From assembly GCA_964511655.1 (NCBI GenBank), contig CAZEGB010000001.1, forward strand, positions 7,087-71,086: 64,000 nt of DNA, written 5' to 3'. Made by a program: the position numbers and the translations under genes. The notes beneath the pieces are model-generated. The model did no database searches. It was not told the DNA's origin and worked only from the letters and a program-made list of their open reading frames with translations. Origin of the DNA: an uncultured Candidatus Saccharimonas sp. (GTDB taxonomy: Bacteria; Patescibacteriota; Saccharimonadia; Saccharimonadales; Saccharimonadaceae). This document shows positions 1-64,000 of this stretch, piece after piece. Every line of letters starts with the position of its first letter. The stretch's first letter is position 1.

Positions 1-1
1 C

Positions 2-565
2 GATGAATTCACCGTGGCTGATTATTTTAGGCGCTTCACGACTTATAACATCGAAACTAACCGCCCGGGCATTGTGCATCGTCTTGACCGTGACACCAGC
101 GGTGTTATGATAGGCGCTCGAAACTCTGAAACCGCCGTTATGCTGCAAAAACAATTTTCGGATAGAAAAACTAAAAAAGTATACTATGCTGTATTAAATG
201 GAATTCCAAAATTGGAGCGCGCGGATATTGATCTGCCGATTGGGCGTAATCCTTTATCGCCTAGTACTTTTAGAGTCGACAGCAAAGGTAAATCAGCGCT
301 TACTAGGTATGAAGTCATAGCTATCAAAGACGGTTTATCGCTGGTAAAACTACAACCGATGACTGGTCGCACACATCAATTGAGGGTCCACATGAAGTAT
401 TTGAACACGCCTATCTTAGGTGATCGCGTTTACGGAAAGCAATCCGACCGATTGTATTTACATGCTTTTAGCCTAGAGGTTACTATTCCGAAAAGCGACA
501 GAAAAACTTTTGTCGCGCCTCTGCCATCTGAAATGAAGGATATGTTTCCAGAGGTTAAGTTATAG
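2..565 (+). CDS. RluA-family rRNA pseudouridine synthase, 5'-truncated by window edge
   Basis: Motifs GIVHRLDRDTSGVM (catalytic Asp), GRTHQLRVH and GDRVYG. The frame stays open back to nt 2. Confidence 0.85.
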   Translation, partial: DEFTVADYFRRFTTYNIETNRPGIVHRLDRDTSGVMIGARNSETAVMLQKQFSDRKTKKVYYAVLNGIPKLERADIDLPIGRNPLSPSTFRVDSKGKSALTRYEVIAIKDGLSLVKLQPMTGRTHQLRVHMKYLNTPILGDRVYGKQSDRLYLHAFSLEVTIPKSDRKTFVAPLPSEMKDMFPEVKL

Positions 566-1392
566 TGAAGCCGATAATTAATCCGACAAGCGAAAAAATT
601 ATCAAGATGGTTTCAAAACGGTTGCCTCAATCAACCTTAATAACTGGTGAAGCTGGCGTCGGTCTAAGCACGATAGCATGTTACATAGCAAAACAGCACG
701 ACGTATTGCCGACAGTCATCCTACCTGAAAAAGATGAGGTTATCGATATCGATAAGGGAATAATTGGCATTGAGGCTATCAGGTCATTATTTAATGTGAC
801 CCGTATGAGAGATCACAATAATAGGATAATTATCATTGATTATGCCGAACGTATGACTCATCAGGCTCAAAATGCATTTTTAAAACTTCTGGAAGAACCC
901 GGCAAAGGCATTCATTACATTCTAGTTTCTAATTCAGTTTCAAAATTACTACCAACAATTATTTCGCGCACGGAGATCATAAATATAAGACCGATAACCG
1001 AAGAGCAGTCCAATAAACTGCTTGATTCTCTAAACATTACGGACAAAGTTAAAAGATCCCAGGTTTTATTTATGGCTATGGGTAGACCGGCTGAGTTGAT
1101 TAGATTACTAACTGATGAGAAGTATTTTGACAAAAGAAGTAAAAGCGTGCGCGATGCACGCGAACTTTTGCGCGCAAATATGTATCAAAAATTATTAATT
1201 ATAAACGACTACAAAGATGACAGATCGTACGCCCTGTTGTTGTTATCCGATGTGGCAAATATATTAAAGCAGAGCATTTCAAGCAATCCACAACCCGAAT
1301 TGATAGGCCGTATCGACTCAGCCTTAAAAGCATATGACAGTATTGAATCAAATGGTAATATACGTCTCTGTTTGGCCCGTATGATTATCTAG
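565..1392 (+). CDS. holB: DNA polymerase III delta' subunit
   Basis: Clamp-loader AAA+ pattern: GEAGVGLSTIA, IIIIDYAERMTHQAQNAFLKLLEEP, SRTEIINIRP. The GTG start overlaps the upstream TAG. Confidence 0.8.
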   Translation: MKPIINPTSEKIIKMVSKRLPQSTLITGEAGVGLSTIACYIAKQHDVLPTVILPEKDEVIDIDKGIIGIEAIRSLFNVTRMRDHNNRIIIIDYAERMTHQAQNAFLKLLEEPGKGIHYILVSNSVSKLLPTIISRTEIINIRPITEEQSNKLLDSLNITDKVKRSQVLFMAMGRPAELIRLLTDEKYFDKRSKSVRDARELLRANMYQKLLIINDYKDDRSYALLLLSDVANILKQSISSNPQPELIGRIDSALKAYDSIESNGNIRLCLARMII

Positions 1393-1426
1393 AAGACGCT
1401 ACAATCTGTTATAATAGCTGAAGGAC

Positions 1427-2080
1427 ATGTTAAGTCTTTTGTTAGTAATACTATTTGGCGCCTGGGCTATCTACCAGCCGCAGACCGTCGACGAAATAGT
1501 CGCCGACATTCCTGTTAAGTTGTCGGAAAAACTCGATCAACTTTGGACTATCGCCCAAGATTCTTTGCAAACCAAAAAATATTTGCGTGCCGAAAAGGCA
1601 TTGCTGACAATATTACGGATTGACGAACGGAATGCCAGTGCCTATAACCGCTTGGGGATTTTGTATGCGAAACAGCACTCTCTGCAAGATGCGATAGAAT
1701 GCTTTGAAATAGCTCAATCATTGGAGCCTAACGCCAGCAGCCTTCATAACGTCGGTCTAATATATTTTGAGGCCCAAGATTACGACAAAGCATCTTTAGC
1801 TTTCGAACAAGCTTTGGCCATTGACGGCGAGTTGGCCGCCAGACATATAGCATACGCAAAGGTTCAGGAAAAACTAGGCAATGATAAGAAAATGATAGAA
1901 TCACTTGAACACGCAGTTTCGTTAGATCCTATTCCTCAGACTTTGAATATATTGGCCGATGCTTACGAGAGAACCGGCCAAGAAGCTGAGGCTCTAAAAA
2001 TGCGCGCCAAGGCCACAAAAATGATTATCCCTCAGGGACAGTCAAAACGCATACAACAGCCACGTAAAGTAATCATGTAA
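1427..2080 (+). CDS. TPR-repeat protein with N-terminal membrane anchor
   Basis: Hydrophobic N-terminus, then repeated 34-aa A/Y/L-patterned units (AYNRLGILYAKQHSLQDAIECFEIAQSLEPN, etc.). Confidence 0.7.
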   Translation: MLSLLLVILFGAWAIYQPQTVDEIVADIPVKLSEKLDQLWTIAQDSLQTKKYLRAEKALLTILRIDERNASAYNRLGILYAKQHSLQDAIECFEIAQSLEPNASSLHNVGLIYFEAQDYDKASLAFEQALAIDGELAARHIAYAKVQEKLGNDKKMIESLEHAVSLDPIPQTLNILADAYERTGQEAEALKMRAKATKMIIPQGQSKRIQQPRKVIM

Positions 2081-2094
2081 TATAACTTCTGTCA

Positions 2095-2123
2095 TTGTCA
2101 AATTCTGACAAATCTTTTATAAT
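2095..2123 (+). promoter_or_regulatory. sigma70-like promoter TTGTCA-N17-TATAAT with overlapping TTGTCA-N5-TGACAA palindrome
   Basis: TTGTCA at 2095-2100, a 17-nt spacer, then TATAAT at 2118-2123. The inverted repeat TTGTCAaattcTGACAA overlaps the -35 box. Confidence 0.55.
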
Positions 2124-2179
2124 ATTCGTGAGGCAAGTCAAGCACGGCTTCGACTTAATTTGTACCTCTTGAAAGGAGT

Positions 2180-2791
2180 TTGATTGTATTGAGGTTTATT
2201 TCTGATAAAAAAGCCCTCGCTGTTTTAATGAAATCCGGCGTCATTGGCGTCAAGTGTCACGGTGGCAGGGAATCTCAAGACGAAATCGATGTATGTGTCG
2301 ATAGGACTGCTTTACTTGTCGACCAAAAGAAAACTTCCAGATGGTGTGACGAAATTGCAAGAAGATTCGTAAAAGATGACGCGCGTATTATTGTAGGATT
2401 TGGTGAATCGGGTCTTGCATTGGCTCAATGGACAGCGTTTCATTTGATGAAGATGTACCAAAACGATACAAGCCGGCCCTCCAACGATGTGCTGAGCGTC
2501 ACTATGCAACCGAATACATTCGGAAAGTTGGGGTTTGGTCCAGGTGAAGCCAAATATGTACGCGGCAAAAGGTTACTATTTGTAACAGATTTTATCGTTG
2601 ATAGGGCATTCCCTATTCATGAAATCGTCAAATTAATTAAATCTGCCGGTGGAATTATCGTTGGCATAGGAGCTGTCCTAAGAATAGTCGATTTTATAGA
2701 GCAAGATTTAACGGAAATTCCAAAAATAGTATCGGTAGTTAATCATGAAACTATACGGAAGTACTGCAAACTGGCAAATCAATCAAATTAA
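2180..2791 (+). CDS. phosphoribosyltransferase-like protein with a degenerate PRPP loop; start codon uncertain
   Basis: Type I PRTase-like pattern LLFVTDFIVDRAFPIHEIVKLIKSAGGIIVGIGAVL. AAGGAG at 2173-2178 suggests the TTG at 2189 may be the real start. Confidence 0.45.
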   Translation: MIVLRFISDKKALAVLMKSGVIGVKCHGGRESQDEIDVCVDRTALLVDQKKTSRWCDEIARRFVKDDARIIVGFGESGLALAQWTAFHLMKMYQNDTSRPSNDVLSVTMQPNTFGKLGFGPGEAKYVRGKRLLFVTDFIVDRAFPIHEIVKLIKSAGGIIVGIGAVLRIVDFIEQDLTEIPKIVSVVNHETIRKYCKLANQSN

Positions 2792-2801
2792 TTTATGCCT
2801 C

Positions 2802-2843
2802 AAAGCGGCAGTAGTCTAATGACGAAAGCCGCTTTATTTTTTT
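2802..2843 (+). terminator. rho-independent terminator
   Basis: Hairpin AAAGCGGC...GCCGCTTT followed by ATTTTTTTT. Confidence 0.7.
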
Positions 2844-2848
2844 GCAAT

Positions 2849-2885
2849 TTAAAAACCACTTGTCTCACGAAGATTCAAGTGGTTT
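2849..2885 (-). terminator. rho-independent terminator of the minus-strand ORFan operon
   Basis: Hairpin AAACCACTTG...CAAGTGGTTT followed by a T-run on the minus strand. Confidence 0.6.
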
Positions 2886-2905
2886 GACATTTATAACGAG
2901 AATAA

Positions 2906-3319
2906 TTAGTGCGATACTGCAACTATTATGTTCCAAAATGAGCCGCCAAGGCCCAACTCATATGTGGCGGAAATTACTTCCGCATTATCTGCGGGCTGCA
3001 GAACAGAGCATCGTCCCCAGCAGGGGATAAGTTGATCGGCGGGTTCGAAACCCGGTTTAATTACAACTATCTTCTTTTCCTTCTTGGTACACTTAGCGGC
3101 TTTCGGGCTTTCGTAAAAATCGACTTCGTCGGACTTTGTCGGCGGACCGAACATTACTTCAACTTCCTCGACCATTTTGCCAGCCGATTTGGCAGTATTC
3201 AGAAATTTTCTGAGTCTTTCCTTACTACCAGCGTTAAGCTCTTTGACTATTTTGCAGGGTTCGACTCTACCGTCAGAATCGCGTTGGCCTTTTAGTTTGC
3301 ATGGTAATCCACAATTCAT
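2906..3319 (-). CDS. hypothetical protein (no family recognised)
   Basis: ATG preceded by GGAGGTTGG. It lies 22 nt downstream of the previous ORF on the same strand. The plus-strand ORFs overlapping it look like antisense shadows. Confidence 0.5.
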   Translation of the reverse strand: MNCGLPCKLKGQRDSDGRVEPCKIVKELNAGSKERLRKFLNTAKSAGKMVEEVEVMFGPPTKSDEVDFYESPKAAKCTKKEKKIVVIKPGFEPADQLIPCWGRCSVLQPADNAEVISATYELGLGGSFWNIIVAVSH

Positions 3320-3341
3320 CTAACCAACCTCCGTTCAAAAA

Positions 3342-3818
3342 TCATAAAAATGAAAGTTGTGCCGATCTAGCGGCGCCGGAACGAGTGATTTTGTGTGGAT
3401 CCACGCGATATGGGTGGAACTCTTCACTCGGTTTGAATGAATCTAGCTTCTCAAGAGCCGAGGGTGACAGTATCGCCACAATTCGTCTCACAAGGTCGAT
3501 CCCTACGTCTTTGCCGATATGTTCATGCATATCATCCCAGTTGTTAACAAGGCACAAATTTTTGAATGGCATCATAAAATAGATGTCGGTCAAACCTGGA
3601 GCGATTTCCAGCGTAAAGCGGGAACTGCACAGATTTATTTTTTGTGATGTAACAACGTTGCAAATACCGGGGATATTTTTGCCTTTAAACTGATGGAAGG
3701 TGTCGGAAAATGGATCGTGAAGAAACAAATGGGCGTAGTGATCAAAAACTCTGTCGACTAGACTAGTTAAAAACCAGCCTTCTCTTTCCTCTCCCAGCTC
3801 TTGTTTTACCAATTGCAC
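3342..3818 (-). CDS. hypothetical protein (no family recognised), GTG start
   Basis: AAGGAGAGG lies 5-6 nt upstream of the GTG at 3818. A promoter plus a long leader lie upstream. Confidence 0.5.
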   Translation of the reverse strand: MQLVKQELGEEREGWFLTSLVDRVFDHYAHLFLHDPFSDTFHQFKGKNIPGICNVVTSQKINLCSSRFTLEIAPGLTDIYFMMPFKNLCLVNNWDDMHEHIGKDVGIDLVRRIVAILSPSALEKLDSFKPSEEFHPYRVDPHKITRSGAARSAQLSFL

Positions 3819-4011
3819 ACTTAACCTCTCCTTTATAAATATATTTTGCGTCTCGTATTGAGAAGCGTATCAGATACCGTATAGATATCCAAAACGCTTC
3901 CCAATCGGGCAAATATAATTAATTAGAGCATTCTCGTATGTAAATGTACTGTCAGAATCGGAGCTTTTCTTTGGATAACACCGAAGAGGCTACACAACCC
4001 TAATGATTGCG

Positions 4012-4040
4012 ATTGTAATACATTAATGGTATTTAGTCAA
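4012..4040 (-). promoter_or_regulatory. sigma70-like promoter TTGACT-N17-TACAAT
   Basis: On the minus strand, TTGACT is at 4040-4035, followed by a 17-nt spacer and TACAAT at 4017-4012. A ~190-nt leader follows, containing the hairpin at 3862-3900. Confidence 0.55.
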
Positions 4041-4060
4041 GTTTCGTGATGAATGATAAG

Positions 4061-4091
4061 CAATAAAATACCCCTATGAAATTCATAGGGG
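4061..4091 (-). terminator. rho-independent terminator
   Basis: Palindrome CCCCTATGAAATTCATAGGGG followed by TATTTTATT on the minus strand, directly after the stop of the 4124-4687 ORF. Confidence 0.7.
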
Positions 4092-4123
4092 TAGAGGCAC
4101 AACACGAACAATTGATTAGTATT

Positions 4124-4687
4124 CTAGAACAAACTACACGCCGTACGCTGTTCATGCGTCCAGCCACCAAGCAGTTGAAAACCATTCCACATAAAGTAAC
4201 GCGGTTCAATAATGTTGCTACTGGTGCAGAATACGGATTTTGGCAATACAGCGACAATCTGTTCGCAGAAGTTTGTGCGCCAATCATTACCATTGGAAAT
4301 ATAACTTGAAGCAACTACTTTACCAGGGAAGGGTAGGTGTGACTGATCGGACAAATCACCGTGGTATTCATTGACGCAACCAAAAATGTTTCTTGCCTTG
4401 AACACGCAGAGTACTTGTTCGTAGGTGCTAGCCTGTTTTTTTGAGATAATTTTTAGTCTACCTCTCATGGTCGTACTGACGTCGCCGAATTTGATTCTGA
4501 CGGACCCCCTTTTATTCCACCTTTTATGTTGGTTTTCTGTCAATTTGACAGGGATAATGTTACGGGGGTTACGTAATTCTCCGCCAAGTATGATAACAGG
4601 TATCATAACATTTTGTTTTTTTAGCCAGAATTTTTCAACGATAACTCCGTCATGAACAACACCGTCTTTGATAGTAAAGATATGCAT
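4124..4687 (-). CDS. hypothetical protein (no family recognised)
   Basis: Strong SD AGGAGGA 6 nt before the ATG at 4687, and its own terminator downstream. Confidence 0.55.
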   Translation of the reverse strand: MHIFTIKDGVVHDGVIVEKFWLKKQNVMIPVIILGGELRNPRNIIPVKLTENQHKRWNKRGSVRIKFGDVSTTMRGRLKIISKKQASTYEQVLCVFKARNIFGCVNEYHGDLSDQSHLPFPGKVVASSYISNGNDWRTNFCEQIVAVLPKSVFCTSSNIIEPRYFMWNGFQLLGGWTHEQRTACSLF

Positions 4688-4910
4688 TCCAATTTCCTCC
4701 TATTATTGCCATAGGTTTAGATTTGCCTTTAAGGCAGCCTACGGCGTTATTTGCCGCATAATACGGCAAAAATGGGGTAACTAAATGGATATAATCAATA
4801 TTCGTTATTAAGGTGCCGGTCGGATTTTGAGCCGACAAAACAGTAAATTTGTTGACCGGCTTCACAAATCAGATGAAGTTGAGTATAGAATAATTGGTCA
4901 GCTTTGTCAA

Positions 4911-4927
4911 TGGTGATAGGCGCAGGA
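4911..4927 (-). other. tRNA 3'-end-like fragment (...CCTGCGCCTATCACCA), not part of an intact tRNA
   Basis: The minus-strand sequence TCCTGCGCCTATCACCA looks like a T-stem 3' strand, an acceptor 3' strand and NCCA. No matching 5' half lies nearby. Confidence 0.4.
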
Positions 4928-4928
4928 T

Positions 4929-5008
4929 AGCGGCCTTCGGCCTCCTTCGCTCATTCGCAAAAGAAAATACCTGCGGCGCTTTCTTTTGCTTCATTCGCTA
5001 CGCCGAAC
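4929..5008 (-). repeat. ~80-nt structured repeat, copy B
   Basis: Aligns with 15055-15133 over its whole length. It has a 10-bp stem GCAAAAGAAA/TTTCTTTTGC (4957-4966/4980-4989) and a terminal GGCC-N3-GGCC hairpin. Confidence 0.7.
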
Positions 5009-5068
5009 TCTACGACTTTTCAATAAATTGAAAAGCTTCGTAGGTTCGATACCTTTATCGCCAGATCA

Positions 5069-5106
5069 AATTAATATAACCGTCGAAAATGACGGTTATA
5101 TTAATT
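5069..5106 (-). terminator. 16-bp perfect hairpin immediately 3' of tRNA-Tyr (probable terminator of the tRNA cluster)
   Basis: AATTAATATAACCGTC-gaaaat-GACGGTTATATTAATT abuts the CCA end of tRNA-Tyr. Confidence 0.5.
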
Positions 5107-5192
5107 TGGTACAGGGGGTAGGATTCGAACCTACGAAGGCGAATGCCAACAGATTTACAGTCTGTCGTGTTTGACCGCTTCACTACCCCTGC
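5107..5192 (-). tRNA. tRNA-Tyr (GTA), class II with long variable arm, CCA encoded
   Basis: Manual cloverleaf: acceptor GCAGGGG/CCCCTGT, anticodon stem ACAGA/TCTGT, loop CTGTAAA, T-arm GTAGG-TTCGAAT-CCTAC. Confidence 0.9.
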
Positions 5193-5193
5193 G

Positions 5194-5270
5194 TGGAGCC
5201 GTCTCTCGGATTCGAACCGAGGACCTGATGCTTACAAAGCAACTGCTCTAACCAACTGAGCTAAGACGGC
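5194..5270 (-). tRNA. tRNA-Thr (TGT), CCA encoded
   Basis: Acceptor GCCGTCT/AGACGGC, D-stem GCTC/GAGC, anticodon loop TTTGTAA, T-arm CTCGG-TTCGAAT-CCGAG. Confidence 0.9.
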
Positions 5271-5328
5271 AGGTTGTTAAAGATACTTAATTATTCTATC
5301 TGATAAACAAACCAGATTCAAGTATCTA

Positions 5329-5404
5329 TGGAGCCGCGATCGGGATTTGAACCCGAGACCTCATCCTTACCATGGATGCGCTCTACCGACTGAGCTATCG
5401 CGGC
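5329..5404 (-). tRNA. tRNA-Thr (GGT), CCA encoded
   Basis: Acceptor GCCGCGA/TCGCGGC, anticodon stem CATCC/GGATG, loop ATGGTAA, T-arm TCGGG-TTCAAAT-CCCGA. Confidence 0.9.
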
Positions 5405-5466
5405 ATACCACAGCAGATTTTACCATAAATACATCTGTTTAATCAATCAACTGGTATACTGGGACT

Positions 5467-5961
5467 ATGGCAGTATTTAGTTTTGACACCGTATCGGAAT
5501 ATGACAAAGCCGAGATGAACAATGTTTTTTTGGCCGTGCAAAAAGAGATTGCAAACCGATATGATTTCAAGGGCACTCCGGCGCAGATTGACTGGCTGGA
5601 TAACAAAACCGGCTTTAAGGTCATCGGTTTGAACGAATGGCAGATTGACAGTATTATTGACATTATCCGCAAAAAATTAGCTGCTCGTGAACAAAGCAGC
5701 AAAACTCTTGATCTAGGCAAGGAAATCGTTGTAAGTAACTTAAAAACAACCAAAGAAATACCGTTTGTTGCGGGGCTAGATCAGGACAAAGCCAAACAAA
5801 TCACTAAAGTCCTAAGAGACAATTTGCCAAAAGTCAAAACCCAAATCCAAGGCGAATCCGTTCGCGTTTCAGGCAACAGCAAGGATGAACTGCAAAAAGC
5901 TATACAGCTAATCAAAGGTCAGGATTTCGACTTTCCGGTCACATTTATTAATTACCGTTAA
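5467..5961 (+). CDS. yajQ: YajQ-family (UPF0234) nucleotide-binding protein
   Basis: Collinear with E. coli YajQ over the full length: SFD.VSE.D..E..N, RYDFKG, KVKTQIQGESVRVSG.SKD.LQ, F.NYR. Confidence 0.85.
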   Translation: MAVFSFDTVSEYDKAEMNNVFLAVQKEIANRYDFKGTPAQIDWLDNKTGFKVIGLNEWQIDSIIDIIRKKLAAREQSSKTLDLGKEIVVSNLKTTKEIPFVAGLDQDKAKQITKVLRDNLPKVKTQIQGESVRVSGNSKDELQKAIQLIKGQDFDFPVTFINYR

Positions 5962-5966
5962 GTGGC

Positions 5967-5995
5967 TTGATTGAATAGGCAATATTTGTTATAAT
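5967..5995 (+). promoter_or_regulatory. sigma70-like promoter TTGATT-N17-TATAAT
   Basis: TTGATT at 5967-5972 and TATAAT at 5990-5995, upstream of rpmG. Confidence 0.5.
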
Positions 5996-6056
5996 CTACC
6001 TCTGATAGTTTATACAAATCACTGCAACGATTCGTTGCAAGGCGAAAAGGAATCAC

Positions 6057-6263
6057 ATGGCGAAAAAGAACACGAAGCGTAAATTAGTCGGCCTAGTCAG
6101 CAAACTTAGCGGTCACCGCACTTATTACACGACCAAAAATACTCAAAACACCACTGATAAGATCGTTCTAAAAAAGTATGATCCGATTGCTCGAAAGCAC
6201 GCAACATATACCGAGACAAAAAAGAATCTCGGTCGAAACGAAATTAAACCTCGAAAAAGTTAA
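6057..6263 (+). CDS. rpmG: 50S ribosomal protein L33 (non-zinc form, short C-terminal extension)
   Basis: MAKK...YYTTKN..NT.DKI.LKKYDP..RKH..Y.E.K matches the L33 core. SD AAAGGAA lies upstream. Confidence 0.8.
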   Translation: MAKKNTKRKLVGLVSKLSGHRTYYTTKNTQNTTDKIVLKKYDPIARKHATYTETKKNLGRNEIKPRKS

Positions 6264-6266
6264 TAA

Positions 6267-6977
6267 TTATTGTATTTTCTCGGCTTGACTGTCAATTTGA
6301 CCAGCCAGCCATAAGCCGCTTTCCAGTATAGACTGTAAGAGGCTATTTGAGACGTTTTTATCTGTAGAGTATACATATAGCACTTTGTCGTGAATCTCGG
6401 CTGAAAACGGCCAGAAATGAGCCCCTAGCACCTTTGCGATGCCTGAGGTTATCAATTGTTCAACTTGGATAGACTCGGAAGGCTTTGCGAACAGTGTAAA
6501 TCGGCTAGTAAATTCATCTCCGTAAGATTCGAGAGTACCTATTTCAATAGGCTTCATCATGGGGAAGGCGGTAAAAAACGGTTTATATGAGTTGACGTCG
6601 TGATTATTAGCATGAATAAAAAAGTGCGGGATATCCTGCTTTATATGCAAATCGAACGCCATTATCAACCAGCGGTACATAATAATATCCTTGTCAGCTT
6701 GTATCACGGCGTCGCAGCGGTCGACTATAGTAACATTATATTCGCCGATTGAACCTACCGCGTAATTATCATCTTGGTGGTATGACGATACTGAAAACCC
6801 TCGGACTATTCGGTGATCATCCCGGTGTTGATTGACCGATCCGAAGTGTACGAATCCGATCTTTTCGGCAAATTTGACGATTGCCCGCTTGCGGTTGTGG
6901 CCGTTCGTGAGATTATGATATATATTATGGGTCGCGTGCTTTACGGCGACTTTGACCGGGCGGCTCATATCAATCAT
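6267..6977 (-). CDS. hypothetical protein, last gene of the alpha-glucan cluster
   Basis: The ORF overlaps or abuts the GH15 stop (ATG at 6977 or 6968). I recognise no motif in it. Confidence 0.55.
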   Translation of the reverse strand: MIDMSRPVKVAVKHATHNIYHNLTNGHNRKRAIVKFAEKIGFVHFGSVNQHRDDHRIVRGFSVSSYHQDDNYAVGSIGEYNVTIVDRCDAVIQADKDIIMYRWLIMAFDLHIKQDIPHFFIHANNHDVNSYKPFFTAFPMMKPIEIGTLESYGDEFTSRFTLFAKPSESIQVEQLITSGIAKVLGAHFWPFSAEIHDKVLYVYSTDKNVSNSLLQSILESGLWLAGQIDSQAEKIQ

Positions 6978-8928
6978 TTTCCTTGGCCAAAAGATCGAGC
7001 AAGGTAGTAACATACTCGGCATGAGACCAAGTCAGCGGAGCGGGTGATACTATCTTGTCAGTGACCGGATCAATTTGTTCGCTCATTACGCCGGTACTTA
7101 ATGCGTGTTTTTTACCCCAATCTAGTATTTCAAGCGCTTTTTCGATTTTTCCGTTTTCAATATAATACTGAGCTAGCCAGAATGACGTGACGAACCAGTA
7201 GTTGCCTTGGACTTCTGGGTTTACGCGCCTATAGTCATCGTCTTCGTAGCGCGGCAAACCAAGTACGCCGTCATTAATGCCAAACATATTTTCGATCGTT
7301 TCAATCGATGCTTTGACCTCCTGGCTGTCGGGCTCAAACAATCCAAAAGTATAGACACCAAATATACTCGCGCAGTCGATTGCGTCGTCCTTGATTACTT
7401 TTCCATCTTTAATACATATACCTCGATAAAAGAACTTTCGGTCTTCGCAATAGAGCTGTTTTTTGGCAGCAGCTTGGATGTCAGTGGCCGCCAGTCGCCA
7501 TTTGACCGCATTTTCAGAATCTTTCGCTGCTGAAGCTAGGTCAGAGGCCGCCAGTAATGCCGCATAAGTTACGGCTGTGGTATAGGTACTTGTAATAAAT
7601 ATTCTTTCCCACAGGTCGTAACTAGCCCGAGGCAAACCTGTTAATTCATCGACGAATTCGACCATGAAGTTGGCCATCGGCACGACCATGTCTTTGTAAA
7701 ATTCATGTAAAAGTTTGCCGTCCGGGTGTGTCTGGTAGAACTGAGCGAACATAAATAAGGGCAGTGCGGTCTCGTCTTCTTGGATAGGCGGAGTAATTAC
7801 GCCGTCATGGACATATGAATGCCAGCTGCTGCCCAGTGCGCCGTCAGCTCGGTACTTATGCATCATATAGCCGTCGGGGTGCATGCCTCTTTTCGTAAAC
7901 TCAAAAAAACGGTAGGCTTCGCTTTTGTAACCCATTCTAATCATTGGCCACAAAGTGAAGGCACCGTCACGAGGCCAGCAATACGAATAAGCATCACGGG
8001 AATAATTAAGCATCGACGTGTCCGTACTGGCGATGATTGCGCCACGTTTATCAATCTGAGACTTAATTACCATCATACTTTGCAAAAAATTAGTACGATG
8101 ATTTGGTGAAACCTTGTCGATAATCGCATAAGTAGGTTCAAGCCATTCGTGCCACCAGTCGGCAGTTCGTTTCATGCAAAACAACGTACCATCGTTTTGA
8201 ACCTGTTTATGAATGCGGATAGCTTCGCGGCTGGACATACCGGCGGCAATCCAATAATGAACGCGTTCGGAACTGTTAGCTTCAATATTCACCTTGAATC
8301 TGATAGTAGAGTCAACACGGCCATGCTCGACGTTGTTTATGGTCAACTCGCCGTCTTCAGCATCGCAATAAGTGCCTTTTTTATTTTCTATACCAAAGAG
8401 CCCGACGGTATGTTGATCGAACGGCATATTATTATATTTACCGGACACCACGAATGCCCTGCGGCCGCGATAATGCAAAAGTGCGTTGCTATCAGGTAAG
8501 TATTGAGCTGTGTCGGTATTGCTGCGTGAATCGCCGATTGCAAAGGCCTGATGCATGAATAAGCGTATTTCGCGAGCTTGGGCCCTCAAATTTACGACAT
8601 GTATATTCCTTATAAAGGCGCTGACATGGGCATCGACGAAATCATCAAACTCCAATATTATGCCTAGGCGCTCGTTTTTTGCCAGCGTATGACCGATTAA
8701 GGCGCCGTGCGGATAACGAAACGTAAAAACCCATTCCTTTGCTGAATTCTGAGGATTATCTATCCAGCTGATCTCACCATCAACCCATACGCCAACTTTG
8801 TGGCGCAAATTCGTTCCCGCGGAGTGGTTTTCGAAGCCAACATATGGATAATAAAAGTCGTGTACTGTTCCGAAATCATTTAACCCGACGTGAAGTTCTC
8901 CGTTGCTGAGAACGATGGGTCTAGCCAT
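6970..8928 (-). CDS. glycoside hydrolase family 15 (glucoamylase/glucodextranase-like)
   Basis: An (alpha/alpha)6-barrel GH15 pattern including YSYCWPRDGAFTLWPM and the EQIDP...SPAPLTWSHAEY C-terminus, with an N-terminal beta-sandwich domain. Confidence 0.8.
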   Translation of the reverse strand: MARPIVLSNGELHVGLNDFGTVHDFYYPYVGFENHSAGTNLRHKVGVWVDGEISWIDNPQNSAKEWVFTFRYPHGALIGHTLAKNERLGIILEFDDFVDAHVSAFIRNIHVVNLRAQAREIRLFMHQAFAIGDSRSNTDTAQYLPDSNALLHYRGRRAFVVSGKYNNMPFDQHTVGLFGIENKKGTYCDAEDGELTINNVEHGRVDSTIRFKVNIEANSSERVHYWIAAGMSSREAIRIHKQVQNDGTLFCMKRTADWWHEWLEPTYAIIDKVSPNHRTNFLQSMMVIKSQIDKRGAIIASTDTSMLNYSRDAYSYCWPRDGAFTLWPMIRMGYKSEAYRFFEFTKRGMHPDGYMMHKYRADGALGSSWHSYVHDGVITPPIQEDETALPLFMFAQFYQTHPDGKLLHEFYKDMVVPMANFMVEFVDELTGLPRASYDLWERIFITSTYTTAVTYAALLAASDLASAAKDSENAVKWRLAATDIQAAAKKQLYCEDRKFFYRGICIKDGKVIKDDAIDCASIFGVYTFGLFEPDSQEVKASIETIENMFGINDGVLGLPRYEDDDYRRVNPEVQGNYWFVTSFWLAQYYIENGKIEKALEILDWGKKHALSTGVMSEQIDPVTDKIVSPAPLTWSHAEYVTTLLDLLAKEND

Positions 8929-10150
8929 TCAGCCCTCCGGCATGATGGTCGAAGTATAATCGCCAGCGCACATCGCGGACGACATTGATGTAATACAAGA
9001 AAGCATCATACGGAGACTCATAGGCACTAAAATATGCATGAACGTCACCGTCGTTGAACCATTTGGTACACATGTAGTAGAAGTGGTCCGAGGTTTGAAG
9101 CTTGCGCCAATCGCTGATTAACTGAAGGTCATTGGTTCGCAAAACGTCGTTTTCAATAGAGTATATGTAATGTAATGCTTCCTGTTGCATACTGTTACCC
9201 AGCCATGCCGTCAAGTCCCTCTCGCTGTCAGCCCATGTGACCGTATTTGGCATGCTGATTTCGCCAACGGGTTCGAACGCATCGATTGCGCCGGACACGG
9301 TGTAAAACGTATTGTCAGGATTACTTAGCCATTTACCGACGAAAGCTTCGTAGAACTCAAAGATGCCGGTGTCTTCCCATTGGTGTTCACCAAAGGTTTC
9401 ATAATCCATGAACAAGTTGACGACGTCTTTATCGTAGGCCGAGGTATTTACCCAATCGTTATAGGTGTCAGCCGAAAGCGGCCATTGCGGCCAGGCCCTG
9501 TCGCCGAAGCGGAAGGCAATATCGTCGCTTAGGCGGTAATTTTTGAGAAGAAGAGTAATATTCTTGGTATCGGTCGGACGGTACAAAAAGTTCGGGCTTC
9601 GCCATTCTAGGATTGGATCCCAACCCTCCGCCAAGATACCCTTAAAACCGTATTCGTCTGCCCATTTGGCCAACGAGTCATTATATGACAGCTCGGTATT
9701 GCGGAATACTTTTGTTTCTACTCCGAACAGGTCACGGATTCTGCTTTGATGAGCTCGAACTTGGTTTTCAAATTCGGTTCGGCTATAAAAGAAGGCAAGC
9801 GAGTGGTAATAAGTTTCAGCTACAATCTCGACACGTCCCGTATTGACCAGACGTTTAAAGCTTTCCAAGACGTCCGGTGCCCACATTTCGGCTTGTTCGA
9901 TGAAGGTGCCGGTTATACTTAGCGAAACCTTGAAATCAGGGTGCCTGTCGATTAGCTTCTCTAATAAAGCATTCATCGGCCTATAGGATTTATCAGCGAC
10001 CTTTTTGAACACCTGTTCGTTATTCGATCGGATGTGATAATTTGGCTCGTTGAAATAATCGTGCCTGGTAGCCGTATCAAAAACACTGTACTTACGCACC
10101 CTATATGGTTGATGTGCATGTAAATATAGAACTATGCCGCGCTTGCTCAT
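8921..10150 (-). CDS. glycoside hydrolase family 57 (alpha-amylase / alpha-glucan-processing enzyme)
   Basis: GH57 region I LHAHQPYR and the acid/base region FMDYETFGEHQW. The likely start is MSKRG at 10150, abutting the upstream stop. Confidence 0.8.
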   Translation of the reverse strand: MSKRGIVLYLHAHQPYRVRKYSVFDTATRHDYFNEPNYHIRSNNEQVFKKVADKSYRPMNALLEKLIDRHPDFKVSLSITGTFIEQAEMWAPDVLESFKRLVNTGRVEIVAETYYHSLAFFYSRTEFENQVRAHQSRIRDLFGVETKVFRNTELSYNDSLAKWADEYGFKGILAEGWDPILEWRSPNFLYRPTDTKNITLLLKNYRLSDDIAFRFGDRAWPQWPLSADTYNDWVNTSAYDKDVVNLFMDYETFGEHQWEDTGIFEFYEAFVGKWLSNPDNTFYTVSGAIDAFEPVGEISMPNTVTWADSERDLTAWLGNSMQQEALHYIYSIENDVLRTNDLQLISDWRKLQTSDHFYYMCTKWFNDGDVHAYFSAYESPYDAFLYYINVVRDVRWRLYFDHHAGGLNG

Positions 10151-11370
10151 ACTGTAACTCCTCTTCTCATAGTCCCGTAGATATGCAAAAACTTTCTTGC
10201 GACATCGTGCCATGAAACCTTGCTGTATTCATTTTTAACGTTTTCCTTCAACGAATTCCTTAATGCGCCCGAAGTAGCAATACCGATCATCTGGTCGGCT
10301 AGGCGGTCAACATCCCAAAAATCATAACGAAATATACTATGTAGTACTTCGCCGACGCCAGATTGACGGGTAACAATTAGGGCATTGTCATGATGAGCGG
10401 CTTCAAGAGCAGTCAGCCCGAAAGGCTCGCTAACCGAACTCATAACGAATACGTCGCCGACGCTATAGGCATCGCGCCATTGCTTGCCCCTAACGAAGCC
10501 GGTAAAAAATACTTTGTCAGAAATACCCAAATTAGAAGCCAGTTCAATAAGCTCATTACGTTGTTCACCGTCACCAGCCAACAAAAAGACAAGTTTATCG
10601 TATTTTTCGCTTGCTCTGGCGGCAGCTCTAATAAAATGAGCCAAACCCTTTTGGATGGTAAAACGTGTAATGTTCACAACAATAGTATAACCCTCATGCT
10701 TTAATGATTCAAGGTATCTATAGGTACTAAGATCATATTGGTAGCCGTTGTTAAAACTGTCGACGTCAATCGCATTGTGCACGACCTCGACTTTGTCAGC
10801 CGGTATACCGTATCTGTGAACAATAATGTTTTTAGTGATGTTACTGACGGCAATAATTCGATCAGCCATCATCAGGCCTTGGTATTCAATTTCGTGAACC
10901 AGAGGGTTGCCCGAACTACTGCCCGAACGGTCGAATTCGGTCGCATGGACATGGACGATCAGCGGTGTGCCGCAAATTTCCTTGGCACGCATACCAGCTT
11001 CCATTGTCAGCCAATCATGAGCGTGAACGACGTCAAATTCTTTACTCTTGACCAATTGCTCGACAAACTGAACGTAGCGTTTTTGTACGCCGCGCATATC
11101 CTTGAGGTCGTTAATATCTGCCTTGGAAAGCGGTTTGTTCAAAACCTTCGAACTGTCATAGCTGCCAAGACCATATCTTTCAAGCGGCGTCAGAGGTGTA
11201 GCGGCGTGAATCGTCATGAAATTAATACCGGTGTGCTCGGCGGTATAGGGAAGTACGAAATCAATCGAGGCGCCTTGGATAGCCAAAGCTTTGGACATGT
11301 GATAGCAAGCTACACCCAGCCCACCACTGTTGTGAGGAGGAAGTTCCCACCCTAGCATTAGTATTTTCAT
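10147..11370 (-). CDS. GT-B fold glycosyltransferase, glycogen/alpha-glucan synthase-like (GT4/GT5)
   Basis: N-terminus MKILMLGWELPPHNSGGLGVA and C-terminal E-x7-E region SVSEPFGLTALEAAHH. Confidence 0.75.
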   Translation of the reverse strand: MKILMLGWELPPHNSGGLGVACYHMSKALAIQGASIDFVLPYTAEHTGINFMTIHAATPLTPLERYGLGSYDSSKVLNKPLSKADINDLKDMRGVQKRYVQFVEQLVKSKEFDVVHAHDWLTMEAGMRAKEICGTPLIVHVHATEFDRSGSSSGNPLVHEIEYQGLMMADRIIAVSNITKNIIVHRYGIPADKVEVVHNAIDVDSFNNGYQYDLSTYRYLESLKHEGYTIVVNITRFTIQKGLAHFIRAAARASEKYDKLVFLLAGDGEQRNELIELASNLGISDKVFFTGFVRGKQWRDAYSVGDVFVMSSVSEPFGLTALEAAHHDNALIVTRQSGVGEVLHSIFRYDFWDVDRLADQMIGIATSGALRNSLKENVKNEYSKVSWHDVARKFLHIYGTMRRGVTV

Positions 11371-11527
11371 TTTTTCGAGTTAACGAGTAGCCATGTTCGG
11401 CTATTCGGCCTCCTTGGTTGTTTTTATATATTCGTTCTGGGACAATTATATGACGACGCTAATGCTTTTGCAACTCTTTAATTAGTCAAGAATATCTGTT
11501 ACAATATCCCCGTCGCGATATTTACAT

Positions 11528-11602
11528 AGGGGCATAGTACAACGGTTAGTATAAAGGTCTCCAAAACCTTAGATCGTGGTTCGATTCCACGTGCCCCTGC
11601 CA
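11528..11602 (+). tRNA. tRNA-Trp (CCA), CCA end encoded
   Basis: Acceptor AGGGGCA/TGCCCCT, anticodon stem AAGGT/ACCTT, loop CTCCAAA, T-arm CGTGG-TTCGATT-CCACG. Confidence 0.9.
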
Positions 11603-11621
11603 AACAGGACAAAATGAAAAT

Positions 11622-11677
11622 AACAGATTAGAATCGGTTCGGCTTTTCCGAATACAATCTAATCTGTTTTGTTTTTG
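11622..11677 (+). terminator. hairpin plus T-run downstream of tRNA-Trp
   Basis: AACAGATTAGA...TCTAATCTGTT (11-bp arms) followed by TTGTTTTT. Confidence 0.6.
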
Positions 11678-11700
11678 TCAAATCCGCCTCTGTTAAAAAA

Positions 11701-11718
11701 GTTCGATTCCACGTGCCC
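11701..11718 (+). repeat. direct partial copy of the tRNA-Trp T-arm/acceptor (att-like remnant b)
   Basis: GTTCGATTCCACGTGCCC is identical to tRNA positions 11579-11596. Confidence 0.7.
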
Positions 11719-11770
11719 GTATTGCGTATTATATTAGAATGTTGAATACCATTATCAATTAGCCAAATAG

Positions 11771-14380
11771 TTATTGGATAGATTTCTTCGTTTTTTCCAC
11801 CTTGATTTTACGCCTGTGTCCTTTATTGAAAAAACGACGACCAACCCATTTATGTATCTCGACAACTGTTATTGGAACTATAATCGCGATGATAGTGGCG
11901 ATAGTTGCATCAACAGGTGATATTGGCGTTAGATGTAGTAAATGACTTGCGACACCTGACATTGCAACCCATTGCATACAGACCGCAATAATCAATCCAA
12001 AATAAAATGTCGGGCTAAATCGTCGAATCCGTTCCCAAAGTGATTCGTAATCGCTTCTATAACATAGAGCACTAGCCCATTGCATAACAACCATAATATG
12101 AAAGGCAACTGTCCGCGCGTAATCAATACCATTTCTTCCAATTTCGTTGATATATACCATTAACACTAGTACCGCCATAGTAAACGCTATTAGCACAATA
12201 CGAGATATCATAAACCGACTAAAGAGTGGGGCTGTTGGTGATTGTGGTGGCCATTTCATATTTCTTTTTTCTCCAGGTTCAAGACCAAGAGGAATTACCA
12301 TGCATGTGTCTGTAACAAGATTAACCCACAGTATTTGTACTGGCAGTAAAGGTACTGGGATACCAATAACTAGCGAGCCTAACGCTACCATAACTTCACC
12401 AGCATTGGTGGATAAAAGATATGCAACCATTCTTTTAATATTTGCATATATGGTACGGCCCTCGTGAACGGCACTAATAATTGATTTGAAATTATTATCA
12501 AGCAATATAATATTGCCGGCATCTTTTGCTATACTTGCACCGCTTCCCATCGCAACACCAACATGCGCACTTGAGAGCGCCGGAACGTCATTCACGCCAT
12601 CACCAGTCATTGCAACAATTTGACTATTTTTTAATACAGTTAATATTCTGTATTTATTTTCTGGGGTTACACGAGCAAATACGCGAACGTTATTGGCTAC
12701 AGACTCAAGCTCTTTATCGCTCATGCTATTCATTTTCCTACTATCAAACACTTGATCCTGATATTCGATAATCCCTAATTTTTTGCCGATATGAAATGCC
12801 GTTTCAAAATGGTCACCTGTAATCATACAAACTTTTATACCTGCCTGCTGGGCGGCAATAATCGCGCTTTTTGCTTCGGTTCGCAAAATATCTGCAATTG
12901 CAACAAATCCATCAAATATAAATTTTTTATGCGCCGATAAATCATTAAATGATAAGATTTCTTCGACATCTTCTTGATGCGCCAAGGCAATAACTCTAAA
13001 CCCGTTGCCAGCCATAGTATAGAGCATGCTCATAGCTTTTTCGTGCTGATCATGGGATAACCCGGATCTTGACAGGATAGTCTCTGGAGCACCCTTAACC
13101 CAAAGTATATTTTTACCATCTTCCTTAATGATATTTCCACTCATAGAATATTTTTGATCAAAAGGTAGTTTTAAAATTAAAACACCAGTTTTGCTGATTT
13201 CTTTTGATAAATGTACATAATCATTTAATGCAACGTCTAGGGGATCGTATGTTTTAGATTCAGAATGGTTCACGGATCTTTTGATGGCAAAAAGAATCTT
13301 TTGTATATCGCCACTCAGATTCCATACTTGCTGAACGGTTAGTTTATTTTCCGTAAGCGTACCGGTTTTGTCGGTTGCAATTACCGTCAAGCAACCGATA
13401 GTCTCTATAGCATTGACAGCTTTAACAAGTGCATTTTTCTTTGCCATTCGTCTCATTCCGATCACAAGAACAACAGTAATAGCAACAGCTAGGCTTTCGG
13501 GTACCGCACTGACGGATAGTGCTAGCACATACCGAATTCCTTCTGCAAAATCCATACCACGATACAACCCAAGCAACAAAGCGACAATTGCAATGACAGA
13601 GATCGCACGAATAATCATTGTGATTAACTTATCGATTTTGGTTTGAACCGGACTTTGCTGGGCTGGATTTACTGAAAGCGCGGCAATTTTTCCAAACTCA
13701 GTGCTATTTCCAGTTGAGACCACTAAAGCCCTTGCGTTACCGCCAACCACAAAAGAACCCTGAAAAATCATGTTCGATTGTTCATACAACTCTTTAACTT
13801 CGGAAAGTTCGCCAGTCTGTTTTTCAACTGGAAGCGATTCGCCTGTTAATTGAGACTCATCAACACGAAATGAATTCACGTTTAGCAAGCGTGCGTCTGC
13901 TGGTATTTTTTCGCCCTCATCTAGAATGATGATATCTCCCGGCACAAGTTGCGAAGCCTCAATTTTAACAACCAGCTTTTCCCTAAGGACATCAACCATT
14001 AATCTGTCGTGCTTTTGTAAAGACCTTAGAATACGTTCAGTTGAAAATCTCTGCACATAATAAATAGTGGCATTTGCAAACATAATGGCAAAAATAATTA
14101 CAGCATCCGTAACTGCGTTGTGCCATATACTGATAGCGGCAGCGAAAAAAAGCACTAGCATGAATATATTCATAAATGGTTCTATGATTTTTCGCCAAAA
14201 AGGCTCACCGTGAACAGTTACGACATTTTCACCATATTGAGCTAACCGTTCTAATGCTTCTGACTTCGAAAGTCCCGTTTCACTTGATAATAAATCAGAT
14301 AGGTTTTCTTGTATATTTTTTGAATAAAAAGACATTAGCATAATTATACCAAATTCGTAGGTTATTCTTTTTATATACAT
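11771..14380 (-). CDS. P-type cation-transporting ATPase (type II-like); start uncertain (ATG 14380, 14341 or 14335)
   Basis: TGES, PESL (PEGL equivalent), DKTGTLT, MITGDH, TGDGVNDVPAL, and about 10 TM segments. Confidence 0.85.
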   Translation of the reverse strand: MYIKRITYEFGIIMLMSFYSKNIQENLSDLLSSETGLSKSEALERLAQYGENVVTVHGEPFWRKIIEPFMNIFMLVLFFAAAISIWHNAVTDAVIIFAIMFANATIYYVQRFSTERILRSLQKHDRLMVDVLREKLVVKIEASQLVPGDIIILDEGEKIPADARLLNVNSFRVDESQLTGESLPVEKQTGELSEVKELYEQSNMIFQGSFVVGGNARALVVSTGNSTEFGKIAALSVNPAQQSPVQTKIDKLITMIIRAISVIAIVALLLGLYRGMDFAEGIRYVLALSVSAVPESLAVAITVVLVIGMRRMAKKNALVKAVNAIETIGCLTVIATDKTGTLTENKLTVQQVWNLSGDIQKILFAIKRSVNHSESKTYDPLDVALNDYVHLSKEISKTGVLILKLPFDQKYSMSGNIIKEDGKNILWVKGAPETILSRSGLSHDQHEKAMSMLYTMAGNGFRVIALAHQEDVEEILSFNDLSAHKKFIFDGFVAIADILRTEAKSAIIAAQQAGIKVCMITGDHFETAFHIGKKLGIIEYQDQVFDSRKMNSMSDKELESVANNVRVFARVTPENKYRILTVLKNSQIVAMTGDGVNDVPALSSAHVGVAMGSGASIAKDAGNIILLDNNFKSIISAVHEGRTIYANIKRMVAYLLSTNAGEVMVALGSLVIGIPVPLLPVQILWVNLVTDTCMVIPLGLEPGEKRNMKWPPQSPTAPLFSRFMISRIVLIAFTMAVLVLMVYINEIGRNGIDYARTVAFHIMVVMQWASALCYRSDYESLWERIRRFSPTFYFGLIIAVCMQWVAMSGVASHLLHLTPISPVDATIATIIAIIVPITVVEIHKWVGRRFFNKGHRRKIKVEKTKKSIQ

Positions 14381-14455
14381 TAACTAACAAGAAACAGCAC
14401 AATATAACTAGAGGCGGCATCAGTCTATACCAAATAATCAAGCCTTTATATATTA

Positions 14456-14902
14456 TCACTCTGCCCATTTTTTAAAGTTAATGAAGCGTAACATCTCTTC
14501 AGTTAAGTACTCAGACTGTACGCGGCGCATCAACTCACAACTATCGTTCTGAGATAAGATATTCAGGCTACCTTCCCAAAAAATATAGCTATCTATTATT
14601 GCTAATTTTCGATGATGCCCAACTGTCATAAATACTTCTATGCCAATATTCTGCATCTCTCCAATAGCCAACAACACCTGATCGCAAAGTGTGGGATTGT
14701 GTTCATCAAGCGGTTTTGTATTCACGACAACTCTTACGTTGCGTAATCGTAACTCACCGAAAATTGGTAGCAGCTGGTACATACGCTTTTTAGTAATAAA
14801 TGGACTTTCGATAATTACAGTGTTGCGTGCGTTATTTAAGTCTTTAATAAATGCCTTATAAAATGTATCTTGGTTGAATAGGGAAGAGTTATTCATTTTC
14901 AC
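14456..14902 (-). CDS. single-HKD phospholipase D superfamily protein (Nuc-like nuclease candidate)
   Basis: One HxK(x)4D motif, HHRKLAIID, followed by EGSLN. At 148 aa its size fits the homodimeric Nuc/BfiI-type fold. Confidence 0.7.
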   Translation of the reverse strand: MKMNNSSLFNQDTFYKAFIKDLNNARNTVIIESPFITKKRMYQLLPIFGELRLRNVRVVVNTKPLDEHNPTLCDQVLLAIGEMQNIGIEVFMTVGHHRKLAIIDSYIFWEGSLNILSQNDSCELMRRVQSEYLTEEMLRFINFKKWAE

Positions 14903-14953
14903 TCTCCTCAGAAAAACTAGTTATGCCACAAAAGATTCGGTAATCGTCCTGGA

Positions 14954-14965
14954 GCCCCTGCCAAA
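14954..14965 (+). repeat. tRNA-Trp 3'-end remnant c (GCCCCTGCCAAA)
   Basis: A 12-nt match to tRNA-Trp 11593-11604, followed by hairpin AAATAAGAAACTGA...TCAGTTTCTTATTT (14963-15001). Confidence 0.5.
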
Positions 14966-15046
14966 ATAAGAAACTGAGCCTCGTGTTCAGTTTCTTATTT
15001 TGTTGGTTCCCGCGGATCGAACCACGATCGACGAGCGAAGCGAGTC

Positions 15047-15153
15047 AGATCGTGGTTCGGCGTAGCGAATGAAGCGAAAGAAAGCACCGTAGGTATTTTC
15101 TTTCGCGAATGAGCGGAGAAGGCTTTAGCCGCTTTCCACGTGCCCCTGCCAAA
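15047..15153 (+). repeat. tRNA-Trp 3' fragment d, split in its T-loop by a 74-nt insert
   Basis: AGATCGTGGTTCG (15047-15059) and TTCCACGTGCCCCTGCCAAA (15134-15153) are contiguous in the intact tRNA apart from a single A (tRNA position 11584) lying between them. Here that A is replaced by a 74-nt insert. Confidence 0.75.
15055..15133 (+). repeat. ~80-nt structured repeat, copy A
   Basis: Stem GCGAAAGAAA (15074-15083) / TTTCTTTCGC (15097-15106) and a second hairpin GGC-TTTA-GCC. Aligns with 4929-5008 on the opposite strand. Confidence 0.7.
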
Positions 15154-15211
15154 ATGGTTATGCTAATAATAGACTTCACAATGAAGTCTATTATATTGTT
15201 ATACTGTAGGT

Positions 15212-15901
15212 ATGATAACTACTTTATTTACACTTATATCGCTTGACGGTAAGATATCGACTGGAGCTAGCGACGACCGCGATTTCGACAAAGACTTGCC
15301 AAATATCACAGGAGTTTCTGAAGGTCTACACCAATACTATGAATTAGAAGAAAAAACAGACTTATTTTCTTTCAATACAGGCAAGGTAATGGCTAAAGTC
15401 GGCTGGAATGACGTTAGAGAAAATATTTCAAAAATCCCTGTAACTTTTATAATTATAGATAACCAGCCGCATTTAACTAAATTTGGAGTTGAGAATCTAT
15501 TAAAGCGATGTAAAGAGCTAATAATAGTTACAACATATACATCACACCCCGCATTGAATATTGAGGACCAAAATATTGAAGTAATTCAATTTCAGGATAA
15601 GATTGATTTTGTTGAGTTATTTAACCAATTAGACAGTCGCGGCATCGAATGCATGACGATACAATCTGGCGGAGATTTGAACGCCACACTTCTACAGACT
15701 GGCCTTATTAATGAAATTTCTATTGTGATTGCACCTGTATTAATCGGTGGCAAAGATACACCAAGCTTGATTGGCGGACAATCAATACTTGAATTAGAGA
15801 ACCTAAAGAATATAAAAACACTAGAATTGTTAGATGTAGTGGAGCTTGACAACAATTATCTCCAATTACGCTATAAAGTTCTCAACCAAATTATATTGTA
15901 A
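15212..15901 (+). CDS. RibD C-terminal domain / dihydrofolate-reductase-like reductase family protein
   Basis: N-terminal LISLDGKISTG pattern and C-terminal QSGGDLNATLLQTGLINEISIVIAPVLIGG, typical of RibD_C. Confidence 0.65.
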   Translation: MITTLFTLISLDGKISTGASDDRDFDKDLPNITGVSEGLHQYYELEEKTDLFSFNTGKVMAKVGWNDVRENISKIPVTFIIIDNQPHLTKFGVENLLKRCKELIIVTTYTSHPALNIEDQNIEVIQFQDKIDFVELFNQLDSRGIECMTIQSGGDLNATLLQTGLINEISIVIAPVLIGGKDTPSLIGGQSILELENLKNIKTLELLDVVELDNNYLQLRYKVLNQIIL

Positions 15902-15992
15902 AAACCCTAGTATATTTGTGTCGTTGATATCAACATAATTAAAACAGTGTAACATATGCGCTGCCAAACTGATTATGTCTAAATAGACTTCA

Positions 15993-16544
15993 ATGTCAAG
16001 AGGTGAATCTTTTGTTATACTTAACAATATGAAACAATTGCTCATAATACACGAATCAGATATCTTTCCAGAAAGAGAAAACATTAGTTCTACAGATTTT
16101 ACGGAACGAAGTGCCGCACGGGCTGTAGTTTTAAATGACAAAAATCAAATAGCACTTCTGAAAGCCAACACATACAACTGTTATAAATTGCCTGGTGGTG
16201 GTGTCGAAACTGGAGAAGACATGAAGATTGCCTTGAAAAGAGAGTTACTAGAAGAAATTGGCTGTGCAGCTAATGTAATAGCTGAAATCGGAGAGATTAT
16301 TGAATATCGAGACAAACGGAAATTAAAACAGACTTCGCATTGTTATTTGGCCAAACAGGTTAGCGAGCAACAAATACCATCATTCACACAAAGTGAAATA
16401 GATGGAGGTTTCGAAGTTGTTTGGGCTGACAATATAGATGCAGCGATCGGATTACTTAAACAATATCGCCTACAAAATTATGATGACCTATTTATTCAAC
16501 GCAGAGACACTACTTTTCTTCAAACAGCAAAAGAATTACTTTAA
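15993..16544 (+). CDS. NUDIX hydrolase (alternative start ATG 16029)
   Basis: Nudix box GGGVETGEDMKIALKRELLEEIGC (GX5EX7REUXEEXGU). Confidence 0.8.
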   Translation: MSRGESFVILNNMKQLLIIHESDIFPERENISSTDFTERSAARAVVLNDKNQIALLKANTYNCYKLPGGGVETGEDMKIALKRELLEEIGCAANVIAEIGEIIEYRDKRKLKQTSHCYLAKQVSEQQIPSFTQSEIDGGFEVVWADNIDAAIGLLKQYRLQNYDDLFIQRRDTTFLQTAKELL

Positions 16545-16576
16545 GTTTACGATAGTTATATAATCGAAGCGTCGGA

Positions 16577-16630
16577 CATGTGCCCCTAGCTGCGACCATG
16601 GTTCGGCTCAGTAGCTGAAGCGAAAAAGTG
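16577..16630 (+). repeat. degenerate tRNA-Trp 3' remnant e plus truncated third copy of the structured repeat
   Basis: ACATGTGCCCCTAGC resembles CCACGTGCCCCTGCC. CATGGTTCGGCTCAGTAGCTGAAGCGAAAAAGTG resembles the first ~35 nt of copy A. Confidence 0.45.
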
Positions 16631-16672
16631 TTCCTGGATATTAATTATTTCTTACTTTATACTATGCATTAA

Positions 16673-17032
16673 ATGAATAATGATCTTCGTAAAGCAATTC
16701 GTATTTCTCTGATAATTTCAACTGCACTAATAATATTTTACCTGTTTTTCAAAATTAGCATTCTGATGGAAAACAACATTGATGTTTCTTCTTGGGTTTC
16801 TTTGACCGGCACCGTAAATGAAACATATTTTTTGAATAATAGTGGCGAGCTGGTGATGAATGAAGCAGGTGGTGTTAATAACATTTCCTTGATACATACT
16901 ATACAATTTTTTGCTGATATATTTTTGATATTCACGATCTATATCTATGGATTCTTGAGAGCAAAGCGAATACCAACCAAAATCTCTATACAAGCAAACA
17001 ATGAGGGGTTGATAAATGGCGCAAACAAATAA
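16673..17032 (+). CDS. small membrane protein (2 predicted TM)
   Basis: Hydrophobic segments ISLIISTALIIFYLFF and FFADIFLIFTIYIYGFL. Overlaps the next ORF by 17 nt. Confidence 0.5.
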   Translation: MNNDLRKAIRISLIISTALIIFYLFFKISILMENNIDVSSWVSLTGTVNETYFLNNSGELVMNEAGGVNNISLIHTIQFFADIFLIFTIYIYGFLRAKRIPTKISIQANNEGLINGANK

Positions 17033-17375
17033 AGCAAAAAATATCATTGTATTTACGCCCCTAACGTTTGCTCTGATTATGATAACCAGCATGTTTTCAT
17101 ACCCGGTCTCAGCGATTACGGCTGACGATTTAAACAAAACAGTGTCAGACGAGGTGGCATATAACAACATGGAATTTACTTTAATGATTAACCTTACGCT
17201 TTATGCCGTAGGGTTCGTGGCCTGTATCATGCTTGCATACGGATGTATATCCTTCGTCAAATCACGAGACAGAGGGTTTTTTAGTCCATTAGCCAGAGCT
17301 ATTTACTATGCAATTTTTAGTATATTTTTAGTACTTATATCGTACGCAATTAATAATTTTGTGGTGGCTGGATAG
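17016..17375 (+). CDS. small secreted/membrane protein (signal peptide plus 2 TM; the architecture is reminiscent of TrbC/VirB2-type pilins, but this is unproven)
   Basis: Signal-like N-terminus ending PVSA|IT, then two long hydrophobic helices. Confidence 0.5.
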   Translation: MAQTNKAKNIIVFTPLTFALIMITSMFSYPVSAITADDLNKTVSDEVAYNNMEFTLMINLTLYAVGFVACIMLAYGCISFVKSRDRGFFSPLARAIYYAIFSIFLVLISYAINNFVVAG

Positions 17376-17378
17376 TAT

Positions 17379-17663
17379 ATGAAAATACGTCTAGATAATA
17401 TTCAAACAGACGACTCCGAAATTCGGATTGCTTATTATAAGCGTAAGACAAAAATTTTTAGTATCTTGTCATTGCTATCATTTGGGTTTTATAACTTATA
17501 CGCCAGTGTAAAAAATACAGGTACCCTTGATAGCATGGGTGCCGCTTTTAAAGCCGCATTCGGTTTGATAGTATTTATTATATTTTTCTCATTATTTTCT
17601 GTACATTTTATTATTTTTATATTGCTGTCGGCTAAGAATAAGCGCCAAAATCGCATAGAATAG
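17379..17663 (+). CDS. small membrane protein (2 TM)
   Basis: Starts 4 nt after the previous stop. Contains two hydrophobic segments. Confidence 0.5.
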   Translation: MKIRLDNIQTDDSEIRIAYYKRKTKIFSILSLLSFGFYNLYASVKNTGTLDSMGAAFKAAFGLIVFIIFFSLFSVHFIIFILLSAKNKRQNRIE

Positions 17664-17713
17664 CATCGATATTGATTTACATTAGCATTATTAAATGCTT
17701 AGATTAATATAAC

Positions 17714-18259
17714 ATGGCAAAAAGAACGAATAAATTAGCCAGAGGTATTCCCAATATTCATAAGCATATCTCAGCGATTACGATTATTTTCGTAATTATT
17801 ACGGTTACAATATGCGCGCATATAGTGCCAAGAGTGGTCGAAAATATCCGAAAAGACAGGGCGGTTTCGATATTAAACAGCCTAAAACTTGACAGCCAGA
17901 ATTATATACAGGGGCTCAGTAATATCGATGGCGAAAACAATCGCATATACCGTTCGAATGACGATCCGTTCCTTCGGACATACGTCAGAGGCGCTAATGT
18001 CGACGAAACTGTCACCGAACTAAAAAATGCAATATCAAAAACAGATTTCAAAATATATAAAACATACGATGATAGTTCTTTCGTCTTTAAATCACCCAAT
18101 AATGAATTGCTTCAAATATCCGTATCAAGTATGGCTTACCAGGAGGACTTTTATAATAAATTTTACATGGGGCTATCTACGGACGATATCACGACCAGCA
18201 CGAACGCCGGCCCCTCTAACGTCTCGATTCATATATACCTTGGCGGCGACAGCGATTAA
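17714..18259 (+). CDS. membrane-anchored extracytoplasmic protein, unknown function
   Basis: Basic N-terminus, one TM (ISAITIIFVIITVTICAHIV), then a ~130-aa soluble domain. Confidence 0.5.
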   Translation: MAKRTNKLARGIPNIHKHISAITIIFVIITVTICAHIVPRVVENIRKDRAVSILNSLKLDSQNYIQGLSNIDGENNRIYRSNDDPFLRTYVRGANVDETVTELKNAISKTDFKIYKTYDDSSFVFKSPNNELLQISVSSMAYQEDFYNKFYMGLSTDDITTSTNAGPSNVSIHIYLGGDSD

Positions 18260-18327
18260 TAATGCGTTACGATCAATCGTCTAAACACTGGTCGCGCTAG
18301 TCTTTCTCTTTTTGTTATAGTATATTT

Positions 18328-18480
18328 ATGAGCTTTTCTGAAAATGTATTCGTCATTGCATATAAACTAACGGCTGAAGAAGGCGATATTTTTATAAAAA
18401 CGATTTGGTGGGACGATAACAGGCAAAATTTACAGAGAATGGTAAATATAATCCAGCAAAAGGTAGCTAATTATGAATAA
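18328..18480 (+). CDS. possible 50-aa ORF (MSFSENVFVIAYKLTAEEGDIFIKTIWWDDNRQNLQRMVNIIQQKVANYE) translationally coupled to the racemase-like gene
   Basis: Translated by hand. Its stop TAA (18478-18480) overlaps the ATG at 18473 of the next gene (ATGAATAA). Confidence 0.3.
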   Translation: MSFSENVFVIAYKLTAEEGDIFIKTIWWDDNRQNLQRMVNIIQQKVANYE

Positions 18481-19231
18481 TTCAGTATATCTCATAAGTG
18501 CTGCTGGCGGTAATATAACCGCAATCCAAGTTATCGACAATCCGCAAACAGATGAATGGTACGCAATTAACGGAAAGGACCTAGGTAATAGGTTTGAAAA
18601 GTTCGGCGCTGAACAGTCAGGATTTCTGATTAGAAGCACTAATCATTTCCAGATGGCTGGAGGTGAATTCTGCGGCAATGCAACTAGAGCCGCTGCCGTA
18701 CTATTTTCTAAACTTCGCAATAGCCCGGATGTAAAATATACTGTCTCGGGTTATAGCGGAACTGTTAATTCGCACGTAGATCAAAATGGTCTGCAAAATG
18801 TTTACTCCGTTGAGAGCATATTTTCCGATATGCCAATTGACGCAAAGGAGGTGATAACTATTGGCGAGGAAGCAGTTTTAGTCGACCTAGGCGGAATAGT
18901 CCATATAGTGATTCAGGACGAAATGCCGAAAAATTTCGAAGGCGTTCATCGTCAGATTGTCAATGATTTAAACCTTTCCAAACGTGATGCCGTAGGTGTT
19001 GTTTGGTATACGATGGATCAATCACACGTATTGATTCATCCCGTAGTTTGGGTCAGAAGCATTGACAGCTTTTTCTATGAAACGTCTTGTGGCTCCGGTT
19101 CGATCGCAGTCGCCAGAGTAACTGGGTTAAAAGAAATTCACCAAGTTTCAGGTGAAGCAATACATGTATCCATTAATGATAAATCCGTATCCCTAAAAAG
19201 CAGAATGGAAATAATAAATCATGATATATAA
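18473..19231 (+). CDS. DapF/PhzF-fold PLP-independent racemase/epimerase-like protein
   Basis: Two pseudo-symmetric halves, each with a catalytic-type Cys motif: GEFCGNATRAAA and ETSCGSGSIAVA (compare DapF GNGxRC / CGSG). Confidence 0.6.
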   Translation: MNNSVYLISAAGGNITAIQVIDNPQTDEWYAINGKDLGNRFEKFGAEQSGFLIRSTNHFQMAGGEFCGNATRAAAVLFSKLRNSPDVKYTVSGYSGTVNSHVDQNGLQNVYSVESIFSDMPIDAKEVITIGEEAVLVDLGGIVHIVIQDEMPKNFEGVHRQIVNDLNLSKRDAVGVVWYTMDQSHVLIHPVVWVRSIDSFFYETSCGSGSIAVARVTGLKEIHQVSGEAIHVSINDKSVSLKSRMEIINHDI

Positions 19232-19877
19232 ATCATCAAATAATAATCTCAAAAACAGAACTGTGCTATCTTATGAAGACGTCAAAAAAACTAGAATCGG
19301 CAACAGTGAAGAACCTATGGCGAGCGTCAGAAAGTACGATAATCGAATATGTACGGATAATAATGAATGCGAAACTCTCGTCAGGGATGAAGTTGCTAAA
19401 AAGCTTGCGAGAATCAATGACAAACTAGCAGACGGTATGCGCTTGAAAGTTGTTTGCGGTTTTAGGCATCCCGAAACTCAAAAACAACTGTTCGAGAAAG
19501 AGAAAGCTGAAATAATTAGACAAAATCCCGGTGTTTCAGACGAGAAAGCCAACGAATTAACTCACGTTCTTATTGCGGTTCCTGATGTAGCAGGACATAT
19601 TGTTGGTGGCGCCGTAGATATAACTATCGTGGATAAAAACGGCAATGAATTAGATATGGGCACAGCTATTGCTGACTTTGAAAAAGCCGATAAAATCGCA
19701 ACCTACGCTAAGGGAATAAGCGAAGAGCAACGAAAAAATCGAGATTTACTGCACGATTTGATGATATCAGAGAATTTCGCCCCTTTTTATGGAGAATGGT
19801 GGCACTTTTCATACGGCGATAGGGAGTGGGCTGCCTTTTATGACAAAGGCACCGCTATTTACGGCGAATGTGCCTAA
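19221..19877 (+). CDS. VanX-like zinc D,D-dipeptidase (peptidase M15D)
   Basis: Motifs GFRHPETQ, AGHIVGGAVDI (SxHxxGxAxD type) and GEWWHFSYGD (ExxH). Overlaps the upstream gene by 11 nt. Confidence 0.75.
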   Translation: MIYKSSNNNLKNRTVLSYEDVKKTRIGNSEEPMASVRKYDNRICTDNNECETLVRDEVAKKLARINDKLADGMRLKVVCGFRHPETQKQLFEKEKAEIIRQNPGVSDEKANELTHVLIAVPDVAGHIVGGAVDITIVDKNGNELDMGTAIADFEKADKIATYAKGISEEQRKNRDLLHDLMISENFAPFYGEWWHFSYGDREWAAFYDKGTAIYGECA

Positions 19878-21013
19878 TTCGCAATTATAGCTGATATGGC
19901 TGCGCCGTCCAGGCAAGCATTGGAACCTTGGCTGACGTAATCTTTAGTCATGAATAATTTGACGTTGCCGCCTGACGATTTATCTAGGATTTGCTTAACT
20001 CGTTCTCCATAATGCGGAAACTTGAAGGCGCCGCCATGACCGGCAACGGCGCTATTTTCATCAGTCAGATTGATGTCATATACATTTGCCACGCCTTGGA
20101 TTACGTGTGCGATTACTAATGCGGAATTATCGTATAGATCGGAGGCAAGTTTGTCACCAGCTTTGGCCTTGTTCTCGATTTCTCTGGCGTCGATATCTTC
20201 GCCCATTAACTGTTGCCATTGCGCCTCGATACCTGCTTTGTTTGCACCCAGGCGTTCCATGCATATATATTCAGCGCCATATGCGCCGCATGGTTCTTGT
20301 TGATTATAAGAGTTAAGTTCATGTTCAGCTTCGACATGGCCAGCCTCAGTGGAGTATATAATTCCGTCACGCAATACAGCACAGCCGATACCGCCGCCGT
20401 TAATAAGGAATATAACGTCGGACGCGTTATGCGATCTTTTGGCTTCAATGGCGGCACTAATCAGACCAGCCGGGCCGTCATTTATGCATGAAGTTAAATT
20501 TGGAATTAAATTTGCAAAATCGCCGCCATACTTTTGGTTTAATTGTTCAGAAAAAATCTTGAACTTGGATTTGTCCTGCAATTTAGTGCCCTCTAATGGC
20601 GATCCCCATGATATGCCAACGGGAATACCATTCTCGGCCGCATAGGCGGCAGTCTTTTCAAGGCTTTCTATGTAACCATCGCCGAAATCTCCTTGAACGT
20701 AGTCACTGTATCCGTCGCTCTCGACTAATTTACCGTCGCTAATAACGAATAACTTGGTTACGCCTTTGTCGCCGCCAAAATCAGCGCCGATAACGCGTTT
20801 ACCTTCAAGTTCACGTATTTTGGTTAGCGACTCCGTCGGGTTGAACTTCATGACCTCTTGTGAACGTATCGTTTCCATATTAAATAGCGCGAGCTGTTCT
20901 TCGGATAGGTCAGGAACTTCGCGTTCAGTTATAGATTCGTATATTGGCGGGTTGTTGTCTGGTTCTATCGTATCCATAATCTCATCAGGCTTCTCTACGT
21001 AGTTTTCTAGCAT
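19874..21013 (-). CDS. ROK-family sugar kinase-like protein with a ~70-aa N-terminal extension
   Basis: ATPase-fold GADFGGDKG, LINGGGIGCAVLRDGIIYSTEAGHVE, and a partly degenerate Cys motif PCGAYGAEYICME. Confidence 0.6.
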   Translation of the reverse strand: MLENYVEKPDEIMDTIEPDNNPPIYESITEREVPDLSEEQLALFNMETIRSQEVMKFNPTESLTKIRELEGKRVIGADFGGDKGVTKLFVISDGKLVESDGYSDYVQGDFGDGYIESLEKTAAYAAENGIPVGISWGSPLEGTKLQDKSKFKIFSEQLNQKYGGDFANLIPNLTSCINDGPAGLISAAIEAKRSHNASDVIFLINGGGIGCAVLRDGIIYSTEAGHVEAEHELNSYNQQEPCGAYGAEYICMERLGANKAGIEAQWQQLMGEDIDAREIENKAKAGDKLASDLYDNSALVIAHVIQGVANVYDINLTDENSAVAGHGGAFKFPHYGERVKQILDKSSGGNVKLFMTKDYVSQGSNACLDGAAISAIIAN

Positions 21014-21148
21014 ATCTGTATTTTAAACGTTTAGCTCAAATCAAACAATGTTAGTGCGGAAAAAATTTGGTTTGTTCGACGTTTCAAAATATATTTTATA
21101 CAATAAATATTTACTTAATAATCAGATTTATGCTAATCTGTTTTGAAT

Positions 21149-22627
21149 ATGATTACAAATGACAAAGACAATTTCAACGAAGGTTTAACATACGACGACG
21201 TTTTACTGGTGCCGCAATATTCCGAAATTTTACCAAGAGACGTCGACGTATCAACGCAACTCACTAAAAATATTAGGATAAATATTCCGATCGTTTCCGC
21301 CGCCATGGACACCGTGACCGAAAGCGAGCTGGCAATTGCTATCGCTCAAGAAGGCGGCATCGGTATTTTGCATAAAAACATGAGCATCGAAAAACAGGCT
21401 AATGAAGTCCGTAAGGTCAAACGTTCCGAAAGCGGCATGATCAGCGACCCGATTACTTTGCCTGAAAACGCATTACTAGAAGAAGCATTCAATATTATGC
21501 GCGAAAACAAAATCGGCGGCATTCCGATCGTCGATAATGAAATGTATCTAAAAGGAATTCTAACTAACCGCGACTTGAGGTTCCAGAAAGATATGAAAGT
21601 TCCGGTTTCGGAAATAATGACAAAAGCCAATTTGATTACCGGCAGCGCAAAAACCACGCTCAAAGAAGCCGAGACATTATTTACAAAATACAAAATCGAA
21701 AAATTACCGTTAGTAAATAAAGATAACAAACTTGTCGGATTGATTACTTACAAAGATATAGTTAACGTGACTTTCCGACCAAATTCATGCCGCGATAAGC
21801 TCGGCAGACTGCGCGTAGGCGCTGGCGTCGGCGTGACAGGCGATACGATCGACAGGGTTGCTGCGCTAGTCAAAAACGGTGTCGACGTAATCGTGATTGA
21901 TACCGCCCATGCGCACACCAAGGGTGCAATCGAAACGCTAAAGAAGATCAAGAAAAATTTTCCAAAACTCGATGTCATCGTCGGTAATATCGCGACCCCC
22001 GAAGCAGCAAAAGATTTAATCAAAGCCGGAGCGGACGCCATCAAAGTAGGTATCGGCCCAGGTTCGATATGTACCACACGAGTAGTCGCTGGCGTAGGTT
22101 TTCCGCAATTTTCGGCTGTATATGAAATTGCTCGGGCTATTAAAGGTAATAGCGTTCCAATCATTGCCGACGGCGGAATACATTTCAGCGGCGATATCCC
22201 GAAAGCCTTGGCTGCGGGCGCCAATTCAATAATGGCGGGCTCATTATTTGCCGGCGTTAAAGAATCGCCTAGCGAAACCGTTATATATGAAGGCAAAAAA
22301 TTCAAGGTTTACCGCGGCATGGGTTCTGTCGAAGCTATGGAACAAGGTTCAAAAGACAGGTATTTCCAAGATTTGGAAGCAGAAACCAAAAAACTCGTAC
22401 CCGAAGGAATAGTTGGCAAGATATCATACAAAGGTGATTTGGCCGATATTTTATACCAGCTTGTCGGCGGTTTGAAAGCCGGCATGGGCTATTGCGGCGC
22501 CAGGGATATTAAAACCTTGCAAAAGAACGCTAAATTCATCCGCGTCACGTCATCAGGCCTAAAAGAGAACCATCCGCACGACGTCATCATCACCAAAGAA
22601 GCCCCAAATTACAGTTTGGAAAAATAA
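21149..22627 (+). CDS. guaB: IMP dehydrogenase with CBS pair
   Basis: LTYDDVLLVPQ, tandem CBS region, GIGPGSICTTR catalytic loop, GGIHFSGDI, YRGMGS. The ORF opens at the TTG at 21143; the ATG at 21149 is preferred. Confidence 0.93.
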   Translation: MITNDKDNFNEGLTYDDVLLVPQYSEILPRDVDVSTQLTKNIRINIPIVSAAMDTVTESELAIAIAQEGGIGILHKNMSIEKQANEVRKVKRSESGMISDPITLPENALLEEAFNIMRENKIGGIPIVDNEMYLKGILTNRDLRFQKDMKVPVSEIMTKANLITGSAKTTLKEAETLFTKYKIEKLPLVNKDNKLVGLITYKDIVNVTFRPNSCRDKLGRLRVGAGVGVTGDTIDRVAALVKNGVDVIVIDTAHAHTKGAIETLKKIKKNFPKLDVIVGNIATPEAAKDLIKAGADAIKVGIGPGSICTTRVVAGVGFPQFSAVYEIARAIKGNSVPIIADGGIHFSGDIPKALAAGANSIMAGSLFAGVKESPSETVIYEGKKFKVYRGMGSVEAMEQGSKDRYFQDLEAETKKLVPEGIVGKISYKGDLADILYQLVGGLKAGMGYCGARDIKTLQKNAKFIRVTSSGLKENHPHDVIITKEAPNYSLEK

Positions 22628-22631
22628 TTTC

Positions 22632-22994
22632 ATGCAGGAAATCGGCATAGAATCTTCGCTAGTCAAAGACATACTACGCGGTAATAAATATGTCGAAGCA
22701 AGATTGGGTAAACCTCGTTTTCTGAAATTCAGAGAAGGCGATATTTTAAGTGTCCGTGAAGACGTTTACCTTGACGGCAAGGTTATTGAGTCAAAGCCAG
22801 ATTCGCTACGAGTTAAGATTACTCAAGTGCTGTATTTTGAAACATTCATCGAAATGTTCGATTCAATCGATTTCAAGGCCGCCGTACCCTCAGCCGATAA
22901 TACTACCGAGGCTTTACAAAAATACCGAGAATTCTATTCCGTCGAAGATGAAAAGGAATACGGCGTCGTAGCCTTATTTTTTGAGTTGATATAA
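22632..22994 (+). CDS. ASCH-domain protein
   Basis: Size and N-terminal pattern ...ILRGNKYVEARLGKPRFLKFREGDIL... are typical of the ASCH/PUA-like fold. Confidence 0.55.
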   Translation: MQEIGIESSLVKDILRGNKYVEARLGKPRFLKFREGDILSVREDVYLDGKVIESKPDSLRVKITQVLYFETFIEMFDSIDFKAAVPSADNTTEALQKYREFYSVEDEKEYGVVALFFELI

Positions 22995-22999
22995 CGCGA

Positions 23000-23719
23000 C
23001 TATAGTAAACTGGTCATGCCGATGTATGACAAGTATTTCTTGTGAGCGTTGAAATAGAATTCGTTTTTGTAGATTTTACCTTCGAATGGGATATAAAAAT
23101 CGATTAAACCGACTTCTTTTAGGTATTCTTCTATTGGTTTGCTTACTTTGGTTTCATCAAAAACATACACATAGGGCGTATTGTCGTTGTAATCTTCCAT
23201 GTGCTTTATCATCGATTGCAAATCCTCTGGGTCTTTTGGCGTGTCATATCTGACGTAAGCCGGATTGTCTATGATGTTATAGCAGCCTCGTTCAACCAAA
23301 AACTCTTGAATCGTATAAAAACCGCTGGACATCACGTCTTGCATCCGAAACGGTTCAGTCAGGCCGTTCAATATAGGTGCGACGTCTGGGCCGACTGCTT
23401 CGACGCTGATAGCCGAGCAGCCTCTCCAGCGCGTAAAACGGCTGTCGCTTTGTGAAAGCTCATAAAAAATTGTTTGGTTTTGAACAGATAATTCAGCAAA
23501 GGCAATGGCTGTATAGTCGTTATCGTAATTAGTACATAGCGACGTAAAGATATTCTTGTCCCACAACAATCTGCAGGCCTGCTGACATTCCGGAATAATA
23601 TATTCGTCAATGTTGTCGGCAACATAACTGACGTCGATATGCGAATAGTGATATTTTTCAGGTTTTGACTTTTGATCAAAATTGAGGTCGCTGCCAATTA
23701 TATCTTGCATATCCGACAT
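23000..23719 (-). CDS. hypothetical protein
   Basis: Long ORF with no recognisable motif. The overlapping alternative-frame ORFs are shorter. Confidence 0.5.
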   Translation of the reverse strand: MSDMQDIIGSDLNFDQKSKPEKYHYSHIDVSYVADNIDEYIIPECQQACRLLWDKNIFTSLCTNYDNDYTAIAFAELSVQNQTIFYELSQSDSRFTRWRGCSAISVEAVGPDVAPILNGLTEPFRMQDVMSSGFYTIQEFLVERGCYNIIDNPAYVRYDTPKDPEDLQSMIKHMEDYNDNTPYVYVFDETKVSKPIEEYLKEVGLIDFYIPFEGKIYKNEFYFNAHKKYLSYIGMTSLL

Positions 23720-23778
23720 AATCCATATATACCACGATTTTATCGCTTATGCATAGTCGGATTTGATATACTTTATGC

Positions 23779-24471
23779 ATGAAACTATTACTTACATCAT
23801 TAGGACTAACAAATAACAGTATCGCGGAAGCTTTGAAGGATTTGGTCGGTAAAGAACCAAACGAGGCCAAAGTCGCATTTATACCGACCGGCGCCAATGC
23901 TGATCGCGGCGACAAAAATTGGATGATTGATAACCAATATCGCATAAAAGAGCAGGGCTATCATGTTGATCTTATCGAATTAACTGCGCTATCGCCCGAA
24001 GCTATCAAAGCGGCGCTTAGCGATGCCGATGTAATATTCGTCGGCGGTGGTAACGCATTTTACCTAAGTTATTGGATGCAAAAGAAAGGTTTGTTTGAAT
24101 ACCTGCCTGAACTATTGCAAACCAGAGTATACGCCGGTATCAGCCCGGGTAGTATGATGGCCGGCGACAGCCTTCGTCTGACGTCACAAGCTTTGTCGCA
24201 CGATGAACCGCTATCCGATGAAGATATGGACAATCTAGGCCCGGCTGGCGAATCATCAGGCAAAACATTACATCTGGTTGATTTTGTTTTCAAACCGCAT
24301 TTTAATTCGCCCGAACACTATGAAGTACGAAACGAGGAATACATTCGTAGCGTAGCGAATAGGGTAGACAAACCAATTTATACGATTGATGATCAATCGG
24401 CCTTGAAAATCATCGACGGGAACATCGAAGTAGTATCAGAAGGCAAGTGGTTGATATTGAATAACGATTAG
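23779..24471 (+). CDS. peptidase S51 (dipeptidase E-like)
   Basis: KVAFIPTGAN, VIFVGGGNAFYL, and YAGISPGSMMAG (nucleophile Ser context). Confidence 0.7.
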   Translation: MKLLLTSLGLTNNSIAEALKDLVGKEPNEAKVAFIPTGANADRGDKNWMIDNQYRIKEQGYHVDLIELTALSPEAIKAALSDADVIFVGGGNAFYLSYWMQKKGLFEYLPELLQTRVYAGISPGSMMAGDSLRLTSQALSHDEPLSDEDMDNLGPAGESSGKTLHLVDFVFKPHFNSPEHYEVRNEEYIRSVANRVDKPIYTIDDQSALKIIDGNIEVVSEGKWLILNND

Positions 24472-24557
24472 AGATTACTTAAAGTACCGTCTCTGTTTTT
24501 TCAACGATATTGATGTTCTTTCTTTTATTCTGCATTAAGCTGCCGTAATATGTAAAC

Positions 24558-25205
24558 ATGAGCGTAAGCAATAAACGAAGGAAATTGGCCAAAAAAATAA
24601 CTAGAGGCAAAGAAGCAGCGATATCGCCTACTGCTTGCCGCAAAAAATACATGCTTTTTTTGATGTTGACGGCCGGTATGTTCGCAATTGCAGCAACATC
24701 CTTTTATGTTGGTGAACTGTCTGGAACTTATATTGAAAATAACCTTGTCGGAGTTACGGCATTTATTTGCGGTGTTTTTTGCCTGGCTGAATCAATGCTA
24801 TACTTTATCGCCGGCGCAATCATCACCGTTCTAGGACGACACAAGATTGGGATAAACATATCTGAACTATCAGTCGTTTTTATCGTTATCGCAATATTGG
24901 CTGCCATAACTTTCGCAGGATATTCAACTATCAAGCTGAGAATTGTTAACGCTTCAATTAAATCCGATTTGGTCACCAACAAGAATGTATTAAATATGTA
25001 TTACGTCGACCATGGGTCATACCCGATTTCGCTTGACAGTCAGTATTGTCCCGAAGGTCCTTCTGACAAGCGATATTGTCTCAAAGCATCATCTGGGAAT
25101 ATATTTACTTACGAAGTGTCGGATTCAAACCAAAAATTTACGCTCTACGCTGAAAACCCAGCCATTGAAGACAGATCCAGTATCAATTCAGAATCTTCTC
25201 TATGA
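24558..25205 (+). CDS. type IV pilin-like protein preceded by a ~98-aa polytopic N-terminal extension
   Basis: Residues 98-125, G|INISELSVVFIVIAILAAITFAGY, parallel G|FTIIEILVVIVVIAILAAITIATY of the pilin at 60583-61752. The C-terminal head shares the two-Cys motif YGSYP...CP...(Y/F)C(L/I)K with both pilins. Confidence 0.6.
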   Translation: MSVSNKRRKLAKKITRGKEAAISPTACRKKYMLFLMLTAGMFAIAATSFYVGELSGTYIENNLVGVTAFICGVFCLAESMLYFIAGAIITVLGRHKIGINISELSVVFIVIAILAAITFAGYSTIKLRIVNASIKSDLVTNKNVLNMYYVDHGSYPISLDSQYCPEGPSDKRYCLKASSGNIFTYEVSDSNQKFTLYAENPAIEDRSSINSESSL

Positions 25206-25296
25206 CACACAAGAACGGCTAGTGTCTACGCATCACAAGCTCTATTGATCGCATACTACAAGTGCAAGATACGGTTATTATATTATAATATGTTTT

Positions 25297-26187
25297 ATGA
25301 AACGATCGTATGATCACGCTTTGGTTATTAAAAACGAGCAGTCGTCGAAACTAAAGAATTATAGTGACACGGAATTTAAACGAGCAGTCGTCGAACCGCT
25401 AATTGAATATGGTTTTGATACGACCGAGATCGACATATTGAACCGACCTAATGATACTGAACTCGATTCAAGCATCAAGCGCGAATCACTGTTAGTCCTT
25501 TGCGGAGGCGATGGCACAATCGCTAGGATTGCAGGCTACGCCATAAATAATTCGCTTTCAAACACAATACTGCCACGACCTTTTGGCGGAGCTAATGACA
25601 TAGCCACTGGGCTTTACGGCAGATCAAGCATGAATGATATCCTCAAAAACGGCGCTTCCGAACCGGCCTACAGTATCGAGGCTATTGTTCAAAAAGAAAA
25701 TGAAGAACAAAAGTCGATTCGCGCACTGGGCTACATCGGAATAGGCGCCAGCGGCCAGGCAGCAAAGGCTATAAACGAATATCAATGCAAGGGATCGACT
25801 GAATTTGGGGCTATAATTCGAGCTGCAGCGGCTGCGACTAATTCGCGACCGTTTATCTATTCAGATTCAATCAAAAGCCAAAATGAGGCCTTTGAAATAT
25901 TAGCTATCAACAACCGCATGGCTAGATATATACATTCGAAATATAACTCTACTTTCAGCCCTGAATTTACTTTAATTGAAGCAAATAATAAGTCCCGCAT
26001 GATGGGTAAGTTATGCCTGGGTGCGCTAGGCATTGCCGACGGAACCACGATAGTCCACGGACAAACCAGGGATATATTAGTCCTTTCTGATACGATTTTA
26101 CAGTCTGATGGCGAAGATACCGACATTGAAGCCGGCACGACGATTTCATTTAAAAACGGCCCTTCAATAAATATATTGCGTGTTTAG
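25297..26187 (+). CDS. diacylglycerol/sphingosine kinase-family lipid kinase (DAGK_cat, YegS/LCB5-like)
   Basis: LLVLCGGDGTIARIAG and PFGGANDIATGL match the DAGK catalytic-domain motifs. Confidence 0.65.
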   Translation: MKRSYDHALVIKNEQSSKLKNYSDTEFKRAVVEPLIEYGFDTTEIDILNRPNDTELDSSIKRESLLVLCGGDGTIARIAGYAINNSLSNTILPRPFGGANDIATGLYGRSSMNDILKNGASEPAYSIEAIVQKENEEQKSIRALGYIGIGASGQAAKAINEYQCKGSTEFGAIIRAAAAATNSRPFIYSDSIKSQNEAFEILAINNRMARYIHSKYNSTFSPEFTLIEANNKSRMMGKLCLGALGIADGTTIVHGQTRDILVLSDTILQSDGEDTDIEAGTTISFKNGPSINILRV

Positions 26188-26783
26188 CTTCTGAACTCGA
26201 ACCATTTTCGCCGTATGAATACGTCGTACACGACATAAGTGAGCAACAGTCCGCCGATAACGTCTATAGAATAATGGCCGTGTGACATGATCAATGAAAT
26301 TATTTCGCCGATTGTTGAAACCAGCAATACTGTTTTTAAACCGGGTGCTTGTTTCTTATCTACAAACAAATAGCACATATAAACCAGTGCTGTATGTCCT
26401 GACGGAAACGGACCGTTCAAAATCAACGGCGTTATCCCATAATGAATATCGGGTCGAGCTGGGCCACCAATCGGTGTTACCGCAACTATAAACGAACGTA
26501 TCCATTCCATCACACCAATGGCGGCCACGACCTGCGGTAATTTTTCTTTTCTTTTTGGAAAAAGATAAATGACTATTGATATCAATGCGACTGCGACAAA
26601 AAAGTCAGCTCCGTATTGCAGCCAAGGCACAAAAGGCAATATATCGAATAGCAAGTCGTCCAGCGCCGGCCTATTCGGTGAAATCAACGGAATCATTGCA
26701 CTGGCAAAAAAGAAAGCCGGTATAGAGGTAAGGGTAATAATGAACGCAATAACTGTAAGTTTTTTGAAACTCATATTCCTCAT
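26184..26783 (-). CDS. PAP2_C / sphingomyelin-synthase-like membrane phosphotransferase
   Basis: Six hydrophobic segments. Motifs PSGHTAL and SHGHYSIDVIGG correspond to SMS D3 (SGHT) and D4 (HYTxDV). Confidence 0.6.
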   Translation of the reverse strand: MRNMSFKKLTVIAFIITLTSIPAFFFASAMIPLISPNRPALDDLLFDILPFVPWLQYGADFFVAVALISIVIYLFPKRKEKLPQVVAAIGVMEWIRSFIVAVTPIGGPARPDIHYGITPLILNGPFPSGHTALVYMCYLFVDKKQAPGLKTVLLVSTIGEIISLIMSHGHYSIDVIGGLLLTYVVYDVFIRRKWFEFRS

Positions 26784-26843
26784 AACCGTATTATATAACG
26801 GTTGTTCGGGTTAATTAGATAATAATAATGTTTGGACTTGTTA

Positions 26844-27287
26844 CTATTTTGTCTTTTTGGCAGCTTTGCTGGCAATAGCGATCTTTTTTGGCTTTGGTAT
26901 TTCTTTGAAAGGTACAGTGACCTTCAAAACACCGTTATCGAAATGTGCCTTTATAGCTTTACTGTCAGCACGTTCCGGTAAGTATATTCGCCTATACAGG
27001 CTGCTGCTGCTTTCACGAACGATATAATTCTTTTTCTTTTTGTCCTCTTCCTTGTCATATTTTTCCGCCTGAACAATCAAATAATTGTCATCAACGCTGA
27101 CGTTAATGTCTTCTTCTTTGAAGTCGGGCAAGTGCGCTTCTACGACCATTTCTTTGCCATCGTTTGTATAGATGTCGGTCGTTGGCATATGAACGCTTCG
27201 AATCGACGCCACATCACCCACGTCAAATAATTGCCTTTGTAATGCCTCTAAGTCCGCGAATGGATCAAACCTTACAAGTTTACTCAT
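26844..27287 (-). CDS. Hsp20/alpha-crystallin small heat-shock protein
   Basis: ACD pattern ...VEAHLPDFKEEDINVSVDDNYLIVQAEK...YRRIYLPE...A.FDNGVLKVTVPF. Confidence 0.85.
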   Translation of the reverse strand: MSKLVRFDPFADLEALQRQLFDVGDVASIRSVHMPTTDIYTNDGKEMVVEAHLPDFKEEDINVSVDDNYLIVQAEKYDKEEDKKKKNYIVRESSSSLYRRIYLPERADSKAIKAHFDNGVLKVTVPFKEIPKPKKIAIASKAAKKTK

Positions 27288-27298
27288 ATAACCTCCTT

Positions 27299-27313
27299 AT
27301 AGTTAGTAACTAT
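27299..27313. promoter_or_regulatory. perfect 7-1-7 palindrome ATAGTTA-N-TAACTAT in the hsp20 leader (possible operator)
   Basis: ATAGTTAGTAACTAT lies between the predicted promoter and the SD of hsp20. Confidence 0.35.
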
Positions 27314-27362
27314 CGTTAATAACCTGAAGCCACACAACCTCCTTTCCGACGCTTCTAATAAT

Positions 27363-27391
27363 ATTATAAAGAAATATACATACGCAGTCAA
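27363..27391 (-). promoter_or_regulatory. sigma70-like promoter TTGACT-N17-TATAAT for hsp20
   Basis: On the minus strand, TTGACT is at 27391-27386 and TATAAT at 27368-27363. Confidence 0.55.
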
Positions 27392-27422
27392 ACTGTTTAA
27401 CCCTGTTACTAACATATTCTAG

Positions 27423-27809
27423 CTATATTATTGCGATGAGTTCGATGTCGAAAACAAGGTCAGAATTAGGCGGAATATTCGGAGCCGGTTGACGCGACCC
27501 ATACGCAAGCAAAGAGGGGATAATCAGCCGGCGTTTGCCGCCAACCTGCATACCTGGAACTCCTTGGCCCCAACCGACAATGACCTGACCAAGACTGAAA
27601 GTAACCGGCTGTCCAAAATCATGCGAACTCTGAAAAATTACTCCGCTTGAGGCCAAGGCCCCGGTGTAATGAGCCTTAATAGTCACGCCTTTTGATACGA
27701 CCGGACCAGTGCCTTTTTGCAGATCGATTATCTTTAATTCCGAAACAATGCCAACGGGGTCATATGCAAATAATTTTTTTCCTTCAAGAGGCGTACTTGA
27801 TATATCCAT
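27423..27809 (-). CDS. FKBP-type peptidyl-prolyl cis-trans isomerase
   Basis: V.AHYTG.L..G..F.SS.D.G.P..F.LG.VI.GW..G..GM.VGG.RRL.IP..LAYG. Confidence 0.85.
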   Translation of the reverse strand: MDISSTPLEGKKLFAYDPVGIVSELKIIDLQKGTGPVVSKGVTIKAHYTGALASSGVIFQSSHDFGQPVTFSLGQVIVGWGQGVPGMQVGGKRRLIIPSLLAYGSRQPAPNIPPNSDLVFDIELIAII

Positions 27810-27846
27810 ATATGTATTTTGTCATAGATTTGCTATACTGTCATAT

Positions 27847-28443
27847 ATGAAATCAACGACTGCCAGCAAGCCGCATCTGATTATTATGGTCGGCATCCCG
27901 GGTTCGGGCAAAAGTTTTTTTGCGGAGCATTTCGCCGAAACATTCAACGCGCCATTAATTAGTTTTCATCGTATTCGCCACGAGCTATTCAGCTCACCGA
28001 CATTCAGCAAGAACGAGAACGCAATTATCGGACAGGTTGCAAATTATATGCTAGAAGAAGTGCTAAAGACCGGTCGCACAATAGTCTACGAAGGCCAAAC
28101 AGACACTCACGTTGAACGTGGTCAGATTGCCAAAAAATCACGCGATGCTGGTTATAAACCATTGTTCATATGGGTGCAAACCGAGCCAGATACCGCCCGA
28201 AAACGGGCAACAAAAGCAAACTCCGATAGGCCAGCATTAACGGTCGATCAGTATAACGAATGTTTGAAGCGTTTTAGCGTACCAAACCAAGCCGAAAAAC
28301 CGGTTGTAATTAGCGGCAAGCACACATATGCCAGCCAACTAAAAATCGTTCTAAAGCACTTAATTGAGCCTCATACACCTGCGGCTGATGCTGCCGATCG
28401 TTCATCTCGTTCACTCAGAAACCGTAGTTTTCTGATCCGATAG
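27847..28443 (+). CDS. P-loop kinase-like ATPase (AAA_33 / polynucleotide-kinase-like)
   Basis: Walker A at the N-terminus: MVGIPGSGKSFFAE. The ATG at 27847 is preferred over the long ORF start at 27709, which overlaps the FKBP gene. Confidence 0.6.
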   Translation: MKSTTASKPHLIIMVGIPGSGKSFFAEHFAETFNAPLISFHRIRHELFSSPTFSKNENAIIGQVANYMLEEVLKTGRTIVYEGQTDTHVERGQIAKKSRDAGYKPLFIWVQTEPDTARKRATKANSDRPALTVDQYNECLKRFSVPNQAEKPVVISGKHTYASQLKIVLKHLIEPHTPAADAADRSSRSLRNRSFLIR

Positions 28444-28453
28444 AAAGAAATAT

Positions 28454-29149
28454 ATGCCGATAATTCATGACAAGGAATTTGGCAAAATAACAATTCGACG
28501 CAGCGCACAGGCAACTCAGGTTCGCGTAAGGGTCGCGCCCGACGGTACGCTTCGCGCTTCGTTGCCTTTGCACGCGCCGCTTCTTTTAGTCAAACACCTT
28601 TTGCTAAGTTCAAGGCACGAGTTGCGACGGATAATGGCCCAAGCAAAGCCCGAATATAGATACGAGAACGGCATGCTAATCGGTAAGAGCCATACCCTGA
28701 TTATTCAAGACTCCAACAGTAACGAAGTAAGCGTCTCTAGGCACGGCCTTCAAATAATCGTTAAAATACCGCGCCACATTAGTTTGAATGACGTTGATAC
28801 ATCCAGAAAAATCCGCGATAACGTTATCGCGGCGCTTAGAATCGAAGCAAAAAGCTATTTGCCAAGGCGTTTATCATTTCTGTCTGAAAAGCACAACCTA
28901 ACTTACACTAAAACCCGTTTTTCTCATGCCGGCGGACGGTGGGGAAGTTGCAGTTCAAACGGAACTATCAGCCTAAACATCGCTTTGATGAAGTTACCCT
29001 TCGAACTAATTGATTACGTAATCATTCATGAATTATCGCACACTAGACATATGAATCACGGGCCGGCTTTTTGGGCACTGGTCTCGCAAGCAGACCCAAA
29101 CTATAAAGTTCACCGCCGCGCATTAAAATTACAAAATCCTTCTATATAA
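28454..29149 (+). CDS. YgjP/DUF45-type (SprT/WLM-like) metal-dependent hydrolase
   Basis: RWGSCS...ISLN and HELSHTRHMNHGPAFW (HExxH) near the C-terminus. Confidence 0.7.
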   Translation: MPIIHDKEFGKITIRRSAQATQVRVRVAPDGTLRASLPLHAPLLLVKHLLLSSRHELRRIMAQAKPEYRYENGMLIGKSHTLIIQDSNSNEVSVSRHGLQIIVKIPRHISLNDVDTSRKIRDNVIAALRIEAKSYLPRRLSFLSEKHNLTYTKTRFSHAGGRWGSCSSNGTISLNIALMKLPFELIDYVIIHELSHTRHMNHGPAFWALVSQADPNYKVHRRALKLQNPSI

Positions 29150-29162
29150 ATATTTCTTTGCC

Positions 29163-30812
29163 ATGTATAATAAGCACAAGATGCTTAAGGGTGGTTCTAG
29201 TATCAGTCCTCGATCGGCGCAAATTTTTAGATTTGCAGAGGTATTCATTCCAGTCGTACTGGTTGCGTACGGCGTATTTATTCAATTTGATATCGTTCGT
29301 ACACCACATGCAGTTGATAGTTTTGGGTTTTATATATTTTCATTTTGGTGGGTATATCTTTGTATTCTGCAGTATATTTTTCCCGTCGAAAATAAATTAG
29401 ATTCAGCCCTTAGGTTGATTGCATTCCATCTATTAACCGGCGCATACCTGATATTTATATCTGGCGTATTTTCGCCTTTTGTGGGATGTTGGCTAATTTT
29501 AATGATCGCCTCGTATATAAATTTCTCAGACCTTGGGCTTCAAATTAGCACGTTATCGTTTATAGTCGTCGTTGCGGTTGACATTATTTTGTGGCATTAC
29601 GTCGACCCCGCATTAGCAACTCGTGATTTATTAGCCTTGGTCGCTATATTGATATCTGCCGTAATTGCGTTGGGTATTTCTCGTTCGCAAGACATTATCA
29701 GACAAGAGCTAACCCGCAGCAGGGTACAGGAATCGCTTCAACGCGACCGCGTACTGACAATTATCAATAATATGTCTGACGCCGTGATTAGCACGGACAT
29801 GGATGGCGTAATTAAAATATTTAATGCGGCATGCTTGAATTTACTCGACACGAACAACAGTCTACACGGTCGTCATATCGACGAGATTCTGCCCCTGACC
29901 GATCAAGAAAACAACAAAGTCAGTCTGTTTCAGGAGTTTCAAAAATCCAAAGTCGTCGCTAAAAGGGACGATTTAAATTATACTTTCAGCGACGGGGAAA
30001 CTATACGCCTGGAACTGATATTTTCACCAATTCGTAGCAGCTACAGCCGATCTAAAAAGGCCGAAACGCATGACGGGTATATTTTGATTATGAGGGATGT
30101 AACCAAGGCAAAGAGCCTTGAAGAAGAGCGCGATGAATTTATTAGCGTTACCAGTCACGAACTACGAACACCGATTACTATCGCAGAAGGCACCATATCA
30201 AATGTCCAGGTGATGATGGACCACCCTGATGTAACAAAGCAAATGATGAAAGATTGTATTAATACGGCGCATGATCAAGTAATGTTCTTGGCTAACATGG
30301 TTAATGATTTAAGTACTCTGTCACGCGCTGAACGGGGAGTCGCCGACAAAACCGAGGAAATCGATGTCCACGAATTAGCATACAAGATGTACGACAAGTA
30401 CAAAGACGAGGCCAAGGATAAGAAATTGCACATTAATTTGGATTTATCCCCGAAACTAGGTAAAATTCAGGCTAGCCGACTATACTTAGAAGAACTCTTG
30501 CAAAACTTCATTACTAACGCCATTAAATACACAAAAACCGGCGGTATTACGATTATCGTCAAGAACAAGGGCGGCATAGTATCTTTTGCCGTCAAAGATA
30601 CAGGCATAGGCATCAGCAAATCCGATCAGCAAAAAATATTTAACAAATTTTATCGCAGCGAGGATTACAGAACGCGCGAAACCGGCGGCAGCGGTCTTGG
30701 ACTTTACGTGGCACATAAACTAGCGCGCAAGCTGGGAACCGAAATCATGGTCAGCAGCAGGTTAAACTTCGGTTCGACTTTCAGCTTTCAGTTGCCAGAG
30801 AGCAAACAATAA
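29163..30812 (+). CDS. membrane sensor histidine kinase with PAS domain (no adjacent response regulator)
   Basis: About 5-6 TM segments, a PAS-like region (INNMSDAVISTDMDG), HisKA SHELRTPIT, and N/G1/G2 boxes (NAIKYT, DTGIGI, GGSGLGL). Confidence 0.85.
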   Translation: MYNKHKMLKGGSSISPRSAQIFRFAEVFIPVVLVAYGVFIQFDIVRTPHAVDSFGFYIFSFWWVYLCILQYIFPVENKLDSALRLIAFHLLTGAYLIFISGVFSPFVGCWLILMIASYINFSDLGLQISTLSFIVVVAVDIILWHYVDPALATRDLLALVAILISAVIALGISRSQDIIRQELTRSRVQESLQRDRVLTIINNMSDAVISTDMDGVIKIFNAACLNLLDTNNSLHGRHIDEILPLTDQENNKVSLFQEFQKSKVVAKRDDLNYTFSDGETIRLELIFSPIRSSYSRSKKAETHDGYILIMRDVTKAKSLEEERDEFISVTSHELRTPITIAEGTISNVQVMMDHPDVTKQMMKDCINTAHDQVMFLANMVNDLSTLSRAERGVADKTEEIDVHELAYKMYDKYKDEAKDKKLHINLDLSPKLGKIQASRLYLEELLQNFITNAIKYTKTGGITIIVKNKGGIVSFAVKDTGIGISKSDQQKIFNKFYRSEDYRTRETGGSGLGLYVAHKLARKLGTEIMVSSRLNFGSTFSFQLPESKQ

Positions 30813-30881
30813 GTAATTACACCTTAAGCCAGCAAAGTTATCTTGACTATATACTAGTAGTAATATACAGTAGTACTTGAC

Positions 30882-30904
30882 AGTCTGCCTTAGGCAGACT
30901 TTTT
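30882..30904 (+). terminator. rho-independent terminator
   Basis: AGTCTGCC-tta-GGCAGACT followed by TTTT. Confidence 0.65.
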
Positions 30905-30922
30905 AAGTTAGGAGTAAAGGAA

Positions 30923-31195
30923 GTGGTCAAAAAAGAAAAATTATTAAAAGTACCTACGAAACCAAAAGCTGAGAAGGCTGAAAAAGCTCCAAAACCCAAG
31001 AAGCAATCGATATTATCCAAAATAATCGGGTATTTCAAAGGTTCTTGGGAAGAACTTAAACTAGTTCGTTGGCCGGATAGAAAATCGACTTGGGGACTAA
31101 CCCTCGCAGTTATACTATTCTCCGCTTTTTTCGTCGTCTTAATTATTCTTTTGGACGAAGGCTTCAATTTATTATTCAAACTAATCATCAAATAA
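30923..31195 (+). CDS. secE: preprotein translocase subunit SecE with Lys-rich N-terminal extension (GTG start)
   Basis: C-terminal EL.KV.WP....T...T..V and a single TM. Located upstream of nusG. SD AGGAG lies upstream. Confidence 0.8.
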   Translation: MVKKEKLLKVPTKPKAEKAEKAPKPKKQSILSKIIGYFKGSWEELKLVRWPDRKSTWGLTLAVILFSAFFVVLIILLDEGFNLLFKLIIK

Positions 31196-31204
31196 AGGAA
31201 AACT

Positions 31205-31753
31205 ATGGCAAAAAAATCCAAATATGACGGTACTCGCCAATGGTATGCGATTCACACCTACAGCGGCTACGAAGAGAAAGTAGCTGACAGTATCAGACAG
31301 CGAATCAACGCAGTTGATATGGCTGACAAAATTTTTGACGTAATGGTGCCAAAAGAAAAGCAAATCGAAATTAAAAATGGCAAACGAAAAGTCGTCGAAA
31401 AGAAAATTTTCCAAGGTTACGCATTAGTCGAAATGATTTTAACTGAAGAAACATGGTATATCATCCGCAATACGCCCGGCGTCACAGGCTTCGTAGGAAC
31501 AGGCACCACACCAACCCCGGTATCTGAAAACGAGATTACGAAAATCAAACGCCGAATGGGCGTCGAGGATCCAAAGCACCAGATCGACTTCAAGATTGGC
31601 GAAGTCGTCAGTATAACCGATGGCCCATTCAGAGGCTTTGACGGTGCAATTTCCGAAATCGACAACCAAAAAGGCAAAGTCAAGGTCATGGTCAGCATGT
31701 TCGGCCGTGACACGTCGGTCGAACTTGACGCATTACAGGTGCGTAAGGTATAA
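31205..31753 (+). CDS. nusG: transcription termination/antitermination factor NusG
   Basis: WYAIHTYSGYE (NGN domain) and KOW GEVVSITDGPFRGFDGAISEID..KGKVKV.V.MFGR.T.VEL. Confidence 0.93.
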   Translation: MAKKSKYDGTRQWYAIHTYSGYEEKVADSIRQRINAVDMADKIFDVMVPKEKQIEIKNGKRKVVEKKIFQGYALVEMILTEETWYIIRNTPGVTGFVGTGTTPTPVSENEITKIKRRMGVEDPKHQIDFKIGEVVSITDGPFRGFDGAISEIDNQKGKVKVMVSMFGRDTSVELDALQVRKV

Positions 31754-31800
31754 TACCCCAGTTACGCACTCGCTAATAACGAGCCAAAGGAATTAATTAT

Positions 31801-32226
31801 ATGGCAAAAAAGATTATCGGAAATTTGAAATTACGAATCCCAGCAGGCCGCGCGACTGCCGGTCCTCCGGTAGGTTCGACATTAGGCCAGTGGGGCTTGA
31901 ATATGATGCAATTCATAAACCCATTCAACGATGCGACCAAAGATTTAATGGGCAAAGACGTCATCGTCCACCTGCAAGTCTACGAAGACAGAACCTTCGA
32001 TTGGAAGTGTCTAGGGCAACCGGTTGACGAACTGATCAAAGAAAAGATTAAAATCGACAAAGGCAGCGGTAAACCGCACGTCGACAAGGTCGGCAAGATT
32101 ACCCGTGCCCAACTGGAAGAAATCGCTGAAATTAAAAAAGACCAATTAAACGCAATTGACATGGACGGCCGCGTAAAAATCATTGCCGGCACCGCTAGGT
32201 CAATGGGCGTCGAAGTCGTCGAGTAA
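31801..32226 (+). CDS. rplK: 50S ribosomal protein L11
   Basis: LKL.IPAG.A...PPVG..LGQ.G.N.M.F...FN and synteny with nusG. Confidence 0.92.
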   Translation: MAKKIIGNLKLRIPAGRATAGPPVGSTLGQWGLNMMQFINPFNDATKDLMGKDVIVHLQVYEDRTFDWKCLGQPVDELIKEKIKIDKGSGKPHVDKVGKITRAQLEEIAEIKKDQLNAIDMDGRVKIIAGTARSMGVEVVE

Positions 32227-32248
32227 TAATATATTTCAATCTATTAGA

Positions 32249-32280
32249 CATCACGAACAACCGTTCGTGATGTTTATTTT
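32249..32280 (+). terminator. rho-independent terminator after rplK
   Basis: CATCACGAAC-aacc-GTTCGTGATG followed by TTTATTTT. Confidence 0.75.
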
Positions 32281-32307
32281 GACAAAGCATTACATGAGTG
32301 TTATTAA
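32279..32307 (+). promoter_or_regulatory. sigma70-like promoter TTGACA-N17-TATTAA
   Basis: TTGACA at 32279-32284 and TATTAA at 32302-32307. Two leader hairpins follow (TCTCATTCGC..GCGAAATGAGA and ACTGGAT..ATCCAGT). Confidence 0.5.
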
Positions 32308-32388
32308 TATTATAGTCTCATTCGCGTGCGAAATGAGATCGTAAACTGGATTATTACATCCAGTAATTTTAAAAGGAGGTGTGCCTGA

Positions 32389-32691
32389 GTGGGAATTGGT
32401 TTATCTTTGTTCAAAAGAGTTTTTTTAAGACCAAAAGAACCTTTAGTAATTACTTATTGCGATCAGTGCGAAAACTTTATCCAAGTTAAACTTGTCCGGC
32501 CGCGAATTAATTCTCACAAATTTCATTTATGCAGAAGCGTAGAACTGCCAACCGAAATTGAGCCGATCAGTAACAAGAGAATGCACTTCAGAACCAATAA
32601 ACGTGCCGTTAAGACTTTCACCAACGACAAATATGCTCGCTGCGTAGACGTTAACAACGGACAATGTAATTCTTTTATCGACAAATCATAA
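32389..32691 (+). CDS. small Cys-containing (zinc-ribbon-like?) hypothetical protein inserted between rplK and rplA, GTG start
   Basis: Strong SD AAAGGAGGTG 6 nt before the GTG. Contains CDQC ... HKFHLC ... C-x8-C. It has its own promoter and a terminator (hairpin TAGCTCC...GGAGCTA followed by a T-run, about 32715-32750). Confidence 0.5.
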   Translation: MGIGLSLFKRVFLRPKEPLVITYCDQCENFIQVKLVRPRINSHKFHLCRSVELPTEIEPISNKRMHFRTNKRAVKTFTNDKYARCVDVNNGQCNSFIDKS

Positions 32692-32848
32692 CCTAACCGA
32701 CCGTACCCCCTAAATATAGCTCCTTAGTTTTAACTGGGAGCTATTTTATTTTTCGAATAATTATGCTACAATATCACAAGTAAAAATCAATGTTGGGACC
32801 ATATCAAAAGATATGGGTTATTACCACAGAAAGGATTAGTCTAATAAT

Positions 32849-33877
32849 ATGGCTAAAAAAGACAATTTGCTTGAGAAAGCAAAGGAGCTAAAGTTAAAAG
32901 TAACCGCGAAAAATACAATCGCGGAAATCGAAGCTGTAATCGCCAGTGCGACCGCAGCATCCGCAGAACCTGTAGTCGTAGAGGCTACTCATGAAGAAAC
33001 TGCGACAGAAGAAACCGGCGAAGTAAAACTTGCCAAAGCTGGCAAACGCAGCGAAAAAGCCTTAAAAGAGGCTGAAGTCAAAGCTGAAAAAGAAGCTCGT
33101 AAAGCTGCTCACGACACCACGCCGCAGTCCGAAGAGGCAAAAGCTACCGGAACTAAAAAAGGTCCGAAACCAGTAACCCGACCAAAAATTGAGCGCCGCG
33201 GCAAAAATTACCGTAAGGTTGCTGAATTAATCGAAAAGGGCAAAATTTATTCGCTAACTGAAGCTATGGAATTGGCAACCAAAACTAACCCGTCGAAATT
33301 TGACGCCAGCGTAGAAATTCATGCCCGTTTAGGCGTCGACCCGCGCCAAGCCGATCAAAATATCCGCGCGACCGTATCGTTGCCAAACGGGACCGGTAAA
33401 ACCGTTCGCGTAGCCGTTTTCGCACCCGAGACAGAGTTTGCCGCTGCAAAATCCGCCGGTGCCGATATCGTCGGCGACGAAGATTTCCTAAGCCAACTGG
33501 ACAGGGAAGAGCTTAATTTCGATATTTTGATCGCAATCCCTCAATACATGCCTAAACTTGGCAAATACGCCCGCCTGTTAGGCCCACGCGGATTGATGCC
33601 AAATCCAAAAAGCGGTTCGGTAGCTAGCGACGTTGCAAAAGCCGTCTCTGAAGCTAAGACCGGAAAAGTCGAATATCGCGTCGATAAGCAAGCCATCGTT
33701 CACTTGGCAATCGGTAAGGTATCTTTTGGCGCCATTAAACTCGAAGAAAACGCCGTTGCATTCTTTGAAAGCCTTAAAAGCCAAAAACCGTCCAGCCTTA
33801 AAGGGTTATATGTAAAGTCTGTTTCTGTGAGTACTACCCAAGGCCCCGGCATCAAAATTGAAAACAATTTGAACTAA
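32849..33877 (+). CDS. rplA: 50S ribosomal protein L1 with a ~115-aa N-terminal extension
   Basis: From about residue 117 it is collinear with E. coli L1 (D.N.R..V.LP.GTGK.VRVAVF, LGPRGLMPNPK.G.V). Residues 1-115 are a Lys/Glu/Ala-rich extra region. Confidence 0.9.
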   Translation: MAKKDNLLEKAKELKLKVTAKNTIAEIEAVIASATAASAEPVVVEATHEETATEETGEVKLAKAGKRSEKALKEAEVKAEKEARKAAHDTTPQSEEAKATGTKKGPKPVTRPKIERRGKNYRKVAELIEKGKIYSLTEAMELATKTNPSKFDASVEIHARLGVDPRQADQNIRATVSLPNGTGKTVRVAVFAPETEFAAAKSAGADIVGDEDFLSQLDREELNFDILIAIPQYMPKLGKYARLLGPRGLMPNPKSGSVASDVAKAVSEAKTGKVEYRVDKQAIVHLAIGKVSFGAIKLEENAVAFFESLKSQKPSSLKGLYVKSVSVSTTQGPGIKIENNLN

Positions 33878-33906
33878 TTCAGCTGGTTGAATAATCACCG
33901 CGCAGT

Positions 33907-34404
33907 CTAGACCCGCTCATAAATTACGAAGTCATAGTCGTATAGATTAGCGTCGTCCTTAAGGTGCTTCTCACGAGCGACTTCACGCCATATATTTTTA
34001 TCGATTTTAGGAAAAAATACACTCGCATTATCAAACGAAGCGTCAATTTCGGTAGCATATATTCTATCTGCCAAATCGATTGCTAATGAATATACCATTC
34101 CTCCGCCAATTACGAATATCTCATCATCATCCGCTACCAATCGGTAAGCGGATGACAAGTCGCTAACGACTTCAAAACCATCTATCGGTTGGTTATTTTC
34201 GCTGATGACAATATTTCTGCGGCCCGGCAAAGGTCTGCCGATTGACTTATAGGTGTTATATCCCATGATGACCGCATGTCCGGAAGTAATATCCTTGAAA
34301 TGTTTCAAATCAGCCGGTAAATTTCGGCCCCACAACAAATCATTATCTGCGCCGATTCCAAAGTTTTTGTCATACGCTACGATCATTGACTTCATAAAGT
34401 CCAT
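33907..34404 (-). CDS. folA: dihydrofolate reductase (start ambiguous: ATG at 34404, 34395 or 34386)
   Basis: MIVAYDKNFGIGADNDLLW, IMGYNTYKSIGRPLPGRRNIV and FVIGGG are DHFR hallmarks. Confidence 0.88.
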   Translation of the reverse strand: MDFMKSMIVAYDKNFGIGADNDLLWGRNLPADLKHFKDITSGHAVIMGYNTYKSIGRPLPGRRNIVISENNQPIDGFEVVSDLSSAYRLVADDDEIFVIGGGMVYSLAIDLADRIYATEIDASFDNASVFFPKIDKNIWREVAREKHLKDDANLYDYDFVIYERV

Positions 34405-34479
34405 ATTAGCATACGGCGCATTGGTATTTACTTTTACGCAATGGTTATACATAATTGTTCAGGTAGTAGGAGATAAAAA

Positions 34480-34593
34480 ATGAAAAAAGACGACACGAAC
34501 ACGGACGGTTATTACGACGAAAACGTGAATGATTCAGGCGAAGATTTCGACCTCAGCTTCCTAGATGAAGAAGATGAGCCCAAAAAAGACTAG
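34480..34593 (+). CDS. possible 37-aa highly acidic micro-ORF (MKKDDTNTDGYYDENVNDSGEDFDLSFLDEEDEPKKD) overlapping the GT4 start
   Basis: Translated by hand. SD GGAG (within TAGGAGAT) lies 8 nt upstream of the ATG at 34480. Overlaps 34565-35746 by 29 nt. Confidence 0.3.
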   Translation: MKKDDTNTDGYYDENVNDSGEDFDLSFLDEEDEPKKD

Positions 34594-35746
34594 CCTAAAA
34601 GTAGCCTTAGTCGTACCGCATATTTTTCTACATAAGGACATATTGCCTCATGTAATTTTTTCACCTGGGGTATTAGCCATACAACTAGCAGAGGGTTTAT
34701 CTAAATACGGCGTCGACGTAACGCTTTTTTCGACAGGTCCGGTGAATGCTTTCGCCAAGAACATAAGTGCGGATATGAGTTACTTCGAAGCCGAACTGGC
34801 AGCGCGCGACGACACGTATTTAGATTTACTAAAAAAGCACCCCTTTGTTTTCGTGTCGCTGGCGCGTCAGGTTCAAGCCGAAATTATCGCTTTGTCATAC
34901 GAACTTGCCAATAAAGATGAATTTGACCTAGTGCATATCTATACTAACGAAGAAGACATCGCCTTACATTTTGCAAAGTTATGCAAAAAGCCGGTCGTGT
35001 TTTCGCACCACGACCCGTTCAATTTTATGATCAAATACAAAAGCGTGTTCCCGAAATACTCTCATCTAAACTGGCTGTCGCTGTCAATGGCCCAGCGAAA
35101 AACGATGCCTGCAGAAACGAATTGGGTAGGAAATGTCTACCACGGATTGAATCTTAGTGATTTCGAATTTATCGAGTCGAATGAAAGTGATTACGTTGCG
35201 TATATTGGCAGAATAATAGAGCCGAAAGGCGTTCATTTGGCAATCGAAGCAATCGAAAAGTATAATTCAACCGCAAAAAAACCGTTAAAACTTAAGATTG
35301 CCGGCAAACATTATGCCGATGCCGGAAAAGATTCGTATTGGAAAAATAAAATTCAACCAAAGTTAGGCGGCTATATCGAATACGTCGGTTTTATCAAAGA
35401 ATTACGTGCCAAAAACGAGTTTCTTGGTAACGCCAAAGCATTAATAATGCCGTCAACCTTCGAAGAACCATTCGGCATGGTAATGATCGAGTCATTGGCC
35501 AGCGGGACTCCCATTATCGGCTTATCAAGCGGAGCAATTCCCGAAGTAATTAATGACAAAAATGGGATTCTTGTTCAAAAAAACGGAACGGAAGAAAAAA
35601 ACATAGAAGCATTATCGCACGCATTGACTCGAATCGATTTTATCAGCCGACAAGCCTGCAGAAAAGATTTCGAAGAACGTTTTACGCTCGACAGAATGTG
35701 CCGTAACCACAAAGAAATATACGAAAAATTAATAAATAATAATTAG
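34565..35746 (+). CDS. GT-B fold glycosyltransferase, family 4-like
   Basis: LKVALVVPH N-terminus and C-terminal E-x7-E region PSTFEEPFGMVMIESLASGTPIIG. Confidence 0.75.
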   Translation: MKKMSPKKTSLKVALVVPHIFLHKDILPHVIFSPGVLAIQLAEGLSKYGVDVTLFSTGPVNAFAKNISADMSYFEAELAARDDTYLDLLKKHPFVFVSLARQVQAEIIALSYELANKDEFDLVHIYTNEEDIALHFAKLCKKPVVFSHHDPFNFMIKYKSVFPKYSHLNWLSLSMAQRKTMPAETNWVGNVYHGLNLSDFEFIESNESDYVAYIGRIIEPKGVHLAIEAIEKYNSTAKKPLKLKIAGKHYADAGKDSYWKNKIQPKLGGYIEYVGFIKELRAKNEFLGNAKALIMPSTFEEPFGMVMIESLASGTPIIGLSSGAIPEVINDKNGILVQKNGTEEKNIEALSHALTRIDFISRQACRKDFEERFTLDRMCRNHKEIYEKLINNN

Positions 35747-36567
35747 ACGATTACCATCGGAACTTTTATCGCCGGGTGAGATTCGTATCCGACTAGTTCA
35801 AAATCTTCGAATTTGAAGTCATCAATGGTTTTTTGGTCGCCATGAATTAACAGTTTCGGGAAACGCATCGGTTTTCTGACAACTTGTTCACGGGCGGCGT
35901 CAAGCTGATTGGCGTATAGGTGAGCGTCACCGATCGATACAACCAGCTCACGAGCCTCCAGACCGGTCAATTTAGCAATCATCATCAATAGCTCGGCATA
36001 TTGAGCAACGTTGAACGGCAGGCCTAAGAATACGTCACTAGACCTTTGATACAGCATCATGTATAGCTTTCCTTTGATTACATCCAACTGGAACAAGGTA
36101 TGGCAAGGCGGCAACCGCATTTCCGATAATTCGCCCGCGTTCCATCCCGAAACGATGATGGCTTTTGAATTCGGATGATTTTTGACCTCGTCGATAGCCC
36201 ATTTTAGCTGATCGAACTGTGTTCCGTCGGGCTTAAGCCAATGCCGCCATTGAACGCCGTAAATTCGTCCTAAAGTGCCTTCCTTGACCGAATTTGCGTC
36301 CTCGAATGCGTCCCAAATATGAACGTCGTTATCGTTCAGATATTTCGGAGTTTGACAATCTCCCGATATGAACCATAGCATTTCATGCGTCAATGACCTG
36401 AACCCTATCATTTTCTTTGTCGTCAACAGCGGGAAGCCGTAGCGCATATCAAAATGCAGTTGCGCACCGAACACTGATTTAATCGGCACGTTGCCTCGGC
36501 TTTGTTTGGTTTTGCCGTCCTTAATTATTCTGGCTAGCAATTTTAGGTATTGGTATTCCGGATGCAT
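35743..36567 (-). CDS. thyA: thymidylate synthase (ThyA type)
   Basis: YL.LL..I...G, RIYGVQWR, LPPCHTLFQ (catalytic Cys), YQRS.D.FLG.PFN.A.Y. Confidence 0.95.
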   Translation of the reverse strand: MHPEYQYLKLLARIIKDGKTKQSRGNVPIKSVFGAQLHFDMRYGFPLLTTKKMIGFRSLTHEMLWFISGDCQTPKYLNDNDVHIWDAFEDANSVKEGTLGRIYGVQWRHWLKPDGTQFDQLKWAIDEVKNHPNSKAIIVSGWNAGELSEMRLPPCHTLFQLDVIKGKLYMMLYQRSSDVFLGLPFNVAQYAELLMMIAKLTGLEARELVVSIGDAHLYANQLDAAREQVVRKPMRFPKLLIHGDQKTIDDFKFEDFELVGYESHPAIKVPMVIV

Positions 36568-36568
36568 T

Positions 36569-37555
36569 CTAGTCCTCCCTTTTCAAAATATCATTGTTTA
36601 CGATCAAACGACGAACCTTTTTACCGGCTTTTTCCAGCAATGAAACGGCATAACCTTCTGAATGATCGAGCGAATAAACGATTTCTGAAATATCAGTCTG
36701 ACATAGCATTCGAGCGCAAGCCGGACAGGGCAGAAGGTTAATGAATAGGGAAGTACTACTTAAATCGATTTTATTTTTCTGAGCTTGGATCACACCCAAA
36801 ACTTCGGCGTGAACGGTATCATAGTGTGTCAAATCGCCCATAGGCGACAAATGGCGTTCTCGTGAGGCACCGTTATGCCAAGCGAAAGTCTCATATGGTA
36901 CGACGACGTTATAAGTTCCGATGATCGGCTGATATTTGCCGTTATTATTTTTTGAAATAATCGCGCCGGTCTGATGTTCGTTGGCGAATGAGTTCTTTGC
37001 GATTTCGTTAGCAAGTTTCATCGATTCGATATCAGTCAAATACTTTTTGCTAAGTAAAACTTTGGACTGGTGATTCTCGGCATAGGTCTTGGCTTCGGTC
37101 TCATCAATAAAAGGAGATATAAGTTTGAAAATAATTCCGTTCGAAACCAGAGTATAATATTCCGGACGCATATGAAACGAGTGCAGCCAAGAGCCGTTAA
37201 CAAACAAAGCTAAACGTAATTTAATTTTATCCAGTATCGGCACAATGTCGGATTGATTGCAATGAAGAATTACGATTTTATGAGGGCTTTTCGATGCGTT
37301 GACTTTATCGATTAGCGGCCGAACATCATCTAGGTCCATGGTTTTGAATTGCGGTTGTCCTTCAAAACCTTTGATATACGGCTCGTTCGTTACGGCCACA
37401 ATAATGTTACCGGTCGGTAAGTACTGCTTGATTAATTGTGTGAACCTACCAACGGACATTTCGCGGGATATGGACAAGAACACGGCATCCAATTCTTTCA
37501 AAGGTTTTTTACTGCCAAAAACCAGATCCGACCAGTTGTATTCATTATTTTTCAT
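36569..37555 (-). CDS. dCMP/cytidine deaminase-domain protein with a ~200-aa N-terminal domain of unknown function
   Basis: The C-terminus has TVHAEVLGV and LPCPACARML (H-A-E / PCxxC zinc site). I cannot assign the N-terminal two-thirds. Confidence 0.7.
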   Translation of the reverse strand: MKNNEYNWSDLVFGSKKPLKELDAVFLSISREMSVGRFTQLIKQYLPTGNIIVAVTNEPYIKGFEGQPQFKTMDLDDVRPLIDKVNASKSPHKIVILHCNQSDIVPILDKIKLRLALFVNGSWLHSFHMRPEYYTLVSNGIIFKLISPFIDETEAKTYAENHQSKVLLSKKYLTDIESMKLANEIAKNSFANEHQTGAIISKNNNGKYQPIIGTYNVVVPYETFAWHNGASRERHLSPMGDLTHYDTVHAEVLGVIQAQKNKIDLSSTSLFINLLPCPACARMLCQTDISEIVYSLDHSEGYAVSLLEKAGKKVRRLIVNNDILKRED

Positions 37556-38072
37556 CTTGATATTTCTCTGAAAATCGCTTAGCTAATTTTTTGATATCAT
37601 CGATTTCATTTTTATATAAAGAAACGTTTTCGATAGGTGTGTTTTTTAATTGGCGGTAATTCCATACTGACAAATCGGGTGAATCAAACGGTATGCAATG
37701 AAAATGCAGATGGTCCGTAACCGTACTTTGCGCTACGCTTCCGTCCTTCATTACGACTTGCATGCCTTTAATGCCGTATACCTTGCGAATCATTTTTTTC
37801 GCGATGTAAATGAATTTACGAATCGTTTCCCACTCGTCGCTCGTAAGCTCCTTGACGGATTTGACGTGACGGCGGGGTATAATCATACAATGACCGTCAA
37901 TGTAAGCAAACAACACAATCGTCATAACAACATCGTTTTCTTCAAAAATAATATACTTATCTTTTAAATCACAAAATACGCATTTGCCGGTTGATTGCCA
38001 AATACCATCATACTTGCCAGTAATCCTGGCGTCTCGATATAGCTCCTGTTTTTCTCGGGCCTTATCGTCCAT
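37545..38072 (-). CDS. HIT-family nucleotide hydrolase/transferase
   Basis: CVFC near the N-terminus and the histidine triad HLHFHCIP. Confidence 0.8.
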   Translation of the reverse strand: MDDKAREKQELYRDARITGKYDGIWQSTGKCVFCDLKDKYIIFEENDVVMTIVLFAYIDGHCMIIPRRHVKSVKELTSDEWETIRKFIYIAKKMIRKVYGIKGMQVVMKDGSVAQSTVTDHLHFHCIPFDSPDLSVWNYRQLKNTPIENVSLYKNEIDDIKKLAKRFSEKYQDEK

Positions 38073-38625
38073 TACTTTCTTTTATCGGATCCTTGCGGTA
38101 TTGCATGAAGTCTTTCAGCACATCGTTCAGGTGGCCACCGATGGCGCGCTGCAGAATTTGAGTCGTAGACACTGCTGTCGATTGGCGATCAACCATGATA
38201 ACTTCGCCGCCATAACCTATAACCGTTTTGTATTCTTTTGATTTTTTATAATCATCAGTCCAATCTTCTCTGACGGTAATGAATACGTCCGGCTTTAATA
38301 ACCCGAGCGAAGGCTGGCAGCTTGGTTCAGGCAACACGGTAACGAAATCTACCGATTTCAGGTAGGTTAACATTTCGGCGCGGATTTTCTCATCCAGAAT
38401 GGGTTTGTTGGGGCCTTTGACCTGTCGAATGGCGTTATTGCTACTAACCCCGACGACAAGAATATCACCGTATTCTTTGGCTTTTTCTAGATATCTGCAT
38501 TGACCGGCGTGAATCAAATCCCATGACCCGGCAGTGAACACTATCTTTTTCTGTTTTTCCCTAAGTTTCTCGCCTAAATCCAATAAGTCACTTTGCGAGA
38601 TAAGCCGTTTTTTCCAACTAGACAT
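38062..38625 (-). CDS. cytidylyltransferase-like nucleotidyltransferase (TagD/RfaE-domain-II-like)
   Basis: FTAGSWDLIHAGQCRYLEKAKEYGDILVVGVSSN (HxGH-type motif) and C-terminal STTQIL. Confidence 0.75.
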   Translation of the reverse strand: MSSWKKRLISQSDLLDLGEKLREKQKKIVFTAGSWDLIHAGQCRYLEKAKEYGDILVVGVSSNNAIRQVKGPNKPILDEKIRAEMLTYLKSVDFVTVLPEPSCQPSLGLLKPDVFITVREDWTDDYKKSKEYKTVIGYGGEVIMVDRQSTAVSTTQILQRAIGGHLNDVLKDFMQYRKDPIKESNGR

Positions 38626-38646
38626 ACAACATCTCCGTATTAATCA

Positions 38647-39624
38647 TTAATAGGATATCACACCGCGTTCAATCAGTATATCCCTGGTCCTTAGGTAGTG
38701 TTCGTTTTGTTGAAGTGACTCATAGGGATTATGTCGTAAAAATTTATAAAAATCATACAACAAGAACATTTCTATCAAAGTGTTTCTTTCGCTATTATTG
38801 CCAATGTCATTACACAGCCCTCTTTTTTTGTATCCAGAATACAAGAAGTATTTAACTACTTTAGAATTTTCTTTATACTTGCAATCAACTAATAGAAACG
38901 CGAGCGTTCGGGCAATATCCATGACGGGATGCCCATATGCCGTTTTCTCGAAGTCAAGGATACCGGAAATCGATAATGGCGATTTGTATGAATTCGAATC
39001 ATTAAACAAGACGTTCCCCCTGACGAAATCCATGTGTAACACCTGCTGATTCTCTCCTTGCTTCAATTTATGCAGCAAGCGTAAATTGGTGTCGATTTTC
39101 GATATGTCGATACCGATTTTTAGTTTGGTTCGGATTGCATGATAAATATTTTTATCCGAAAAATATGACATCATCCGCAGGTTGGTCCCTGCATATTCGT
39201 CATAAACGGAATCATAGTCCTCATAGTTCAAGTCCGCCAGGTTCGAATGCATGTCGCTCATTACTTTGCCAAGAATTTTGATATGTTTCATCGTGTACGC
39301 TTCCCAAGGAATGGTACGACCGGGCAGATAGTTATACACGCAAACGTACACGGATTTATCGCCAAACGTAATTTTTAAAATTCTATCGTCCAGCCGTACT
39401 CTTGTTGGCATTCCCTTGGTTGCAAGATGCTCGGATGATCTATTAGTTCTTTCGATGCGTTTTAGAATACTATTTTCGCGCTTATAAAAAATCACGCTTA
39501 TTATCGTGTTGTCGGTTTTGATGACCGGCCAAATCTCATTACGATAACCCTTTTGGCAATCTAAGATATCGATATAGTCCATACCGAATTTATCTAATAC
39601 TTGGGGCAGCACCGTCTCATACAT
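38647..39624 (-). CDS. APH/choline-kinase-family small-molecule kinase
   Basis: Brenner-type motif VLHMDFVRGNVLF and ILDFEKTAYGHPVMDIA (DxD/E metal site). Confidence 0.7.
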   Translation of the reverse strand: MYETVLPQVLDKFGMDYIDILDCQKGYRNEIWPVIKTDNTIISVIFYKRENSILKRIERTNRSSEHLATKGMPTRVRLDDRILKITFGDKSVYVCVYNYLPGRTIPWEAYTMKHIKILGKVMSDMHSNLADLNYEDYDSVYDEYAGTNLRMMSYFSDKNIYHAIRTKLKIGIDISKIDTNLRLLHKLKQGENQQVLHMDFVRGNVLFNDSNSYKSPLSISGILDFEKTAYGHPVMDIARTLAFLLVDCKYKENSKVVKYFLYSGYKKRGLCNDIGNNSERNTLIEMFLLYDFYKFLRHNPYESLQQNEHYLRTRDILIERGVISY

Positions 39625-39725
39625 ATCTAACCTAGTTTAGATTGAGACTAATTATCAGTAAAGCTCTATTCCGTCACAAATATTGACAACAGATAAGTAA
39701 TCTAGTAGTATATTCAAAGACATTA

Positions 39726-39860
39726 CCAAAGACAGTAGCTGTCGCAAGACTTAATTCGTTCGCCGTACGGCGAACGAAGCTACCGAGGAAAAATCTTATA
39801 TTTTTCGATGTTAGTCTTTGGCAGTGCGATTTGCCGTACGGCGAACCAAAGGTTTTTTTA
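39726..39860 (+). promoter_or_regulatory. rplJ (L10) leader with alternative structures ending in an intrinsic terminator (attenuator)
   Basis: GTCTTTGG (39814-39821) can pair either with CCAAAGAC (39726-39733) or with CCAAAGG (39846-39852), which is followed by TTTTTTT. Two GC hairpins sit at 39757-39776 and 39831-39845. Confidence 0.6.
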
Positions 39861-39936
39861 TTAACCTGCGGGATAAATCGCTAGCTGTCGAACATTTACA
39901 ATTTGGTCGAAAATATCAATCAAAGAAAGGATTTTT

Positions 39937-40464
39937 ATGGCAATTTCACGCGATAAAAAGAACACTTTGGTTGCAGAATTAACCGAATTATTCGCTGACG
40001 CAAAATGCGCCGTTGGCGCCGTTTATACCGGCCTCAGCGTCGCTGATATGCAAGCTTTAAGGACCGCCGCCCGCGACAATAACGTCGTAATCAAAGTAGC
40101 GAAAAATCGACTTGTGCGCGTTGCTTTAGCAGAAAACGACAAGTTCAAAGCTGCCGACACCGGTTATTTGACCGGCCAGTTGGTTTACGCATTTTCTAAC
40201 GAAGATGAAGTCGCACCAGCTCAAGTCTTGGCTAAGTTTTCAAAAACCCATCCGGCATTAAAGCTGGTGGTTGGTTTTGATAATACTGGCGCAACGCTTG
40301 ATGCCGCGATGGTAACTGCGCTTGCCGAATTGCCGACCAAGGATCAACTCCGCGGTCAATTGGTCAGCGTCATCGCTGCACCGCTCAGCGGATTCCTCGA
40401 AGTCGCGAACGGCGCACAACGCGGATTCGCGCAAGTTTTGTCACAGCGAGCCGAAGCAATTTAA
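39937..40464 (+). CDS. rplJ: 50S ribosomal protein L10
   Basis: K...V.EL.E.F......V...Y.GL.V..M..LR...R...V..KV.KN.L pattern and position upstream of rplL. Confidence 0.92.
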   Translation: MAISRDKKNTLVAELTELFADAKCAVGAVYTGLSVADMQALRTAARDNNVVIKVAKNRLVRVALAENDKFKAADTGYLTGQLVYAFSNEDEVAPAQVLAKFSKTHPALKLVVGFDNTGATLDAAMVTALAELPTKDQLRGQLVSVIAAPLSGFLEVANGAQRGFAQVLSQRAEAI

Positions 40465-40535
40465 TTTTGCAATCATACTAACGTAATAATTACTAGCTGT
40501 TCGCCGTTTGGCGAAGGCAAAAAGGAGAAGACATC

Positions 40536-40940
40536 ATGGCTGATACAGAAATCAAGTTATCTGCTGCTCAAAGCAAAATCGTTGATGAACTCAACAAACT
40601 CTCAGCTCTCGAGCTGAGCCAAATCGTAAAACACCTCGAAAACGAGTGGGGCGTCAGCGCCGCCGCTCCAGCCGTAGCAGTCGCTGCTGCGCCAGCTGCC
40701 AGCGAAGCTGCACCTGCCGAGGAAGCAAAATCTGAATACACGATCAACCTTAAGGACGCCGGCGGACAAAAAGTCGCTGTTATTAAGGCCGTCAAAGAAA
40801 TCACCGGACTTGGTCTTGGTGAAGCTAAGGCAATCGTCGACGGCGTACCTTCGACCGTCAAAGAAAAAGTCAACCGCGAAGAAGCCGAAGCCGCCAAAAA
40901 ACTGCTTGAAGAAGCAGGCGCCTCGGTCGAACTGGTTTAA
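40536..40940 (+). CDS. rplL: 50S ribosomal protein L7/L12
   Basis: Ala-rich hinge and C-terminal domain [45 protein letters not shown]. Confidence 0.95.
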
Positions 40941-40978
40941 TTTAAAGTACATTCGACCAATTTGTATAAACATTAAAA

Positions 40979-41008
40979 TGCCGCTTCTTTTGAAGCGGTA
41001 TTTTATTG
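40979..41008 (+). terminator. rho-independent terminator after rplL
   Basis: GCCGCTTC-tttt-GAAGCGG followed by TATTTTATT. Confidence 0.75.
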
Positions 41009-41161
41009 CGTAATTTTGCGTAAATAAATTCTACAACGTTTTTCGGTCTATCTCATAAATTCATGTGGATAAAATGAATTGATATATTGACAAGAATAGT
41101 ATTCATTGGTATATGTAGGGTAATATCATTGCAAAAATAGACAAAGGAATTGCGAGTTACT

Positions 41162-41680
41162 ATGTCTGAATTACCAGAGAAACAAGTAAAGCGATTACAC
41201 GCCTTGATTCAAGAGGCAGAGACAAATATAGCCGCCGCCAAAGAGCTTCTTATTAGTATTATTGGCGATGACGGAACCGTAATTACGCCCAAGACCAGCA
41301 ACGCTGAAAATACTAAAGGCAAGATTATCGAAGGTGTTTTTGACGGCCAAAAGATGATTGGCCCTGACGGCAAAGAATATCCGGTGCCGACCAATTACGC
41401 CAGCAAATCCAAGTTAGTAGAAGGCGATATCTTGAAATTAACTGTCACCGAAGACGGCGGTTTTATCTATAAGCAAATCGGACCAATTGACCGAAAACAG
41501 ATTATCGGCACCCTAGTTCAACATGACGGGGCATACTATGTCGAGGCTAATGGCCGCGAATATCGCATCCTGCTAGCCAGCGTGACATATTTCCGAATTA
41601 ACGTCGGGGACCAGGTAACGATCATTATCCCTGCCGACAACCCGGACGCAACCTGGGCAGCCGTCGAAGCCTCACTATAA
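41162..41680 (+). CDS. hypothetical protein with two tandem beta-rich repeats
   Basis: Internal duplication (..GVFDGQKMIGPDGKEYPVP...GDILKLTV.. and ..LVQHDGAYYVEANGREYRIL...GDQVTIII..). The ATG at 41162 lies 12 nt after AAGGAA. Confidence 0.5.
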   Translation: MSELPEKQVKRLHALIQEAETNIAAAKELLISIIGDDGTVITPKTSNAENTKGKIIEGVFDGQKMIGPDGKEYPVPTNYASKSKLVEGDILKLTVTEDGGFIYKQIGPIDRKQIIGTLVQHDGAYYVEANGREYRILLASVTYFRINVGDQVTIIIPADNPDATWAAVEASL

Positions 41681-41821
41681 TTAGTCGCATCACTAATCAC
41701 ACATTGTATTAAAATTAGCCTTCATGCAATAATGCTTGCTTTGTGTTGTTGTTTGTGTTATAATAATTTTATTGATAGTTTTCAAGCTGTTTAAAAAATA
41801 TTTTTGAAAGGGTGATGATTT

Positions 41822-42259
41822 GTGGCAAGTATTGCTGATGATTCCAATTTTCAGTTGTTCAAATCAAAGTATGAACAAATAGCCGACGAGTTCGGCAAGG
41901 ACAGTCCCGAAGCTGTTGCCGCCTTACAAAATCTTCTGCTTTTAGCGGAAACACACGAGCAATGTTACTATATTTACGAAAATGCGCCTAATAATCAAAT
42001 TAGGGTAATTGCATTCGAGCAATTTGGTAACAAAATCCGACCAATCATTGAGCTTGGGCAAGAACAGATGATTCCAACGATGCAGTTTGCTTATGTGTTA
42101 ATGATAGCTAATGCTATCAAGAGCGCTACGACTATCGACGACGTGATTCGTATCACAGAAATTGTCCATCAAGGGCCTAGTCTCCCATTGTATTTTAAGG
42201 AAAACATAGTAGCTATACTGAAAAAATATCAAGAAGAAAATACGGACCCTATCACGTAA
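41822..42259 (+). CDS. hypothetical protein (GTG start)
   Basis: An ORF with its own promoter-like TTGCTT-N17-TATAAT upstream and a terminator downstream. Confidence 0.45.
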   Translation: MASIADDSNFQLFKSKYEQIADEFGKDSPEAVAALQNLLLLAETHEQCYYIYENAPNNQIRVIAFEQFGNKIRPIIELGQEQMIPTMQFAYVLMIANAIKSATTIDDVIRITEIVHQGPSLPLYFKENIVAILKKYQEENTDPIT

Positions 42260-42273
42260 ACTATCAAACAATT

Positions 42274-42299
42274 AGCCAGCTGAATAAGCTGGCTTTTTT
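42274..42299 (+). terminator. rho-independent terminator
   Basis: AGCCAGC-tgaataa-GCTGGCT followed by TTTTT. Confidence 0.75.
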
Positions 42300-42433
42300 C
42301 TTGCATTTATAAACGAAAGCGTTATAATTGAAGCATCACTAAGAGGTGAAAACAAAAAAGAGTAAAAAATACGGCAGTATGCGCAATCGTTTTTGCGTAT
42401 AATCGTATTAGGAAAAGGGGAAGGTGTCCGGCA

Positions 42434-43876
42434 ATGTCAAAAGCATTGTATCGTAAATATCGCAGTAAAAATCTTGACGAAGTAATCGGCCAGAAACATA
42501 TTACCGATATTCTGTCACGAGCTATTAAAAGCGGGCGCTTGTCGCACGCATATTTACTGACCGGTCCGCGCGGCGTCGGCAAAACGTCAGTCGCACGCAT
42601 TTTGGCTTGTCAAATCAATAACATTCCTTATGATGAAGATGTCACGAACCTGGATATTATTGAAATCGATGCTGCTAGCAATAACGGCGTCGAAGACGTT
42701 CGCGAACTGCGGGAAAGGGTCCAAATCGCACCGTCGGTCGCTAGCAAAAAGGTTTACATAATCGACGAAGTGCATATGCTATCAAAAGCGGCTTTTAACG
42801 CGCTTTTAAAAACGCTCGAGGAACCACCCGAACACGTAGTGTTTATCTTGGCTACAACAAATGCAGAAAAGCTTCCGGCCACTATTATCAGCCGGACCCA
42901 ACGCTTTAATTTTCGTCCGATCGGTATAGATGACGCTGTCAAGCATCTGTCAAATATCGCCAAGCAAGAGAAAATCAAGTTTGATGATGACGCCATCAGA
43001 TTAATCGCTCAGCGCAGCGACGGTAGTTTTCGTGACAGTATCAGTTTATTAGATCAACTATCCAATCTGGTTGGCGACGACAAAGACGCGTTAATAACCG
43101 CTAAATTAATCGAGGACATTCTAGGTCTTGCTCCGTCAAAAACCATCGATCAAATCCTTGAAGCCGTCGAAGCCCGTGATTTAACTTCAATCATTCCGAT
43201 TCTATACCGCACATTCAATGAGGGGGTCAACAGTGTTGTACTAGCAGAACAAATAACGGAGCGAATAAGCCAACAAATTGCCGAAAAGCCTCAGCTTTTG
43301 CCCCTGCTCGATGCATTGATTGACGTTTCGAAAAGCCCCCATCCTGATCTAAAATTGTTAAGTATTCTCGGCCAAGCCGCAACGCCAAAGCAATCCGTCA
43401 AGTCAATCGCTCTGTCTGCGCAAACACATGAAGTCAGCGCCACGATTGCCGAATTGGAAGAGAAGGCCGGTTTGGACTTGACTGTCGATTTAAATCCGTC
43501 CAAATCAGAATCCGAACAAATTCCACGCAAAGAAGAAAAAGTTATTGTCGGCAATAAAATTTCACAAGACGGAGAATTTGACTGGAATAAATTCGTCGAA
43601 TACACTCATCAAAATCAAATTGCATTATACAGCGTTCTATCAAAATGTAATTACGAATTTAATGATAAGACATTGACGATTTATGCAGGTAATAAATTTT
43701 ACAAACGAAAGTTGGATGACTCTAAGTATAACTCTCGTTTGAACGAATGTTTGCATAATATTGGAGTTTATGAACTGGATATCCACATTATTCCCTCAGG
43801 TCCGCCTTTAAAAGATAGTCAAGCGGCCGCGGTTGCTGCTATTATGGGTGGAGGAGAAGAGGTTTCATTGGAGTAA
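42434..43876 (+). CDS. dnaX: DNA polymerase III gamma/tau subunit
   Basis: YRKYRS..LDEVIGQ, GPRGVGKTS, IIDEVHMLS..AFNALLKTLEEPP, SRTQRF. Confidence 0.93.
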   Translation: MSKALYRKYRSKNLDEVIGQKHITDILSRAIKSGRLSHAYLLTGPRGVGKTSVARILACQINNIPYDEDVTNLDIIEIDAASNNGVEDVRELRERVQIAPSVASKKVYIIDEVHMLSKAAFNALLKTLEEPPEHVVFILATTNAEKLPATIISRTQRFNFRPIGIDDAVKHLSNIAKQEKIKFDDDAIRLIAQRSDGSFRDSISLLDQLSNLVGDDKDALITAKLIEDILGLAPSKTIDQILEAVEARDLTSIIPILYRTFNEGVNSVVLAEQITERISQQIAEKPQLLPLLDALIDVSKSPHPDLKLLSILGQAATPKQSVKSIALSAQTHEVSATIAELEEKAGLDLTVDLNPSKSESEQIPRKEEKVIVGNKISQDGEFDWNKFVEYTHQNQIALYSVLSKCNYEFNDKTLTIYAGNKFYKRKLDDSKYNSRLNECLHNIGVYELDIHIIPSGPPLKDSQAAAVAAIMGGGEEVSLE

Positions 43877-45231
43877 TGGCTGACAAGGAAGTAGTCGCAG
43901 GAAAAGTTCCGCCCCAAAATATCGACGCCGAGAAAAGTTTACTCGGTGCGGTTTTAATTGACGACGAAACGCTAGCTGATATTTCCGAACATGTAACTGC
44001 CAAAGATTTTTACGAAAAACGTCATTCGATAATTTACGACGCGATGATGCGTCTTTATGAAAAACATAAACCGGTCGATTTACTGACTTTGACCGATCAG
44101 TTGAAGCGCAAAAAAGAACTCGAAAATGTCGGCGGCTCAACGTACTTAACGGAACTGACCAATTACGTCCCAACCGCTGCTCACGCCGAAGCTTACGCCG
44201 AACTGGTCTCCCAAAAAGCTATACGCAGGCGCTTGATAAAAGCCAGCGGCGAAATATCCGAAATGGGTTTTGACGAAAACACCTCTACCGACGAGCTGCT
44301 GGAAAAAGCCGAGGCTGAATTGTTTTCGGTTAGCGATCAATCGCTTAAGCAAGATTTGGTCAGTATCGAAAGCATTCTGACCGAAAGTTTCGACCGCATG
44401 GAAGAATTACACCGCAACAAGGGTCTGTTGCGCGGCGTTAGGACCGGATATCAGGATTTGGATAATATGACAGCGGGCCTGCAACGAAGCGATTTAATCG
44501 TTCTGGCTGCCCGTCCGGCAATGGGTAAGACTACACTTGTCACCAACTTGGCATATAACGTAGCTACTGTCGCGAAACAACCGGTTTTATTCTTTAGCCT
44601 AGAGATGAGCAAAGAACAACTGGTCGACCGTATGCTGGCAGACGCTTCGGGCGTTGACGCTTGGAATATCCGAACCGGTAATTTGTCCGACGAAGATTTC
44701 GGCAAACTGTCCGAAGCTATGGGAGAACTGGCCGAGGCGCCGATATTCATCGACGACACACCTGGACTTTCGGTATTAGAGATGCGGACCAAAGCTCGTC
44801 GCGCCATGCACGAACAACCGCTAGGATTAGTGATTATTGACTATTTGCAGTTGATGCGGGGGAGCGGCAGCAACCAAAGCAACGGCAATCGTGTTCAAGA
44901 AGTCAGTGAAATATCCAGAGGTCTTAAATTAATCGCCCGTGAACTTAACGTGCCGGTCATCGCTTTAAGCCAGTTATCGCGCTCTGTCGAATCACGCAGC
45001 CCGCAAATCCCGCAACTTGCCGACCTGCGTGAATCAGGCTCAATCGAACAGGACGCCGATATCGTCATGTTCATTTATCGCGAGGCGTACTATAATCCGG
45101 AAACCGAACGTGAAAACATTACCGATCTTTTCATCGCTAAACATCGTAACGGACCGACCGGCAAAATCGAACTGTACTTCCACCCTGAACGCTTGCGCTT
45201 TATGTCACTGGACCGTAAGCACAACAAATAG
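43876..45231 (+). CDS. dnaB: replicative DNA helicase DnaB
   Basis: PPQNIDAEKSLLGA, Walker A ARPAMGKT, IIDYLQLM, SQLSR..E.R, LRESGSIEQDAD. The ATG overlaps the dnaX stop. Confidence 0.95.
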   Translation: MADKEVVAGKVPPQNIDAEKSLLGAVLIDDETLADISEHVTAKDFYEKRHSIIYDAMMRLYEKHKPVDLLTLTDQLKRKKELENVGGSTYLTELTNYVPTAAHAEAYAELVSQKAIRRRLIKASGEISEMGFDENTSTDELLEKAEAELFSVSDQSLKQDLVSIESILTESFDRMEELHRNKGLLRGVRTGYQDLDNMTAGLQRSDLIVLAARPAMGKTTLVTNLAYNVATVAKQPVLFFSLEMSKEQLVDRMLADASGVDAWNIRTGNLSDEDFGKLSEAMGELAEAPIFIDDTPGLSVLEMRTKARRAMHEQPLGLVIIDYLQLMRGSGSNQSNGNRVQEVSEISRGLKLIARELNVPVIALSQLSRSVESRSPQIPQLADLRESGSIEQDADIVMFIYREAYYNPETERENITDLFIAKHRNGPTGKIELYFHPERLRFMSLDRKHNK

Positions 45232-45257
45232 GCGCCGTGTTATAATCGTATCTAAAT

Positions 45258-46676
45258 ATGATCAAGCTCGATTTTAGTAAATTATCTACTTATCGCTGGC
45301 GTTATCTGATAGGTTATGGTCTTGTTGCAACCGGACTGATAGGCGTACTGATTTTTGTCGGTTTATTTTTACCGGGCAGCATTTCAAACCAAGAGATGCA
45401 ATCCGTAGTTACGAGTAATTCAATTAGTCTTCATAACCTAAATTCCTTTACAGTAATCAATCTGCCTTATTATATTCTTCAGAAAATCAGCCTGGCTTTG
45501 TTCGGCGTATCTATAATTAGCATCAAATTACCTTCAATAATTTTAGCTTTCTTGTCCATTATTGGCATCGTAATAATCATGAGGCAGTGGTTTAAGCCGG
45601 CCGTAGGCGTTTTAGCGACACTTATCGCTATTACGACGGGACAATTTATCTTCATCGCTCAGGACGGAACGCCGGGAATATTATATCTATTTTGGCCGGT
45701 AGTATTACTTTTGCTTGCCTGTTTGATTTCCAGTCAGAAAAAGTTCAGAATGATTTATAAAACTTCATTCTGTATCGCAGCCGCTTTAAGTTTATATACT
45801 CCGCTCGGAATTTATGTACTCATCGCTCTTATTAGCGCAATATTTTTACACCCGCATTTGCGCTTTTTAATCCGACAATTATGGAAGCCAAAGATTATCG
45901 TCGCTATTTTCGTATCGCTACTTATACTGATACCTCTAATAATCACTATCGCAAAGACCCCCGGGCTGGCTCTGCAGCTGCTTGGTATCCCAAGCTCCAA
46001 ACCGGATATCGGTGCAAATCTATCATCTTTGGGCGCTCAATATCTTAATTTTTATAACCCCGGCGGCACAACCCTTATAACACCGTTTTTTGAACTTGGA
46101 TCGTTCTTAATAATATTGATCGGTATTTATTACGTTATTATCACCAGAGAAACTGCCAAAAGTTACGTCATAGGAATTTGGGCGATACTTTTGTTGCCAA
46201 TTATAACTTTAAACCCAAACTCGACCAGTATAACTTTCTTACCATTGGTTCTACTATTAGCCTCTGGTCTTAACGAACTGATAGCCTACTGGTACGGACT
46301 GTTCCCGCGCAATCCGTACGCGCGCGCCGGAGGGCTAATCCCCATCATAGTGTTGGTGGCGGTTTTAGTCCTTTCAGGTGCCGACAGGTACATCGAAGGC
46401 TATAGATACGATCCTGGTATTGTTCCGAATTTTTCAAAGGATATTGTATTAATTCCGAACAACATCAAAAATCTGGTCGTATCAAGTAATGAACTTGCAT
46501 TTTATCAGGTAGTAGCGAAATACGACAAACAGTACTATGTTTCACTGACGCCTATGAACAGTACGTTCCTGGCTACCCGAGAAGCCAAGCAATCTTTTGC
46601 CGGTTACACGATCGAAAAAATAATTACCACGTCAACCAGTGAACAGGCTGACAGATTTTACTTATACAAAAAGTAA
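45258..46676 (+). CDS. polytopic membrane protein, GT-C (ArnT/PMT-like) glycosyltransferase candidate
   Basis: At least 11 hydrophobic segments followed by a ~100-aa soluble C-terminal domain. The assignment rests on architecture only. Confidence 0.4.
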   Translation: MIKLDFSKLSTYRWRYLIGYGLVATGLIGVLIFVGLFLPGSISNQEMQSVVTSNSISLHNLNSFTVINLPYYILQKISLALFGVSIISIKLPSIILAFLSIIGIVIIMRQWFKPAVGVLATLIAITTGQFIFIAQDGTPGILYLFWPVVLLLLACLISSQKKFRMIYKTSFCIAAALSLYTPLGIYVLIALISAIFLHPHLRFLIRQLWKPKIIVAIFVSLLILIPLIITIAKTPGLALQLLGIPSSKPDIGANLSSLGAQYLNFYNPGGTTLITPFFELGSFLIILIGIYYVIITRETAKSYVIGIWAILLLPIITLNPNSTSITFLPLVLLLASGLNELIAYWYGLFPRNPYARAGGLIPIIVLVAVLVLSGADRYIEGYRYDPGIVPNFSKDIVLIPNNIKNLVVSSNELAFYQVVAKYDKQYYVSLTPMNSTFLATREAKQSFAGYTIEKIITTSTSEQADRFYLYKK

Positions 46677-46731
46677 ACAGATTACAGTATACTTATATAA
46701 GTAATATAGAGATCAAGGAGTATTAATAGTT

Positions 46732-47022
46732 ATGGCATTCGACCAAGTAAAAATGATAAATAATCTGCGCAAAGCGCAAAATGAATTAAAAAAAGAAATA
46801 ATTGAAGTCGAGGCCGGCGACGGTGCGGTTGTTGTTCAGGTAACCGGCGAGCTGAAAGTCAAGAAAATCACTATTGACCCGGAACAAGTCGACCTTGATG
46901 ATATCTCCGAACTCGAACATTGGCTGGAAATTGCGATCCGCGACGGTCTAGCGAAAGCACAAGAAGTCGCTGCTGAAAAAATGAAACCTCTGATGGGCAG
47001 CCTGGGTAAGCTCGGGCTTTAA
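46732..47022 (+). CDS. ybaB: YbaB/EbfC nucleoid-associated protein
   Basis: Size, the pattern ...GAVVVQVTGELKVKKITIDPE...ED.E.LE..I..A...A, and the conserved position before recR. Confidence 0.85.
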   Translation: MAFDQVKMINNLRKAQNELKKEIIEVEAGDGAVVVQVTGELKVKKITIDPEQVDLDDISELEHWLEIAIRDGLAKAQEVAAEKMKPLMGSLGKLGL

Positions 47023-47033
47023 AGGGTAATATA

Positions 47034-47648
47034 TTGTCACAATTACTGCCAGCGGCACTGATTAACGCCATCGAAGAACTAGGACGCCTACCGGGCGTCG
47101 GTGAACGCACGGCCGAGCGTTATGCGTATTTTTTACTGCGGGCCGACAAACATACAAGCGAAAAATTAGCTGAAGCCTTAAAAAAACTTCATAGCGGAGT
47201 TAAAAGCTGCCCGATTACTTTTGCGCTAATTGACGCCGATGAGGAAGTTTCGCCGCTATACAGCGACGCTAGCCGTGATAAAACTCTTGTTGCCGTAGTC
47301 GAAGAGCCGTTAGACATAGTCGCACTGGAGCGGACCGGTCAATTCAAGGGCACATATCACGTCCTGGGCGGAGCTATCAGCCCGATTGACGGTATCGGAC
47401 CCGAACAACTACATATTCCCGAACTATTAGATAGGCTAGTTAAGGATAATGTTCAAGAAGTTATTATCGCTACTAACGCCAGCGTCGAAGGAGAATCGAC
47501 CGCATTATTTTTACAAAGGCATATCGTTGATGCTGGGATCGACATTAAAATCACTAGGTTAGCGCGAGGTATCCCGGTAGGCGTCGACTTGGAATATGCC
47601 GGACAGATTACTCTAACTCACGCCCTTGAAGGCAGGAGGGATTTTTAG
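47034..47648 (+). CDS. recR: recombination protein RecR (TTG start; zinc-finger cysteines largely absent)
   Basis: HhH LPGVGERTAERYAYFLL and Toprim VVEEPLDIVALERTG.FKG.YHVLGG.ISP..GIGP, EVI.ATN...EGE.TA. Confidence 0.9.
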   Translation: MSQLLPAALINAIEELGRLPGVGERTAERYAYFLLRADKHTSEKLAEALKKLHSGVKSCPITFALIDADEEVSPLYSDASRDKTLVAVVEEPLDIVALERTGQFKGTYHVLGGAISPIDGIGPEQLHIPELLDRLVKDNVQEVIIATNASVEGESTALFLQRHIVDAGIDIKITRLARGIPVGVDLEYAGQITLTHALEGRRDF

Positions 47649-48647
47649 ATGTATCAAAAAGCCAAAGAGCTGATTGAAGTAGCCACGAAGATAATCGTCG
47701 TTCAGGCCGAAAACCCCGATGGCGACTCGCTAGGCAGCGCACTGGCACTGGAAGAAATACTGAGCGACTTAGGTAAAGAAGTAATCCTGTATTGCCCCGT
47801 CGAGATTCCAAAATATATGAGATATATTAGCGGCTGGGATAGAGTCGTCAATGAATTTGATACTTCAGCCGATATGACAATTATTGTCGACACTATGGCC
47901 GAAGTCTTGCTGACTAGAGTCGTCGACACTCCCGGAGTACGCCATTTTCTAGACACGCATCCGGTTTTAGTCATCGACCATCACGACACTGAATCGAACC
48001 TTATTTTCGAATATACGCCGCTAACCCAAGAAGCTGTTGCGACCGGCGAGATTATTTACGACCTGGCGATTGACGCCGGATGGGGGATAAACCAACAAGC
48101 CGCCGAAAACATGATGGTCGCTATTTTAAGCGACAGCTTGGGGCTTACGACCGAGAACGTGTCCGCCAAGACATTTTATACGGCTGGCAAGCTGACAGAA
48201 TTAGGTGCAAATGTATCCTCAATAGAAAGACGTCGCCGTGAATACATGAAAAAGTCGGCCGAGATTCTACGCTACAAGGGCGCCTTATTAGAAAAAATCG
48301 AATACTACCTGGACGGCAAGATGGCTCTCGTACACATACCATGGGAAGAAATCAAGGAATACAGCGATAAATTCAACCCCAGCGTACTAGTTCTGGACGA
48401 AATGAGGCTAGTCGAAGGAGTCGAAATAGGCGTCGCTATCAAAACTTATCCGGACGGCAAACTGACCGGCAAACTGCGCAGCAACATTCCGATATCTTCA
48501 ATGGTTGCCGGTTATTTCGGAGGCGGCGGTCACGACTACGCGGCGGGCTTTCGCGTCTATGAATCTCTTGATACAATAATTCATGAATTAATAACCGCAG
48601 CCAGTAAGGCATTGGAAGAATATTCGGATGATACTAAAATTTCATAA
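47649..48647 (+). CDS. DHH/DHHA1 phosphoesterase (NrnA-like oligoribonuclease/pAp phosphatase)
   Basis: DGDSLGSALAL, VIDHHDT and GGGGHDYAAGF motifs. Confidence 0.8.
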   Translation: MYQKAKELIEVATKIIVVQAENPDGDSLGSALALEEILSDLGKEVILYCPVEIPKYMRYISGWDRVVNEFDTSADMTIIVDTMAEVLLTRVVDTPGVRHFLDTHPVLVIDHHDTESNLIFEYTPLTQEAVATGEIIYDLAIDAGWGINQQAAENMMVAILSDSLGLTTENVSAKTFYTAGKLTELGANVSSIERRRREYMKKSAEILRYKGALLEKIEYYLDGKMALVHIPWEEIKEYSDKFNPSVLVLDEMRLVEGVEIGVAIKTYPDGKLTGKLRSNIPISSMVAGYFGGGGHDYAAGFRVYESLDTIIHELITAASKALEEYSDDTKIS

Positions 48648-50097
48648 CACACCAACCCAGCAAGTAGAAGAATTTGTCTCATTAACCGAAAATAAAGCGC
48701 TAGTCTACACTTGCGGCCCGACTGTTTATGATTATCCGCATATCGGCAATTGGGTAGCATATATTCATTGGGACACGCTGGTTCGTACATTAATGGCAAA
48801 TAATTACGACGTTACTAGGGTAATGAATATCACAGACGTAGGGCATCTGACAAGCGATGCGGACGAAGGCGAAGACAAACTGGAAAAAGGCGCTCGCCGC
48901 GAAGGCAAAACGGCCTGGGAAATTGCCAAATTCTATACTGACGACTTTCTGGAAGGCATGAATAAACTGGGGATGATTGAACCGCAGCATATCGCCAAAG
49001 CGACCGATTATATTCCACAGCAACTTGATCTTGTACGCACGCTCAAACAAAAAGGGTACACATACCAGACCAGTGACGGTATCTACTACGATACGTCAAT
49101 GTTTTCGGCCTATGCGGATTTTGCCAGGCTTAAAACAGAGGCCCAAAAAGCCGGCGCAAGGGTCGAGATAAATCCTGAAAAGAAAAATCACTCTGATTTT
49201 GCCCTATGGAAGTTTACGCCTGCTGGTGAAAAAAGGGACATGGAGTGGGAGACACCGGCGGACTTATTAGAGAAAAATGTCGACGGTAAACCTGTCATGG
49301 GCTTTCCGGGCTGGCATTTGGAATGTTCGGCAATTTCTATGGCGTTGCTTGGTAACACTATCGACATCCATACCGGCGGCATCGACCATATACCGGTTCA
49401 TCATACTAACGAGATTGCTCAGTCAGAGGCTGCAACCGGCGTCCGTTTTAGTAATTATTGGATCCACTGCAATCATTTGAAAGTCGATGGAACTAAAATC
49501 AGCAAATCACTAGGCAACGGCTACACATTAAAAGACTTGGAAGACAAGGGCTTCTCGCCGATGGATTATCGGATGTTTGTCCTGCAAGGCCACTACAGAA
49601 ACGAAGGCAACTTTACCTTCGAAGCCCTTAAGGCGGCCAAAAACAGGTTGCATAATTGGCGAAATATCGCAGCGCTTCGCCACCAGGTTCATGACACTCT
49701 ACAAAATGACCGCGACAAGGTAGCAAGCGACAAAACAGTGCTTCTATATGCTGCACCCCAGGCCGTAGTCGAGGCAATCAGTAACGACTTGGGCACCCCA
49801 GAAGCTTTAAGGATTGTTGACGATGCTTTCGCTAGAATCCTGAGAGCAAGGCTTGACAATATCCATAGGCATGCATTTTTGGAACTACTTGAAGCGATTG
49901 ACGCCAACCTGGGGTTGCAACTACTGGACAGTACGCCAGATATTTCGGACGAGGCAAAGAGTATTATTCTTGAAAGAAATAGGGCTCGCGAACAAAAAGA
50001 CTGGCTAAAATCAGATGCTCTGCGCGATAGATTATTAGAACAAGGCATTCTAATCCGAGACACTGACAAAGACAGTATCTGGGAATATAAAGCTTAG
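48628..50097 (+). CDS. cysS: cysteinyl-tRNA synthetase
   Basis: CGPTVYDYPHIGN (HIGH), GWHLECS, KISKSLGN (KMSKS). Overlaps the upstream gene by 20 nt. Confidence 0.95.
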   Translation: MILKFHNTPTQQVEEFVSLTENKALVYTCGPTVYDYPHIGNWVAYIHWDTLVRTLMANNYDVTRVMNITDVGHLTSDADEGEDKLEKGARREGKTAWEIAKFYTDDFLEGMNKLGMIEPQHIAKATDYIPQQLDLVRTLKQKGYTYQTSDGIYYDTSMFSAYADFARLKTEAQKAGARVEINPEKKNHSDFALWKFTPAGEKRDMEWETPADLLEKNVDGKPVMGFPGWHLECSAISMALLGNTIDIHTGGIDHIPVHHTNEIAQSEAATGVRFSNYWIHCNHLKVDGTKISKSLGNGYTLKDLEDKGFSPMDYRMFVLQGHYRNEGNFTFEALKAAKNRLHNWRNIAALRHQVHDTLQNDRDKVASDKTVLLYAAPQAVVEAISNDLGTPEALRIVDDAFARILRARLDNIHRHAFLELLEAIDANLGLQLLDSTPDISDEAKSIILERNRAREQKDWLKSDALRDRLLEQGILIRDTDKDSIWEYKA

Positions 50098-51227
50098 GCT
50101 TTTTGAATCTCGGCTTCTTTTAACGATCTGTCGAGTGATTTTTCGTTTTCGCGAAATTTTCTTTTCGACCTAGTAAAGTAATCTTCGACCAGTACACCGA
50201 TACAGCCGGCAATTGGGATAGAAATCAAACCGCCTGCGATACCGAACAGATAGACTCCGGTCGTAACCGCAATCAATACCACCAGGGCAGACAAATCAGT
50301 CCGTTTCGACTGAATTTTCGGCGATATGTAATTACCCTCAAGTTGCTGATATAAAATACTGAATATCAGAAATACGACAGCAGCACTGACATTATTGAGA
50401 GCCAGAATAACAGCGACTAAGACCGCAGCGATCGGCTCACCGAAAAGAGGAATCAATGATAACGTGAATATTATTGCAGCCGCCGGAATAGCCAAATTAG
50501 TAGGAGCGCCAAACGTCAAATTAATTATAAACACTGAGATGCCGGCAACCGTTCCTGCGATTGAAGATATTGACAGTTGGCCTACCACGAAACCAGTAAC
50601 GACTTTATACATGCGGAATAACAACTTTCGATGATATTCCATGCGCTCTTCGTCGTTATAGACAGACCACAAACGCCGTAACCACGTCGGACCTTCAACT
50701 AGCATCAAAAATGTTAGTACTAAGACCAGAATCGTAGTAAAGATAGTGAATAGCACCGAACCTATGCTCGTAATCAAAAATGATCCAGCACCTGCCGCAA
50801 AACGTGTCGCGCCGTCTTTAATTGAAGTTATGATCTTGTCAACTTCGGGTTGCAAATTATAATGATTAATCAAATTGCTGGCTCCGGTGTATTGCTGCGA
50901 GGCCGAGTCTACCAACGACGGAAAATTCTGAGCAAATTTTACCGTTTGTTCGATGATTGGCGGGACAACCAAAAAGATTACGGCTCCAAGAAACGAAAGT
51001 ACTGCCATATACGCAATCGCAGTGCTTAGAACGCGGCTTTTGCTTGGCAATATTTTGGCCAAACGATTTACAGGTGGGCTGAGAGCGATGGCTAGGAAAA
51101 ATGATATACCTACTATAATCAAAGCGGTGCGAGCCGAATATATAACTAGGGCCGCCAAAGCAAACCCGATTACTACCAGCCAAAAACGCACAAAAGTTCG
51201 TGTGTCGATTTCAATACGTACATTCAT
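50094..51227 (-). CDS. AI-2E family (PerM/UPF0118) transporter
   Basis: About 8 TM segments with the family pattern ...LIPLFGEPIAAV...EGNYISPKIQSK... Confidence 0.75.
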   Translation of the reverse strand: MNVRIEIDTRTFVRFWLVVIGFALAALVIYSARTALIIVGISFFLAIALSPPVNRLAKILPSKSRVLSTAIAYMAVLSFLGAVIFLVVPPIIEQTVKFAQNFPSLVDSASQQYTGASNLINHYNLQPEVDKIITSIKDGATRFAAGAGSFLITSIGSVLFTIFTTILVLVLTFLMLVEGPTWLRRLWSVYNDEERMEYHRKLLFRMYKVVTGFVVGQLSISSIAGTVAGISVFIINLTFGAPTNLAIPAAAIIFTLSLIPLFGEPIAAVLVAVILALNNVSAAVVFLIFSILYQQLEGNYISPKIQSKRTDLSALVVLIAVTTGVYLFGIAGGLISIPIAGCIGVLVEDYFTRSKRKFRENEKSLDRSLKEAEIQKA

Positions 51228-51369
51228 ATTTTGTATTATACACTAATATTCCATTAACGTTTTATGGCACATAAATCACATCATACTACCTGTTATCTGA
51301 AAATAGTAAGATTACAATAATCACAGTTTTAAGCAAATATTCAGGCACGTTTGGTGTATAATAAAATGT

Positions 51370-52044
51370 ATGAGAATACTTATTGTTGAGGACGAACACA
51401 AGATAGCACATGCCTTGAAAAAGGCTTTGCAACAAGAAAATTACGCCGTTGATGTTTCATACGATGGTGACGACGGCTACGCTATGGCAACTACCGAACC
51501 GTACGATTTAGCCATTATCGATCGTATGATACCGGGCGAATATGACGGGATAGGTATCATAAGAGCCATGCGTGAAGCAAAAATTCACACTCCGGTATTA
51601 ATACTAACTGCGAAAGGCACGATTTCCGATCGTACTTCCGGTCTTGATTCCGGTGCCGATGATTACTTAGTAAAACCATTTGCTCTCGAAGAGTTACTAG
51701 CCCGCGTACGCGCTCTATTAAGACGTCCCGTCGAAGTTCAGCAGACCGTTCTTACGGCAGGTGATTTATCGCTAAATACGGTTACTTGCGAAGTTAAACG
51801 CGGTGACAAAATCATCAGCCTGACAGGCAAAGAGTTCGCGTTGCTTGAATATCTGCTTAGAAACCAAGGCCGCCCACACAGCAAAGACACGATCATTAGT
51901 CACGTTTGGGACTATAACGCCGACGTTTTGCCTAATACCGTCGAGGTCTACATGAAGTACTTACGCCAAAAAATTGACGATCCTTTCGACAAACCTCTGC
52001 TTCAGACTGTCCGCGGTTTCGGATATAAAATTGAAGCAAGCTAA
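51370..52044 (+). CDS. OmpR/PhoB-type response regulator
   Basis: Receiver domain (ILIVEDE, DLAIIDRMIPG, LTAKG) and winged-helix output (LTGKEFALLEYLL, TVRGFGYK). Confidence 0.92.
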   Translation: MRILIVEDEHKIAHALKKALQQENYAVDVSYDGDDGYAMATTEPYDLAIIDRMIPGEYDGIGIIRAMREAKIHTPVLILTAKGTISDRTSGLDSGADDYLVKPFALEELLARVRALLRRPVEVQQTVLTAGDLSLNTVTCEVKRGDKIISLTGKEFALLEYLLRNQGRPHSKDTIISHVWDYNADVLPNTVEVYMKYLRQKIDDPFDKPLLQTVRGFGYKIEAS

Positions 52045-52060
52045 AGGTTAAATTACTAGC

Positions 52061-53077
52061 ATGTTCAAATCCGCAACATTGCGATTGACCGGCTGGTATC
52101 TACTAATCCTAATGGCGATTAGCGTCATGTTCAGTATTGCCATTTATGGCGTAATGTCTGATGAGATGGACGTTCATTTGCGCCGTTTCCAGACTAACTT
52201 GCAACAGTCCCAGGATTTTTCGCCGCCACCCGGCATGGCCGTGAATTTCCGCAACAGCGAGATCAAAGAAGCCTTGGACAATTTCTCGCTACAGCTCGTT
52301 TATATAAATTTATTAGTCTTAATAGTTGGCGGACTTGGCAGCTACTGTTTAGCACGCCGTAATCTTTTGCCAATCGAAAGGGCGCACGAAGCCCAATCAC
52401 GCTTTACTAGTGATGCCAGTCATGAGTTTAGGACACCTCTGGCGGTCATGAAGACCGAACTTGAAGTGGCGCTAAGAGACAAAGACACTACGACTGACAG
52501 CTTGAAAGAAGTGCTCTCCAGTAATCTGGAAGAAGTTGACAAACTATCCAGATTAGCAGAAATGTTGCTTAATTTATCCCAGTTAGAACATGCCAAACTA
52601 AAAATGGGACCTGTCAATTTAACTAGAGTTACACGCAACGTACTGAAGGATTTCGGCCCTATGGCAAACCGCATCTCATTTGATTCCAAGAAGCGGCTGA
52701 TAGTGTGCGGCAACGAGATGGCTATCGCCGACTTAATACAAGTCTTGGTTGATAACGCCATCCAGTATAGCCCTAAAGATTCAAAGATATCGATTACGAT
52801 TTCAAAATTCGAGCAATGCGCAAAGTTCGAAATCTCGAATAATGGTCCGGGTATAGAACCGGAAATACTGCCTCATATCTTCGACAGGTTCTATCGAGCC
52901 GATTCGTCTCGGACGAACGGCAAGCGCAAAGGTTTTGGCATCGGTCTGGCTTTGGCAAAGAATATAGTTGAACTGCATAAAGGCAAGCTTTTTGCCAGCA
53001 GTACACCCGACAAAGAAACTACTTTTTCTTTTCTTTTACCGATTTATTCAATCATTCAAGCTAAAACTAAGAACTAG
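52061..53077 (+). CDS. sensor histidine kinase (2 TM, HisKA plus HATPase_c)
   Basis: H-box SHEFRTPLAV, N-box DNAIQYSP, G-boxes NNGPGI and GFGIGLA. Confidence 0.9.
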   Translation: MFKSATLRLTGWYLLILMAISVMFSIAIYGVMSDEMDVHLRRFQTNLQQSQDFSPPPGMAVNFRNSEIKEALDNFSLQLVYINLLVLIVGGLGSYCLARRNLLPIERAHEAQSRFTSDASHEFRTPLAVMKTELEVALRDKDTTTDSLKEVLSSNLEEVDKLSRLAEMLLNLSQLEHAKLKMGPVNLTRVTRNVLKDFGPMANRISFDSKKRLIVCGNEMAIADLIQVLVDNAIQYSPKDSKISITISKFEQCAKFEISNNGPGIEPEILPHIFDRFYRADSSRTNGKRKGFGIGLALAKNIVELHKGKLFASSTPDKETTFSFLLPIYSIIQAKTKN

Positions 53078-53132
53078 TTCATACAATAACATTCATAACA
53101 TCTAACGTTCGCTAGTCAGCGAAGGAGAAAAT

Positions 53133-54512
53133 ATGAATGTAATCACGCGGGGAATTAAAAATGCCCTCCGTAGTCCGTTACGCTCAGGCGCAATCATTCT
53201 GATGCTTGCAATCAGCATCGGATTAATACTATGTATGCTTGTCGCGAGGGGCAGCATCAATAACAAAATCGCTGATGTCAAGGCAACTGCCGGCACTAAT
53301 ATTACAATCAGACCGGCCGGTGTTATGGGTTTTGCCGGCGGCGGCGATCTGCTAACCGCTGAGCAAATCTCTACAATTAAAAATACCGACCATATATCAG
53401 GCATAACATCGACATTAAGCGATCAATTAAGTACATCTGATGCCAACCTTACTTCGTCACTGGAAATGGGGAACTTTGGTGAACGCATGCAAAGGTTTGA
53501 AAGTAGCAGCAGCTCTAGCAGTACATCGAGTTCTTCGGACTCTAGCAGCGATTCCACTTCAACCGAGGCCCGTCCTGCACCGACACCAAGAATCACCGTG
53601 ACTGGTACGACCGACCCTAACTCTGTTTCCAGCACTGGCGGTGCTATCACCATTTCAAGCGGCAAGACAATTGATGGCAATAGCAGCGACCTGGTAGCGC
53701 TGATTGGTACCGACCTAGCTACTAAAAACAACCTTGAAGTAGGCAGTACATTTACTACCTACAGTAAAACTGTCACAGTCGTAGGGATATTTACAACCGG
53801 CAATACCTTCCAAGATAGCGGTATTATAATGCCCCTTGGCACAGTCCAGACGCTGACCGACCAGACAGACGAAATCAGCAGCGTCGTCGCCAAAGTTGAC
53901 AGCAGTGACAACGTCAGCTCGGTCGTATCAAGCCTGAAATCATCGCTTGGTAGCAAGGCAGATATTGTTAGCGAAATCGACATTGCTAACAACAGCGTGT
54001 CGAGCCTAGAAGGCATCGCCTCGTTGGCCCTCGCAGGCGTCATCGGCGCGACCGTTGCCGGTGCAGTTATCATACTACTAGCAATGGTCATGATAGTACG
54101 CGAAAGAAGGCGTGAAATCGGCGTCATAAAAGCCATCGGCGGTACGAACGCAAAAGTAATAACTCAATTCATGACTGAGGCCCTAACCTTGACTGTTATC
54201 GGAGCAGTAATAGGACTCTCACTAGGCGTATTAGTCAGCGGGCCGATGACAACGTCACTAGTAAGCAACGCGAGCACCACCTCAGCCGGTTCATCCAGCA
54301 CATCCAGTAACAGACCCGATGGGCCCGGCGGAATGATGATGCGCGGCATGAATCAAATAAGTAAAAACTTTACTCAAGTAACGGCCAGTCTGACACCCCA
54401 AATATTCATAATAGCTACTAGTATGACCCTGCTCATCGCAGTAGTAGGCAGCGCCGTACCAGCATGGTTCATTGCCCGTATACGCCCGGCTGAAGTGTTA
54501 AGGTCCGAATAA
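53133..54512 (+). CDS. MacB/FtsX-type ABC transporter permease with a Ser-rich low-complexity insert in the periplasmic domain
   Basis: N-terminal TM, a large extracytoplasmic domain (SSSSSSTSSSSDSSSDSTSTE, about 53503-53565), and a C-terminal FtsX 3-TM bundle (RRREIGVIKAIGG). Confidence 0.8.
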   Translation: MNVITRGIKNALRSPLRSGAIILMLAISIGLILCMLVARGSINNKIADVKATAGTNITIRPAGVMGFAGGGDLLTAEQISTIKNTDHISGITSTLSDQLSTSDANLTSSLEMGNFGERMQRFESSSSSSSTSSSSDSSSDSTSTEARPAPTPRITVTGTTDPNSVSSTGGAITISSGKTIDGNSSDLVALIGTDLATKNNLEVGSTFTTYSKTVTVVGIFTTGNTFQDSGIIMPLGTVQTLTDQTDEISSVVAKVDSSDNVSSVVSSLKSSLGSKADIVSEIDIANNSVSSLEGIASLALAGVIGATVAGAVIILLAMVMIVRERRREIGVIKAIGGTNAKVITQFMTEALTLTVIGAVIGLSLGVLVSGPMTTSLVSNASTTSAGSSSTSSNRPDGPGGMMMRGMNQISKNFTQVTASLTPQIFIIATSMTLLIAVVGSAVPAWFIARIRPAEVLRSE

Positions 54513-54528
54513 AATATAGGAGTAAATT

Positions 54529-55197
54529 ATGTTAGTAGTCAAAAACCTTACCAAAGTATTCTCAAGCCCTAGCGGCGACGTGACAGCCTTAGATAACGTA
54601 AATCTAAGCGTAAAAACCGGCGAGTTCGCCAGTATCATCGGCAAATCAGGCAGCGACAAAAGCACGCTGCTGGCAATGCTAGGTGTACTAGACGTTCCAA
54701 CGGAAGGCAGCGTAGAAGTTGACGGCGTCGACGTAGCCAAAATGTCCGCCGGCAAACAGACGTCATACCGGGCAAAGAAAATCGGTTTCGTATTTCAGTA
54801 TTACAACCTGATACCAAACCTTTCGGCTGTCGAAAACGTCATGTTGGCACTGGAATTTGGCGGAGTGCCTAAAAACAAACGCCAGGAAAAAGCCGCCAAA
54901 CTTCTAAGTGATGTCGGTATCAAACCGGACGAGCAATTGCGCAAGCCTTCGCGTCTTAGCGGCGGGCAACAACAGCGCGTCGCTATCGCCAGGGCCTTGG
55001 CGAACGATCCGGCAATTATTTTAGCAGACGAGCCGACCGGTAATCTAGATAGCGAAACCGGCAAAAATATATTCGATTTGTTACATAAATTATCACGCAG
55101 CAAAAATACGACGATTTTGGCTGTCACGCATGATATGGATATTGCCGGCAAGACCGATATTACTTTCAGACTAAAAGATGGTAAGATAACCGCTTGA
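54529..55197 (+). CDS. ABC transporter ATP-binding protein (MacB/LolD-like)
   Basis: Walker A GKSGSDKST, signature LSGGQQQRVAIARA, Walker B ILADEPTGNLD. Confidence 0.92.
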   Translation: MLVVKNLTKVFSSPSGDVTALDNVNLSVKTGEFASIIGKSGSDKSTLLAMLGVLDVPTEGSVEVDGVDVAKMSAGKQTSYRAKKIGFVFQYYNLIPNLSAVENVMLALEFGGVPKNKRQEKAAKLLSDVGIKPDEQLRKPSRLSGGQQQRVAIARALANDPAIILADEPTGNLDSETGKNIFDLLHKLSRSKNTTILAVTHDMDIAGKTDITFRLKDGKITA

Positions 55198-55198
55198 T

Positions 55199-57511
55199 TT
55201 AGCGCTCGCGCTCTTTTAGGCGTCTTCCGGCCTCGCCGGCTATCACCCATTGCAAAACAGCTGTGGTAACAATCACGAGCAGCAACGGTAAGGTTCCTTG
55301 CCAGGCCGGCGTCGTAAAGTCAAAGAAGTCGCGAATAAAACCGACTCCAAAACTAATCGTAAATATAAAGACAACAATCAGTATATATAGTATCCTTGCT
55401 AATTTAGCCTTGCGATCATTGACTACGTCGAACATTCTCGGTACTAAGAATACTAGGTAGATGCCAAACAGCAAGGCAATAATCACGGTCGTAGTCGATA
55501 CGCCCTCTAAGTCATTCGGATGAATTACCCGTAACATTATGTACGTCAACGTCGCGACCATACCAGAAAGGGCGGCTATCGGGATAATTGCAAACAGCGT
55601 GTCGCGCCAAAAATAACGCGGCGACAACCGATGGCGCGGCAAAGGAATAAATAATGTCCACATGATAGTAGGTAGTGTTACCAGGAATATATTCATAAAA
55701 GTGATATGTCGCGGTTCATACGGGTAAACGATAAAGTAGGCCAAGGTCGAAAGCAACAGTACTGTTCCATAGATAATCTTGTGAAAGAATAACGTGGCAA
55801 TCATTTCGATTGCCTGCATTATGCGATTACCCAACTTCATCCCTAACGGCAGTGAATTGAAAGAATTGCTTAGAAGTACTATGTCGGCCACGCGCCTAGT
55901 CGAGGCAGCACCGGCAAACATTGCGACTCCCAGATCGGATTTTTTGATAGCAAGGGCATCATTGACGCCGTCGCCAACCATACCGGTAAAATTGCCCATC
56001 TTTTTGAAAGTTGCTATTAATCTTTCTTTTTGCTCGGGCAAAACTCGTGCGAATACGGTCGTTTCCGAAACCAGTTTGTCCCATTCGTGACTGTGCAATT
56101 CCTTCAGTTCGGCTCCGGTAATAACTTTCTGATAGTTTTCGATGCCGACTTGTTTAGCCACATATTGAACCGTATTCGGATTATCGCCGCTGATGACTCG
56201 AATACTGACGCCGTTATTCTGTAAAAATGCCACGGTTTTTTCAACGCCGCGCCGTAGTTCGTTAGTCAATACCACTAGTCCGATAGACTTGCCGGATTGA
56301 TTGGGAATTTGCTTTAATGAACCTTTTTCAGTATCAAACATAGCAACCAACAGAACGCGCTTGCCGACACTAGCCAGTGATTCGATACGCCGTTTCTGTA
56401 CAGGTGTAAGTTCAGCCAGTTTGCCTAAAAATTCAGGTGCGCCAACAAGAATACTGTGTGTCCTGCCGCCGTATTTCACTTTGATGCCGCTCATTTTGCG
56501 TTCAGACGAAAAGGCAAGCGTCTCAATGACCTCATATTTTTCAGGAACAGGAAATGCCGCAGCCATAGCATCACCAGTAGAACTACCGCTGCTGGTTTCC
56601 TTGGCGACGACACCGATAAGTTCATGAATGTCACTAACGGATTCGTCAAATAGTTCCAGGTTGTCAAAAGTAATTTTGTCACTTGTCAGAGTACCGGTCT
56701 TGTCGACGCATAATACATCAAGTAGAGCCATCGCTTCGATTGCCGCTAATTTTTGCGGCAATACTTTCGCCTGAGCAAGCCTTATCGAACCGTAAGCCAG
56801 CAATAAAGTACTGGCTAGCAATAATCCTTCCGGGATAACAGTTACGGCGCCAGAGGTAATCGTCTTGAATATCCTGACCGCATTTTCACCCGACAAGCGA
56901 TAAACGATAAATATTAATCCCGCCAGACCCAAGGCGCCATAAGTCAACCAATTGATTGCCCGAGCAATATTCTTTTGAATAGGTGTTAACCTGGGGTTAT
57001 AGCGTTTCAATGTCGACGCCATCTTGCCGACCCTGGTATCTGCTCCGACTGCAGTAACATGCATGGTTGCACTGCCGGCAACTACCGCGCTGGCCGCATA
57101 AACGATTGAGTCTAATTCTTTATCAACCGGCGCCGATTCGCCGGTCATTATACTTTCATCTGCCTCCATGCCGCTTGAGGCCGTAATCAAACCGTCAGCC
57201 GGTACCTCGTCGCCCATTTCGAGTTTGACAAAATCACCGACCTGCAGTTTATCGAACATGACTTCTTCAGTACCACCATTAGGCAGTATCCGACGGGCCC
57301 GAGGAGCATTCATAAGTTCTAATTTCTTTAACATCCTTTGAGCACGTATCTCCTGGACGATCGCTATCAATGTATTGAATACTATGACCGATGATATGAA
57401 TAATGCGTCGCGATTTTCCTTTAAAAACGCCATCACGGCGGCCAATAAAAGAATCGCTATGACAGTCGGCGACAAAAAATTTCGCCGGATAATAATCAGG
57501 ATATCCTTCAT
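55199..57511 (-). CDS. P-type cation-transporting ATPase (type II-like)
   Basis: TGES, PEGL, DKTGTLT, ISGDN, GDGVNDALAI. Confidence 0.88.
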   Translation of the reverse strand: MKDILIIIRRNFLSPTVIAILLLAAVMAFLKENRDALFISSVIVFNTLIAIVQEIRAQRMLKKLELMNAPRARRILPNGGTEEVMFDKLQVGDFVKLEMGDEVPADGLITASSGMEADESIMTGESAPVDKELDSIVYAASAVVAGSATMHVTAVGADTRVGKMASTLKRYNPRLTPIQKNIARAINWLTYGALGLAGLIFIVYRLSGENAVRIFKTITSGAVTVIPEGLLLASTLLLAYGSIRLAQAKVLPQKLAAIEAMALLDVLCVDKTGTLTSDKITFDNLELFDESVSDIHELIGVVAKETSSGSSTGDAMAAAFPVPEKYEVIETLAFSSERKMSGIKVKYGGRTHSILVGAPEFLGKLAELTPVQKRRIESLASVGKRVLLVAMFDTEKGSLKQIPNQSGKSIGLVVLTNELRRGVEKTVAFLQNNGVSIRVISGDNPNTVQYVAKQVGIENYQKVITGAELKELHSHEWDKLVSETTVFARVLPEQKERLIATFKKMGNFTGMVGDGVNDALAIKKSDLGVAMFAGAASTRRVADIVLLSNSFNSLPLGMKLGNRIMQAIEMIATLFFHKIIYGTVLLLSTLAYFIVYPYEPRHITFMNIFLVTLPTIMWTLFIPLPRHRLSPRYFWRDTLFAIIPIAALSGMVATLTYIMLRVIHPNDLEGVSTTTVIIALLFGIYLVFLVPRMFDVVNDRKAKLARILYILIVVFIFTISFGVGFIRDFFDFTTPAWQGTLPLLLVIVTTAVLQWVIAGEAGRRLKERER

Positions 57512-57663
57512 ATTATCCTATTATATGTTTTCTTATCGTATATGGCTATGCTTGCCTAGTTAAAGAAAAAAACACAACGATAATGTGTTTGATTTAAGCT
57601 TTGGTTCAGCAATATGCGGGATAATGAGATTGCAATATTAAAGTCATAGGGGGAGGATTCACT

Positions 57664-58140
57664 ATGAAAACTACCATCACAGACAAAACGATTTTGCTAA
57701 GCAAGAAGGGTTTGAAAGAACTCAAGAGAACAATCGCCCAATTAGAACGTGACAAACGAATCGCTTTGGAAGAACTTCGTGATTTTGAAAAAACTTTCGG
57801 TCACGACGAAAGGTTGGAACGAATTGAAAAAATAGCATCGTTAGAGATTATCGAATCGGAATTGAACGATAAAAAGATGGTTCTAGCAAACGCCAAATTA
57901 CTGCCGTCAAAACGCGAAAGGATAAAGGTCGCCATCGGATCGGTCGTCGATCTGATTGATATGCGCGGACATCTGTTTCGTTTTACGATAGTCGATAGTA
58001 TCGAGGCAAATCCAAGCGACGGACGAATTTCGATTCTCAGCCCGCTGGGGAAAAGCCTGTTGGGCCGAACCGTCAAAGACATAGTCAAGTGGGGGACAGG
58101 CAATAAAACCAATCAATTCCAATTAGTACGAATATCTTAG
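57664..58140 (+). CDS. greA: GreA/GreB-family transcription elongation factor
   Basis: N-terminal coiled coil (LSKKGLKELKRTIAQLE) and C-terminal FKBP-like domain (V.IGS.V.L.D..G....F.IV...EA.P..G.IS..SP.G..LLG). Confidence 0.8.
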   Translation: MKTTITDKTILLSKKGLKELKRTIAQLERDKRIALEELRDFEKTFGHDERLERIEKIASLEIIESELNDKKMVLANAKLLPSKRERIKVAIGSVVDLIDMRGHLFRFTIVDSIEANPSDGRISILSPLGKSLLGRTVKDIVKWGTGNKTNQFQLVRIS

Positions 58141-58162
58141 CCGAGATGCCCTGATTATTGAG

Positions 58163-58187
58163 AAAACCCGGTATATCCGGGTTTTTT
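58163..58187. terminator. bidirectional rho-independent terminator
   Basis: AAAACCCGG-tata-TCCGGGTTTTTT lies between the convergent greA and the 58208-58459 ORF. Confidence 0.75.
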
Positions 58188-58207
58188 CATATTCTACAAG
58201 ATTAAAG

Positions 58208-58459
58208 CTATGACGCAATACTCAATAGCGTCCAATTGCCGCCATTGTCATCGTTGCGCAGATGATATTCCGACACGCCGTCCGACATGGTAAATATCTC
58301 GGCAATCCGCTCGCCCTGACGCACTAAACATCGCAAGCCGGCATCAATGAAATGATAGGTTACGCCATTAAATTCGATCCGACGCGGATAGGCGACCATA
58401 TTCTTTTTAAATCCGACTGACGTCACGACGATCTGTTCGTTTATTTCCACTTTGCTCAT
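58208..58459 (-). CDS. hypothetical 83-aa protein
   Basis: SD GGGGGA upstream of the ATG, and a terminator downstream. No motif recognised. Confidence 0.5.
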   Translation of the reverse strand: MSKVEINEQIVVTSVGFKKNMVAYPRRIEFNGVTYHFIDAGLRCLVRQGERIAEIFTMSDGVSEYHLRNDDNGGNWTLLSIAS

Positions 58460-58704
58460 AACAATTCCCCCAAATTAAGACTATTTAAGACTGCCGGTTG
58501 GATTAGATTAACCAGCGAACGGCTTGGTGGGTTAGTTAACAAGGGATAGGAAAGCGATACCGTTCAAATTCGCGTTCTGTTTACCCGTAACTAATAATTG
58601 TTTTCGTCTGTCAGTGGCTAGTTATTAGCGTAACGACGTTGATGGTGGCTTTATATATAAGCCTGTAAGTGGAAAGGTTGCCCAGTACCTACATAGCTAT
58701 CCTA

Positions 58705-58735
58705 ATTATATATTGTCGATTACTTGAAGCGTCAA
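58705..58735 (-). promoter_or_regulatory. sigma70-like promoter TTGACG-N17-TATATA (or N19-TATAAT) preceding a ~240-nt leader
   Basis: On the minus strand, TTGACG is at 58735-58730 and TATATAAT at 58712-58705. Confidence 0.45.
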
Positions 58736-58755
58736 TCACAAAATCTATGTGAAAT

Positions 58756-59328
58756 TTACTTCAATGACAGCACTTCGGCCAAGGTTTTATCGTTGATGTA
58801 AATATCGGCAGTTGTCACATTGGCGGCTTTTTCGGCGGTCATTTCTAATACTGCCTGGACGCGTGGATTATCGCATACGCCGCCAAGACTAAGCGTACCA
58901 GTCAAATACACTTTTATTGTATCGCCGGACTTTTGGCTGCTAGAGAATTTGAGATTGGAGTTATACAAAACATTATAAAGGCCCGATTCGCCGTACCATT
59001 GGTTCTTGTTGGATAATAGCCTTTCGAAGGATGATTTAACGACGTCATTAGTCGTTACATCGGCAGTCGTTACCGCCACGGCGCTGTCGCCGCAACCGAT
59101 CTTGACACCGGATTTGCCATCATCTTCGATTGCGGTGTAATACAAAATTAACGGACCGGTAACCTCATTGGTCTTTTGCTGGTTATTATTCGACGAGTCA
59201 GTCGATTTTTTGCCGACCGTAAATGATATGTTGATATTCAACATATTAATAGCCAATACCGCCAAAATACCCGCGGCGATAATGACCCCCAAAATTGATG
59301 AAGTAATTGCCCAGTAGTTATGTCTCAT
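58756..59328 (-). CDS. membrane-anchored GerMN-domain protein
   Basis: N-terminal TM, then a pattern typical of GerMN (ILYYT...GCGDS.V.V....., L..LL, TIKVYLTG.L, VQAVLEMT, IYIND). Confidence 0.6.
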   Translation of the reverse strand: MRHNYWAITSSILGVIIAAGILAVLAINMLNINISFTVGKKSTDSSNNNQQKTNEVTGPLILYYTAIEDDGKSGVKIGCGDSAVAVTTADVTTNDVVKSSFERLLSNKNQWYGESGLYNVLYNSNLKFSSSQKSGDTIKVYLTGTLSLGGVCDNPRVQAVLEMTAEKAANVTTADIYINDKTLAEVLSLK

Positions 59329-59392
59329 AAAGACTTACTCCTGCTTAGTTTATAAGCATATTATACCATTTTTAAAGCAATATAAAAAGAAA

Positions 59393-60532
59393 CTATTTTT
59401 TTGCGTCGACGCCGATAGCTTGGCTGATGTGGGTATAGCCGTCTTTTTCCAGTAATCTAATTAGTCCGTCATTGATTTCAGCTGCCAGTTGTGGGCCGTT
59501 AAATATCAGGCCGGTGATAATTTCAACCAGGCTGGCACCCAGACGTATTTTTACATAGGCATCCTCGGCCGTAAAAATTCCGCCGACGCCGATTATCGTC
59601 AATTTTTTACCGTAATTTAGGTACGTTCGACGAATCAGTTCGTTACTTAGATTATAGGCCGGTTTGCCGCTTAGATTGCCACGAACCGAATCAGGTAAAA
59701 CGTCTTTCAACTCGACTTTGCTTCGGTCCTTTGCCAGATTAGCGACCGTAACACCGGCGACCTTGTGTTTTACTGCCACATCCAACAACTTTTTGAAATT
59801 TTTCCAATCCAAATCGACCGGCATTTTGATAAATATCGGCTTTTTTAGACCGACTTCGTCGACGGCCGATAGCAATTTTTCCAAGCGCTCCGGCGTAGTA
59901 AACGGTTCGCCGCCGTAAGCGTTCGGACAAGATATATTAACTTCAAATATCTTGATGGATTTTTCATTTTTAGCTCGCTTTAGCGTAGTTACGTAATCGT
60001 TTATAGCGTCCTTGGTATCGACGACCTTGCTATGGTTCGTCTTGGCGACCGAAAGCACGATAGGGAAGCCTCCAGTAGCCTTTGAACCGTAATTCTTCAA
60101 CCTATTAATAACTACTAGCGAGCCGTCGTTAGCCAACCCTGCATTCACGACTAACGACTTGGTTTTTGGCAACCGATAGAACCAAGGGCGGGGATTGCCG
60201 GCGCATTTTTTTGCCGTGACCGAACCGACCGTACCGAAACCGAACCCCAGTGCCGCGATAGCCGGTACGATTTCGCCGCTTTTATCAAAGCCGGCCGCCA
60301 GTCCAACGGGGCTGTCAAATTCGATGCCGTGAAATTTCTGAACCAATCTGTCATCACGCTTTCTTTTGAAGATTGTCCTGACAAACAACGTGAATATGCC
60401 GGAGGACCCCAAAACAGATGTCGTCCGTATCATCGAACTATGCATAAAGTCCGCCGGCAACAAGAATATAACCGCCTTGCCCGGATAAACGTACAAAAAC
60501 CGACATATTTTCCAAAGATAAGTTCGTACCAT
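59393..60532 (-). CDS. pyrD: dihydroorotate dehydrogenase (quinone), class 2
   Basis: GL.F.SPVGLAAGFDK.GE, GFGF..VGSVT, NISCPN, GVGGI....DAY.KIR.GASLV, and an N-terminal membrane-association helix. Confidence 0.85.
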   Translation of the reverse strand: MVRTYLWKICRFLYVYPGKAVIFLLPADFMHSSMIRTTSVLGSSGIFTLFVRTIFKRKRDDRLVQKFHGIEFDSPVGLAAGFDKSGEIVPAIAALGFGFGTVGSVTAKKCAGNPRPWFYRLPKTKSLVVNAGLANDGSLVVINRLKNYGSKATGGFPIVLSVAKTNHSKVVDTKDAINDYVTTLKRAKNEKSIKIFEVNISCPNAYGGEPFTTPERLEKLLSAVDEVGLKKPIFIKMPVDLDWKNFKKLLDVAVKHKVAGVTVANLAKDRSKVELKDVLPDSVRGNLSGKPAYNLSNELIRRTYLNYGKKLTIIGVGGIFTAEDAYVKIRLGASLVEIITGLIFNGPQLAAEINDGLIRLLEKDGYTHISQAIGVDAKK

Positions 60533-60582
60533 GTCTATTAATTATGACAGATTGTCACAACTGGTCAAACTTTTACGTCATA

Positions 60583-61752
60583 CTATTTCGTAACACGAAA
60601 GCCAATGGCTGCGTAAGCGTCGGTCATAGTGTCTGTCAAGCATAGATAAAATGGCCCAGGATTACCTGCTGAACTTTGGTAGTAACCACTACGAAGAAAA
60701 GGACGTAATACAGTCGTGTCATCGGCATTTGTATGGGCTCTTCCAATACCCTGGGCACCTCCCCAACTGGCAGCAGCAGCATACGCTGTAGCAGGGTATG
60801 GGTCAGGTGATAGCGTTCCGTGAGTCGTCACCGCGTTCCACTCCCTGGTATCCATACCTCCGCCCAAAACACCAGGCTGACCGCCCAGCGTCTGACCCTG
60901 AGTCCATTCGTACGCGTTACCAACGAAATCCCAAATCACTTCGCCATTCGAAAGAGTCAACGTCCTACGTTGGTTCGAAGGGGCGGTATTACCAGTCAAA
61001 TAGTAGCCATCATTGTCATCCGTTGAACCTGCAATGCGAGAGGTAGGGCTATTATCAGTATGCCCGACGTACATTTCGCCCGACCCTACAACACCGCCAG
61101 TCCAATTGCTTGCAACTAACATGACGTTTTGGGCAATCGTTAACCACTCGGCCTCGGTAATCAGATGACAGCCGCTACAAGCAGTTTCTGCAGTAGTAAT
61201 AGAATTTGGCTGGGTAATAGTCCCCCAGTTAGTACCCGCCGCTACGCTGGTTGGTATACCGCCAACGTTCTTGGCTTCGAACTTCATGACACAAAAGTCT
61301 GACGTGCCGTAAGTCGCGCTGCCAGGCACTACTATGAATCCTGTCGGGCAAGTAATTGCCGTAGATACGGTCGGGGTAGTACTTTCGGTTATTTCATATT
61401 TTGTCGTTCCCTGGGTCCCTGTCAAAAGAAAGGTTTCTTGATCGACCGTAGAATAAGCCAAAGTAGTGCCGCTGTTAGATTTTAGACAAAAATTATTATC
61501 AACGGTCGATGGAGCCGTCGGGCACAGACTAGCATTAAGAAAAGGGTAAGAGCCGTATTTTAAATTGTAGGCTTTTAACATTTTCGCAGCACTGGACAAA
61601 TCAGACTGGACAACTGCAGCCGTGGCCTTGCCGGAGATATTATTGTACGTGGCTATGGTAATCGCAGCTAAAATAGCTATGACTACAATCACTACCAGTA
61701 TTTCGATAATTGTGAACCCTTTTTGAACACGAGAAAGACAAACTTTTTTCAT
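60583..61752 (-). CDS. type IV pilin-like protein fused to an FGE/SUMF1-type (C-type-lectin fold) domain
   Basis: Prepilin motif KG|FTIIEILVVIVVIAILAAI with Glu+5, a two-Cys pilin head, then LITEAEWLTIAQN and VGNAYEWTQ and C-terminal IGFRV (FGE-sulfatase-domain hallmarks). Confidence 0.75.
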   Translation of the reverse strand: MKKVCLSRVQKGFTIIEILVVIVVIAILAAITIATYNNISGKATAAVVQSDLSSAAKMLKAYNLKYGSYPFLNASLCPTAPSTVDNNFCLKSNSGTTLAYSTVDQETFLLTGTQGTTKYEITESTTPTVSTAITCPTGFIVVPGSATYGTSDFCVMKFEAKNVGGIPTSVAAGTNWGTITQPNSITTAETACSGCHLITEAEWLTIAQNVMLVASNWTGGVVGSGEMYVGHTDNSPTSRIAGSTDDNDGYYLTGNTAPSNQRRTLTLSNGEVIWDFVGNAYEWTQGQTLGGQPGVLGGGMDTREWNAVTTHGTLSPDPYPATAYAAAASWGGAQGIGRAHTNADDTTVLRPFLRSGYYQSSAGNPGPFYLCLTDTMTDAYAAIGFRVTK

Positions 61753-61791
61753 GACCCTAGTTTAGCATTAGCAGCATGGATATATCAAATG

Positions 61792-63186
61792 TTAGCTACG
61801 TTTATACATAGATATAGAATTGCTGTATGCATTTGAAACATAGACCGAGGTACCGTCAGGTGAAATTTTAATTACAATCGGAACGTCACCAGACGAAATT
61901 GTTGATACTGTAAATGGCGTCAATGCGCCAGTCGCAATATTTCGCTGGAATTTTTTAACTACGTCAGAATCTCCTATTGCAGCGTAAACCGAAACTCCGT
62001 CAGGCGATACGGCAATATCCAACGGGCTCGAACCGGCATTGATCGTTGGTGTTCCCAAGGCAGTTAAGGCGCCGGTAGAAGTATTTCGGCTGTACATTGA
62101 TATATTATTGGAATTAACGTTCGTAGCATATACGGACGATCCGTCAGGTGATATTGCCATGCCGCGCGGAGTCGTACCGGCATTGATCGTTGGTGTTCCC
62201 AAGGCAGTTAAGGCGCCGGTAGAAGTATTTCGGCTGTACATTGATATATTATTGGAACCACTATTCGCAACATAAACCGATTTGCCGTCCGCAGAGACTA
62301 CAATACCTATTGGGTTCGTACCGGTATCGATTGTTGGTGCCGTCATAGCCGTCAATAGACCCGTTGAAGGATTTCGATTGTACATCGAAATTTTGTTAGA
62401 TACATAATTAGCCACATAAACCGACAGGCCGTCAGCTGATATTGTTATCGTCCACGGATCTACATCCGCTGCAACAGTACCTAATGAAGCCAATAGACCC
62501 GTACTAGTATTGCGACTATACATAGATACCGTATGCGAATCCTGGTTAGTAACATATACTGATAGACCATCAGGAGAAATTACTACGTCTTGGGGAGCGG
62601 TCTGAGCAGCAATAGTCGAAGGCGTCAACGCAGTCAGAGCGCCTGTTGTAATAGAACGACTGTACATACTAACACTACTTGCAAGTGAATTAGCAATGTA
62701 TGCAGACGTACCATCAGGCGAAATTGCAATCCCGCGAGGATACGTTCCGGCCGCGATTGTTGCCGGCGACAAAGCAACTAATTCGCCCGTAAAGCCAATA
62801 CTAGGCGCGCTGTCGTTAGTGACATAATACGTTGTCGTATTTTTTGATCCTGTCAAACGAAAATTTTCGGAATCAATTAAATTATAAACGAATGTTCCAC
62901 CCCTAGTTGCCTTTATACAAAAATTTGTGTCGACAGTCGGCGATGTCGGACATAAGTTAGCATCAAGAGTCGGATACGTACCGTATTTTGCACGATACAA
63001 GTTCAAATTCTGCGCAGCGCTTGCCAGATCCGCCTTTATCGATGCCAGATTTGCCTTTTTCATCATGAAACTGTATCCCTCTATGATGATTAGCGCCAGT
63101 ACTGCTATGACAATGACGACCACTATCAGTTCAACGACAGTGAACCCTTTGCGTGTTCCAATTCGAGATTTCAATAGACTTTTCAT
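61792..63186 (-). CDS. type IV pilin-like protein fused to a 7-bladed YVTN-type beta-propeller
   Basis: Prepilin motif KG|FTVVELIVVVIVIAVLALI, a two-Cys pilin head, then seven ~44-48-aa repeats of the form ISPDG.SVYV.N....ISMYSRN..TG.L. Confidence 0.75.
   Translation of the reverse strand: MKSLLKSRIGTRKGFTVVELIVVVIVIAVLALIIIEGYSFMMKKANLASIKADLASAAQNLNLYRAKYGTYPTLDANLCPTSPTVDTNFCIKATRGGTFVYNLIDSENFRLTGSKNTTTYYVTNDSAPSIGFTGELVALSPATIAAGTYPRGIAISPDGTSAYIANSLASSVSMYSRSITTGALTALTPSTIAAQTAPQDVVISPDGLSVYVTNQDSHTVSMYSRNTSTGLLASLGTVAADVDPWTITISADGLSVYVANYVSNKISMYNRNPSTGLLTAMTAPTIDTGTNPIGIVVSADGKSVYVANSGSNNISMYSRNTSTGALTALGTPTINAGTTPRGMAISPDGSSVYATNVNSNNISMYSRNTSTGALTALGTPTINAGSSPLDIAVSPDGVSVYAAIGDSDVVKKFQRNIATGALTPFTVSTISSGDVPIVIKISPDGTSVYVSNAYSNSISMYKRS
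62032..62113. repeat. 82-bp perfect intragenic direct repeat, copy 1
   Basis: Identical to 62176-62257. The 144-nt offset equals one 48-aa propeller blade. Confidence 0.9.
62176..62257. repeat. 82-bp perfect intragenic direct repeat, copy 2
   Basis: Identical to 62032-62113. Confidence 0.9.
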
Positions 63187-63230
63187 GCGTCAAGTTTAAC
63201 ATTAGCGGTATAGACATTTCAAGGAATATG

Positions 63231-64000
63231 TCAGACTTGACTGAATTGGCTATTATACAGTTCGGCGTAATAGCCCTTGTTCTGCAACAGTTCGGTGTGT
63301 TTGCCTTGTTCGACGATATTACCGTCGCGAACTACTAGGATATTATCGGCATTACGAATGGTCGATAGCCGATGGGCGATTACGAAACTGGTACGGCCAT
63401 GCGACAGTTTGTCCATGGCAGATTGGATCAGCAGTTCGGTTCGCGTATCTACCGAACTGGTTGCTTCGTCCAATATCAACATCGGCGCATCAGCCAAAAT
63501 CGCCCGCGCAATCGTCAGTAGCTGTTTTTCGCCGGCCGAAATATTATCAGCCGTCTCGCTAATGATAGTGTCATAACCGTCGGGCAGGGTTGTTATCAGA
63601 TGATGAACGTGAGCAGCCTCGGCGGCGGCAATTATCTGTTTGCGCGTAGCGTTCGGTTTTCCGTAGGCAATATTTTCGGCAATCGTACCCTGGAATAGCC
63701 AAGTATCCTGCAACACCATACCGAACATTTGCCTGACATCACGGCGGCTGATTTTGGCGGTATCGACATCATCGATTTTTATCGAACCGCTATCAATGTC
63801 ATAAAACCGCATCAATAAATTGACGATGGTCGTCTTGCCGGCGCCGGTCGGACCAACGATGGCGATATTTTGTTTGGGTTTGATATGAACCGTCAGACGC
63901 TTGATAATCGGACGATCGGATTCATAACCGAAACTGACATTATCCAAATCAACTTTGCCGTTTATTGGCATAGGCGCAGGCAAAGTATCGGCTTCGACTA
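63231..64000 (-). CDS. ABC exporter (MsbA/MdlB-type), C-terminal ATPase domain; N-terminus lies beyond the window
   Basis: Walker A GPTGAGKTT, signature ISAGEKQLLTIARA, Walker B LILDEATSSVD, H-loop AHRLST. The frame is open to the window end. Confidence 0.9.
   Translation of the reverse strand, partial: VEADTLPAPMPINGKVDLDNVSFGYESDRPIIKRLTVHIKPKQNIAIVGPTGAGKTTIVNLLMRFYDIDSGSIKIDDVDTAKISRRDVRQMFGMVLQDTWLFQGTIAENIAYGKPNATRKQIIAAAEAAHVHHLITTLPDGYDTIISETADNISAGEKQLLTIARAILADAPMLILDEATSSVDTRTELLIQSAMDKLSHGRTSFVIAHRLSTIRNADNILVVRDGNIVEQGKHTELLQNKGYYAELYNSQFSQV

Follow-up and report, generated by a model that had tools for sequence, protein, structure and literature searches.

How did a single tRNA-Trp gene of an uncultured Candidatus Saccharimonas sp. 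come to be followed, on its own strand, by a ladder of partial copies of its own 3' end with groups of genes between them? For the 64,000-nt stretch of DNA analyzed here (the window), the original prediction read these remnants, termed b to e, as tRNA ends displaced by repeated site-specific integration. Our overall reading, held with about even confidence, is that two things overlap at this locus, namely, cassette insertion at tRNA-Trp and separate, structured tRNA-shadow modules that were already in place. What would be seen here are recombinase-free gene cassettes inserted serially beside a tRNA-Trp gene of Saccharibacteria (TM7).

RESULTS

ARAGORN and Rfam gave the same call for the intact tRNA-Trp that had been proposed (Table 1), and its 3' end is the anchor (attB-like) for an insertion hot spot. 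The gene order GH57-GT-tRNA-Trp is kept in most of 80 Saccharibacteria loci; between tRNA-Trp and a conserved block at 27.4-30.8 kb, gene content differs in nearly every species. The alignment to the closest relative, L001 (85% nucleotide identity; GT protein 96% identical), covers 6335-11602, breaks exactly at the tRNA-Trp 3' end, and resumes over 17672-18258, with 205 bp standing for 6069 bp of the window. Module-level polymorphism at the predicted boundaries is thus borne out. The hypervariable zone runs on to ~27400, past the first gene common with L001, and the GC content, suggested earlier as a check on the modules, is indeed lower across 12-19 kb (35-41%) than in the flanks (42-47%). 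Taken jointly with the rest of our explanation, the view of 11603 to ~27400 as a hypervariable hot spot for insertions behind the tRNA-Trp gene of Saccharibacteria has an even chance of being right; 11528-16630 would be its tRNA-proximal mosaic part. The Logan assembly L164, made independently, matches 13493-24896 at 98.9% identity without any indel; therefore, the arrangement from remnant c onward is not an assembly artefact, and a strain this similar without module polymorphism gives no sign of recent mobility.

TABLE 1 Features of the tRNA-Trp region and of the related module behind tRNA-Tyr (window coordinates)
Feature	Position	Strand	Description
Second module, M1(Tyr)	4900-5062	-	45 nt behind tRNA-Tyr
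tRNA-Trp(CCA)	11528-11602	+	CCA encoded; ARAGORN and Rfam, 66.1 bits
Cassette 1 left end, conserved	11603-11718	+	Hairpin, GTCAAATCC..., then remnant b
Long terminator-type hairpin	11617-11673	+	In cassette 1 left end
Remnant b	11701-11718	+	tRNA positions 52-69, 18/18
Cation-transporting P-type ATPase	11771-14380	-	869 aa; cassette 1 cargo; Pfam
Single-HKD PLD-family nuclease-like gene	14456-14902	-	146-148 aa; Pfam PLDc_2 5.9e-9
c-type repeat, conserved cassette right end	14900-14965	+	Ends in core GCCCCTGCCAAA (remnant c)
Remnant c	14954-14965	+	GCCCCTGCCAAA, 12/12
Perfect 16-bp hairpin, then TTTTG	14962-15002	+	Colinear with L107 tRNA-Trp terminator
tRNA-shadow module, M1(Trp)	15009-15153	+	Remnant d plus inverted piece
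M1(Trp) A'	15009-15030		Inverted T-arm
M1(Trp) L	15031-15046		Cap stem-loop
Remnant d, first part (A)	15047-15059	+	AGATCGTGGTTCG, tRNA positions 44-56, exact
M1(Trp) I	15060-15133		Conserved insert
Remnant d, second part (B)	15134-15153	+	TTCCACGTGCCCCTGCCAAA, tRNA positions 58-77, exact, includes CCA
Terminator-like hairpin directly 3' of B	15166-15194	+	13 pairs
Cargo module 2	15212-16544	+	RibD_C-like reductase and NUDIX hydrolase
RibD_C-like reductase	15212-15901	+	Module 2; Pfam
NUDIX hydrolase	15993-16544	+	Module 2; Pfam
Remnant e, two fragments	16541-16630	+	Homology to modules M2 and M1
Cargo module 3	16673-17663	+	Three small hydrophobic ORFs (119/119/94 aa)
First gene common to closest relative	17714-18259	+	181 aa; 81% identical in L001

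The same-strand copies b, c, and d proposed from the sequence were confirmed and are all exact (18/18, 12/12, and 13 + 20 nt). The repeated core GCCCCTGCCAAA, which at the tRNA itself lies at 11593-11604, comprises the terminal nucleotides of tRNA-Trp (last 12) and two flanking As; extended by the 8 nt preceding it, remnant c still matches at 80% over 20 nt. The two halves of remnant d are 74 nt apart, and the inverted T-arm-like piece next to it proved to be a perfect 14-nt reverse complement (15016-15029) of 11572-11585. These copies and the inverted piece far exceed chance: allowing at most one mismatch, the window holds three sites for GCCCCTGCCAAA (0.22 expected; three reached in 0 of 100 shuffles) and three for AGATCGTGGTTCG (0.12 expected). 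Remnant e is a mixed case. The stretch originally singled out, 16577-16590, is weak by itself, with only ~8 to 9 contiguous tRNA-like bases, but it belongs to real homology. The segment 16541-16590 is the 3' end and B part of a second module type, M2, and matches the 3' end of related modules in L001, L015, L031, and L080 (in the last three over 16538-16587), while 16594-16630 consists of an A copy and the first ~25 nt of the M1 insert, with 16594-16625 being a 75% copy of 15048-15079.

Module 1 (ATPase and PLD genes) is a member of a recurrent recombinase-less cassette family whose conserved ends are bordered by the 12-bp tRNA end. The left end (~115 nt) also follows tRNA-Trp in L019, L074, and L043. 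Including the tRNA, it is 93% identical to L019, although the GT protein flanking tRNA-Trp is only 78% identical. In L019, b has a T-stem (CCTAG) foreign to that genome; b itself is part of the conserved left end of the cassette family. The right end is the c-type repeat, which doubles as the promoter and 5' UTR side of the adjoining PLD gene; this gene lies ~55 nt from the core copy in 7/7 contexts read. nhmmer recovered 13 further c-type repeats (L012, L016, L019 twice, L035 three times, L041 twice, L043 twice, and L074), and degenerate ones stand at island ends in L030, L062, L036, L032, and L015. The family recurs at tRNA-Trp of other Saccharibacteria and is arranged in tandem in L035, where four cores stand in series and a cassette left end is placed directly behind an internal core, as expected for accretion. 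The cassettes are small (1-3.5 kb) and vary in cargo (ABC transporter, radical SAM, DUF2130, JmjC, Fic, and others). Pfam upheld the P-type ATPase, PLDc_2, RibD_C, and NUDIX identities proposed for the genes of this window. The ATPase (E1-E2_ATPase, 7e-48, plus Cation_ATPase_C and Cation_ATPase_N) is absent from L001 and has a single weak match in the other 79 loci (28%, L075), unplaced relative to tRNA-Trp.

Remnant c does hold as a displaced tRNA end, as judged from sequence comparison: c and its flank (terminator and module) are colinear with their counterparts in an "empty" relative, L107 (tRNA end, terminator, and M1), where the sequence directly behind tRNA-Trp aligns to the flank of c at 147/205 identical positions with a score of 202, versus 76 for the present tRNA flank. 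In the hairpin overlapping c we probably see the terminator that tRNA-Trp had before cassette 1 displaced it. The ladder does not hold for b, part of a cassette left end, or for d and the inverted piece. The last two, rather than being recent scars of integration, form a tRNA-shadow module, an apparently undescribed folded element of ~150 bases behind many Saccharibacteria tRNA genes. Its plan comprises a long T-arm hairpin, a ~75-nt two-hairpin insert common to the copies at T-loop position 57/58, and the tRNA remainder through CCA. Far from debris, the 74-nt insert is the most conserved part of the module, a conservation that partly reflects ascertainment since metagenomic copies were gathered with a pattern taken from it. 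M1(Trp) folds at -60.4 kcal/mol (z = -4.7). In M1(Tyr) (z = -4.6), the insert is ~85% identical to that of M1(Trp), and A', A, and B are copied from tRNA-Tyr. Both belonged to the seed set of the covariance model that scores them at 88.4 bits (E = 1e-22) and 86.3 bits, respectively. Rfam holds no family that matches the module. The hairpin directly 3' of B in M1(Trp) resembles the terminator behind tRNA-Trp in L034 and L073.

Searches of genome loci with nhmmer placed modules ~40 to 60 nt behind tRNA-Trp and tRNA-Tyr, and 41 metagenomic and genomic modules were found ~40 nt behind tRNA genes of 15 anticodon classes (insert start at a median of 100 nt past the tRNA end), with or without cargo nearby. 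B matches the cognate tRNA at no fewer than 12/14 positions in 17 of these 41 modules versus 9 of 1502 non-cognate pairings; over half of the copies have a decayed B, and a recognizable module stands at only about one-third of 63 tRNA-Trp loci. Hairpin P1 occurs in essentially all 59 distinct copies, and hairpin P3 covaries, with 11/12 and 8/13 pairs changed on both sides. G-U outnumbers A-C by 98:2 (P1) and 77:19 (P3) on the tRNA-sense strand, the opposite-strand ratios being 24:10 and 23:49. Covariation and this strong bias point to an RNA-like fold of the tRNA-sense strand; most likely, the modules give structured RNA, expressed in the tRNA orientation. On this reading, shadow modules are an old, conserved family, not by-products of cassette insertions. 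Their repeated association with cassette joints suggests that they may also act as recombination-prone joints.

Module 2 is absent from L001, and NUDIX genes recur in the tRNA-Trp hot spot of L043 and L046. As for module 3, the small ORFs have no family above the Pfam cut-off, in keeping with their description as ORFans. The L001 spacer ends in e-homologous sequence, which makes e the left edge of module 3; 16591-17671 is entirely missing in L001, where homology picks up at 17672.

The absence of an integrase or excisionase, noted at the outset, also stood: Pfam found no recombinase in any gene of the ~16-kb variable region (11.6-27.4 kb), nor did phmmer when the window, in six frames, was searched with three recombinase queries. 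In other genomes, tRNA-Trp is used by genuine integrative elements, with a large serine recombinase gene abutting its 3' end in L047, L052, L056, and L077; these elements do not share the c-repeat. No recombinase was found for the cassettes, and site-specific insertion with the enzyme supplied in trans is an inference. The core is short (12 bp). The core is also present in three PLD-anchored contexts (L165, L167, and L169) with no tRNA within the 8-kb flank read; hence, it may travel with the PLD promoter rather than mark the tRNA-Trp site, and the c-repeat left of the core may be conserved only as a promoter.

DISCUSSION

Under the explanation that we favor, recombination inside the terminal 11-12 bp of the tRNA (GCCCCTGCCAA) would have brought in cassette 1 (11603-14965). 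With its left end, the cassette would give tRNA-Trp a new terminator, and its right end would be the conserved ~55-nt promoter-bearing repeat ending in the second core copy. The old tRNA flank (terminator plus M1) would thereby have been shifted 3.4 kb downstream, through a recombinase missing from the cassette and presumably acting in trans. Modules 2 and 3 would reflect later insertion or exchange at or inside the pre-existing shadow modules M1 and M2, fragments of which would persist as d and e.

Parts of this arrangement recall known systems. As in tDNA genomic islands (Islander type, with tyrosine integrases at tRNA/tmRNA genes), an intact tRNA stands at one end and a displaced 3'-end copy at the other, the tRNA regains its end and terminator from the element, GC content falls below that of the flanks, presence varies among relatives, and several elements stack at one tRNA. 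Unlike in such islands, neither the cassettes nor the 16-kb variable zone carries an integrase or excisionase gene, the identity block is only 12 bp, and the cassettes (1-3.5 kb) share a promoter-bearing end. CIMEs and tandem accretion (ICESt1 and CIME of Streptococcus thermophilus) likewise involve recombinase-less elements between att-like repeats, built up serially at a tRNA-type site with the enzyme presumably in trans, but here we found no autonomous counterpart that shares these ends. Integron cassette arrays and CALINs share short cassettes with unrelated cargo, no recombinase gene inside, and conserved hairpin-forming noncoding joints, and the foot of the P1 hairpin (CGAAC...GTTCG) resembles attC R''/R' boxes. 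In contrast to integrons, no intI, attI, or Pc was found, the site (GTTCGAT) departs from the GTTRRRY consensus, the cassettes have their own promoters and mixed orientation, and the joints are tRNA derived and specific to the neighboring tRNA.

The shadow modules have their own parallels. Like ERIC, Correia/NEMIS, REP/REPIN, and IS200/IS605 PATEs, small structured repeats that are cotranscribed with neighboring genes, they contain a ~75-nt conserved unit with many copies per genome just past terminators and with stable hairpins, including head-to-head copies (L110 and L131). Like IS200/IS605 derivatives, the unit sits immediately 3' of a fixed short motif (TTCG) without target duplication. 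However, each copy lies within two copies of the T-arm and 3' end of the adjacent tRNA, one inverted and one direct, and no TnpA or RAYT gene was seen; we know of no repeat family that re-templates its flanks to the neighboring gene. Among tRNA-like noncoding RNAs, bacterial Y RNA/YrlA, viral tRNA-like structures, and tmRNA also combine an RNA-like fold with a T-arm, acceptor 3' end, and CCA, but the module has neither an acceptor 5' strand nor a D-arm mimic, and its T-stem 5' strand pairs with the inverted copy instead of the 3' strand.

An alternative that we consider unlikely, yet weigh seriously, dispenses with a site-specific system. Saccharibacteria are naturally competent, and incoming DNA might replace islands through homologous or homology-facilitated illegitimate recombination, anchored on the conserved tRNA gene on one side and on the c-repeat, shadow modules, and core genes on the other; tRNA-like repeats would then be merely old duplications that serve as good anchors. 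The recombinase-free 16 kb and the species-by-species turnover of content fit this alternative, as do mosaic joints of truncated modules (e joins one half of an M2 to one quarter of an M1), which illegitimate joining predicts, and the excess identity of the left end to L019 over that of the GT protein, which points to lateral exchange of segments. Homologous replacement alone does not create an exact 12-bp duplication or the serial core-cassette-core arrays of L035, and cassettes whose cargo is unrelated but whose two ends are shared bear the mark of an element, not of random anchors.

It is quite improbable that ordinary att scars explain d, the inverted piece, and e. A family of integrase-bearing elements would have crossed over in the T-loop, and the 74-nt insert and hairpin would be what is left of an arm (integrase or accessory-protein sites) after loss of the element interiors. 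The T-loop is reportedly a known crossover sublocation of tDNA integrases, as Williams is said to have described in 2002; a tRNA-type terminator follows B each time, as for a displaced host end, the tRNA end of L030 and its flank recur there as B and the sequence beside it, and a direct repeat in the insert (GCGAATGAAGCG/GCGAATGAGCGG) could be an arm-type site. Nevertheless, standard integration leaves the displaced copy contiguous, whereas every copy here is split at 57/58, and fixed arms cannot yield one insert and cap hairpin behind 15 anticodon classes while A', A, and B follow each local tRNA. No integrase recurs near the modules, an 18-mer of the insert had no true copy in IMG/VR viral contigs, and covarying stems with strand-specific G-U over A-C bias argue for a single strand that folds and against a protein site on duplex DNA. 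This alternative is essentially the view of the original prediction.

A third idea, very improbable, makes the small PLD/HKD nuclease a mobility enzyme (homing type or strand transfer) that cleaves the 3' end of tRNA-Trp (GCCCCTGCCAA) and promotes copying or joining of its cassette while neighboring cargo hitchhikes: its gene reads away from the core at ~55 nt in all 7 contexts read, like recombinases beside att sites, both of two consecutive short cassettes (1.2-2.7 kb) in L035 end with a PLD gene, the 3623 homologs make up a very large family, and HKD enzymes offer a precedent in their covalent phosphohistidine intermediate and in BfiI, which can catalyze DNA transesterification, but about two-thirds of c-type cassette ends lack a PLD gene, and Pfam recognizes no DNA-recognition domain in the 146-aa protein. 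The best annotated relatives of the protein are PLD domains of the Mokosh defence system (MkoC and MkoB in PADLOC), and the neighbors of the gene are typical defence genes; a role in defence or as cargo, under a conserved promoter, is the simpler reading.

A tRNA-anchored insertion hot spot

The region behind tRNA-Trp is a real tRNA-anchored insertion hot spot. ARAGORN and Rfam agree on an intact tRNA gene, and partial copies of it lie downstream as exact matches where the original prediction had placed them; two probes from the tRNA end hit three sites each, far above the 0.22 and 0.12 expected from shuffled sequences. The core, i.e., the last 12 bp of the tRNA end, reads GCCCCTGCCAA. The most distal copy, remnant e, is a poor match to the tRNA, yet it is genuine homologous sequence. 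Pfam also confirmed the predicted P-type ATPase, PLD nuclease-like (PLDc_2), RibD_C, and NUDIX genes, and assigned the small ORFs to no family above cut-off. An independent assembly is 98.9% identical over 13493-24896 with zero indels; the arrangement is therefore not an assembly artefact.

Coordinates of tRNA-Trp, its partial copies, the tRNA-derived modules, and the distal edge of the hot spot (window positions)
Feature	Position	Strand	tRNA positions	Description
tRNA-Trp(CCA)	11528-11602	+		Intact, CCA encoded
Remnant b	11701-11718		52-69	18/18 identical
Remnant c	14954-14965		Final 12 nt including CCA + two flanking A	12/12 identical
Module M1(Trp)	15009-15153			A', inverted T-arm; L, stem-loop extending the hairpin; A; I; B
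Inverted tRNA piece	15016-15029			Perfect, 14 nt
Part A (remnant d, piece 1)	15047-15059		44-56	Exact; ends GGTTCG
Part I (insert)	15060-15133			74 nt
Part B (remnant d, piece 2)	15134-15153		58-77	Exact; 74 nt from piece 1
Module M1(Tyr)	5062-4900	-		45 nt behind tRNA-Tyr; insert ~85% identical
Distal-edge block	27423-30812			C6-cluster homologous ORF, AAA_33/zeta-toxin-like kinase, 231-aa protein, ~549-aa protein

Eighty comparison loci (numbered L001 onward, as are the metagenomic contigs) were fetched through the flanking glycosyltransferase, which itself had no match on record in an exact-protein look-up; nearly all are Saccharibacteria MAGs. Most keep the order GH57-glycosyltransferase-tRNA-Trp, with the tRNA detected by ARAGORN in 63, and the sequence 3' of tRNA-Trp is different in almost all species compared. 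Cross-species synteny returns only at the distal-edge block, so the whole interval from 11603 to ~27400 is hypervariable. This block lies 3 to 8 kb from tRNA-Trp in six loci (L024, L039, L050, L053, L066, and L067) and forms the far boundary of the hot spot. GC content is lower at 12-19 kb (0.35-0.41) than on both sides (0.42-0.47).

Presence/absence polymorphism at the remnants was borne out. The alignment with the closest relative, L001 (glycosyltransferase protein 96% and DNA 85% identical), runs from 6335 to 11602, precisely the last base of the tRNA, and resumes at 17672-18258, with 205 bp in L001 replacing 6069 bp of the window. In these 205 bp, a terminator and a hairpin built from inverted repeats of the T-arm are accompanied by a spacer whose final 50 nt are homologous to 16541-16590, which contains remnant e; the sequence extra in the window is 11603-16540 and 16591-17671. 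Because the homolog of e terminates the L001 spacer and flanks the extra sequence, e sits on a true module boundary. Among the features by which Islander recognizes islands, the locus has an intact regenerated tRNA followed, after CCA, by a conserved cassette left end; a displaced direct repeat of the tRNA 3' end on the far side, namely, c, identical in 12/12 positions and with a flank colinear with an empty site; and the boundary polymorphism seen in L001. No integrase gene was found inside the island. The proposed series of successively displaced tRNA ends holds for c and the module boundaries and fails for b, d, and the inverted piece.

A cassette family without a recombinase gene

Module 1 (11603-14965, with the ATPase and PLD genes) belongs to a recurrent family of cassettes devoid of a recombinase gene, and its insertion site was the final 12 bp of the tRNA. 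The 3' flank of c, a perfect 16-bp hairpin followed by d, is colinear with the sequence directly 3' of tRNA-Trp in L107, a metagenomic relative with an "empty" site (147/205 identical, score of 202), whereas the flank of the present tRNA scores only 76 against the same sequence. Hence, c and its flank formerly made up the tRNA 3' end and the sequence behind it; an insertion (11605-14965) with the 12-bp repeat at its borders displaced them. The left ~115 nt of the cassette, a long hairpin plus b, also stand behind tRNA-Trp in L019 (93% identical, tRNA included), L074, and L043; in L035, where four cores occur in series, they come after an internal core copy. The right ~55 nt plus core, termed the c-repeat, has 13 further copies in L012, L016, L019, L035, L041, L043, and L074. 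Degenerate c-repeats end the islands distally in L030, L062, L036, L032, and L015, each just before a terminator and a d-like module. Cargo varies among cassettes, with no recombinase among the genes examined. Since the left end recurs elsewhere with b included, b is part of it rather than a local scar. The b-like piece of L019 has a T-stem (CCTAG) that mismatches L019's own tRNA, which contradicts the earlier view of b as an end displaced in this genome.

The absence of an integrase from the variable region stood up to further searches. Pfam detected no recombinase in any gene of 11.6-27.4 kb, and a phmmer search of the six-frame window had zero matches at E <= 10 to any of three queries, namely, XerD, lambda Int, and a large serine recombinase; very remote relatives may escape such single-sequence searches. 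Cassettes with conserved ends but no recombinase gene imply that recombination activity is supplied in trans, and the enzyme inserting module 1 would presumably act in this way. The same tRNA also receives a different, autonomous family of elements: L047, L052, L056, and L077 encode, on the opposite strand, a large serine recombinase with Resolvase, Recombinase, and Zn_ribbon_recom domains, the gene for which ends 11 to 14 nt inside the tRNA-Trp 3' end. These elements have no c-repeat, and no ends in common with the cassettes were found. Conserved small genes follow the serine recombinase gene, and associated gene clusters occur in L007, L020, L029, and L038.

tDNA islands and accretion of integrase-less elements are known kinds of system, and the att-flanked, recombinase-less tandem elements that define CIMEs are represented here by cassette 1 and by the four cores of L035. 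An integron or CALIN array would likewise consist of cassettes lacking recombinase genes, but the hairpin foot (ATCGAAC/GTTCGAT) mismatches the attC consensus (RYYYAAC/GTTRRRY) and no IntI was found, which argues against attC sites; moreover, cassette promoters point both ways. As far as these tools can tell, a cassette family with promoter-bearing ends is new in Patescibacteria, as is, above all, the tRNA-templated structured module described below. No title or abstract returned by literature searches on Saccharibacteria/CPR describes either of them.

In all seven contexts read (the window, L019, two in L035, L165, L167, and L169), the start of the PLD gene falls within the c-repeat, at a distance of ~55 nt from a copy of the core. 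On its strand, the c-repeat displays an extended -10-like motif (TGnTATAAC) and a Shine-Dalgarno sequence, and we infer that it may be the PLD promoter. The family has 3623 members, which elsewhere neighbor restriction-modification, Fic, DUF2130, AAA_13, and RHS genes. Among annotated proteins, the PLD domains from the Mokosh defence system are its best relatives (MkoC, 1.3e-9); PADLOC found the PLD domain only, with no adjacent helicase partner (MkoA) and hence not the full Mokosh set, and a PDB sequence search with the protein returned no match. The gene is missing from about two thirds of c-type ends. We consider it a common defence-type cargo gene whose promoter is conserved, and it could conceivably act in mobility as well. 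In L165, L167, and L169, the PLD gene and the core-bearing promoter repeat edge defence-like clusters (type I/III restriction-modification, AAA_13, DUF2130, Fic, GIY-YIG, and a giant RHS protein), with no tRNA within the 8 kb of flank read.

A structured module templated by the upstream tRNA

Remnant d and the inverted piece, originally taken for successive displaced ends, instead form a conserved module of ~150 nt that also occurs behind tRNA-Tyr and, overall, behind tRNAs of 15 anticodon classes. It breaks at T-loop position 57/58. In M1(Tyr), A', A, and B are copied from tRNA-Tyr. For the four ORFs past this copy (2228-4687), neither Pfam nor the 80 related loci provided a match; they constitute a second, smaller variable zone behind a tRNA, with no tRNA-Tyr end copies bounding it. 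In about 20 genome loci, nhmmer located modules ~40 to 60 nt behind tRNA-Trp or tRNA-Tyr. Further copies are separated from tRNA-Trp by 0.9 to 7.7 kb of cargo in the window, L030, L062, L036, L032, and L015, and a recognizable module exists at only about a third of tRNA-Trp loci. Inserts fall into at least four types, the second of which is found in L001 and e.

A metagenome scan with an insert-derived pattern yielded 67 loci; three false matches and identical copies were removed, and the genome-locus copies were added. Forty-one modules lie behind a same-strand tRNA, among them Gln, four Ser, Tyr, Lys, Trp, Asn, two Arg, Pro, Asp, and Gly classes, with the insert starting a median of 100 nt past the tRNA end. 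In 17 of these 41, B agrees with the cognate tRNA over positions 60-73 at >=12/14, compared with 9 of 1502 non-cognate pairings. The metagenomic copies were chosen by insert sequence, and more than half of them have a decayed B. For the 8 nt preceding TTCG, matches amount to 13/41 (cognate) versus 16/1502 (non-cognate). This excess indicates that the local tRNA serves as the template for A', A, and B, whereas L and I are shared between copies. An 18-mer of the insert had 16 matches in IMG/VR, all due to chance in unrelated coding DNA, with no phage copy or attP. The commonest genes in the 5 kb past the metagenomic modules (L097-L163) encode type IV pilin-like proteins with the N-terminal GFTIVELLVVI (10 loci), which are also present in the L036 tRNA-Trp island, followed by a ~200-aa membrane protein (6 loci). 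Gene clustering revealed no recurrent enzyme downstream of the 66 metagenomic copies.

RNAfold assigned the two window copies free energies of -60.4 and -53.8 kcal/mol (z = -4.7 and -4.6). Positions 2-11 before the insert are paired in 85 to 95% of 59 distinct copies, as counted from the folds for the A':A hairpin, and the hairpin plan is constant: a lower stem of 10 to 12 bp, a 3'-side bulge of 2 to 3 nt, a 6- to 8-bp upper stem whose sequence varies independently of the tRNA, and a triloop. In the central hairpin of the insert, both sides have changed at 11/12 pairs (16 sequences) and 8/13 pairs (49 sequences). On the tRNA-sense strand, the first hairpin has 98 G-U pairs against 2 isolated A-C mismatches, and the insert hairpin 77 against 19; the respective counts on the opposite strand are 24 to 10 and 23 to 49. 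Neutral decay of a DNA palindrome would not be expected to leave such a bias; the fold therefore appears to be selected in a single strand of tRNA polarity, which, on this sequence evidence, would most simply be RNA. The strands GAWUGAA and GAAUGA surround the central hairpin; together they might create a symmetric internal loop, with two sheared G-A pairs in tandem, that resembles a protein-binding motif. A covariance model of the insert retrieved exactly the two known copies from the 64-kb window (88 and 86 bits), both of them in its seed set. Rfam 15 (cmscan of 4000-19000, E <= 1) reported four tRNAs and two chance matches only, with no family for the non-tRNA parts. A small ORF in the insert was discarded because the reading frame is not conserved.

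Possible origin of the module

Two structured parts are shared, the capped top of a hairpin and a GA-rich domain of ~75 nt with two hairpins, and they are interleaved with inverted and direct copies of the upstream tRNA. Tentatively, and with considerable doubt, we propose that d is an undescribed Saccharibacteria tRNA-shadow RNA of ~150 nt, made by tRNA copying, that joins recombinase-less cassettes as attC sites do. Since its flanks are re-templated at each tRNA, the module would have to arise by copying the tRNA or its gene, either through template switching of a polymerase or reverse transcriptase or through T-loop-specific insertion plus fold-back synthesis. Retroviral reverse transcriptases also stop copying their primer tRNA at 57/58. 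Module copies would then serve as assembly joints for cassettes behind tRNA genes. Modules 2 (reductase and NUDIX) and 3 (small hydrophobic ORFs) are found between pieces of two pre-existing shadow modules, which therefore act as joints at least passively.

Three metagenomic loci suggest that the insert is capable of insertion-like behavior 3' of TTCG. In L157 (Ga0172368_10003242, about 430-590), it occupies the T-loop of a full-length tRNA-Ser(UGA)-like copy whose acceptor 5' strand (GGCGTAG) pairs at 4/7 positions and which lacks the inverted T-arm hairpin; this copy is a pseudogene or else an intermediate module form. L110 (about 120-330) and L131 (about 380-610) harbor, behind tRNA-Ser(GCT), two head-to-head inserts (reverse complement, then forward) forming a long palindrome. 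For a PATE or REPIN derived from IS200/IS605, the presence of hairpins and a position 3' of TTCG without duplication would fit. The two hairpins of the module are unlike each other, and no Y1 transposase was found in the variable region of the window or near the 66 metagenomic copies; nor does a reverse transcriptase or recombinase recur near modules. Standard T-loop integration does not account for the module, since the displaced tRNA half would stay contiguous rather than split, and an element with fixed arms is excluded by the matches to tRNAs of 15 anticodon classes. Also rejected were a group I or archaeal-type tRNA intron (insert of ~75 nt, negative Rfam search, mismatched acceptor stem in L157), a TnpB or IS110 guide RNA (no nuclease or recombinase gene, scaffold too small), and a DGR (differences not adenine-specific).

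Accessory-gene acquisition in small genomes

How the tiny genomes of Saccharibacteria and other Patescibacteria acquire accessory genes (e.g., transporters, nucleases, pilins, and defence genes) is poorly understood. This locus is a concrete acquisition platform, consisting of a tRNA gene and serial recombinase-less cassettes with conserved ends. Should the module be RNA, it would add a new family of tRNA-linked non-coding RNA to a phylum with almost none known; should it be a mobile insertion, flanks templated by the target would imply an unusual copying mechanism. Both readings are directly testable in the few cultivated strains (TM7x, Southlakia). Upstream of the tRNA, the GH57-like (8921-10213) and glycosyltransferase (10147-11370) ORFs, listed on the minus strand, overlap by 67 nt as listed, and the upstream start of the former is probably over-extended.

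Follow-up and report, generated by a model that had tools for sequence, protein, structure and literature searches.

A conserved structured module framed by copies of the adjacent tRNA's T-arm downstream of Saccharibacterial tRNA genes

A stretch of 64,000 nucleotides from an uncultured Candidatus Saccharimonas sp. (hereafter the window) carries a hairpin-forming repeat within a tRNA-like T-loop, raising the question of what this element is and what its tie to tRNA genes signifies. The original prediction placed copy A at 15055-15133 on the plus strand and copy B at 4929-5008 on the minus strand. These positions proved right: a repeat search of the window returned arms 4940-5008 and 15055-15123, which are 69 nt long and 91% complementary (that is, 91% identity between the copies over 69 nt), and the 21-mer GTTCGGCGTAGCGAATGAAGC has exactly two occurrences in the window, where 0.01 would be expected. 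The compensatory differences described between A and B were seen again, namely a G:C to A:T change, a G-U substitution and a divergent 3′ mini-hairpin. Also confirmed was that copy A interrupts a tRNA-Trp T-loop, as its flanks of 13 nt and 18 nt (15047-15059 and 15134-15151) are those of tRNA-Trp and T-loop nucleotide 58 is replaced by a 74-nt insert. The different tRNA-like flank reported for copy B turned out to resemble tRNA-Tyr (5107-5192, minus strand); the direct copy upstream (5004-5015) matches that tRNA except for one additional A, and the downstream part is the same at 12 of 18 positions by manual count. Because the flanks of A and B are unrelated apart from these parts, each matching its own tRNA, the two loci are not a mere segmental duplication.

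Our analyses revealed that the ~75-nt repeat is the conserved core, here termed the module, of a non-coding composite element of ~150 nt. The original prediction saw the repeat but missed the composite around it, which includes an inverted T-arm copy (A: 15016-29; B: 5036-49) and a palindromic spacer. In the orientation of the tRNA, the order of the parts is L1, X′, S, X, module, Y. L1 derives from tRNA positions ~58-76 in inverted form, decayed and only loosely conserved. X′ repeats positions ~45-58 exactly but inverted; S is a palindromic spacer with no sequence relationship from one copy to the next; and X repeats positions ~45-57 in direct orientation. Y consists of the T-stem 3′ strand and a remnant of the acceptor strand, and the module occupies the place of T-loop nucleotide 58. 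The element lies ~90-103 nt past the tRNA gene, just after its terminator-like hairpin. Insertion into a tRNA remnant, as first proposed, describes the T-loop site correctly but leaves unexplained the inverted tRNA-matched arm and spacer hairpin found with 10 of 11 modules. The features at and around copy A are as follows:

11528..11602, plus strand: functional tRNA-Trp, source of the copy A flanks
14933..14963, plus strand: degenerate old tRNA-Trp 3′ end (~44-76), in which GCCCCTGCCA is the same as in the tRNA; collinear with the functional tRNA-Trp 3′ end of L032
14962..15002, no strand assigned: A/T-flanked hairpin before copy A, two-way terminator-like, with perfect 16-nt arms
15004..15015, plus strand: L1, decayed inverted copy of tRNA-Trp ~59-76, beginning TGG
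15016..15029, plus strand: X′, reverse complement (14/14) of tRNA-Trp 45-58 (variable region, T-stem 5′ strand and T-loop)
15030..15046, plus strand: S, palindromic, with apex GCGAAGC; X′-S-X hairpin z = −5.5
15047..15059, plus strand: X, identical (13/13) to tRNA-Trp 44-56, through T-loop TTCG
15060..15133, plus strand: module, 74 nt, covariance model score 85.2 bits; in order, a GCGTAGC mini-hairpin, the main hairpin between two tandem G·A internal loops, purine-rich GCGGAGAAGG and a variable 3′ mini-hairpin
15134..15151, plus strand: Y, matching (18/18) tRNA-Trp 58-75 (T-loop end, T-stem 3′ strand, acceptor 3′ strand and CCA)
15166..15194, plus strand: conserved hairpin after Y, predicted to be terminator-like
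16575..16627, plus strand: copy C, a decayed remnant with a tRNA-Trp-like 3′ fragment, X-like GACCATGGTTCG and a cut-off module

Those at copy B, in the same order, are as follows:

5107..5192, minus strand: functional tRNA-Tyr, source of the copy B flanks
5067..5108, no strand assigned: hairpin between tRNA-Tyr and copy B, with perfect 18-nt arms
5050..5063, minus strand: L1, with its own small hairpin and able to pair with the Y 3′ end
5036..5049, minus strand: X′, inverted tRNA-Tyr (14/14; T-arm 5′ half and T-loop)
5016..5035, minus strand: S, palindromic, unrelated to the copy A spacer
5004..5015, minus strand: X, direct copy of the tRNA-Tyr T-arm 5′ half with the additional A
4929..5003, minus strand: module, 75 nt, covariance model score 84.6 bits, 90% identity to A in the modelled core
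4911..4928, minus strand: Y, diverged tRNA-Tyr-like 3′ end, with T-stem strand pairing to X kept

The hairpin at 14962-15002 has ~80% identity, as estimated from the alignment, to the hairpin directly after tRNA-Trp in L032, and, of 19 positions in the L1 homologue in L032, ~13 agree with the reverse-complemented tRNA 3′ end. At the L051 tRNA-Tyr, which is without the element, a related hairpin and GATCT are still present, and the terminator hairpin is therefore disfavored as part of the element. Other identities failed on the anatomy itself. A tRNA that is split or carries an intron in its T-loop was rejected for want of a 5′ half, since upstream of X lie the spacer and inverted T-arm; neither ARAGORN nor Rfam found a tRNA at the element, and tRNA positions 1-44 are absent upstream of X. 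The ATGAAG... frame is not conserved, giving seven codons and a stop in A, remaining open in B and having a GTG start in L035, and peptide coding was rejected. An inverted triplication by replication template switching was rejected because the spacer contains no tRNA sequence.

Further copies were found beyond the window, a metagenome scan and a covariance model together yielding 11 distinct copies, and the known family members so far apparently all belong to Saccharibacteria. The claim that structure persists through sequence drift held across this set: 98.3% of main-hairpin cells are paired in the 11 distinct copies, compensatory changes occur in 8 of the 13 main-hairpin pairs, and 0 of 500 shuffles reached the observed covariation score. 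The internal-loop sequences are invariant, and G-U pairs 29-45 and 31-43 are conserved within subfamilies. A further match, L038 (23 bits), was rejected as a family member, being a purine-rich low-complexity region. The same layout recurs at all seven sites whose tRNA was identified, which cover five identities (Trp, Tyr twice, Pro twice, Lys and Ser). In every case, the flanks fit the local tRNA; T-loop placement is true of every copy found, with the module always between T-loop positions 57 and 59 and preceded in each by GTTC(G), GTTT(G) or GGTC. X′ is exact in 7/7 copies with a known tRNA and X slightly defective in three of these. The X′-S-X hairpin folds in 10/10 copies, with z from −4 to −11, despite spacers without common sequence, and the folds, read manually, show in most copies a bulge of 1-2 nt in the 3′ strand where S meets X. 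The T-stem 3′ strand of Y still pairs with X in at least 10 of 11 modules, and the acceptor part decays.

These data bear on one alternative, in which the elements are functionless leftovers, either att-site scars of integrated elements or products of local duplication. In its favor, L1 and the acceptor part of Y are decaying, and integration-type tRNA-Trp 3′ fragments are common downstream of tRNA-Trp (11701-11718, 14933-14963 and 15955-15995). However, modules from different tRNAs and metagenomes retain 71-95% identity and show compensatory changes, the spacer hairpins are retained without sequence conservation, and the flanks outside the tRNA-derived parts are unrelated, all of which speaks against it. 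This explanation was already disfavored, and we regard it as very improbable.

The distribution of the element is patchy. Module subfamilies show no correspondence to tRNA identity: copy A (Trp) is 94% identical to L041 (Pro), and the two tRNA-Pro copies share only 79% identity with each other. The element is absent at the orthologous tRNA sites of L032 (Tyr), L035 (Trp), L048, L051 and L054. At the two module-less sites seen in orthologous positions, in L032 and L054, the T-loops are short by 2-3 nt, which could be an excision footprint or ordinary decay. In L045, a single gene lies between two direct copies, and decayed copies occur at gene-cassette junctions both there and at the window remnant. 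Most copies have no cargo and neighbor core genes, among them comEC, RNase Y and tRNA-Thr. The decoupling of subfamily from tRNA, the element-less orthologous sites and the direct copies around one gene in L045 together point to mobility or turnover.

The window remnant corresponds to the third copy of the original prediction. Its similarity to the repeat stood up (about 16594-16625, 75% over 32 nt, beside tRNA-Trp-like fragments), but its membership in the family model did not; it is missing from the covariance model list even at E up to 10 and is thus best described as a decayed remnant. The octamer GGTTCGGC, also offered as evidence, is weak and near chance, with 5 occurrences against 1.5 expected, and the occurrence cited lies one position over, at 11636-11643, inside a terminator loop.

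Comparison with L032 shows that the old tRNA-Trp 3′ end, its hairpin and copy A have moved 3.3 kb from the functional tRNA-Trp, a displacement that this alignment would ascribe to a later ~3.3 kb insertion. A unit composed of Y and a hairpin (a pseudo 3′ end plus hairpin) recurs before RibD_C and NUDIX in the window, and in L054 it is found on either side of RibD_C. Gene content past tRNA-Trp and beside the tRNA-Tyr cluster is completely different between relatives, and GC is low, at 0.38, over 12-20 kb of the window. The displacement, the tRNA-Trp 3′ fragments, the repeated units, the variable gene content and the low GC suggest that the element resides in a recombination context.

The two strands of the element are not equivalent. 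The sense fold is more stable than the antisense fold in 10/10 units, and the structural signals, which comprise G-U/G-T pairs, tandem G·A pairs and C(GNA)G triloops, are strand specific. Specifically, N-C(GNA)G-N′ mini-hairpin motifs number 26 in sense and 2 in antisense, a density of 17 per kb compared with 0.76 per kb for the window as background (a 23-fold excess), and the motif count found no GNRA-type loops in the units. Among motifs known for unusual stability in single-stranded DNA, C(GNA)G triloops and tandem sheared G·A pairs of the (Py-GA-Pu)2 type are the classic cases, exemplified by d(GCGAAGC) and d(ATGAGCGAATA)2. The RNA form of the C(GNA)G triloop is much less stable, and stable RNA hairpins usually carry GNRA or UNCG tetraloops. 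A consistent orientation relative to replication was rejected, as A and B lie on opposite strands 10 kb apart with no GC-skew switch.

With regard to transcription, neither a consistent promoter between the terminator hairpin and the element nor a consistent terminator after it was found in the window scan or, at the other copies, by reading. The post-tRNA hairpin was weak in the terminator scan and was not called as a terminator, making read-through transcription from the tRNA plausible. At copy B, the strong predicted promoter of the next gene is downstream of the element, which therefore lies outside that gene's leader. This last observation bears on a cis-regulatory or insulating role, in which the element would act on its neighbors as a reinforced terminator, an attenuator or a T-box-like leader. 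Its location between the tRNA terminator hairpin and the next gene's promoter would suit such a role, as would its several stable hairpins. But the genes downstream of the copies are unrelated (RibD_C, ORFans, NUDIX, comEC and tRNA-Thr), T-box and other leader models gave no match, and the tRNA matching is left unexplained. We give a role of this kind only a slight chance.

The reading that we favor, tentatively and with somewhat less than even confidence, is that the element is a non-autonomous recombination or transposition module that works as a folded DNA single strand and makes use of tRNA T-arms. The same anatomy at several tRNAs, with local-tRNA flanks and a fixed T-loop position, argues for this, as do the covariation and the spacer hairpins kept without shared sequence. 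Strand specificity and C(GNA)G triloops, whose RNA version is less stable, point in the same direction, as do the evidence for mobility or turnover and the recombination context, and the lack of a consistent promoter or terminator in the scans described above is consistent with it. From these features we infer single-stranded DNA as the active form, its mobility and an enzyme acting in trans. In the mechanism that we envisage, X′:S:X would mimic the tRNA T-arm as a duplex at the foot of a hairpin of 20-25 bp. The crossover point (T-loop 57/58) would be occupied by the module, serving as a conserved scaffold for protein binding, and an enzyme encoded elsewhere would move or recombine the element at tRNA T-arms. 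These T-arm sites are also hotspots at which accessory genes gather in these genomes. Alternatively, within the same view, the element may be the attachment arm of a minimal integrative unit.

Several observations stand against a folded DNA module. Among the 40 window ORFs (Pfam) and beside the other copies, where neighbors were searched with Pfam, PHROGs and NCBIfam, there was no recombinase, integrase or transposase, and neither an excised form nor a clean empty site was seen. Most copies are cargo-free and there are only 11. How arms matching each new tRNA would be acquired is left unexplained. RNA is an equally good fit for the G·A and G-U pairs and for the conserved internal loops, and the mutually exclusive conserved pairings X′:X and X:Y look like an RNA switch.

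These points lead to the main competitor, a structured small RNA or tRNA 3′-trailer RNA transcribed in sense by read-through or from an unrecognized promoter, which we regard as a real possibility, albeit a lesser one. The module could then be an RNA domain that contains tandem G·A loops and binds protein, with tRNA-matched segments providing specificity for its own tRNA; X′ would be antisense to the T-arm, and X and Y would mimic it. Such an RNA could act as a sensor or decoy, as a chaperone or as a processing signal, switching between X′:X and X:Y. The orientation, which is always that of the tRNA, and the distance fixed at 90-103 nt fit an RNA well, as do the G-U pairs conserved within subfamilies, the invariant internal loops and the better-folding sense strand. 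The T-stem pairing of X and Y yields two mutually exclusive conserved helices, X′ remains exact where X does not, the post-tRNA hairpins were not called as terminators, and most copies sit cargo-free beside core genes; each of these favors an RNA as well. In contrast, the loops are C(GNA)G triloops instead of GNRA or UNCG tetraloops, no consistent promoter or terminator accompanies them, and there is no Rfam family even at E up to 10. The patchiness among close relatives, the subfamilies decoupled from tRNA identity and the decayed copies at gene-cassette junctions also count against an RNA. A retron-like antisense RNA, for which the order of inverted repeats, small hairpins and long hairpin was considered, was rejected because there is no reverse transcriptase and the sense strand is favored.

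The tRNA-matched segments could also serve as an address. In one such proposal, a module with its own guide steers a recombinase to the cognate tRNA gene and feeds a tRNA-anchored gene-cassette array, X′ complementing the top strand to the left of T-loop position 58 and Y, identical to the top strand, complementing the bottom strand to the right. The guides of an IS110 bridge RNA and the target mimic in CTX phage attP would be parallels. Target-matched segments in both orientations around a conserved scaffold are what this proposal calls for, and it is consistent with the cassette-like arrays with repeated junction units after tRNA-Trp and with the L045 gene between two copies. However, X′ is held in a perfect hairpin with X, Y is decayed in many copies, most copies adjoin no cassette, and no IS110-, Xer- or integron-type recombinase was seen among the window ORFs or copy neighbors; we consider this proposal unlikely. 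A further reading, to which we assign a low but not negligible probability, is a self-addressed module in which a conserved protein-binding scaffold at T-loop position 58, between antisense and sense copies of its own tRNA target, would guide a recombinase encoded elsewhere to that tRNA gene. Its working form would be either RNA or a folded single strand of DNA.

The module corresponds to no family of RNAs or mobile elements yet described. Rfam 15 at gathering thresholds returned only tRNAs and the L10 leader over the whole window, and at E up to 10 it gave only chance hairpin-level matches at both loci, with no match to the T-box model. No match to the element turned up in phage or plasmid records or in viral contigs, and nothing relevant came up in the literature, whether queried by topic or by sequence string. 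Among GTDB species representatives, the pattern GCGAATGARGC...GCGAATGAGC, which is probably too strict for half of the family, had 22 matches, all of them chance occurrences in coding sequence of unrelated phyla.

In Saccharibacteria and other CPR bacteria, genomes are tiny, recognized mobile elements are few and almost no non-coding RNAs have been described, and yet strain-level gene content varies sharply beside tRNA genes. A recombination module would mark how accessory genes are captured in these organisms and might open a way to engineer them site-specifically; an RNA would represent a new class of tRNA-specific RNA bearing both a mimic and an antisense of its tRNA. Were the self-addressed module to be true, Saccharibacterial tRNA genes would anchor gene capture of an integron-like kind that needs no integron integrase, in bacteria that are naturally competent and have very small genomes. 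On either reading, an unannotated family is now searchable by covariance model, and the element accounts for assemblies of these genomes breaking at tRNA genes.

Comparison with known systems shows partial likenesses. Similar to MITEs, the element is small, non-coding, multi-copy, patchy among relatives and hairpin-folding, with 11 distinct copies known and none at the orthologous sites listed above. Unlike MITEs, its inverted repeats (X′/X and L1/Y) copy the target tRNA and not the element ends. The module ends, GCGTAGCG... and ...GCT/GAT, are not mutual inverted repeats, and in place of a target-site duplication, X ends at 57 and Y starts at 58/59 with one nucleotide lost. Among tRNA-mimicking and tRNA-linked RNAs, the bacterial Y-RNA-like YrlA, tRNA 3′ external transcribed spacers and T-box leaders share with the element T-arm-like sequence and linkage to a tRNA unit, and the base of T-box stem I has similar GA-type internal loops. 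The element differs from these in its disrupted T-loop (A58 replaced), its antisense T-arm copy, its unrelated downstream genes and its lack of an Rfam match; the promoter after copy B likewise departs from the arrangement of a T-box leader. IS110 bridge RNAs and seekRNAs resemble the element in having segments that fit both target strands around a structured scaffold, whereas its guide-like segments are long (12-18 nt), one is locked in a hairpin, and no IS110-family (DEDD/RuvC-like plus Tnp) recombinase was found beside any copy.

Likeness is also seen with tRNA-targeting att sites, in which the 3′ part of the tRNA (about 45-76) is also duplicated downstream of the intact gene with a T-loop junction, a hotspot of variable genes and displaced 3′ ends that decay. 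In contrast to att sites, the element carries a structured 75-nt module in the duplicated T-loop and an additional inverted copy with a spacer hairpin, it lacks an integrase gene, and the stretch between the repeats is usually free of cargo. The block of identity to the tRNA 3′ end is broken in all copies by the 74-75 nt module at 57/58, the ~100 nt from tRNA-Tyr to copy B contain no gene, let alone an integrase-bearing insert between direct repeats, and no integrase was found in or near the islands. REP/REPIN and IS200/IS605-derived elements are likewise short, non-coding, hairpin-rich, strand-specific and intergenic just after genes, with no terminal inverted repeats or target duplication, a conserved GTAG near the hairpin, and, apparently, insertion by a short specific sequence, here the T-loop GTTC, GTTT or GGTC. 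Those elements are moved by HUH Y1 transposases or RAYTs, none of which was found in the 40 ORFs of the window (Pfam) or beside other copies, and their flanks are not tRNA-derived in both orientations.

Integron attC sites and the CTX-phage attP(+) provide a final comparison. The element differs from attC in its strongly sequence-conserved 75-nt module, and from both in that its arms copy the adjacent tRNA and most copies lack a cassette; no integron integrase (IntI) or other tyrosine recombinase was found near any copy. The sequences at the hairpin base, ATCGAAC / GTTCGGC, read manually, each have one mismatch to RYYYAAC / GTTRRRY. The element has hairpins with variable spacers and 1-2 nt bulges, and L045 and the window remnant are placed at gene junctions; most copies lie outside arrays. 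Like the element, attC and the CTX attP are imperfect palindromes whose stems vary in sequence while structure and bulged bases are kept, and these known systems are recognized as folded single strands. attC separates genes in cassette arrays and, as in the base of the element hairpin, has an ...AAC/GTT... motif; the CTX attP hairpin mimics its chromosomal target dif, as X′:X mimics the tRNA T-arm.

The repeat belongs to a real, structured and sequence-conserved element family, and both of its copies in the window sit where the original prediction had placed them. A repeat search returned arms at 4940-5008 and 15055-15123 that are 69 nt long and 91% complementary, and a 21-mer common to copy A (plus strand, by tRNA-Trp fragments) and copy B (minus strand, after tRNA-Tyr) occurs exactly twice in the window, versus 0.01 expected. 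Compensatory changes between the two copies can be read directly: G:C to A:T in the long stem, A-U to G-U near the loop, and a divergent 3′ mini-hairpin. The claim that copy A interrupts a tRNA-Trp T-loop also holds, as flanks of 13 nt (15047-15059) and 18 nt (15134-15151) are identical to tRNA-Trp and the 74-nt insert (15060-15133) replaces T-loop nucleotide 58. The supposed third copy near 16600 does show 75% identity over 32 nt; it is a decayed remnant, absent from the covariance-model list. The octamer at 11636, which also opens the repeat in copies A and C, is near chance (five occurrences versus 1.5 expected). The four tRNA genes of the window and the module, or ~75-nt conserved core, of copy B are as follows.

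5107-5404, minus strand: tRNA-Tyr, tRNA-Thr(UGU) and tRNA-Thr(GGU)
11528-11602, plus strand: tRNA-Trp
4929-5003, minus strand: module of copy B, 99 nt past tRNA-Tyr, with tRNA-Tyr-like flanks

Around the module, copies A and B have an identical order of parts, read in the tRNA direction.

Part 1: the tRNA; for copy A instead a degenerate old tRNA-Trp 3′ end (14933-14963)
Part 2: a hairpin with A/T flanks
Part 3: L1, tRNA positions ~59-76 in inverted orientation, loosely conserved and starting with TGG
Part 4: X′, an exact 14-nt inverted copy (A, 15016-29; B, 5036-49) that runs from the variable region through the T-stem 5′ strand and across most of the T-loop
Part 5: S, a palindromic spacer
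Part 6: X, the same 12-13 nt as in X′, in direct orientation
Part 7: the module
Part 8: Y, the remaining T-loop, the T-stem 3′ strand, the acceptor 3′ strand and CCA

Compared with shuffled sequence, whole units are far better folded (A, z = -5.1; B, z = -4.4). L051, a related contig without the element, has a hairpin after tRNA-Tyr similar to the one in the window, and the element proper therefore seems to start past that hairpin.

Names on homologues identify the source organism as a member of the Saccharibacteria. Scanning metagenomes with GCGTAGCGARTGAAG...AATGAGCG yielded 10 loci, nine of them true members that represent seven distinct copies, and synteny walking from the YajQ gene gave an additional copy in L035. 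A covariance model, the kind of check that the original prediction had proposed, was built from 10 copies and found one further copy, in L045; the sample for all readings is 11 distinct copies. Among GTDB species representatives the two-block pattern gave chance matches only, and viral contigs, phage records and plasmid records contained no copies. A 23-bit partial match to the module loop motifs in L038 (2520-2720), made of purine-rich low-complexity GAGCGA/GTGAGT units, lacks any tRNA context and is considered unrelated.

The family is bound to tRNA genes both physically and informationally. Wherever a contig includes the tRNA, the element lies 89-103 nt downstream in tRNA orientation, the module falls between T-loop positions 57 and 59 with T in place of A58, and X′ and X (and Y where preserved) match the local tRNA. 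The cognate tRNAs are Ser(GGA) in L037, Pro(UGG) in L041 and L046, Lys(UUU) in L042, Tyr in L035 and window copy B, and Trp in window copy A. Module subfamilies are independent of tRNA identity: copy A (Trp) is 94% identical to L041 (Pro), and the two tRNA-Pro modules, L041 and L046, are 79% identical, with spacers, L1 segments and mini-hairpins also unrelated. The element is absent after tRNA-Tyr in L032 and L051 and after tRNA-Trp in L035, L048, L051 and L054. Distribution and subfamily pattern together suggest turnover. In L045 (1-1137), a single gene is enclosed by modules in direct orientation at 50-130 and 892-970, which have similar Y parts and of which the second is without the X′-S hairpin; the 198-aa product of the gene has a hydrophobic segment at its N-terminus.

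In a model-based alignment of the 11 distinct copies, 98.3% of main-hairpin cells are paired, and 8 of the 13 pairs have changed on both sides, bearing out the view that structure is kept despite drift. None of 500 shuffles reached the observed covariation, and shifting the pairing partners lowered pairing to 37-64%. The element is neither a known RNA family nor the product of simple duplication. The L10/L12 genes are preceded by a ribosomal protein L10 leader (Rfam RF00557, 61.5 bits; 39708-39867, plus strand), an ordinary feature of the window.

Beside the main hairpin, both internal-loop strands read GCGAAUGA; antiparallel, they form two tandem G·A pairs with A-U/U-A between them and one bulged A, and the nucleotides of this G·A region are invariant. 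The N-C(GNA)G-N′ motif occurs 26 times in sense versus twice in antisense in ten units (17 per kb versus 0.76 per kb across the window), and these ten units contain no GNRA-type loops. X′-S-X forms a 20-25 bp hairpin in 10/10 canonical copies (z -4 to -11), the spacers have no sequence in common, and by our reading of the folds 1-2 nt bulge out of the 3′ strand at the S/X junction in most copies. Triloops of the d(GCGAAGC) type and (Py-GA-Pu)2 tandem G·A pairs are exceptionally stable in single-stranded DNA. Because the loops and internal loops are of these types, we tentatively favor a DNA-level module that would work as a folded single strand. The hairpin base would be a duplex mimic of the target's T-arm, and its apex would be variable with bulged bases, with a conserved scaffold at the crossover point.

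The chief alternative, a structured RNA produced by read-through from the tRNA, we regard as possible if rather doubtful. It draws on the fixed orientation and distance, the exact antisense segment X′ and the scarcity of cargo, which most copies lack. The sense fold is better than the antisense in 10/10 units. G-U pairs are frequent and conserved inside subfamilies, again in line with RNA. At least 10 of 11 modules retain a Y whose T-stem 3′ strand is able to pair with X, even with the acceptor part decayed; the mutually exclusive X′:X and X:Y pairings thus are both conserved, and such alternative pairings also speak for an RNA. The folded-DNA reading is favored because no consistent promoter or terminator was found at the element. 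A promoter-like site on the minus strand at 15190-15218 (TTATCA-17-TATAAT, 10/12 matches) is directed leftward into copy A and could drive antisense transcription as far as the two-way hairpin at 14962-15002; no counterpart was found at copy B.

The folded-DNA reading is also favored by the apparent turnover and by the location of the element in recombination hotspots rich in tRNA 3′ fragments. Window 14933-15029 aligns collinearly with L032 from the functional tRNA-Trp 3′ end through the hairpin and L1 to X′; after X′, L032 lacks S, X and module and resumes at CACGTGCCCCT. The ancestral order was therefore tRNA-Trp, hairpin, element; a later ~3.3 kb insertion in the window, of low GC and encoding a P-type ATPase and a small PLD-family protein, split the element from tRNA-Trp, whose old 3′ end was left to decay. 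GC falls to 0.38 over 12-20 kb. The PLD-family (PLDc_2) protein (148 aa, single-domain, Nuc-type nuclease size; 14456-14902, minus strand) adjoins copy A, probably by coincidence, since no such gene was found near the remaining copies.

Pseudo tRNA-Trp 3′ ends with a conserved hairpin unit (GCTGCCAAA..TTATG..AATAGACTTCA; window 11603-16650, L054 4260-5600) precede RibD_C and NUDIX genes in the window and flank RibD_C on both sides in L054, where the fragment at the orthologous upstream junction lacks the module and has a T-loop 2 nt short. Each relative examined has a wholly different set of genes after tRNA-Trp and beside the tRNA-Tyr cluster, and the genes that follow tRNA-Trp have the look of cassettes integrated one after another. 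A tRNA-Trp fragment, GTCAAATCCGCCTCTGTTAAAAAAGTTCGATTCCACGTGCCC, common to window 11674-11718 and L051 ~11540-11585, starts exactly at the T-stem/T-loop boundary (G53), as would be expected of an att scar with a T-loop crossover. In the region 2100-5404, the tRNA-Tyr/Thr(UGU)/Thr(GGU) cluster is inverted and reordered versus L032, L033 and L035. Between the TPR gene and this cluster lie ~2.9 kb with three ORFans and a weak phosphoribosyltransferase-like ORF (2180-4687); in L032 nothing intervenes. Short-read assemblies of the same and sister strains (L023, L025, L027, L028, L034) stop exactly at tRNA-Trp or tRNA-Tyr, consistent with repeats or strain heterogeneity there.

A Pfam scan of 40 window ORFs and an examination of the neighbors of other copies revealed no integrase, recombinase or transposase. 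A guide-bearing recombination system is improbable, and that the copies are inert scars, or a regulatory leader, is very unlikely. These readings, like the two above, leave unexplained how arms fitting a new tRNA are acquired, and for each of them no partner protein was found.

The element is a small structured non-coding repeat tied to recombination hotspots, of an unusual architecture that is undescribed in the literature searched. Some of its features are common with attC and CTX attP sites, REP/REPIN and IS200/IS605-derived elements, and others with att sites of tRNA-targeting integrative elements, MITEs and tRNA-mimicking RNAs; of every family open to testing, the element lacks one or more defining features. 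Its design, with a target mimic at the hairpin base, a variable bulged apex and a scaffold at the crossover, recalls both the CTX-phage attP hairpin and integron attC sites.

Follow-up and report, generated by a model that had tools for sequence, protein, structure and literature searches.

Modular type IV pilins have been studied in Streptococcus sanguinis, in which PilB carries a vWA module and PilC a lectin module (Raynaud et al. 2021; PMC8179133). The module was proposed to be an adhesin presented by the filament, and for PilB this was shown (PMC8179133). In Saccharibacteria, Nanosynbacter lyticus TM7x requires the propeller-bearing minor pilin PilX2 to bind its host efficiently (Grossman et al. 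2024; PMC11623550). PilX1 and PilX2 of this strain are lectin-like by structural comparison (PMC11623550). Retroelements are also known to act on pili. According to a recent preprint, the tip adhesins of Bacteroides type V pili are diversified by DGRs (bioRxiv 10.1101/2024.11.15.621889).

The locus described here lies in a 64-kb stretch of DNA, called the window below. It consists of two neighbouring ORFs, A and B, which were found on the minus strand at exactly the positions given by the initial annotation. The assumption made there that the organism is an epibiont fits the origin of the closest match, as a Candidatus Saccharimonadales MAG is 99% identical to the A/B locus. Both genes are preceded by a promoter-like element. 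The 30-nt degenerate pattern of these elements has two matches in the whole window, compared to zero expected by chance.

60583..61752, minus strand: gene A, a modular type IV pilin of 389 aa with a prepilin leader, a pilin stem and head, and a C-type-lectin/FGE-fold domain of the DGR-variable-protein type (ORF, profile matches, AF2, Foldseek, homologue family)
61792..63186, minus strand: gene B, a modular type IV pilin of 464 aa with a prepilin leader, a pilin stem and head, and a 7-bladed YVTN propeller (ORF, Pfam and NCBIfam matches, AF2)
61759..61788, minus strand: promoter-like element of A, TTGATA-18-TG-TAAACT, ending 6 nt before the ATG
63193..63222, minus strand: paralogous promoter-like element of B, TTGAAA-18-TG-TAAACT, ending 6 nt before the ATG

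We consider it likely that the epibiont, a member of the Saccharimonadales (Saccharibacteria), uses A and B as bimodular ("modular") type IV minor pilins with predicted host-binding heads. The architecture as such is common and already catalogued: Dataset S1 of PMC8179133 lists both combinations, IPR012902-IPR005532 with 8 proteins and IPR012902-IPR019405 with 1 protein. A and B share with PilB and PilC of S. sanguinis a class III signal, a small pilin module, a short linker, and a bulky, independently folding module which is not pilus-specific. They differ in the nature of the modules (a DGR-type C-type-lectin fold and a YVTN propeller) and in the organism, a Patescibacteria epibiont, and they are known from their sequence and predicted models. 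PilX1 and PilX2 of TM7x are also type IV minor pilins of Saccharibacteria with large C-terminal accessory domains, and the propeller of PilX2 is likewise seven-bladed. However, that propeller is of the RCC1 type and PilX1 carries a jelly roll, whereas the propeller of B is of the YVTN/lactonase type and A has a C-type-lectin fold; RCC1 gave no Pfam match on B. In addition, PilX1 and PilX2 are without a predicted PilD signal, in contrast to the canonical signals of A and B.

The N-terminal parts of the two proteins are built alike.

61717..61752, minus strand: A leader peptide, aa 1-12 (MKKVCLSRVQKG), predicted cleavage between G12 and F13, E17 being Glu+5 (PF07963 over residues 8-32, 4.9e-7)
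63145..63186, minus strand: B leader peptide, aa 1-14 (MKSLLKSRIGTRKG), predicted prepilin-peptidase site between G14 and F15, E19 being Glu+5 (TIGR02532 over residues 12-35)
61369..61716, minus strand: A pilin module, aa 13-128, with alpha-1 helix 15-66, a four-stranded head, and Cys77/Cys89 (AF2, PDB sequence matches, Foldseek)
62794..63144, minus strand: B pilin module, aa 15-131, with alpha-1 helix 17-68, a small beta-sheet head, and Cys79/Cys90 (AF2, identity to A)

Both leaders are short and basic and end in Gly, and are followed by Phe+1, Glu+5, and a stretch of about 20 hydrophobic residues. With a slash for the cleavage position, the class III signal reads KG/FTIIE in A, within MKKVCLSRVQKG/FTIIEILVVIVVIAILAAI, and KG/FTVVE in B, within MKSLLKSRIGTRKG/FTVVELIVVVIVIAVLALI. 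The initial annotation called these signals canonical, and a 6-frame motif scan of the 64 kb (G/F[TS]xxE plus a hydrophobic helix) indeed retrieved canonical N-termini only in A and B. TIGR02532 scored above its cut-off of 16.3 bits in both proteins (A 29.9, B 22.2 bits). For PF07963, with a cut-off of 21.2 bits, A reached 29.5 bits and B 19.2 bits, slightly under the gathering score. In the 81-sequence alignment A1, F13, T14, and E17 of A do not vary and G12 hardly does, and in alignment A2 all four are invariant; F15, T16, and E19 of B are invariant or almost invariant in an alignment of 33 sequences.

Over residues 1-131, A and B are 47% identical (E 5e-27), and the two cysteines of each head agree with the common two-Cys pilin head claimed before. 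AlphaFold modelling had been suggested as a check. In the AF2 models (pLDDT 91.7 for A and 91.0 for B), both proteins have a long alpha-1 helix with a beta-sheet head, followed by a separate C-terminal domain; the helix and four strands in A, and the helix and strands in B, form the lollipop fold of pilins. The pilin module of A matched the N-termini of geopilin, PilA4, PilE, and GspG in PDB sequence searches, as well as PilA4 (6xxd_A, probability 1.00) and PilE (4noa) in Foldseek. The Gly+Ala+Ser+Thr (GAST) content, which Grossman et al. used as a pilin hallmark (PMC11623550), amounts to 42-43% in A and B versus 20-28% in cytoplasmic proteins of the same window.

It could be argued that A and B belong to a type II secretion-like or a competence (Com) system as pseudopilins, serving secretion or DNA uptake and not adhesion. 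Both have partial N-terminal matches to GspG (TIGR01710: A 44.4 bits, B 36.4 bits) and ComGC, and PMC10633639 describes Saccharibacteria as naturally competent. Nevertheless, this explanation seems very improbable. The TIGR01710 matches cover the alpha-1 helix only and stay far under the equivalog cut-off of 88.85 bits, while ComGC reaches 24.5 and 22.5 bits against a cut-off of 75. Lectin or propeller modules of 260-330 aa are not normal on pseudopilins or competence pilins. Furthermore, the thin-pilus pilins of TM7x, including the propeller pilin, affect host binding and not competence (PMC11623550).

A further paralogue in the window was described as having an aberrant N-terminus, and it does.

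24558..25205, plus strand: third paralogue, 215 aa, with the two-Cys pilin head as in A and B and without an extra module (TIGR01710 2.4e-4 over residues 99-158)

This protein shares 42% identity with A across 100 aa (E 5e-20). Its degenerate cleavage motif, KIG/INISE, is preceded by about 98 aa with hydrophobic segments. A -10-like motif similar to the elements of A and B abuts its ATG.

None of pilB/C/D/M/N/O/T was found among the 30 large window ORFs scanned with Pfam, and no Peptidase_A24 (prepilin peptidase) gene was found among the window ORFs scanned, which covers 64 kb of the genome. With no pilus machinery genes among these ORFs, the processing and assembly of A and B are predicted by analogy. 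In TM7x, too, the pilin loci lie apart from the machinery loci (PMC11623550).

The C-terminal domain of A is much larger than its pilin module.

60586..61362, minus strand: A C-type-lectin/FGE-fold domain, aa 131-389, with four invariant Cys at 135, 154, 192, and 195 (Foldseek, homologue PF03781, Cys columns)
60592..60705, minus strand: A variable-region equivalent, aa 350-387 (RPFLRSGYYQSSAGNPGPFYLCLTDTMTDAYAAIGFRV), predicted ligand-binding face, homologous to the DGR variable region (VR) of family members (alignment with the VR/TR pair of locus L007)

The motifs LITEAEWLTIAQN, GNAYEWTQ, and IGFRV, on which the initial annotation based an FGE/C-type-lectin fold, are all present in the translation. 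Profile and structure searches support the domain assignments made for A and B, in the case of A through structure and homologues. PF03781 (FGE-sulfatase) did not match A itself at E<=1; it is precomputed on many A homologues with 52-59% identity. In Foldseek, the domain in the AF2 model of A retrieved first the variable proteins TaqVP of Thermus aquaticus (5vf4, E 7.6e-8), Mtd of a Bordetella phage (1yu4, E 2e-4), and TvpA of Treponema denticola (2y3c), with E values from 7.6e-8 to 4e-3, and then EgtB, PvdO, ToxD, and CalU17. The predicted structure thus places the module of A in the DGR-variable-protein subtype of the FGE/C-type-lectin fold. The likeness extends to the C-terminal ~40 residues ending in GFRV, which make up the variable ligand-binding face, and to the full TR/RT/Avd cassette that relatives of A have in common with DGR variable proteins. 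Unlike TaqVP, Mtd, and TvpA, A is fused to a type IV pilin stem and has no TR/RT/Avd in the window, and the identity is only 12-18%.

The survey of the fusion architecture that had been proposed returned 1,076 homologues for the C-domain of A, and dozens of PF07963+PF10282 fusions are known beside B. The A homologues among the matches listed are ~380-420 aa long and mostly have PF07963; where a name is given, it is that of a prepilin-type protein of Candidatus Saccharibacteria. Judging from these matches, A is a member of a family of more than 1,000 pilins, mostly from Saccharibacteria. This family is far larger than the catalogue of PMC8179133 suggested.

The FGE similarity of A homologues and the family of the B propeller also suggest another explanation, in which the grafted modules are enzymes displayed on the pilus, an FGE-like oxidase in A and a lactonase in B, and not binding domains. 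Modular pilins with peptidase modules have indeed been catalogued (PMC8179133). For A, the structures closest to its domain are non-enzymatic variable proteins. No Cys column is conserved after position 195 among 81 family members, and C371, the only Cys of A in the C-terminal segment, lies in a hypervariable column. The catalytic Cys pair of FGE (human Cys336/Cys341) presumably corresponds to this C-terminal variable segment, so the region equivalent to the FGE active site is the most variable part of A. On this placement, the domain of A is predicted to be without the FGE catalytic cysteines.

B carries the larger of the two modules, part of which has been duplicated.

61795..62787, minus strand: B propeller, aa 134-464, seven 4-stranded blades with SxDG at 156, 204, 250, 298, 346, 394, and 442 (PF10282, TIGR02276, AF2, Foldseek)
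61981..62412, minus strand: recently duplicated propeller blades, three tandem 144-nt units with 100/83/65% identity (repeat search)

The seven-bladed YVTN/lactonase-type propeller recognised in the initial annotation is well supported. B matched Lactonase PF10282 (7.7e-48, 163.9 bits, cut-off 21.7) and YVTN TIGR02276 (2.5e-15, 56.1 bits, cut-off 27.85), and its AF2 model contains 28 strands in 7 groups (7x4). The ISPDG...ISMYSRN blades are present in the translation, in which the SxDG motif occurs seven times with a spacing of 46-48 aa, and blades 4 and 5 contain the identical peptide ISMYSRNTSTGALTALGTPTINAG. The best Foldseek match of the propeller was the YVTN propeller of an archaeal S-layer protein (1l0q; E 2.2e-19, 30% identity). 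This domain of a Methanosarcina mazei surface-layer protein is seven-bladed like the module of B, and is an extracellular, non-enzymatic display domain, as the module of B would be; it is located within an S-layer protein with PKD domains, whereas the propeller of B sits on a pilin stem. A beta-propeller at the type IV pilus tip serves adhesion in PilY1 of Pseudomonas aeruginosa and PilC of Neisseria (PMC8179133, PMC11623550). In contrast to B, PilY1 is not itself a pilin; it attaches to a complex of minor pilins and has a propeller of another family (IPR008707).

B also matches the SGL and Arylesterase families (Pfam). The family of its propeller includes true lactonases, so B may still have an enzymatic role. 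Yet its scores are far under the cut-offs of the lactonase equivalog models (NF008258, 72.6 bits versus 370; NF050136, 58.3 bits versus 500), and the solved structure closest to it is non-enzymatic. Taking both modules together, displayed enzymes are a highly unlikely explanation of A and B, and binding domains are preferred.

For the module of A, a binding function is further suggested by its relatives. DGR cassettes with adenine-only mismatches between template repeat (TR) and VR were found at the 3' end of family genes in loci L007, L087, L100, L102, and L113. All mismatches fall on a template A in L007 (17/17), L087 (14/14), L102 (9/9), and L047 (16/16), and such mismatches lie in the last ~120 nt of the genes. 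RT and Avd are present in L007, L087, and L047. The relatives with adjacent DGR cassettes are 32-48% identical to A, and the segment homologous to A 350-387 is the VR in L007 and L087. Variability in the family as a whole peaks at A positions 357, 359, 360, 364, 371, 373, 374, 378, 380, and 382, and 10 of the 11 template-Asn columns are the highest-entropy columns of the C-terminal domain (H 2.96-3.61 bits). At the template-Asn columns, K/E/Q/M/W make up 3.0% of residues versus 16.1% in other variable columns. The family-wide variation thus appears, from the sequences, to carry the NNY imprint of AAY templates. The relatives in L007, L087, and L047 share with the Bacteroides type V pili the concept of a retroelement diversifying an adhesive pilus subunit. 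The Bacteroides pilus is, however, a type V pilus (strand exchange) and not a type IV pilus, it belongs to another phylum, and the A of the window has no detectable DGR.

Whether A itself is a currently active DGR target was considered as well. RT, Avd, and TR would then be located elsewhere in the ~1 Mb genome and act in trans, and adenine mutagenesis of codons 357-382 would make A a hypervariable adhesin. We regard this as doubtful. The fold, the VR of the relatives at the homologous position, and the NNY imprint all speak for it, and 9 of the 11 A codons aligned with template Asn have C or T at the third position. The other two (caa, aca) are inconsistent with an AAY template. No template repeat of 60583-60740 was found in the 64-kb window, and no significant tblastn match was obtained there for two DGR RTs and three Avd proteins taken from related loci. 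RT, Avd, and TR-like repeats are likewise absent from the 13.7 kb of the sister MAG. An RT was found in only 3 of 17 family loci, a count limited to loci that extend 3 kb or more downstream or have an RT match. Strain-level variability of the C-terminal domain, which had been named as a point to check, does exist: close alleles of A from different samples differ at 1-3 VR codons, with substitutions at first or second positions of codons 358, 369, and 373. This placement would suit adenine mutagenesis, but one round of homing would randomise most of the ~11 codons anew, and the 3-codon deletion that one allele carries is not a homing product. From their sequences, the allele differences do not look like recent homing. 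With no RT, Avd, or template repeat in the window and few allele differences, A is at most a candidate for active hypermutation.

Exchange between strains is also seen at this locus.

60583..62985, minus strand: recently exchanged tract, 11 differences in 2,403 nt (99.5%) compared to MAG JAXDCN010000060.1 (blastn, ORFs of L001)

The adjoining 10 kb is only ~87% identical to the same MAG, and the upstream breakpoint of the tract lies near aa 67 of B, where the alpha-1 helix ends. Genomes differ in how many tandem pilins they have at the locus, and in one strain the gene order is reversed and the stem/head combination is chimeric. These comparisons indicate a recent transfer of the whole cassette between genomes with otherwise ~87% identity, and a reshuffling of stems, heads, and gene order between strains. 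In the lineage of the window, specificity appears to change mainly via recombination.

The sequence features, folds, and family membership of A and B, the DGR association of their relatives, and recombination are directly supported. That they are processed and built into pili, where they sit on the pilus, and that they bind the host is inferred by analogy, as follows. A prepilin peptidase would cut after Gly, between G12 and F13 in A and between G14 and F15 in B. The alpha-1 helix and the small two-Cys head would then insert into a type IV pilus, with the machinery encoded elsewhere in the genome. With ~260 and ~330 aa, the grafted modules greatly exceed the stem in size, and would therefore most likely be exposed at the tip or sparsely along the shaft. 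There, they would act as ligand-binding heads that attach to the host cell surface. [quoted passage not shown] The same face appears to be rewritten by DGRs in the relatives of A, though not demonstrably in the window. A and B are probably adhesins by analogy, and this host-recognition reading agrees with the work on modular pilins (PMC8179133) and on PilX2 of TM7x (PMC11623550). Since the family of one of the two domains is hypermutated by a retroelement in related bacteria, A and B are likely to be host-recognition adhesins that can be exchanged, and not a system of a new kind.

Host choice and attachment of ultrasmall epibionts are poorly understood, and the few pilins tested so far come from one cultivated strain (TM7x). 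The locus offers two candidate adhesins with good models, in which one conserved stem carries different binding modules. The lectin-type module of A belongs to a very large pilin family of Saccharibacteria, which has repeatedly been coupled to DGR hypermutation. Its binding face can be read directly from the variability pattern of the family, which gives specific residues and constructs. Combined with cassettes that move and recombine between related genomes, this suggests that the rapidly evolving determinants of host range in these organisms are their pilus adhesins. The DGR link and the cassette exchange are what this locus adds to the catalogued architecture.

A bolder reading, which we put forward only tentatively and think unlikely, is that the C-type-lectin pilin family of A is a principal cellular DGR target in Saccharibacteria. 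The type IV pilus adhesins of these epibionts would then be "programmable" host-range determinants, altered by retroelement hypermutation or, in the lineage of the window, by exchange and reshuffling of whole stem/head cassettes; in the strongest version, A itself would be diversified in trans by a DGR outside the 64 kb. If true, this would give an identity to the DGR targets of CPR bacteria, which were described as without a recognisable transmembrane or other conserved domain (Roux et al. 2021; PMC8144416).

Genes A and B, two neighbours on the minus strand, are modular minor pilins whose most likely function is to display modules that bind a ligand on the host. Their open reading frames were recovered exactly where the initial annotation had placed them, separated by a spacer of 39 nt and lying between an ABC-transporter gene (3' part, upstream) and a dihydroorotate-dehydrogenase-like gene (downstream):

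60583..61752, minus strand: gene A, modular pilin of 389 aa
61792..63186, minus strand: gene B, modular pilin of 464 aa

The canonical class III signals ascribed to both proteins are borne out. The N-termini read MKKVCLSRVQKG followed by FTIIEILVV... in A and MKSLLKSRIGTRKG followed by FTVVELIVV... in B, and in a six-frame motif scan these were the only canonical prepilin N-termini in the 64 kb. Both score above the TIGR02532 cut-off of 16.3 (A 29.9 bits, B 22.2 bits); for PF07963, with a cut-off of 21.2, A lies above (29.5 bits) and B below (19.2 bits). The proposed common pilin head with two cysteines (C77/C89 in A, C79/C90 in B) is seen as 47% identity across residues 1-131, beyond which A and B show no relationship. 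In the AlphaFold2 models (pLDDT 91.7 with 81 sequences for A, 91.0 with 33 sequences for B), a helix of about 50 residues (15-66 in A, 17-68 in B) lies against a small beta-sheet head and is followed by a separate C-terminal domain. Sequence and profile searches of the PDB gave matches only to type IV pilins and GspG, via the N-terminal part, and Foldseek adds Thermus PilA4 and Pseudomonas PilE as stem matches. Glycine, alanine, serine and threonine make up 42-43% of A and B, compared to 20-28% of four cytoplasmic proteins of the window, and a high content of these residues has been used as a pilin hallmark (PMC11623550). It is very improbable that A and B are pseudopilins of secretion or competence systems; an identity as GspG or ComGC was dropped because the scores fall far under the cut-offs.

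The module on B had been described as a seven-bladed propeller of the YVTN/lactonase type, and this description holds. It matches Lactonase PF10282 (7.7e-48) and the YVTN repeat TIGR02276 (2.5e-15), an SxDG motif recurs seven times at intervals of 46-48 residues, and the strands of the AlphaFold2 model number 28, four to each of the seven blades. Among solved structures the module comes closest to 1l0q, an archaeal S-layer YVTN propeller (E 2.2e-19, 30% identity), with lactonase-type propellers next. Blades 4 and 5 have a 24-residue stretch that is identical, and a repeat search identified the following element:

61981-62412, minus strand: three tandem 144-nt units, propeller blades of B, at 100/83/65% identity

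The tandem units point to blades duplicated in the recent past, and the stretch shared by blades 4 and 5 suggests either such a duplication or gene conversion. The fusion of PF07963 and PF10282 is recurrent, since dozens of such proteins (~450-600 aa) cover B nearly in full. Orthology of B with the RCC1-type TM7x PilX2 was ruled out because RCC1 matches were absent (zero).

For the module on A, the claimed FGE/C-type-lectin assignment stood as to the fold. Pfam FGE-sulfatase gave no match on A itself at E<=1, so the fold is assigned from the predicted structure and from homologues. The C-terminal domain has 1,076 homologues; the best 120 of these are mostly of ~380-420 aa, most with PF07963 and many with PF03781. 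Among the matches listed, the named homologues of A and B are almost all Candidatus Saccharibacteria. The top Foldseek matches of the A model are variable proteins of diversity-generating retroelements (DGRs), namely TaqVP 5vf4 (E 7.6e-8), Mtd 1yu4 (2e-4) and TvpA 2y3c, followed by the FGE-fold proteins EgtB, PvdO, ToxD and CalU17. None of the cysteines after C195 is conserved among 81 family members, and the segment in which human FGE holds its catalytic cysteine pair is the most variable part of the protein. An FGE-type enzyme was excluded for A because this pair is absent. B scores far under the cut-offs of the equivalog models of true lactonases, and the reading of both modules as displayed enzymes is, on these grounds, hardly plausible.

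The same lectin-fold domain was also found, at 32-34% identity and not on pilins, in MAGs of Bdellovibrionota, which are predatory bacteria. The C-terminal segments of both proteins are DGR-like:

Locus L016, 7610-11221: 1,203-aa repeat-rich surface protein with a lectin-fold domain
Locus L022, 9818-10897: 359-aa putative lipoprotein with a lectin-fold domain

Several relatives of A are linked to DGRs. All fetched loci were scanned for repeat pairs with mismatches on a single base; DGR linkage was scored within <=10 kb of flank, and family statistics were drawn from 81 related sequences. At L007, whose homologue is 43% identical to A, all mismatches of a 124-nt pair (17/17) coincide with adenines in the distal copy. 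The other, variable copy makes up the final 124 nt of the pilin-lectin gene, and between the two sit an Avd-like ORF and a reverse transcriptase (RT) bearing IGNLTSQLFANIYL and YMDD motifs. A cassette of the same type (14/14 mismatches at A) occurs at L087, where the homologue (48% identical) is a full-length prepilin with the same two-Cys head. Pairs of template and variable repeat (TR/VR) dominated by adenine, together with an RT, were detected at L100, L102 and L113; L111 has an adenine-dominated pair at a contig end, and L099 combines an RT with a pair that is thymine-biased and lies on the opposite strand. At a further saccharibacterial locus, L047, the same two-Cys pilin stem carries a different C-terminal domain ending in ...GFSVRCLGN, which may resemble DGR targets of the 'major paralogous' type in Fibrobacter:

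L047 (CAIUKF010000012.1, 5453-8728): complete DGR with VR 6515-6702, Avd-like ORF, TR 7306-7493 and RT; 16/16 mismatches at A

Of the 17 family loci whose flanking DNA is long enough, only 3 have an RT close by. Translated, the L007 template reads FLRGGNWNNGGNAGVLNLNLNNSASNTNTNIGFRVSR; it holds eleven Asn codons, and ten of them fall on those C-terminal-domain columns whose entropy across the family is highest (2.96-3.61 bits; reference positions 357, 359, 360, 364, 371, 373, 374, 378, 380 and 382). K, E, Q, M and W, which NNY cannot encode, account for 3.0% of residues in the Asn-aligned columns versus 16.1% in 39 others equally variable, a five-fold effect (Fisher 3e-30, a value inflated because the sequences are related). 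Together, the entropy peaks and this depletion amount to a family-wide signature of adenine mutagenesis, borne by the predicted binding face.

In gene A itself, nine of the eleven codons aligned to the template Asn codons end in C or T. This is compatible with a past DGR origin, and it also favours the reading of A as the target of an active, remote DGR acting in trans. The latter is unlikely. A whole-window repeat search and self-blastn for adenine-biased pairs yielded no TR-like repeat in the 64 kb, relaxed blastn with the last 158 nt of A returned zero template repeats in the window, and tblastn with sequences from related DGR loci gave nothing significant there for RT or Avd. TR, RT and Avd were likewise not found in 13.7 kb of sequence from the sister contig (L001). 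Between the recovered A alleles, one to three codons within the variable region are changed: the L001 allele has Y358V, and the allele encoded by protein P0002 has lost residues 356-358 and carries Y369F and T373A. DGR homing would be expected to scramble the majority of the eleven codons at once, and it does not create deletions. The contigs encoding exact A or its 99% allele were short Logan contigs and a 23.8 kb MAG contig only.

Cassette exchange is what the locus points to in the window's own lineage. The locus is 99% identical to the sister contig JAXDCN010000060.1, assigned to 'Candidatus Saccharimonadales bacterium isolate POMEDNA-B45'. Positions 62985..60583 differ from this sister MAG at 11 of 2,403 nt (99.5%), and past this tract, starting with the first bases of the adjoining gene, identity falls to ~87% over 10 kb of housekeeping genes (50574-60582). 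This sharp step indicates that the pilin cassette was recently recombined or transferred. The upstream breakpoint lies inside B at ~codon 67, the end of the alpha-1 helix, and in the sister MAG the B orthologue has a different sequence over its first ~67 residues. In the position that the ABC-transporter gene takes upstream in the window, the sister MAG carries a third pilin of the modular kind, bearing a different lectin-fold domain. A further variant was found in a third strain at L166 (logan:SRR10769912_230313, 700-2869; protein P0002), where a chimeric pilin follows the ABC transporter. Its leader and alpha-1 helix are of the B type, its head is similar to the one on the third pilin of the sister MAG, and its lectin domain is that of A (96.8% nt identity). 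The propeller pilin, apparently frameshifted, comes after the chimera, which reverses the gene order; both stem/head pairing and gene order are thus reshuffled. In addition, each gene has a promoter-like element of its own:

61759-61788, minus strand: promoter-like element of A (TTGAwA, 18 nt, TG-TAAACT), ending 6 nt before the ATG
63193-63222, minus strand: promoter-like element of B (TTGAwA, 18 nt, TG-TAAACT), ending 6 nt before the ATG

The degenerate 30-nt pattern occurs in the window at these two sites only, with a chance expectation of none. A Shine-Dalgarno sequence is not evident, and leaderless or near-leaderless mRNAs are therefore suggested. The exchanged tract, the chimera and the separate promoter-like elements argue for a locus built of self-contained cassettes, swapped and recombined between related populations.

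The third paralogue with an aberrant N-terminus was found as reported at 24558..25205 (plus strand). It has the common head (100 aa, 42% identical to A), lacks an extra module, and has a degenerate cleavage motif (KIG|INISE) preceded by ~98 residues with hydrophobic segments. A TGTAAAC motif akin to the A and B element abuts its ATG (24530-24557, plus strand). A promoter-like motif placed directly ahead of the first ATG favours the long form as the genuine one, and the product may be a membrane-anchored pilin-like protein. With the reading frames, signals, heads and this paralogue all present as claimed, the initial observation is confirmed.

Pilus machinery genes were sought among 30 large ORFs of the window: three Pfam batches detected none of PilB/C/D/M/N/O/T among them, and these ORFs are housekeeping or transport genes. 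Two of the four pilin loci of TM7x (Nanosynbacter lyticus) are likewise 'orphan' (PMC11623550). Elsewhere in the window (42.9% G+C), a 69-nt element occurs twice in inverted orientation, 10 kb apart and 91% complementary (4940-5008 and 15055-15123), which contains a AAAAGAAA...TTTCTTTT hairpin within it as well as recurring TTCGC motifs and matches neither tRNA nor Rfam families. A glucan-metabolism cluster (6970-11370, minus strand) with GH15 glucoamylase-like, GH57 and GT4/starch-synthase-like glycosyltransferase genes (Pfam) is notable given the reduced genome of an epibiont. An ordinary ribosomal protein L10 leader (39708-39867, plus strand; Rfam RF00557, 61.5 bits) lies upstream of ORF 39937..40464.

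Modular pilins are an established class, and the catalogue of Raynaud et al. (2021; PMC8179133) already holds both architectures, with 8 proteins for IPR012902-IPR005532 and 1 protein for IPR012902-IPR019405; the window genes therefore add to a known class. A role in host binding has been published for TM7x minor pilins with lectin-like accessory domains, which are saccharibacterial like A and B; in contrast to the modules described here, theirs are a jelly roll and an RCC1 propeller (PMC11623550). CPR are known to be enriched in DGRs. According to Roux et al. (2021; PMC8144416), the CPR targets usually have no recognisable transmembrane or other domains, and a 2024 survey names a 'GspG-type pilin' only among the scarce domains holding a VR. 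Pilin targets of CPR DGRs may possibly have been noted already by Paul et al. (2017, Nat Microbiol). Adhesins of Bacteroides type V pili are described as diversified by a DGR (bioRxiv 10.1101/2024.11.15.621889).

In the proposed mechanism, a prepilin peptidase would remove the leader of 12 (A) or 14 (B) residues and the alpha-1 helix would enter a type IV pilus. The bulky module would then face outwards and bind a ligand of the host envelope; S. sanguinis PilB and TM7x PilX2, taken as analogues, make the tip its most likely place. The predicted binding face of A is its last ~38 residues, judged from homology to DGR variable regions and family variability. The link of a type IV pilin stem to a DGR lectin domain in this family, together with cassette exchange, may be worth a specialist's follow-up. 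In the window's lineage, the specificity of the putative ligand binding appears to change via cassette recombination, and in relatives, at the DGR-bearing loci, it would change via DGR mutagenesis.
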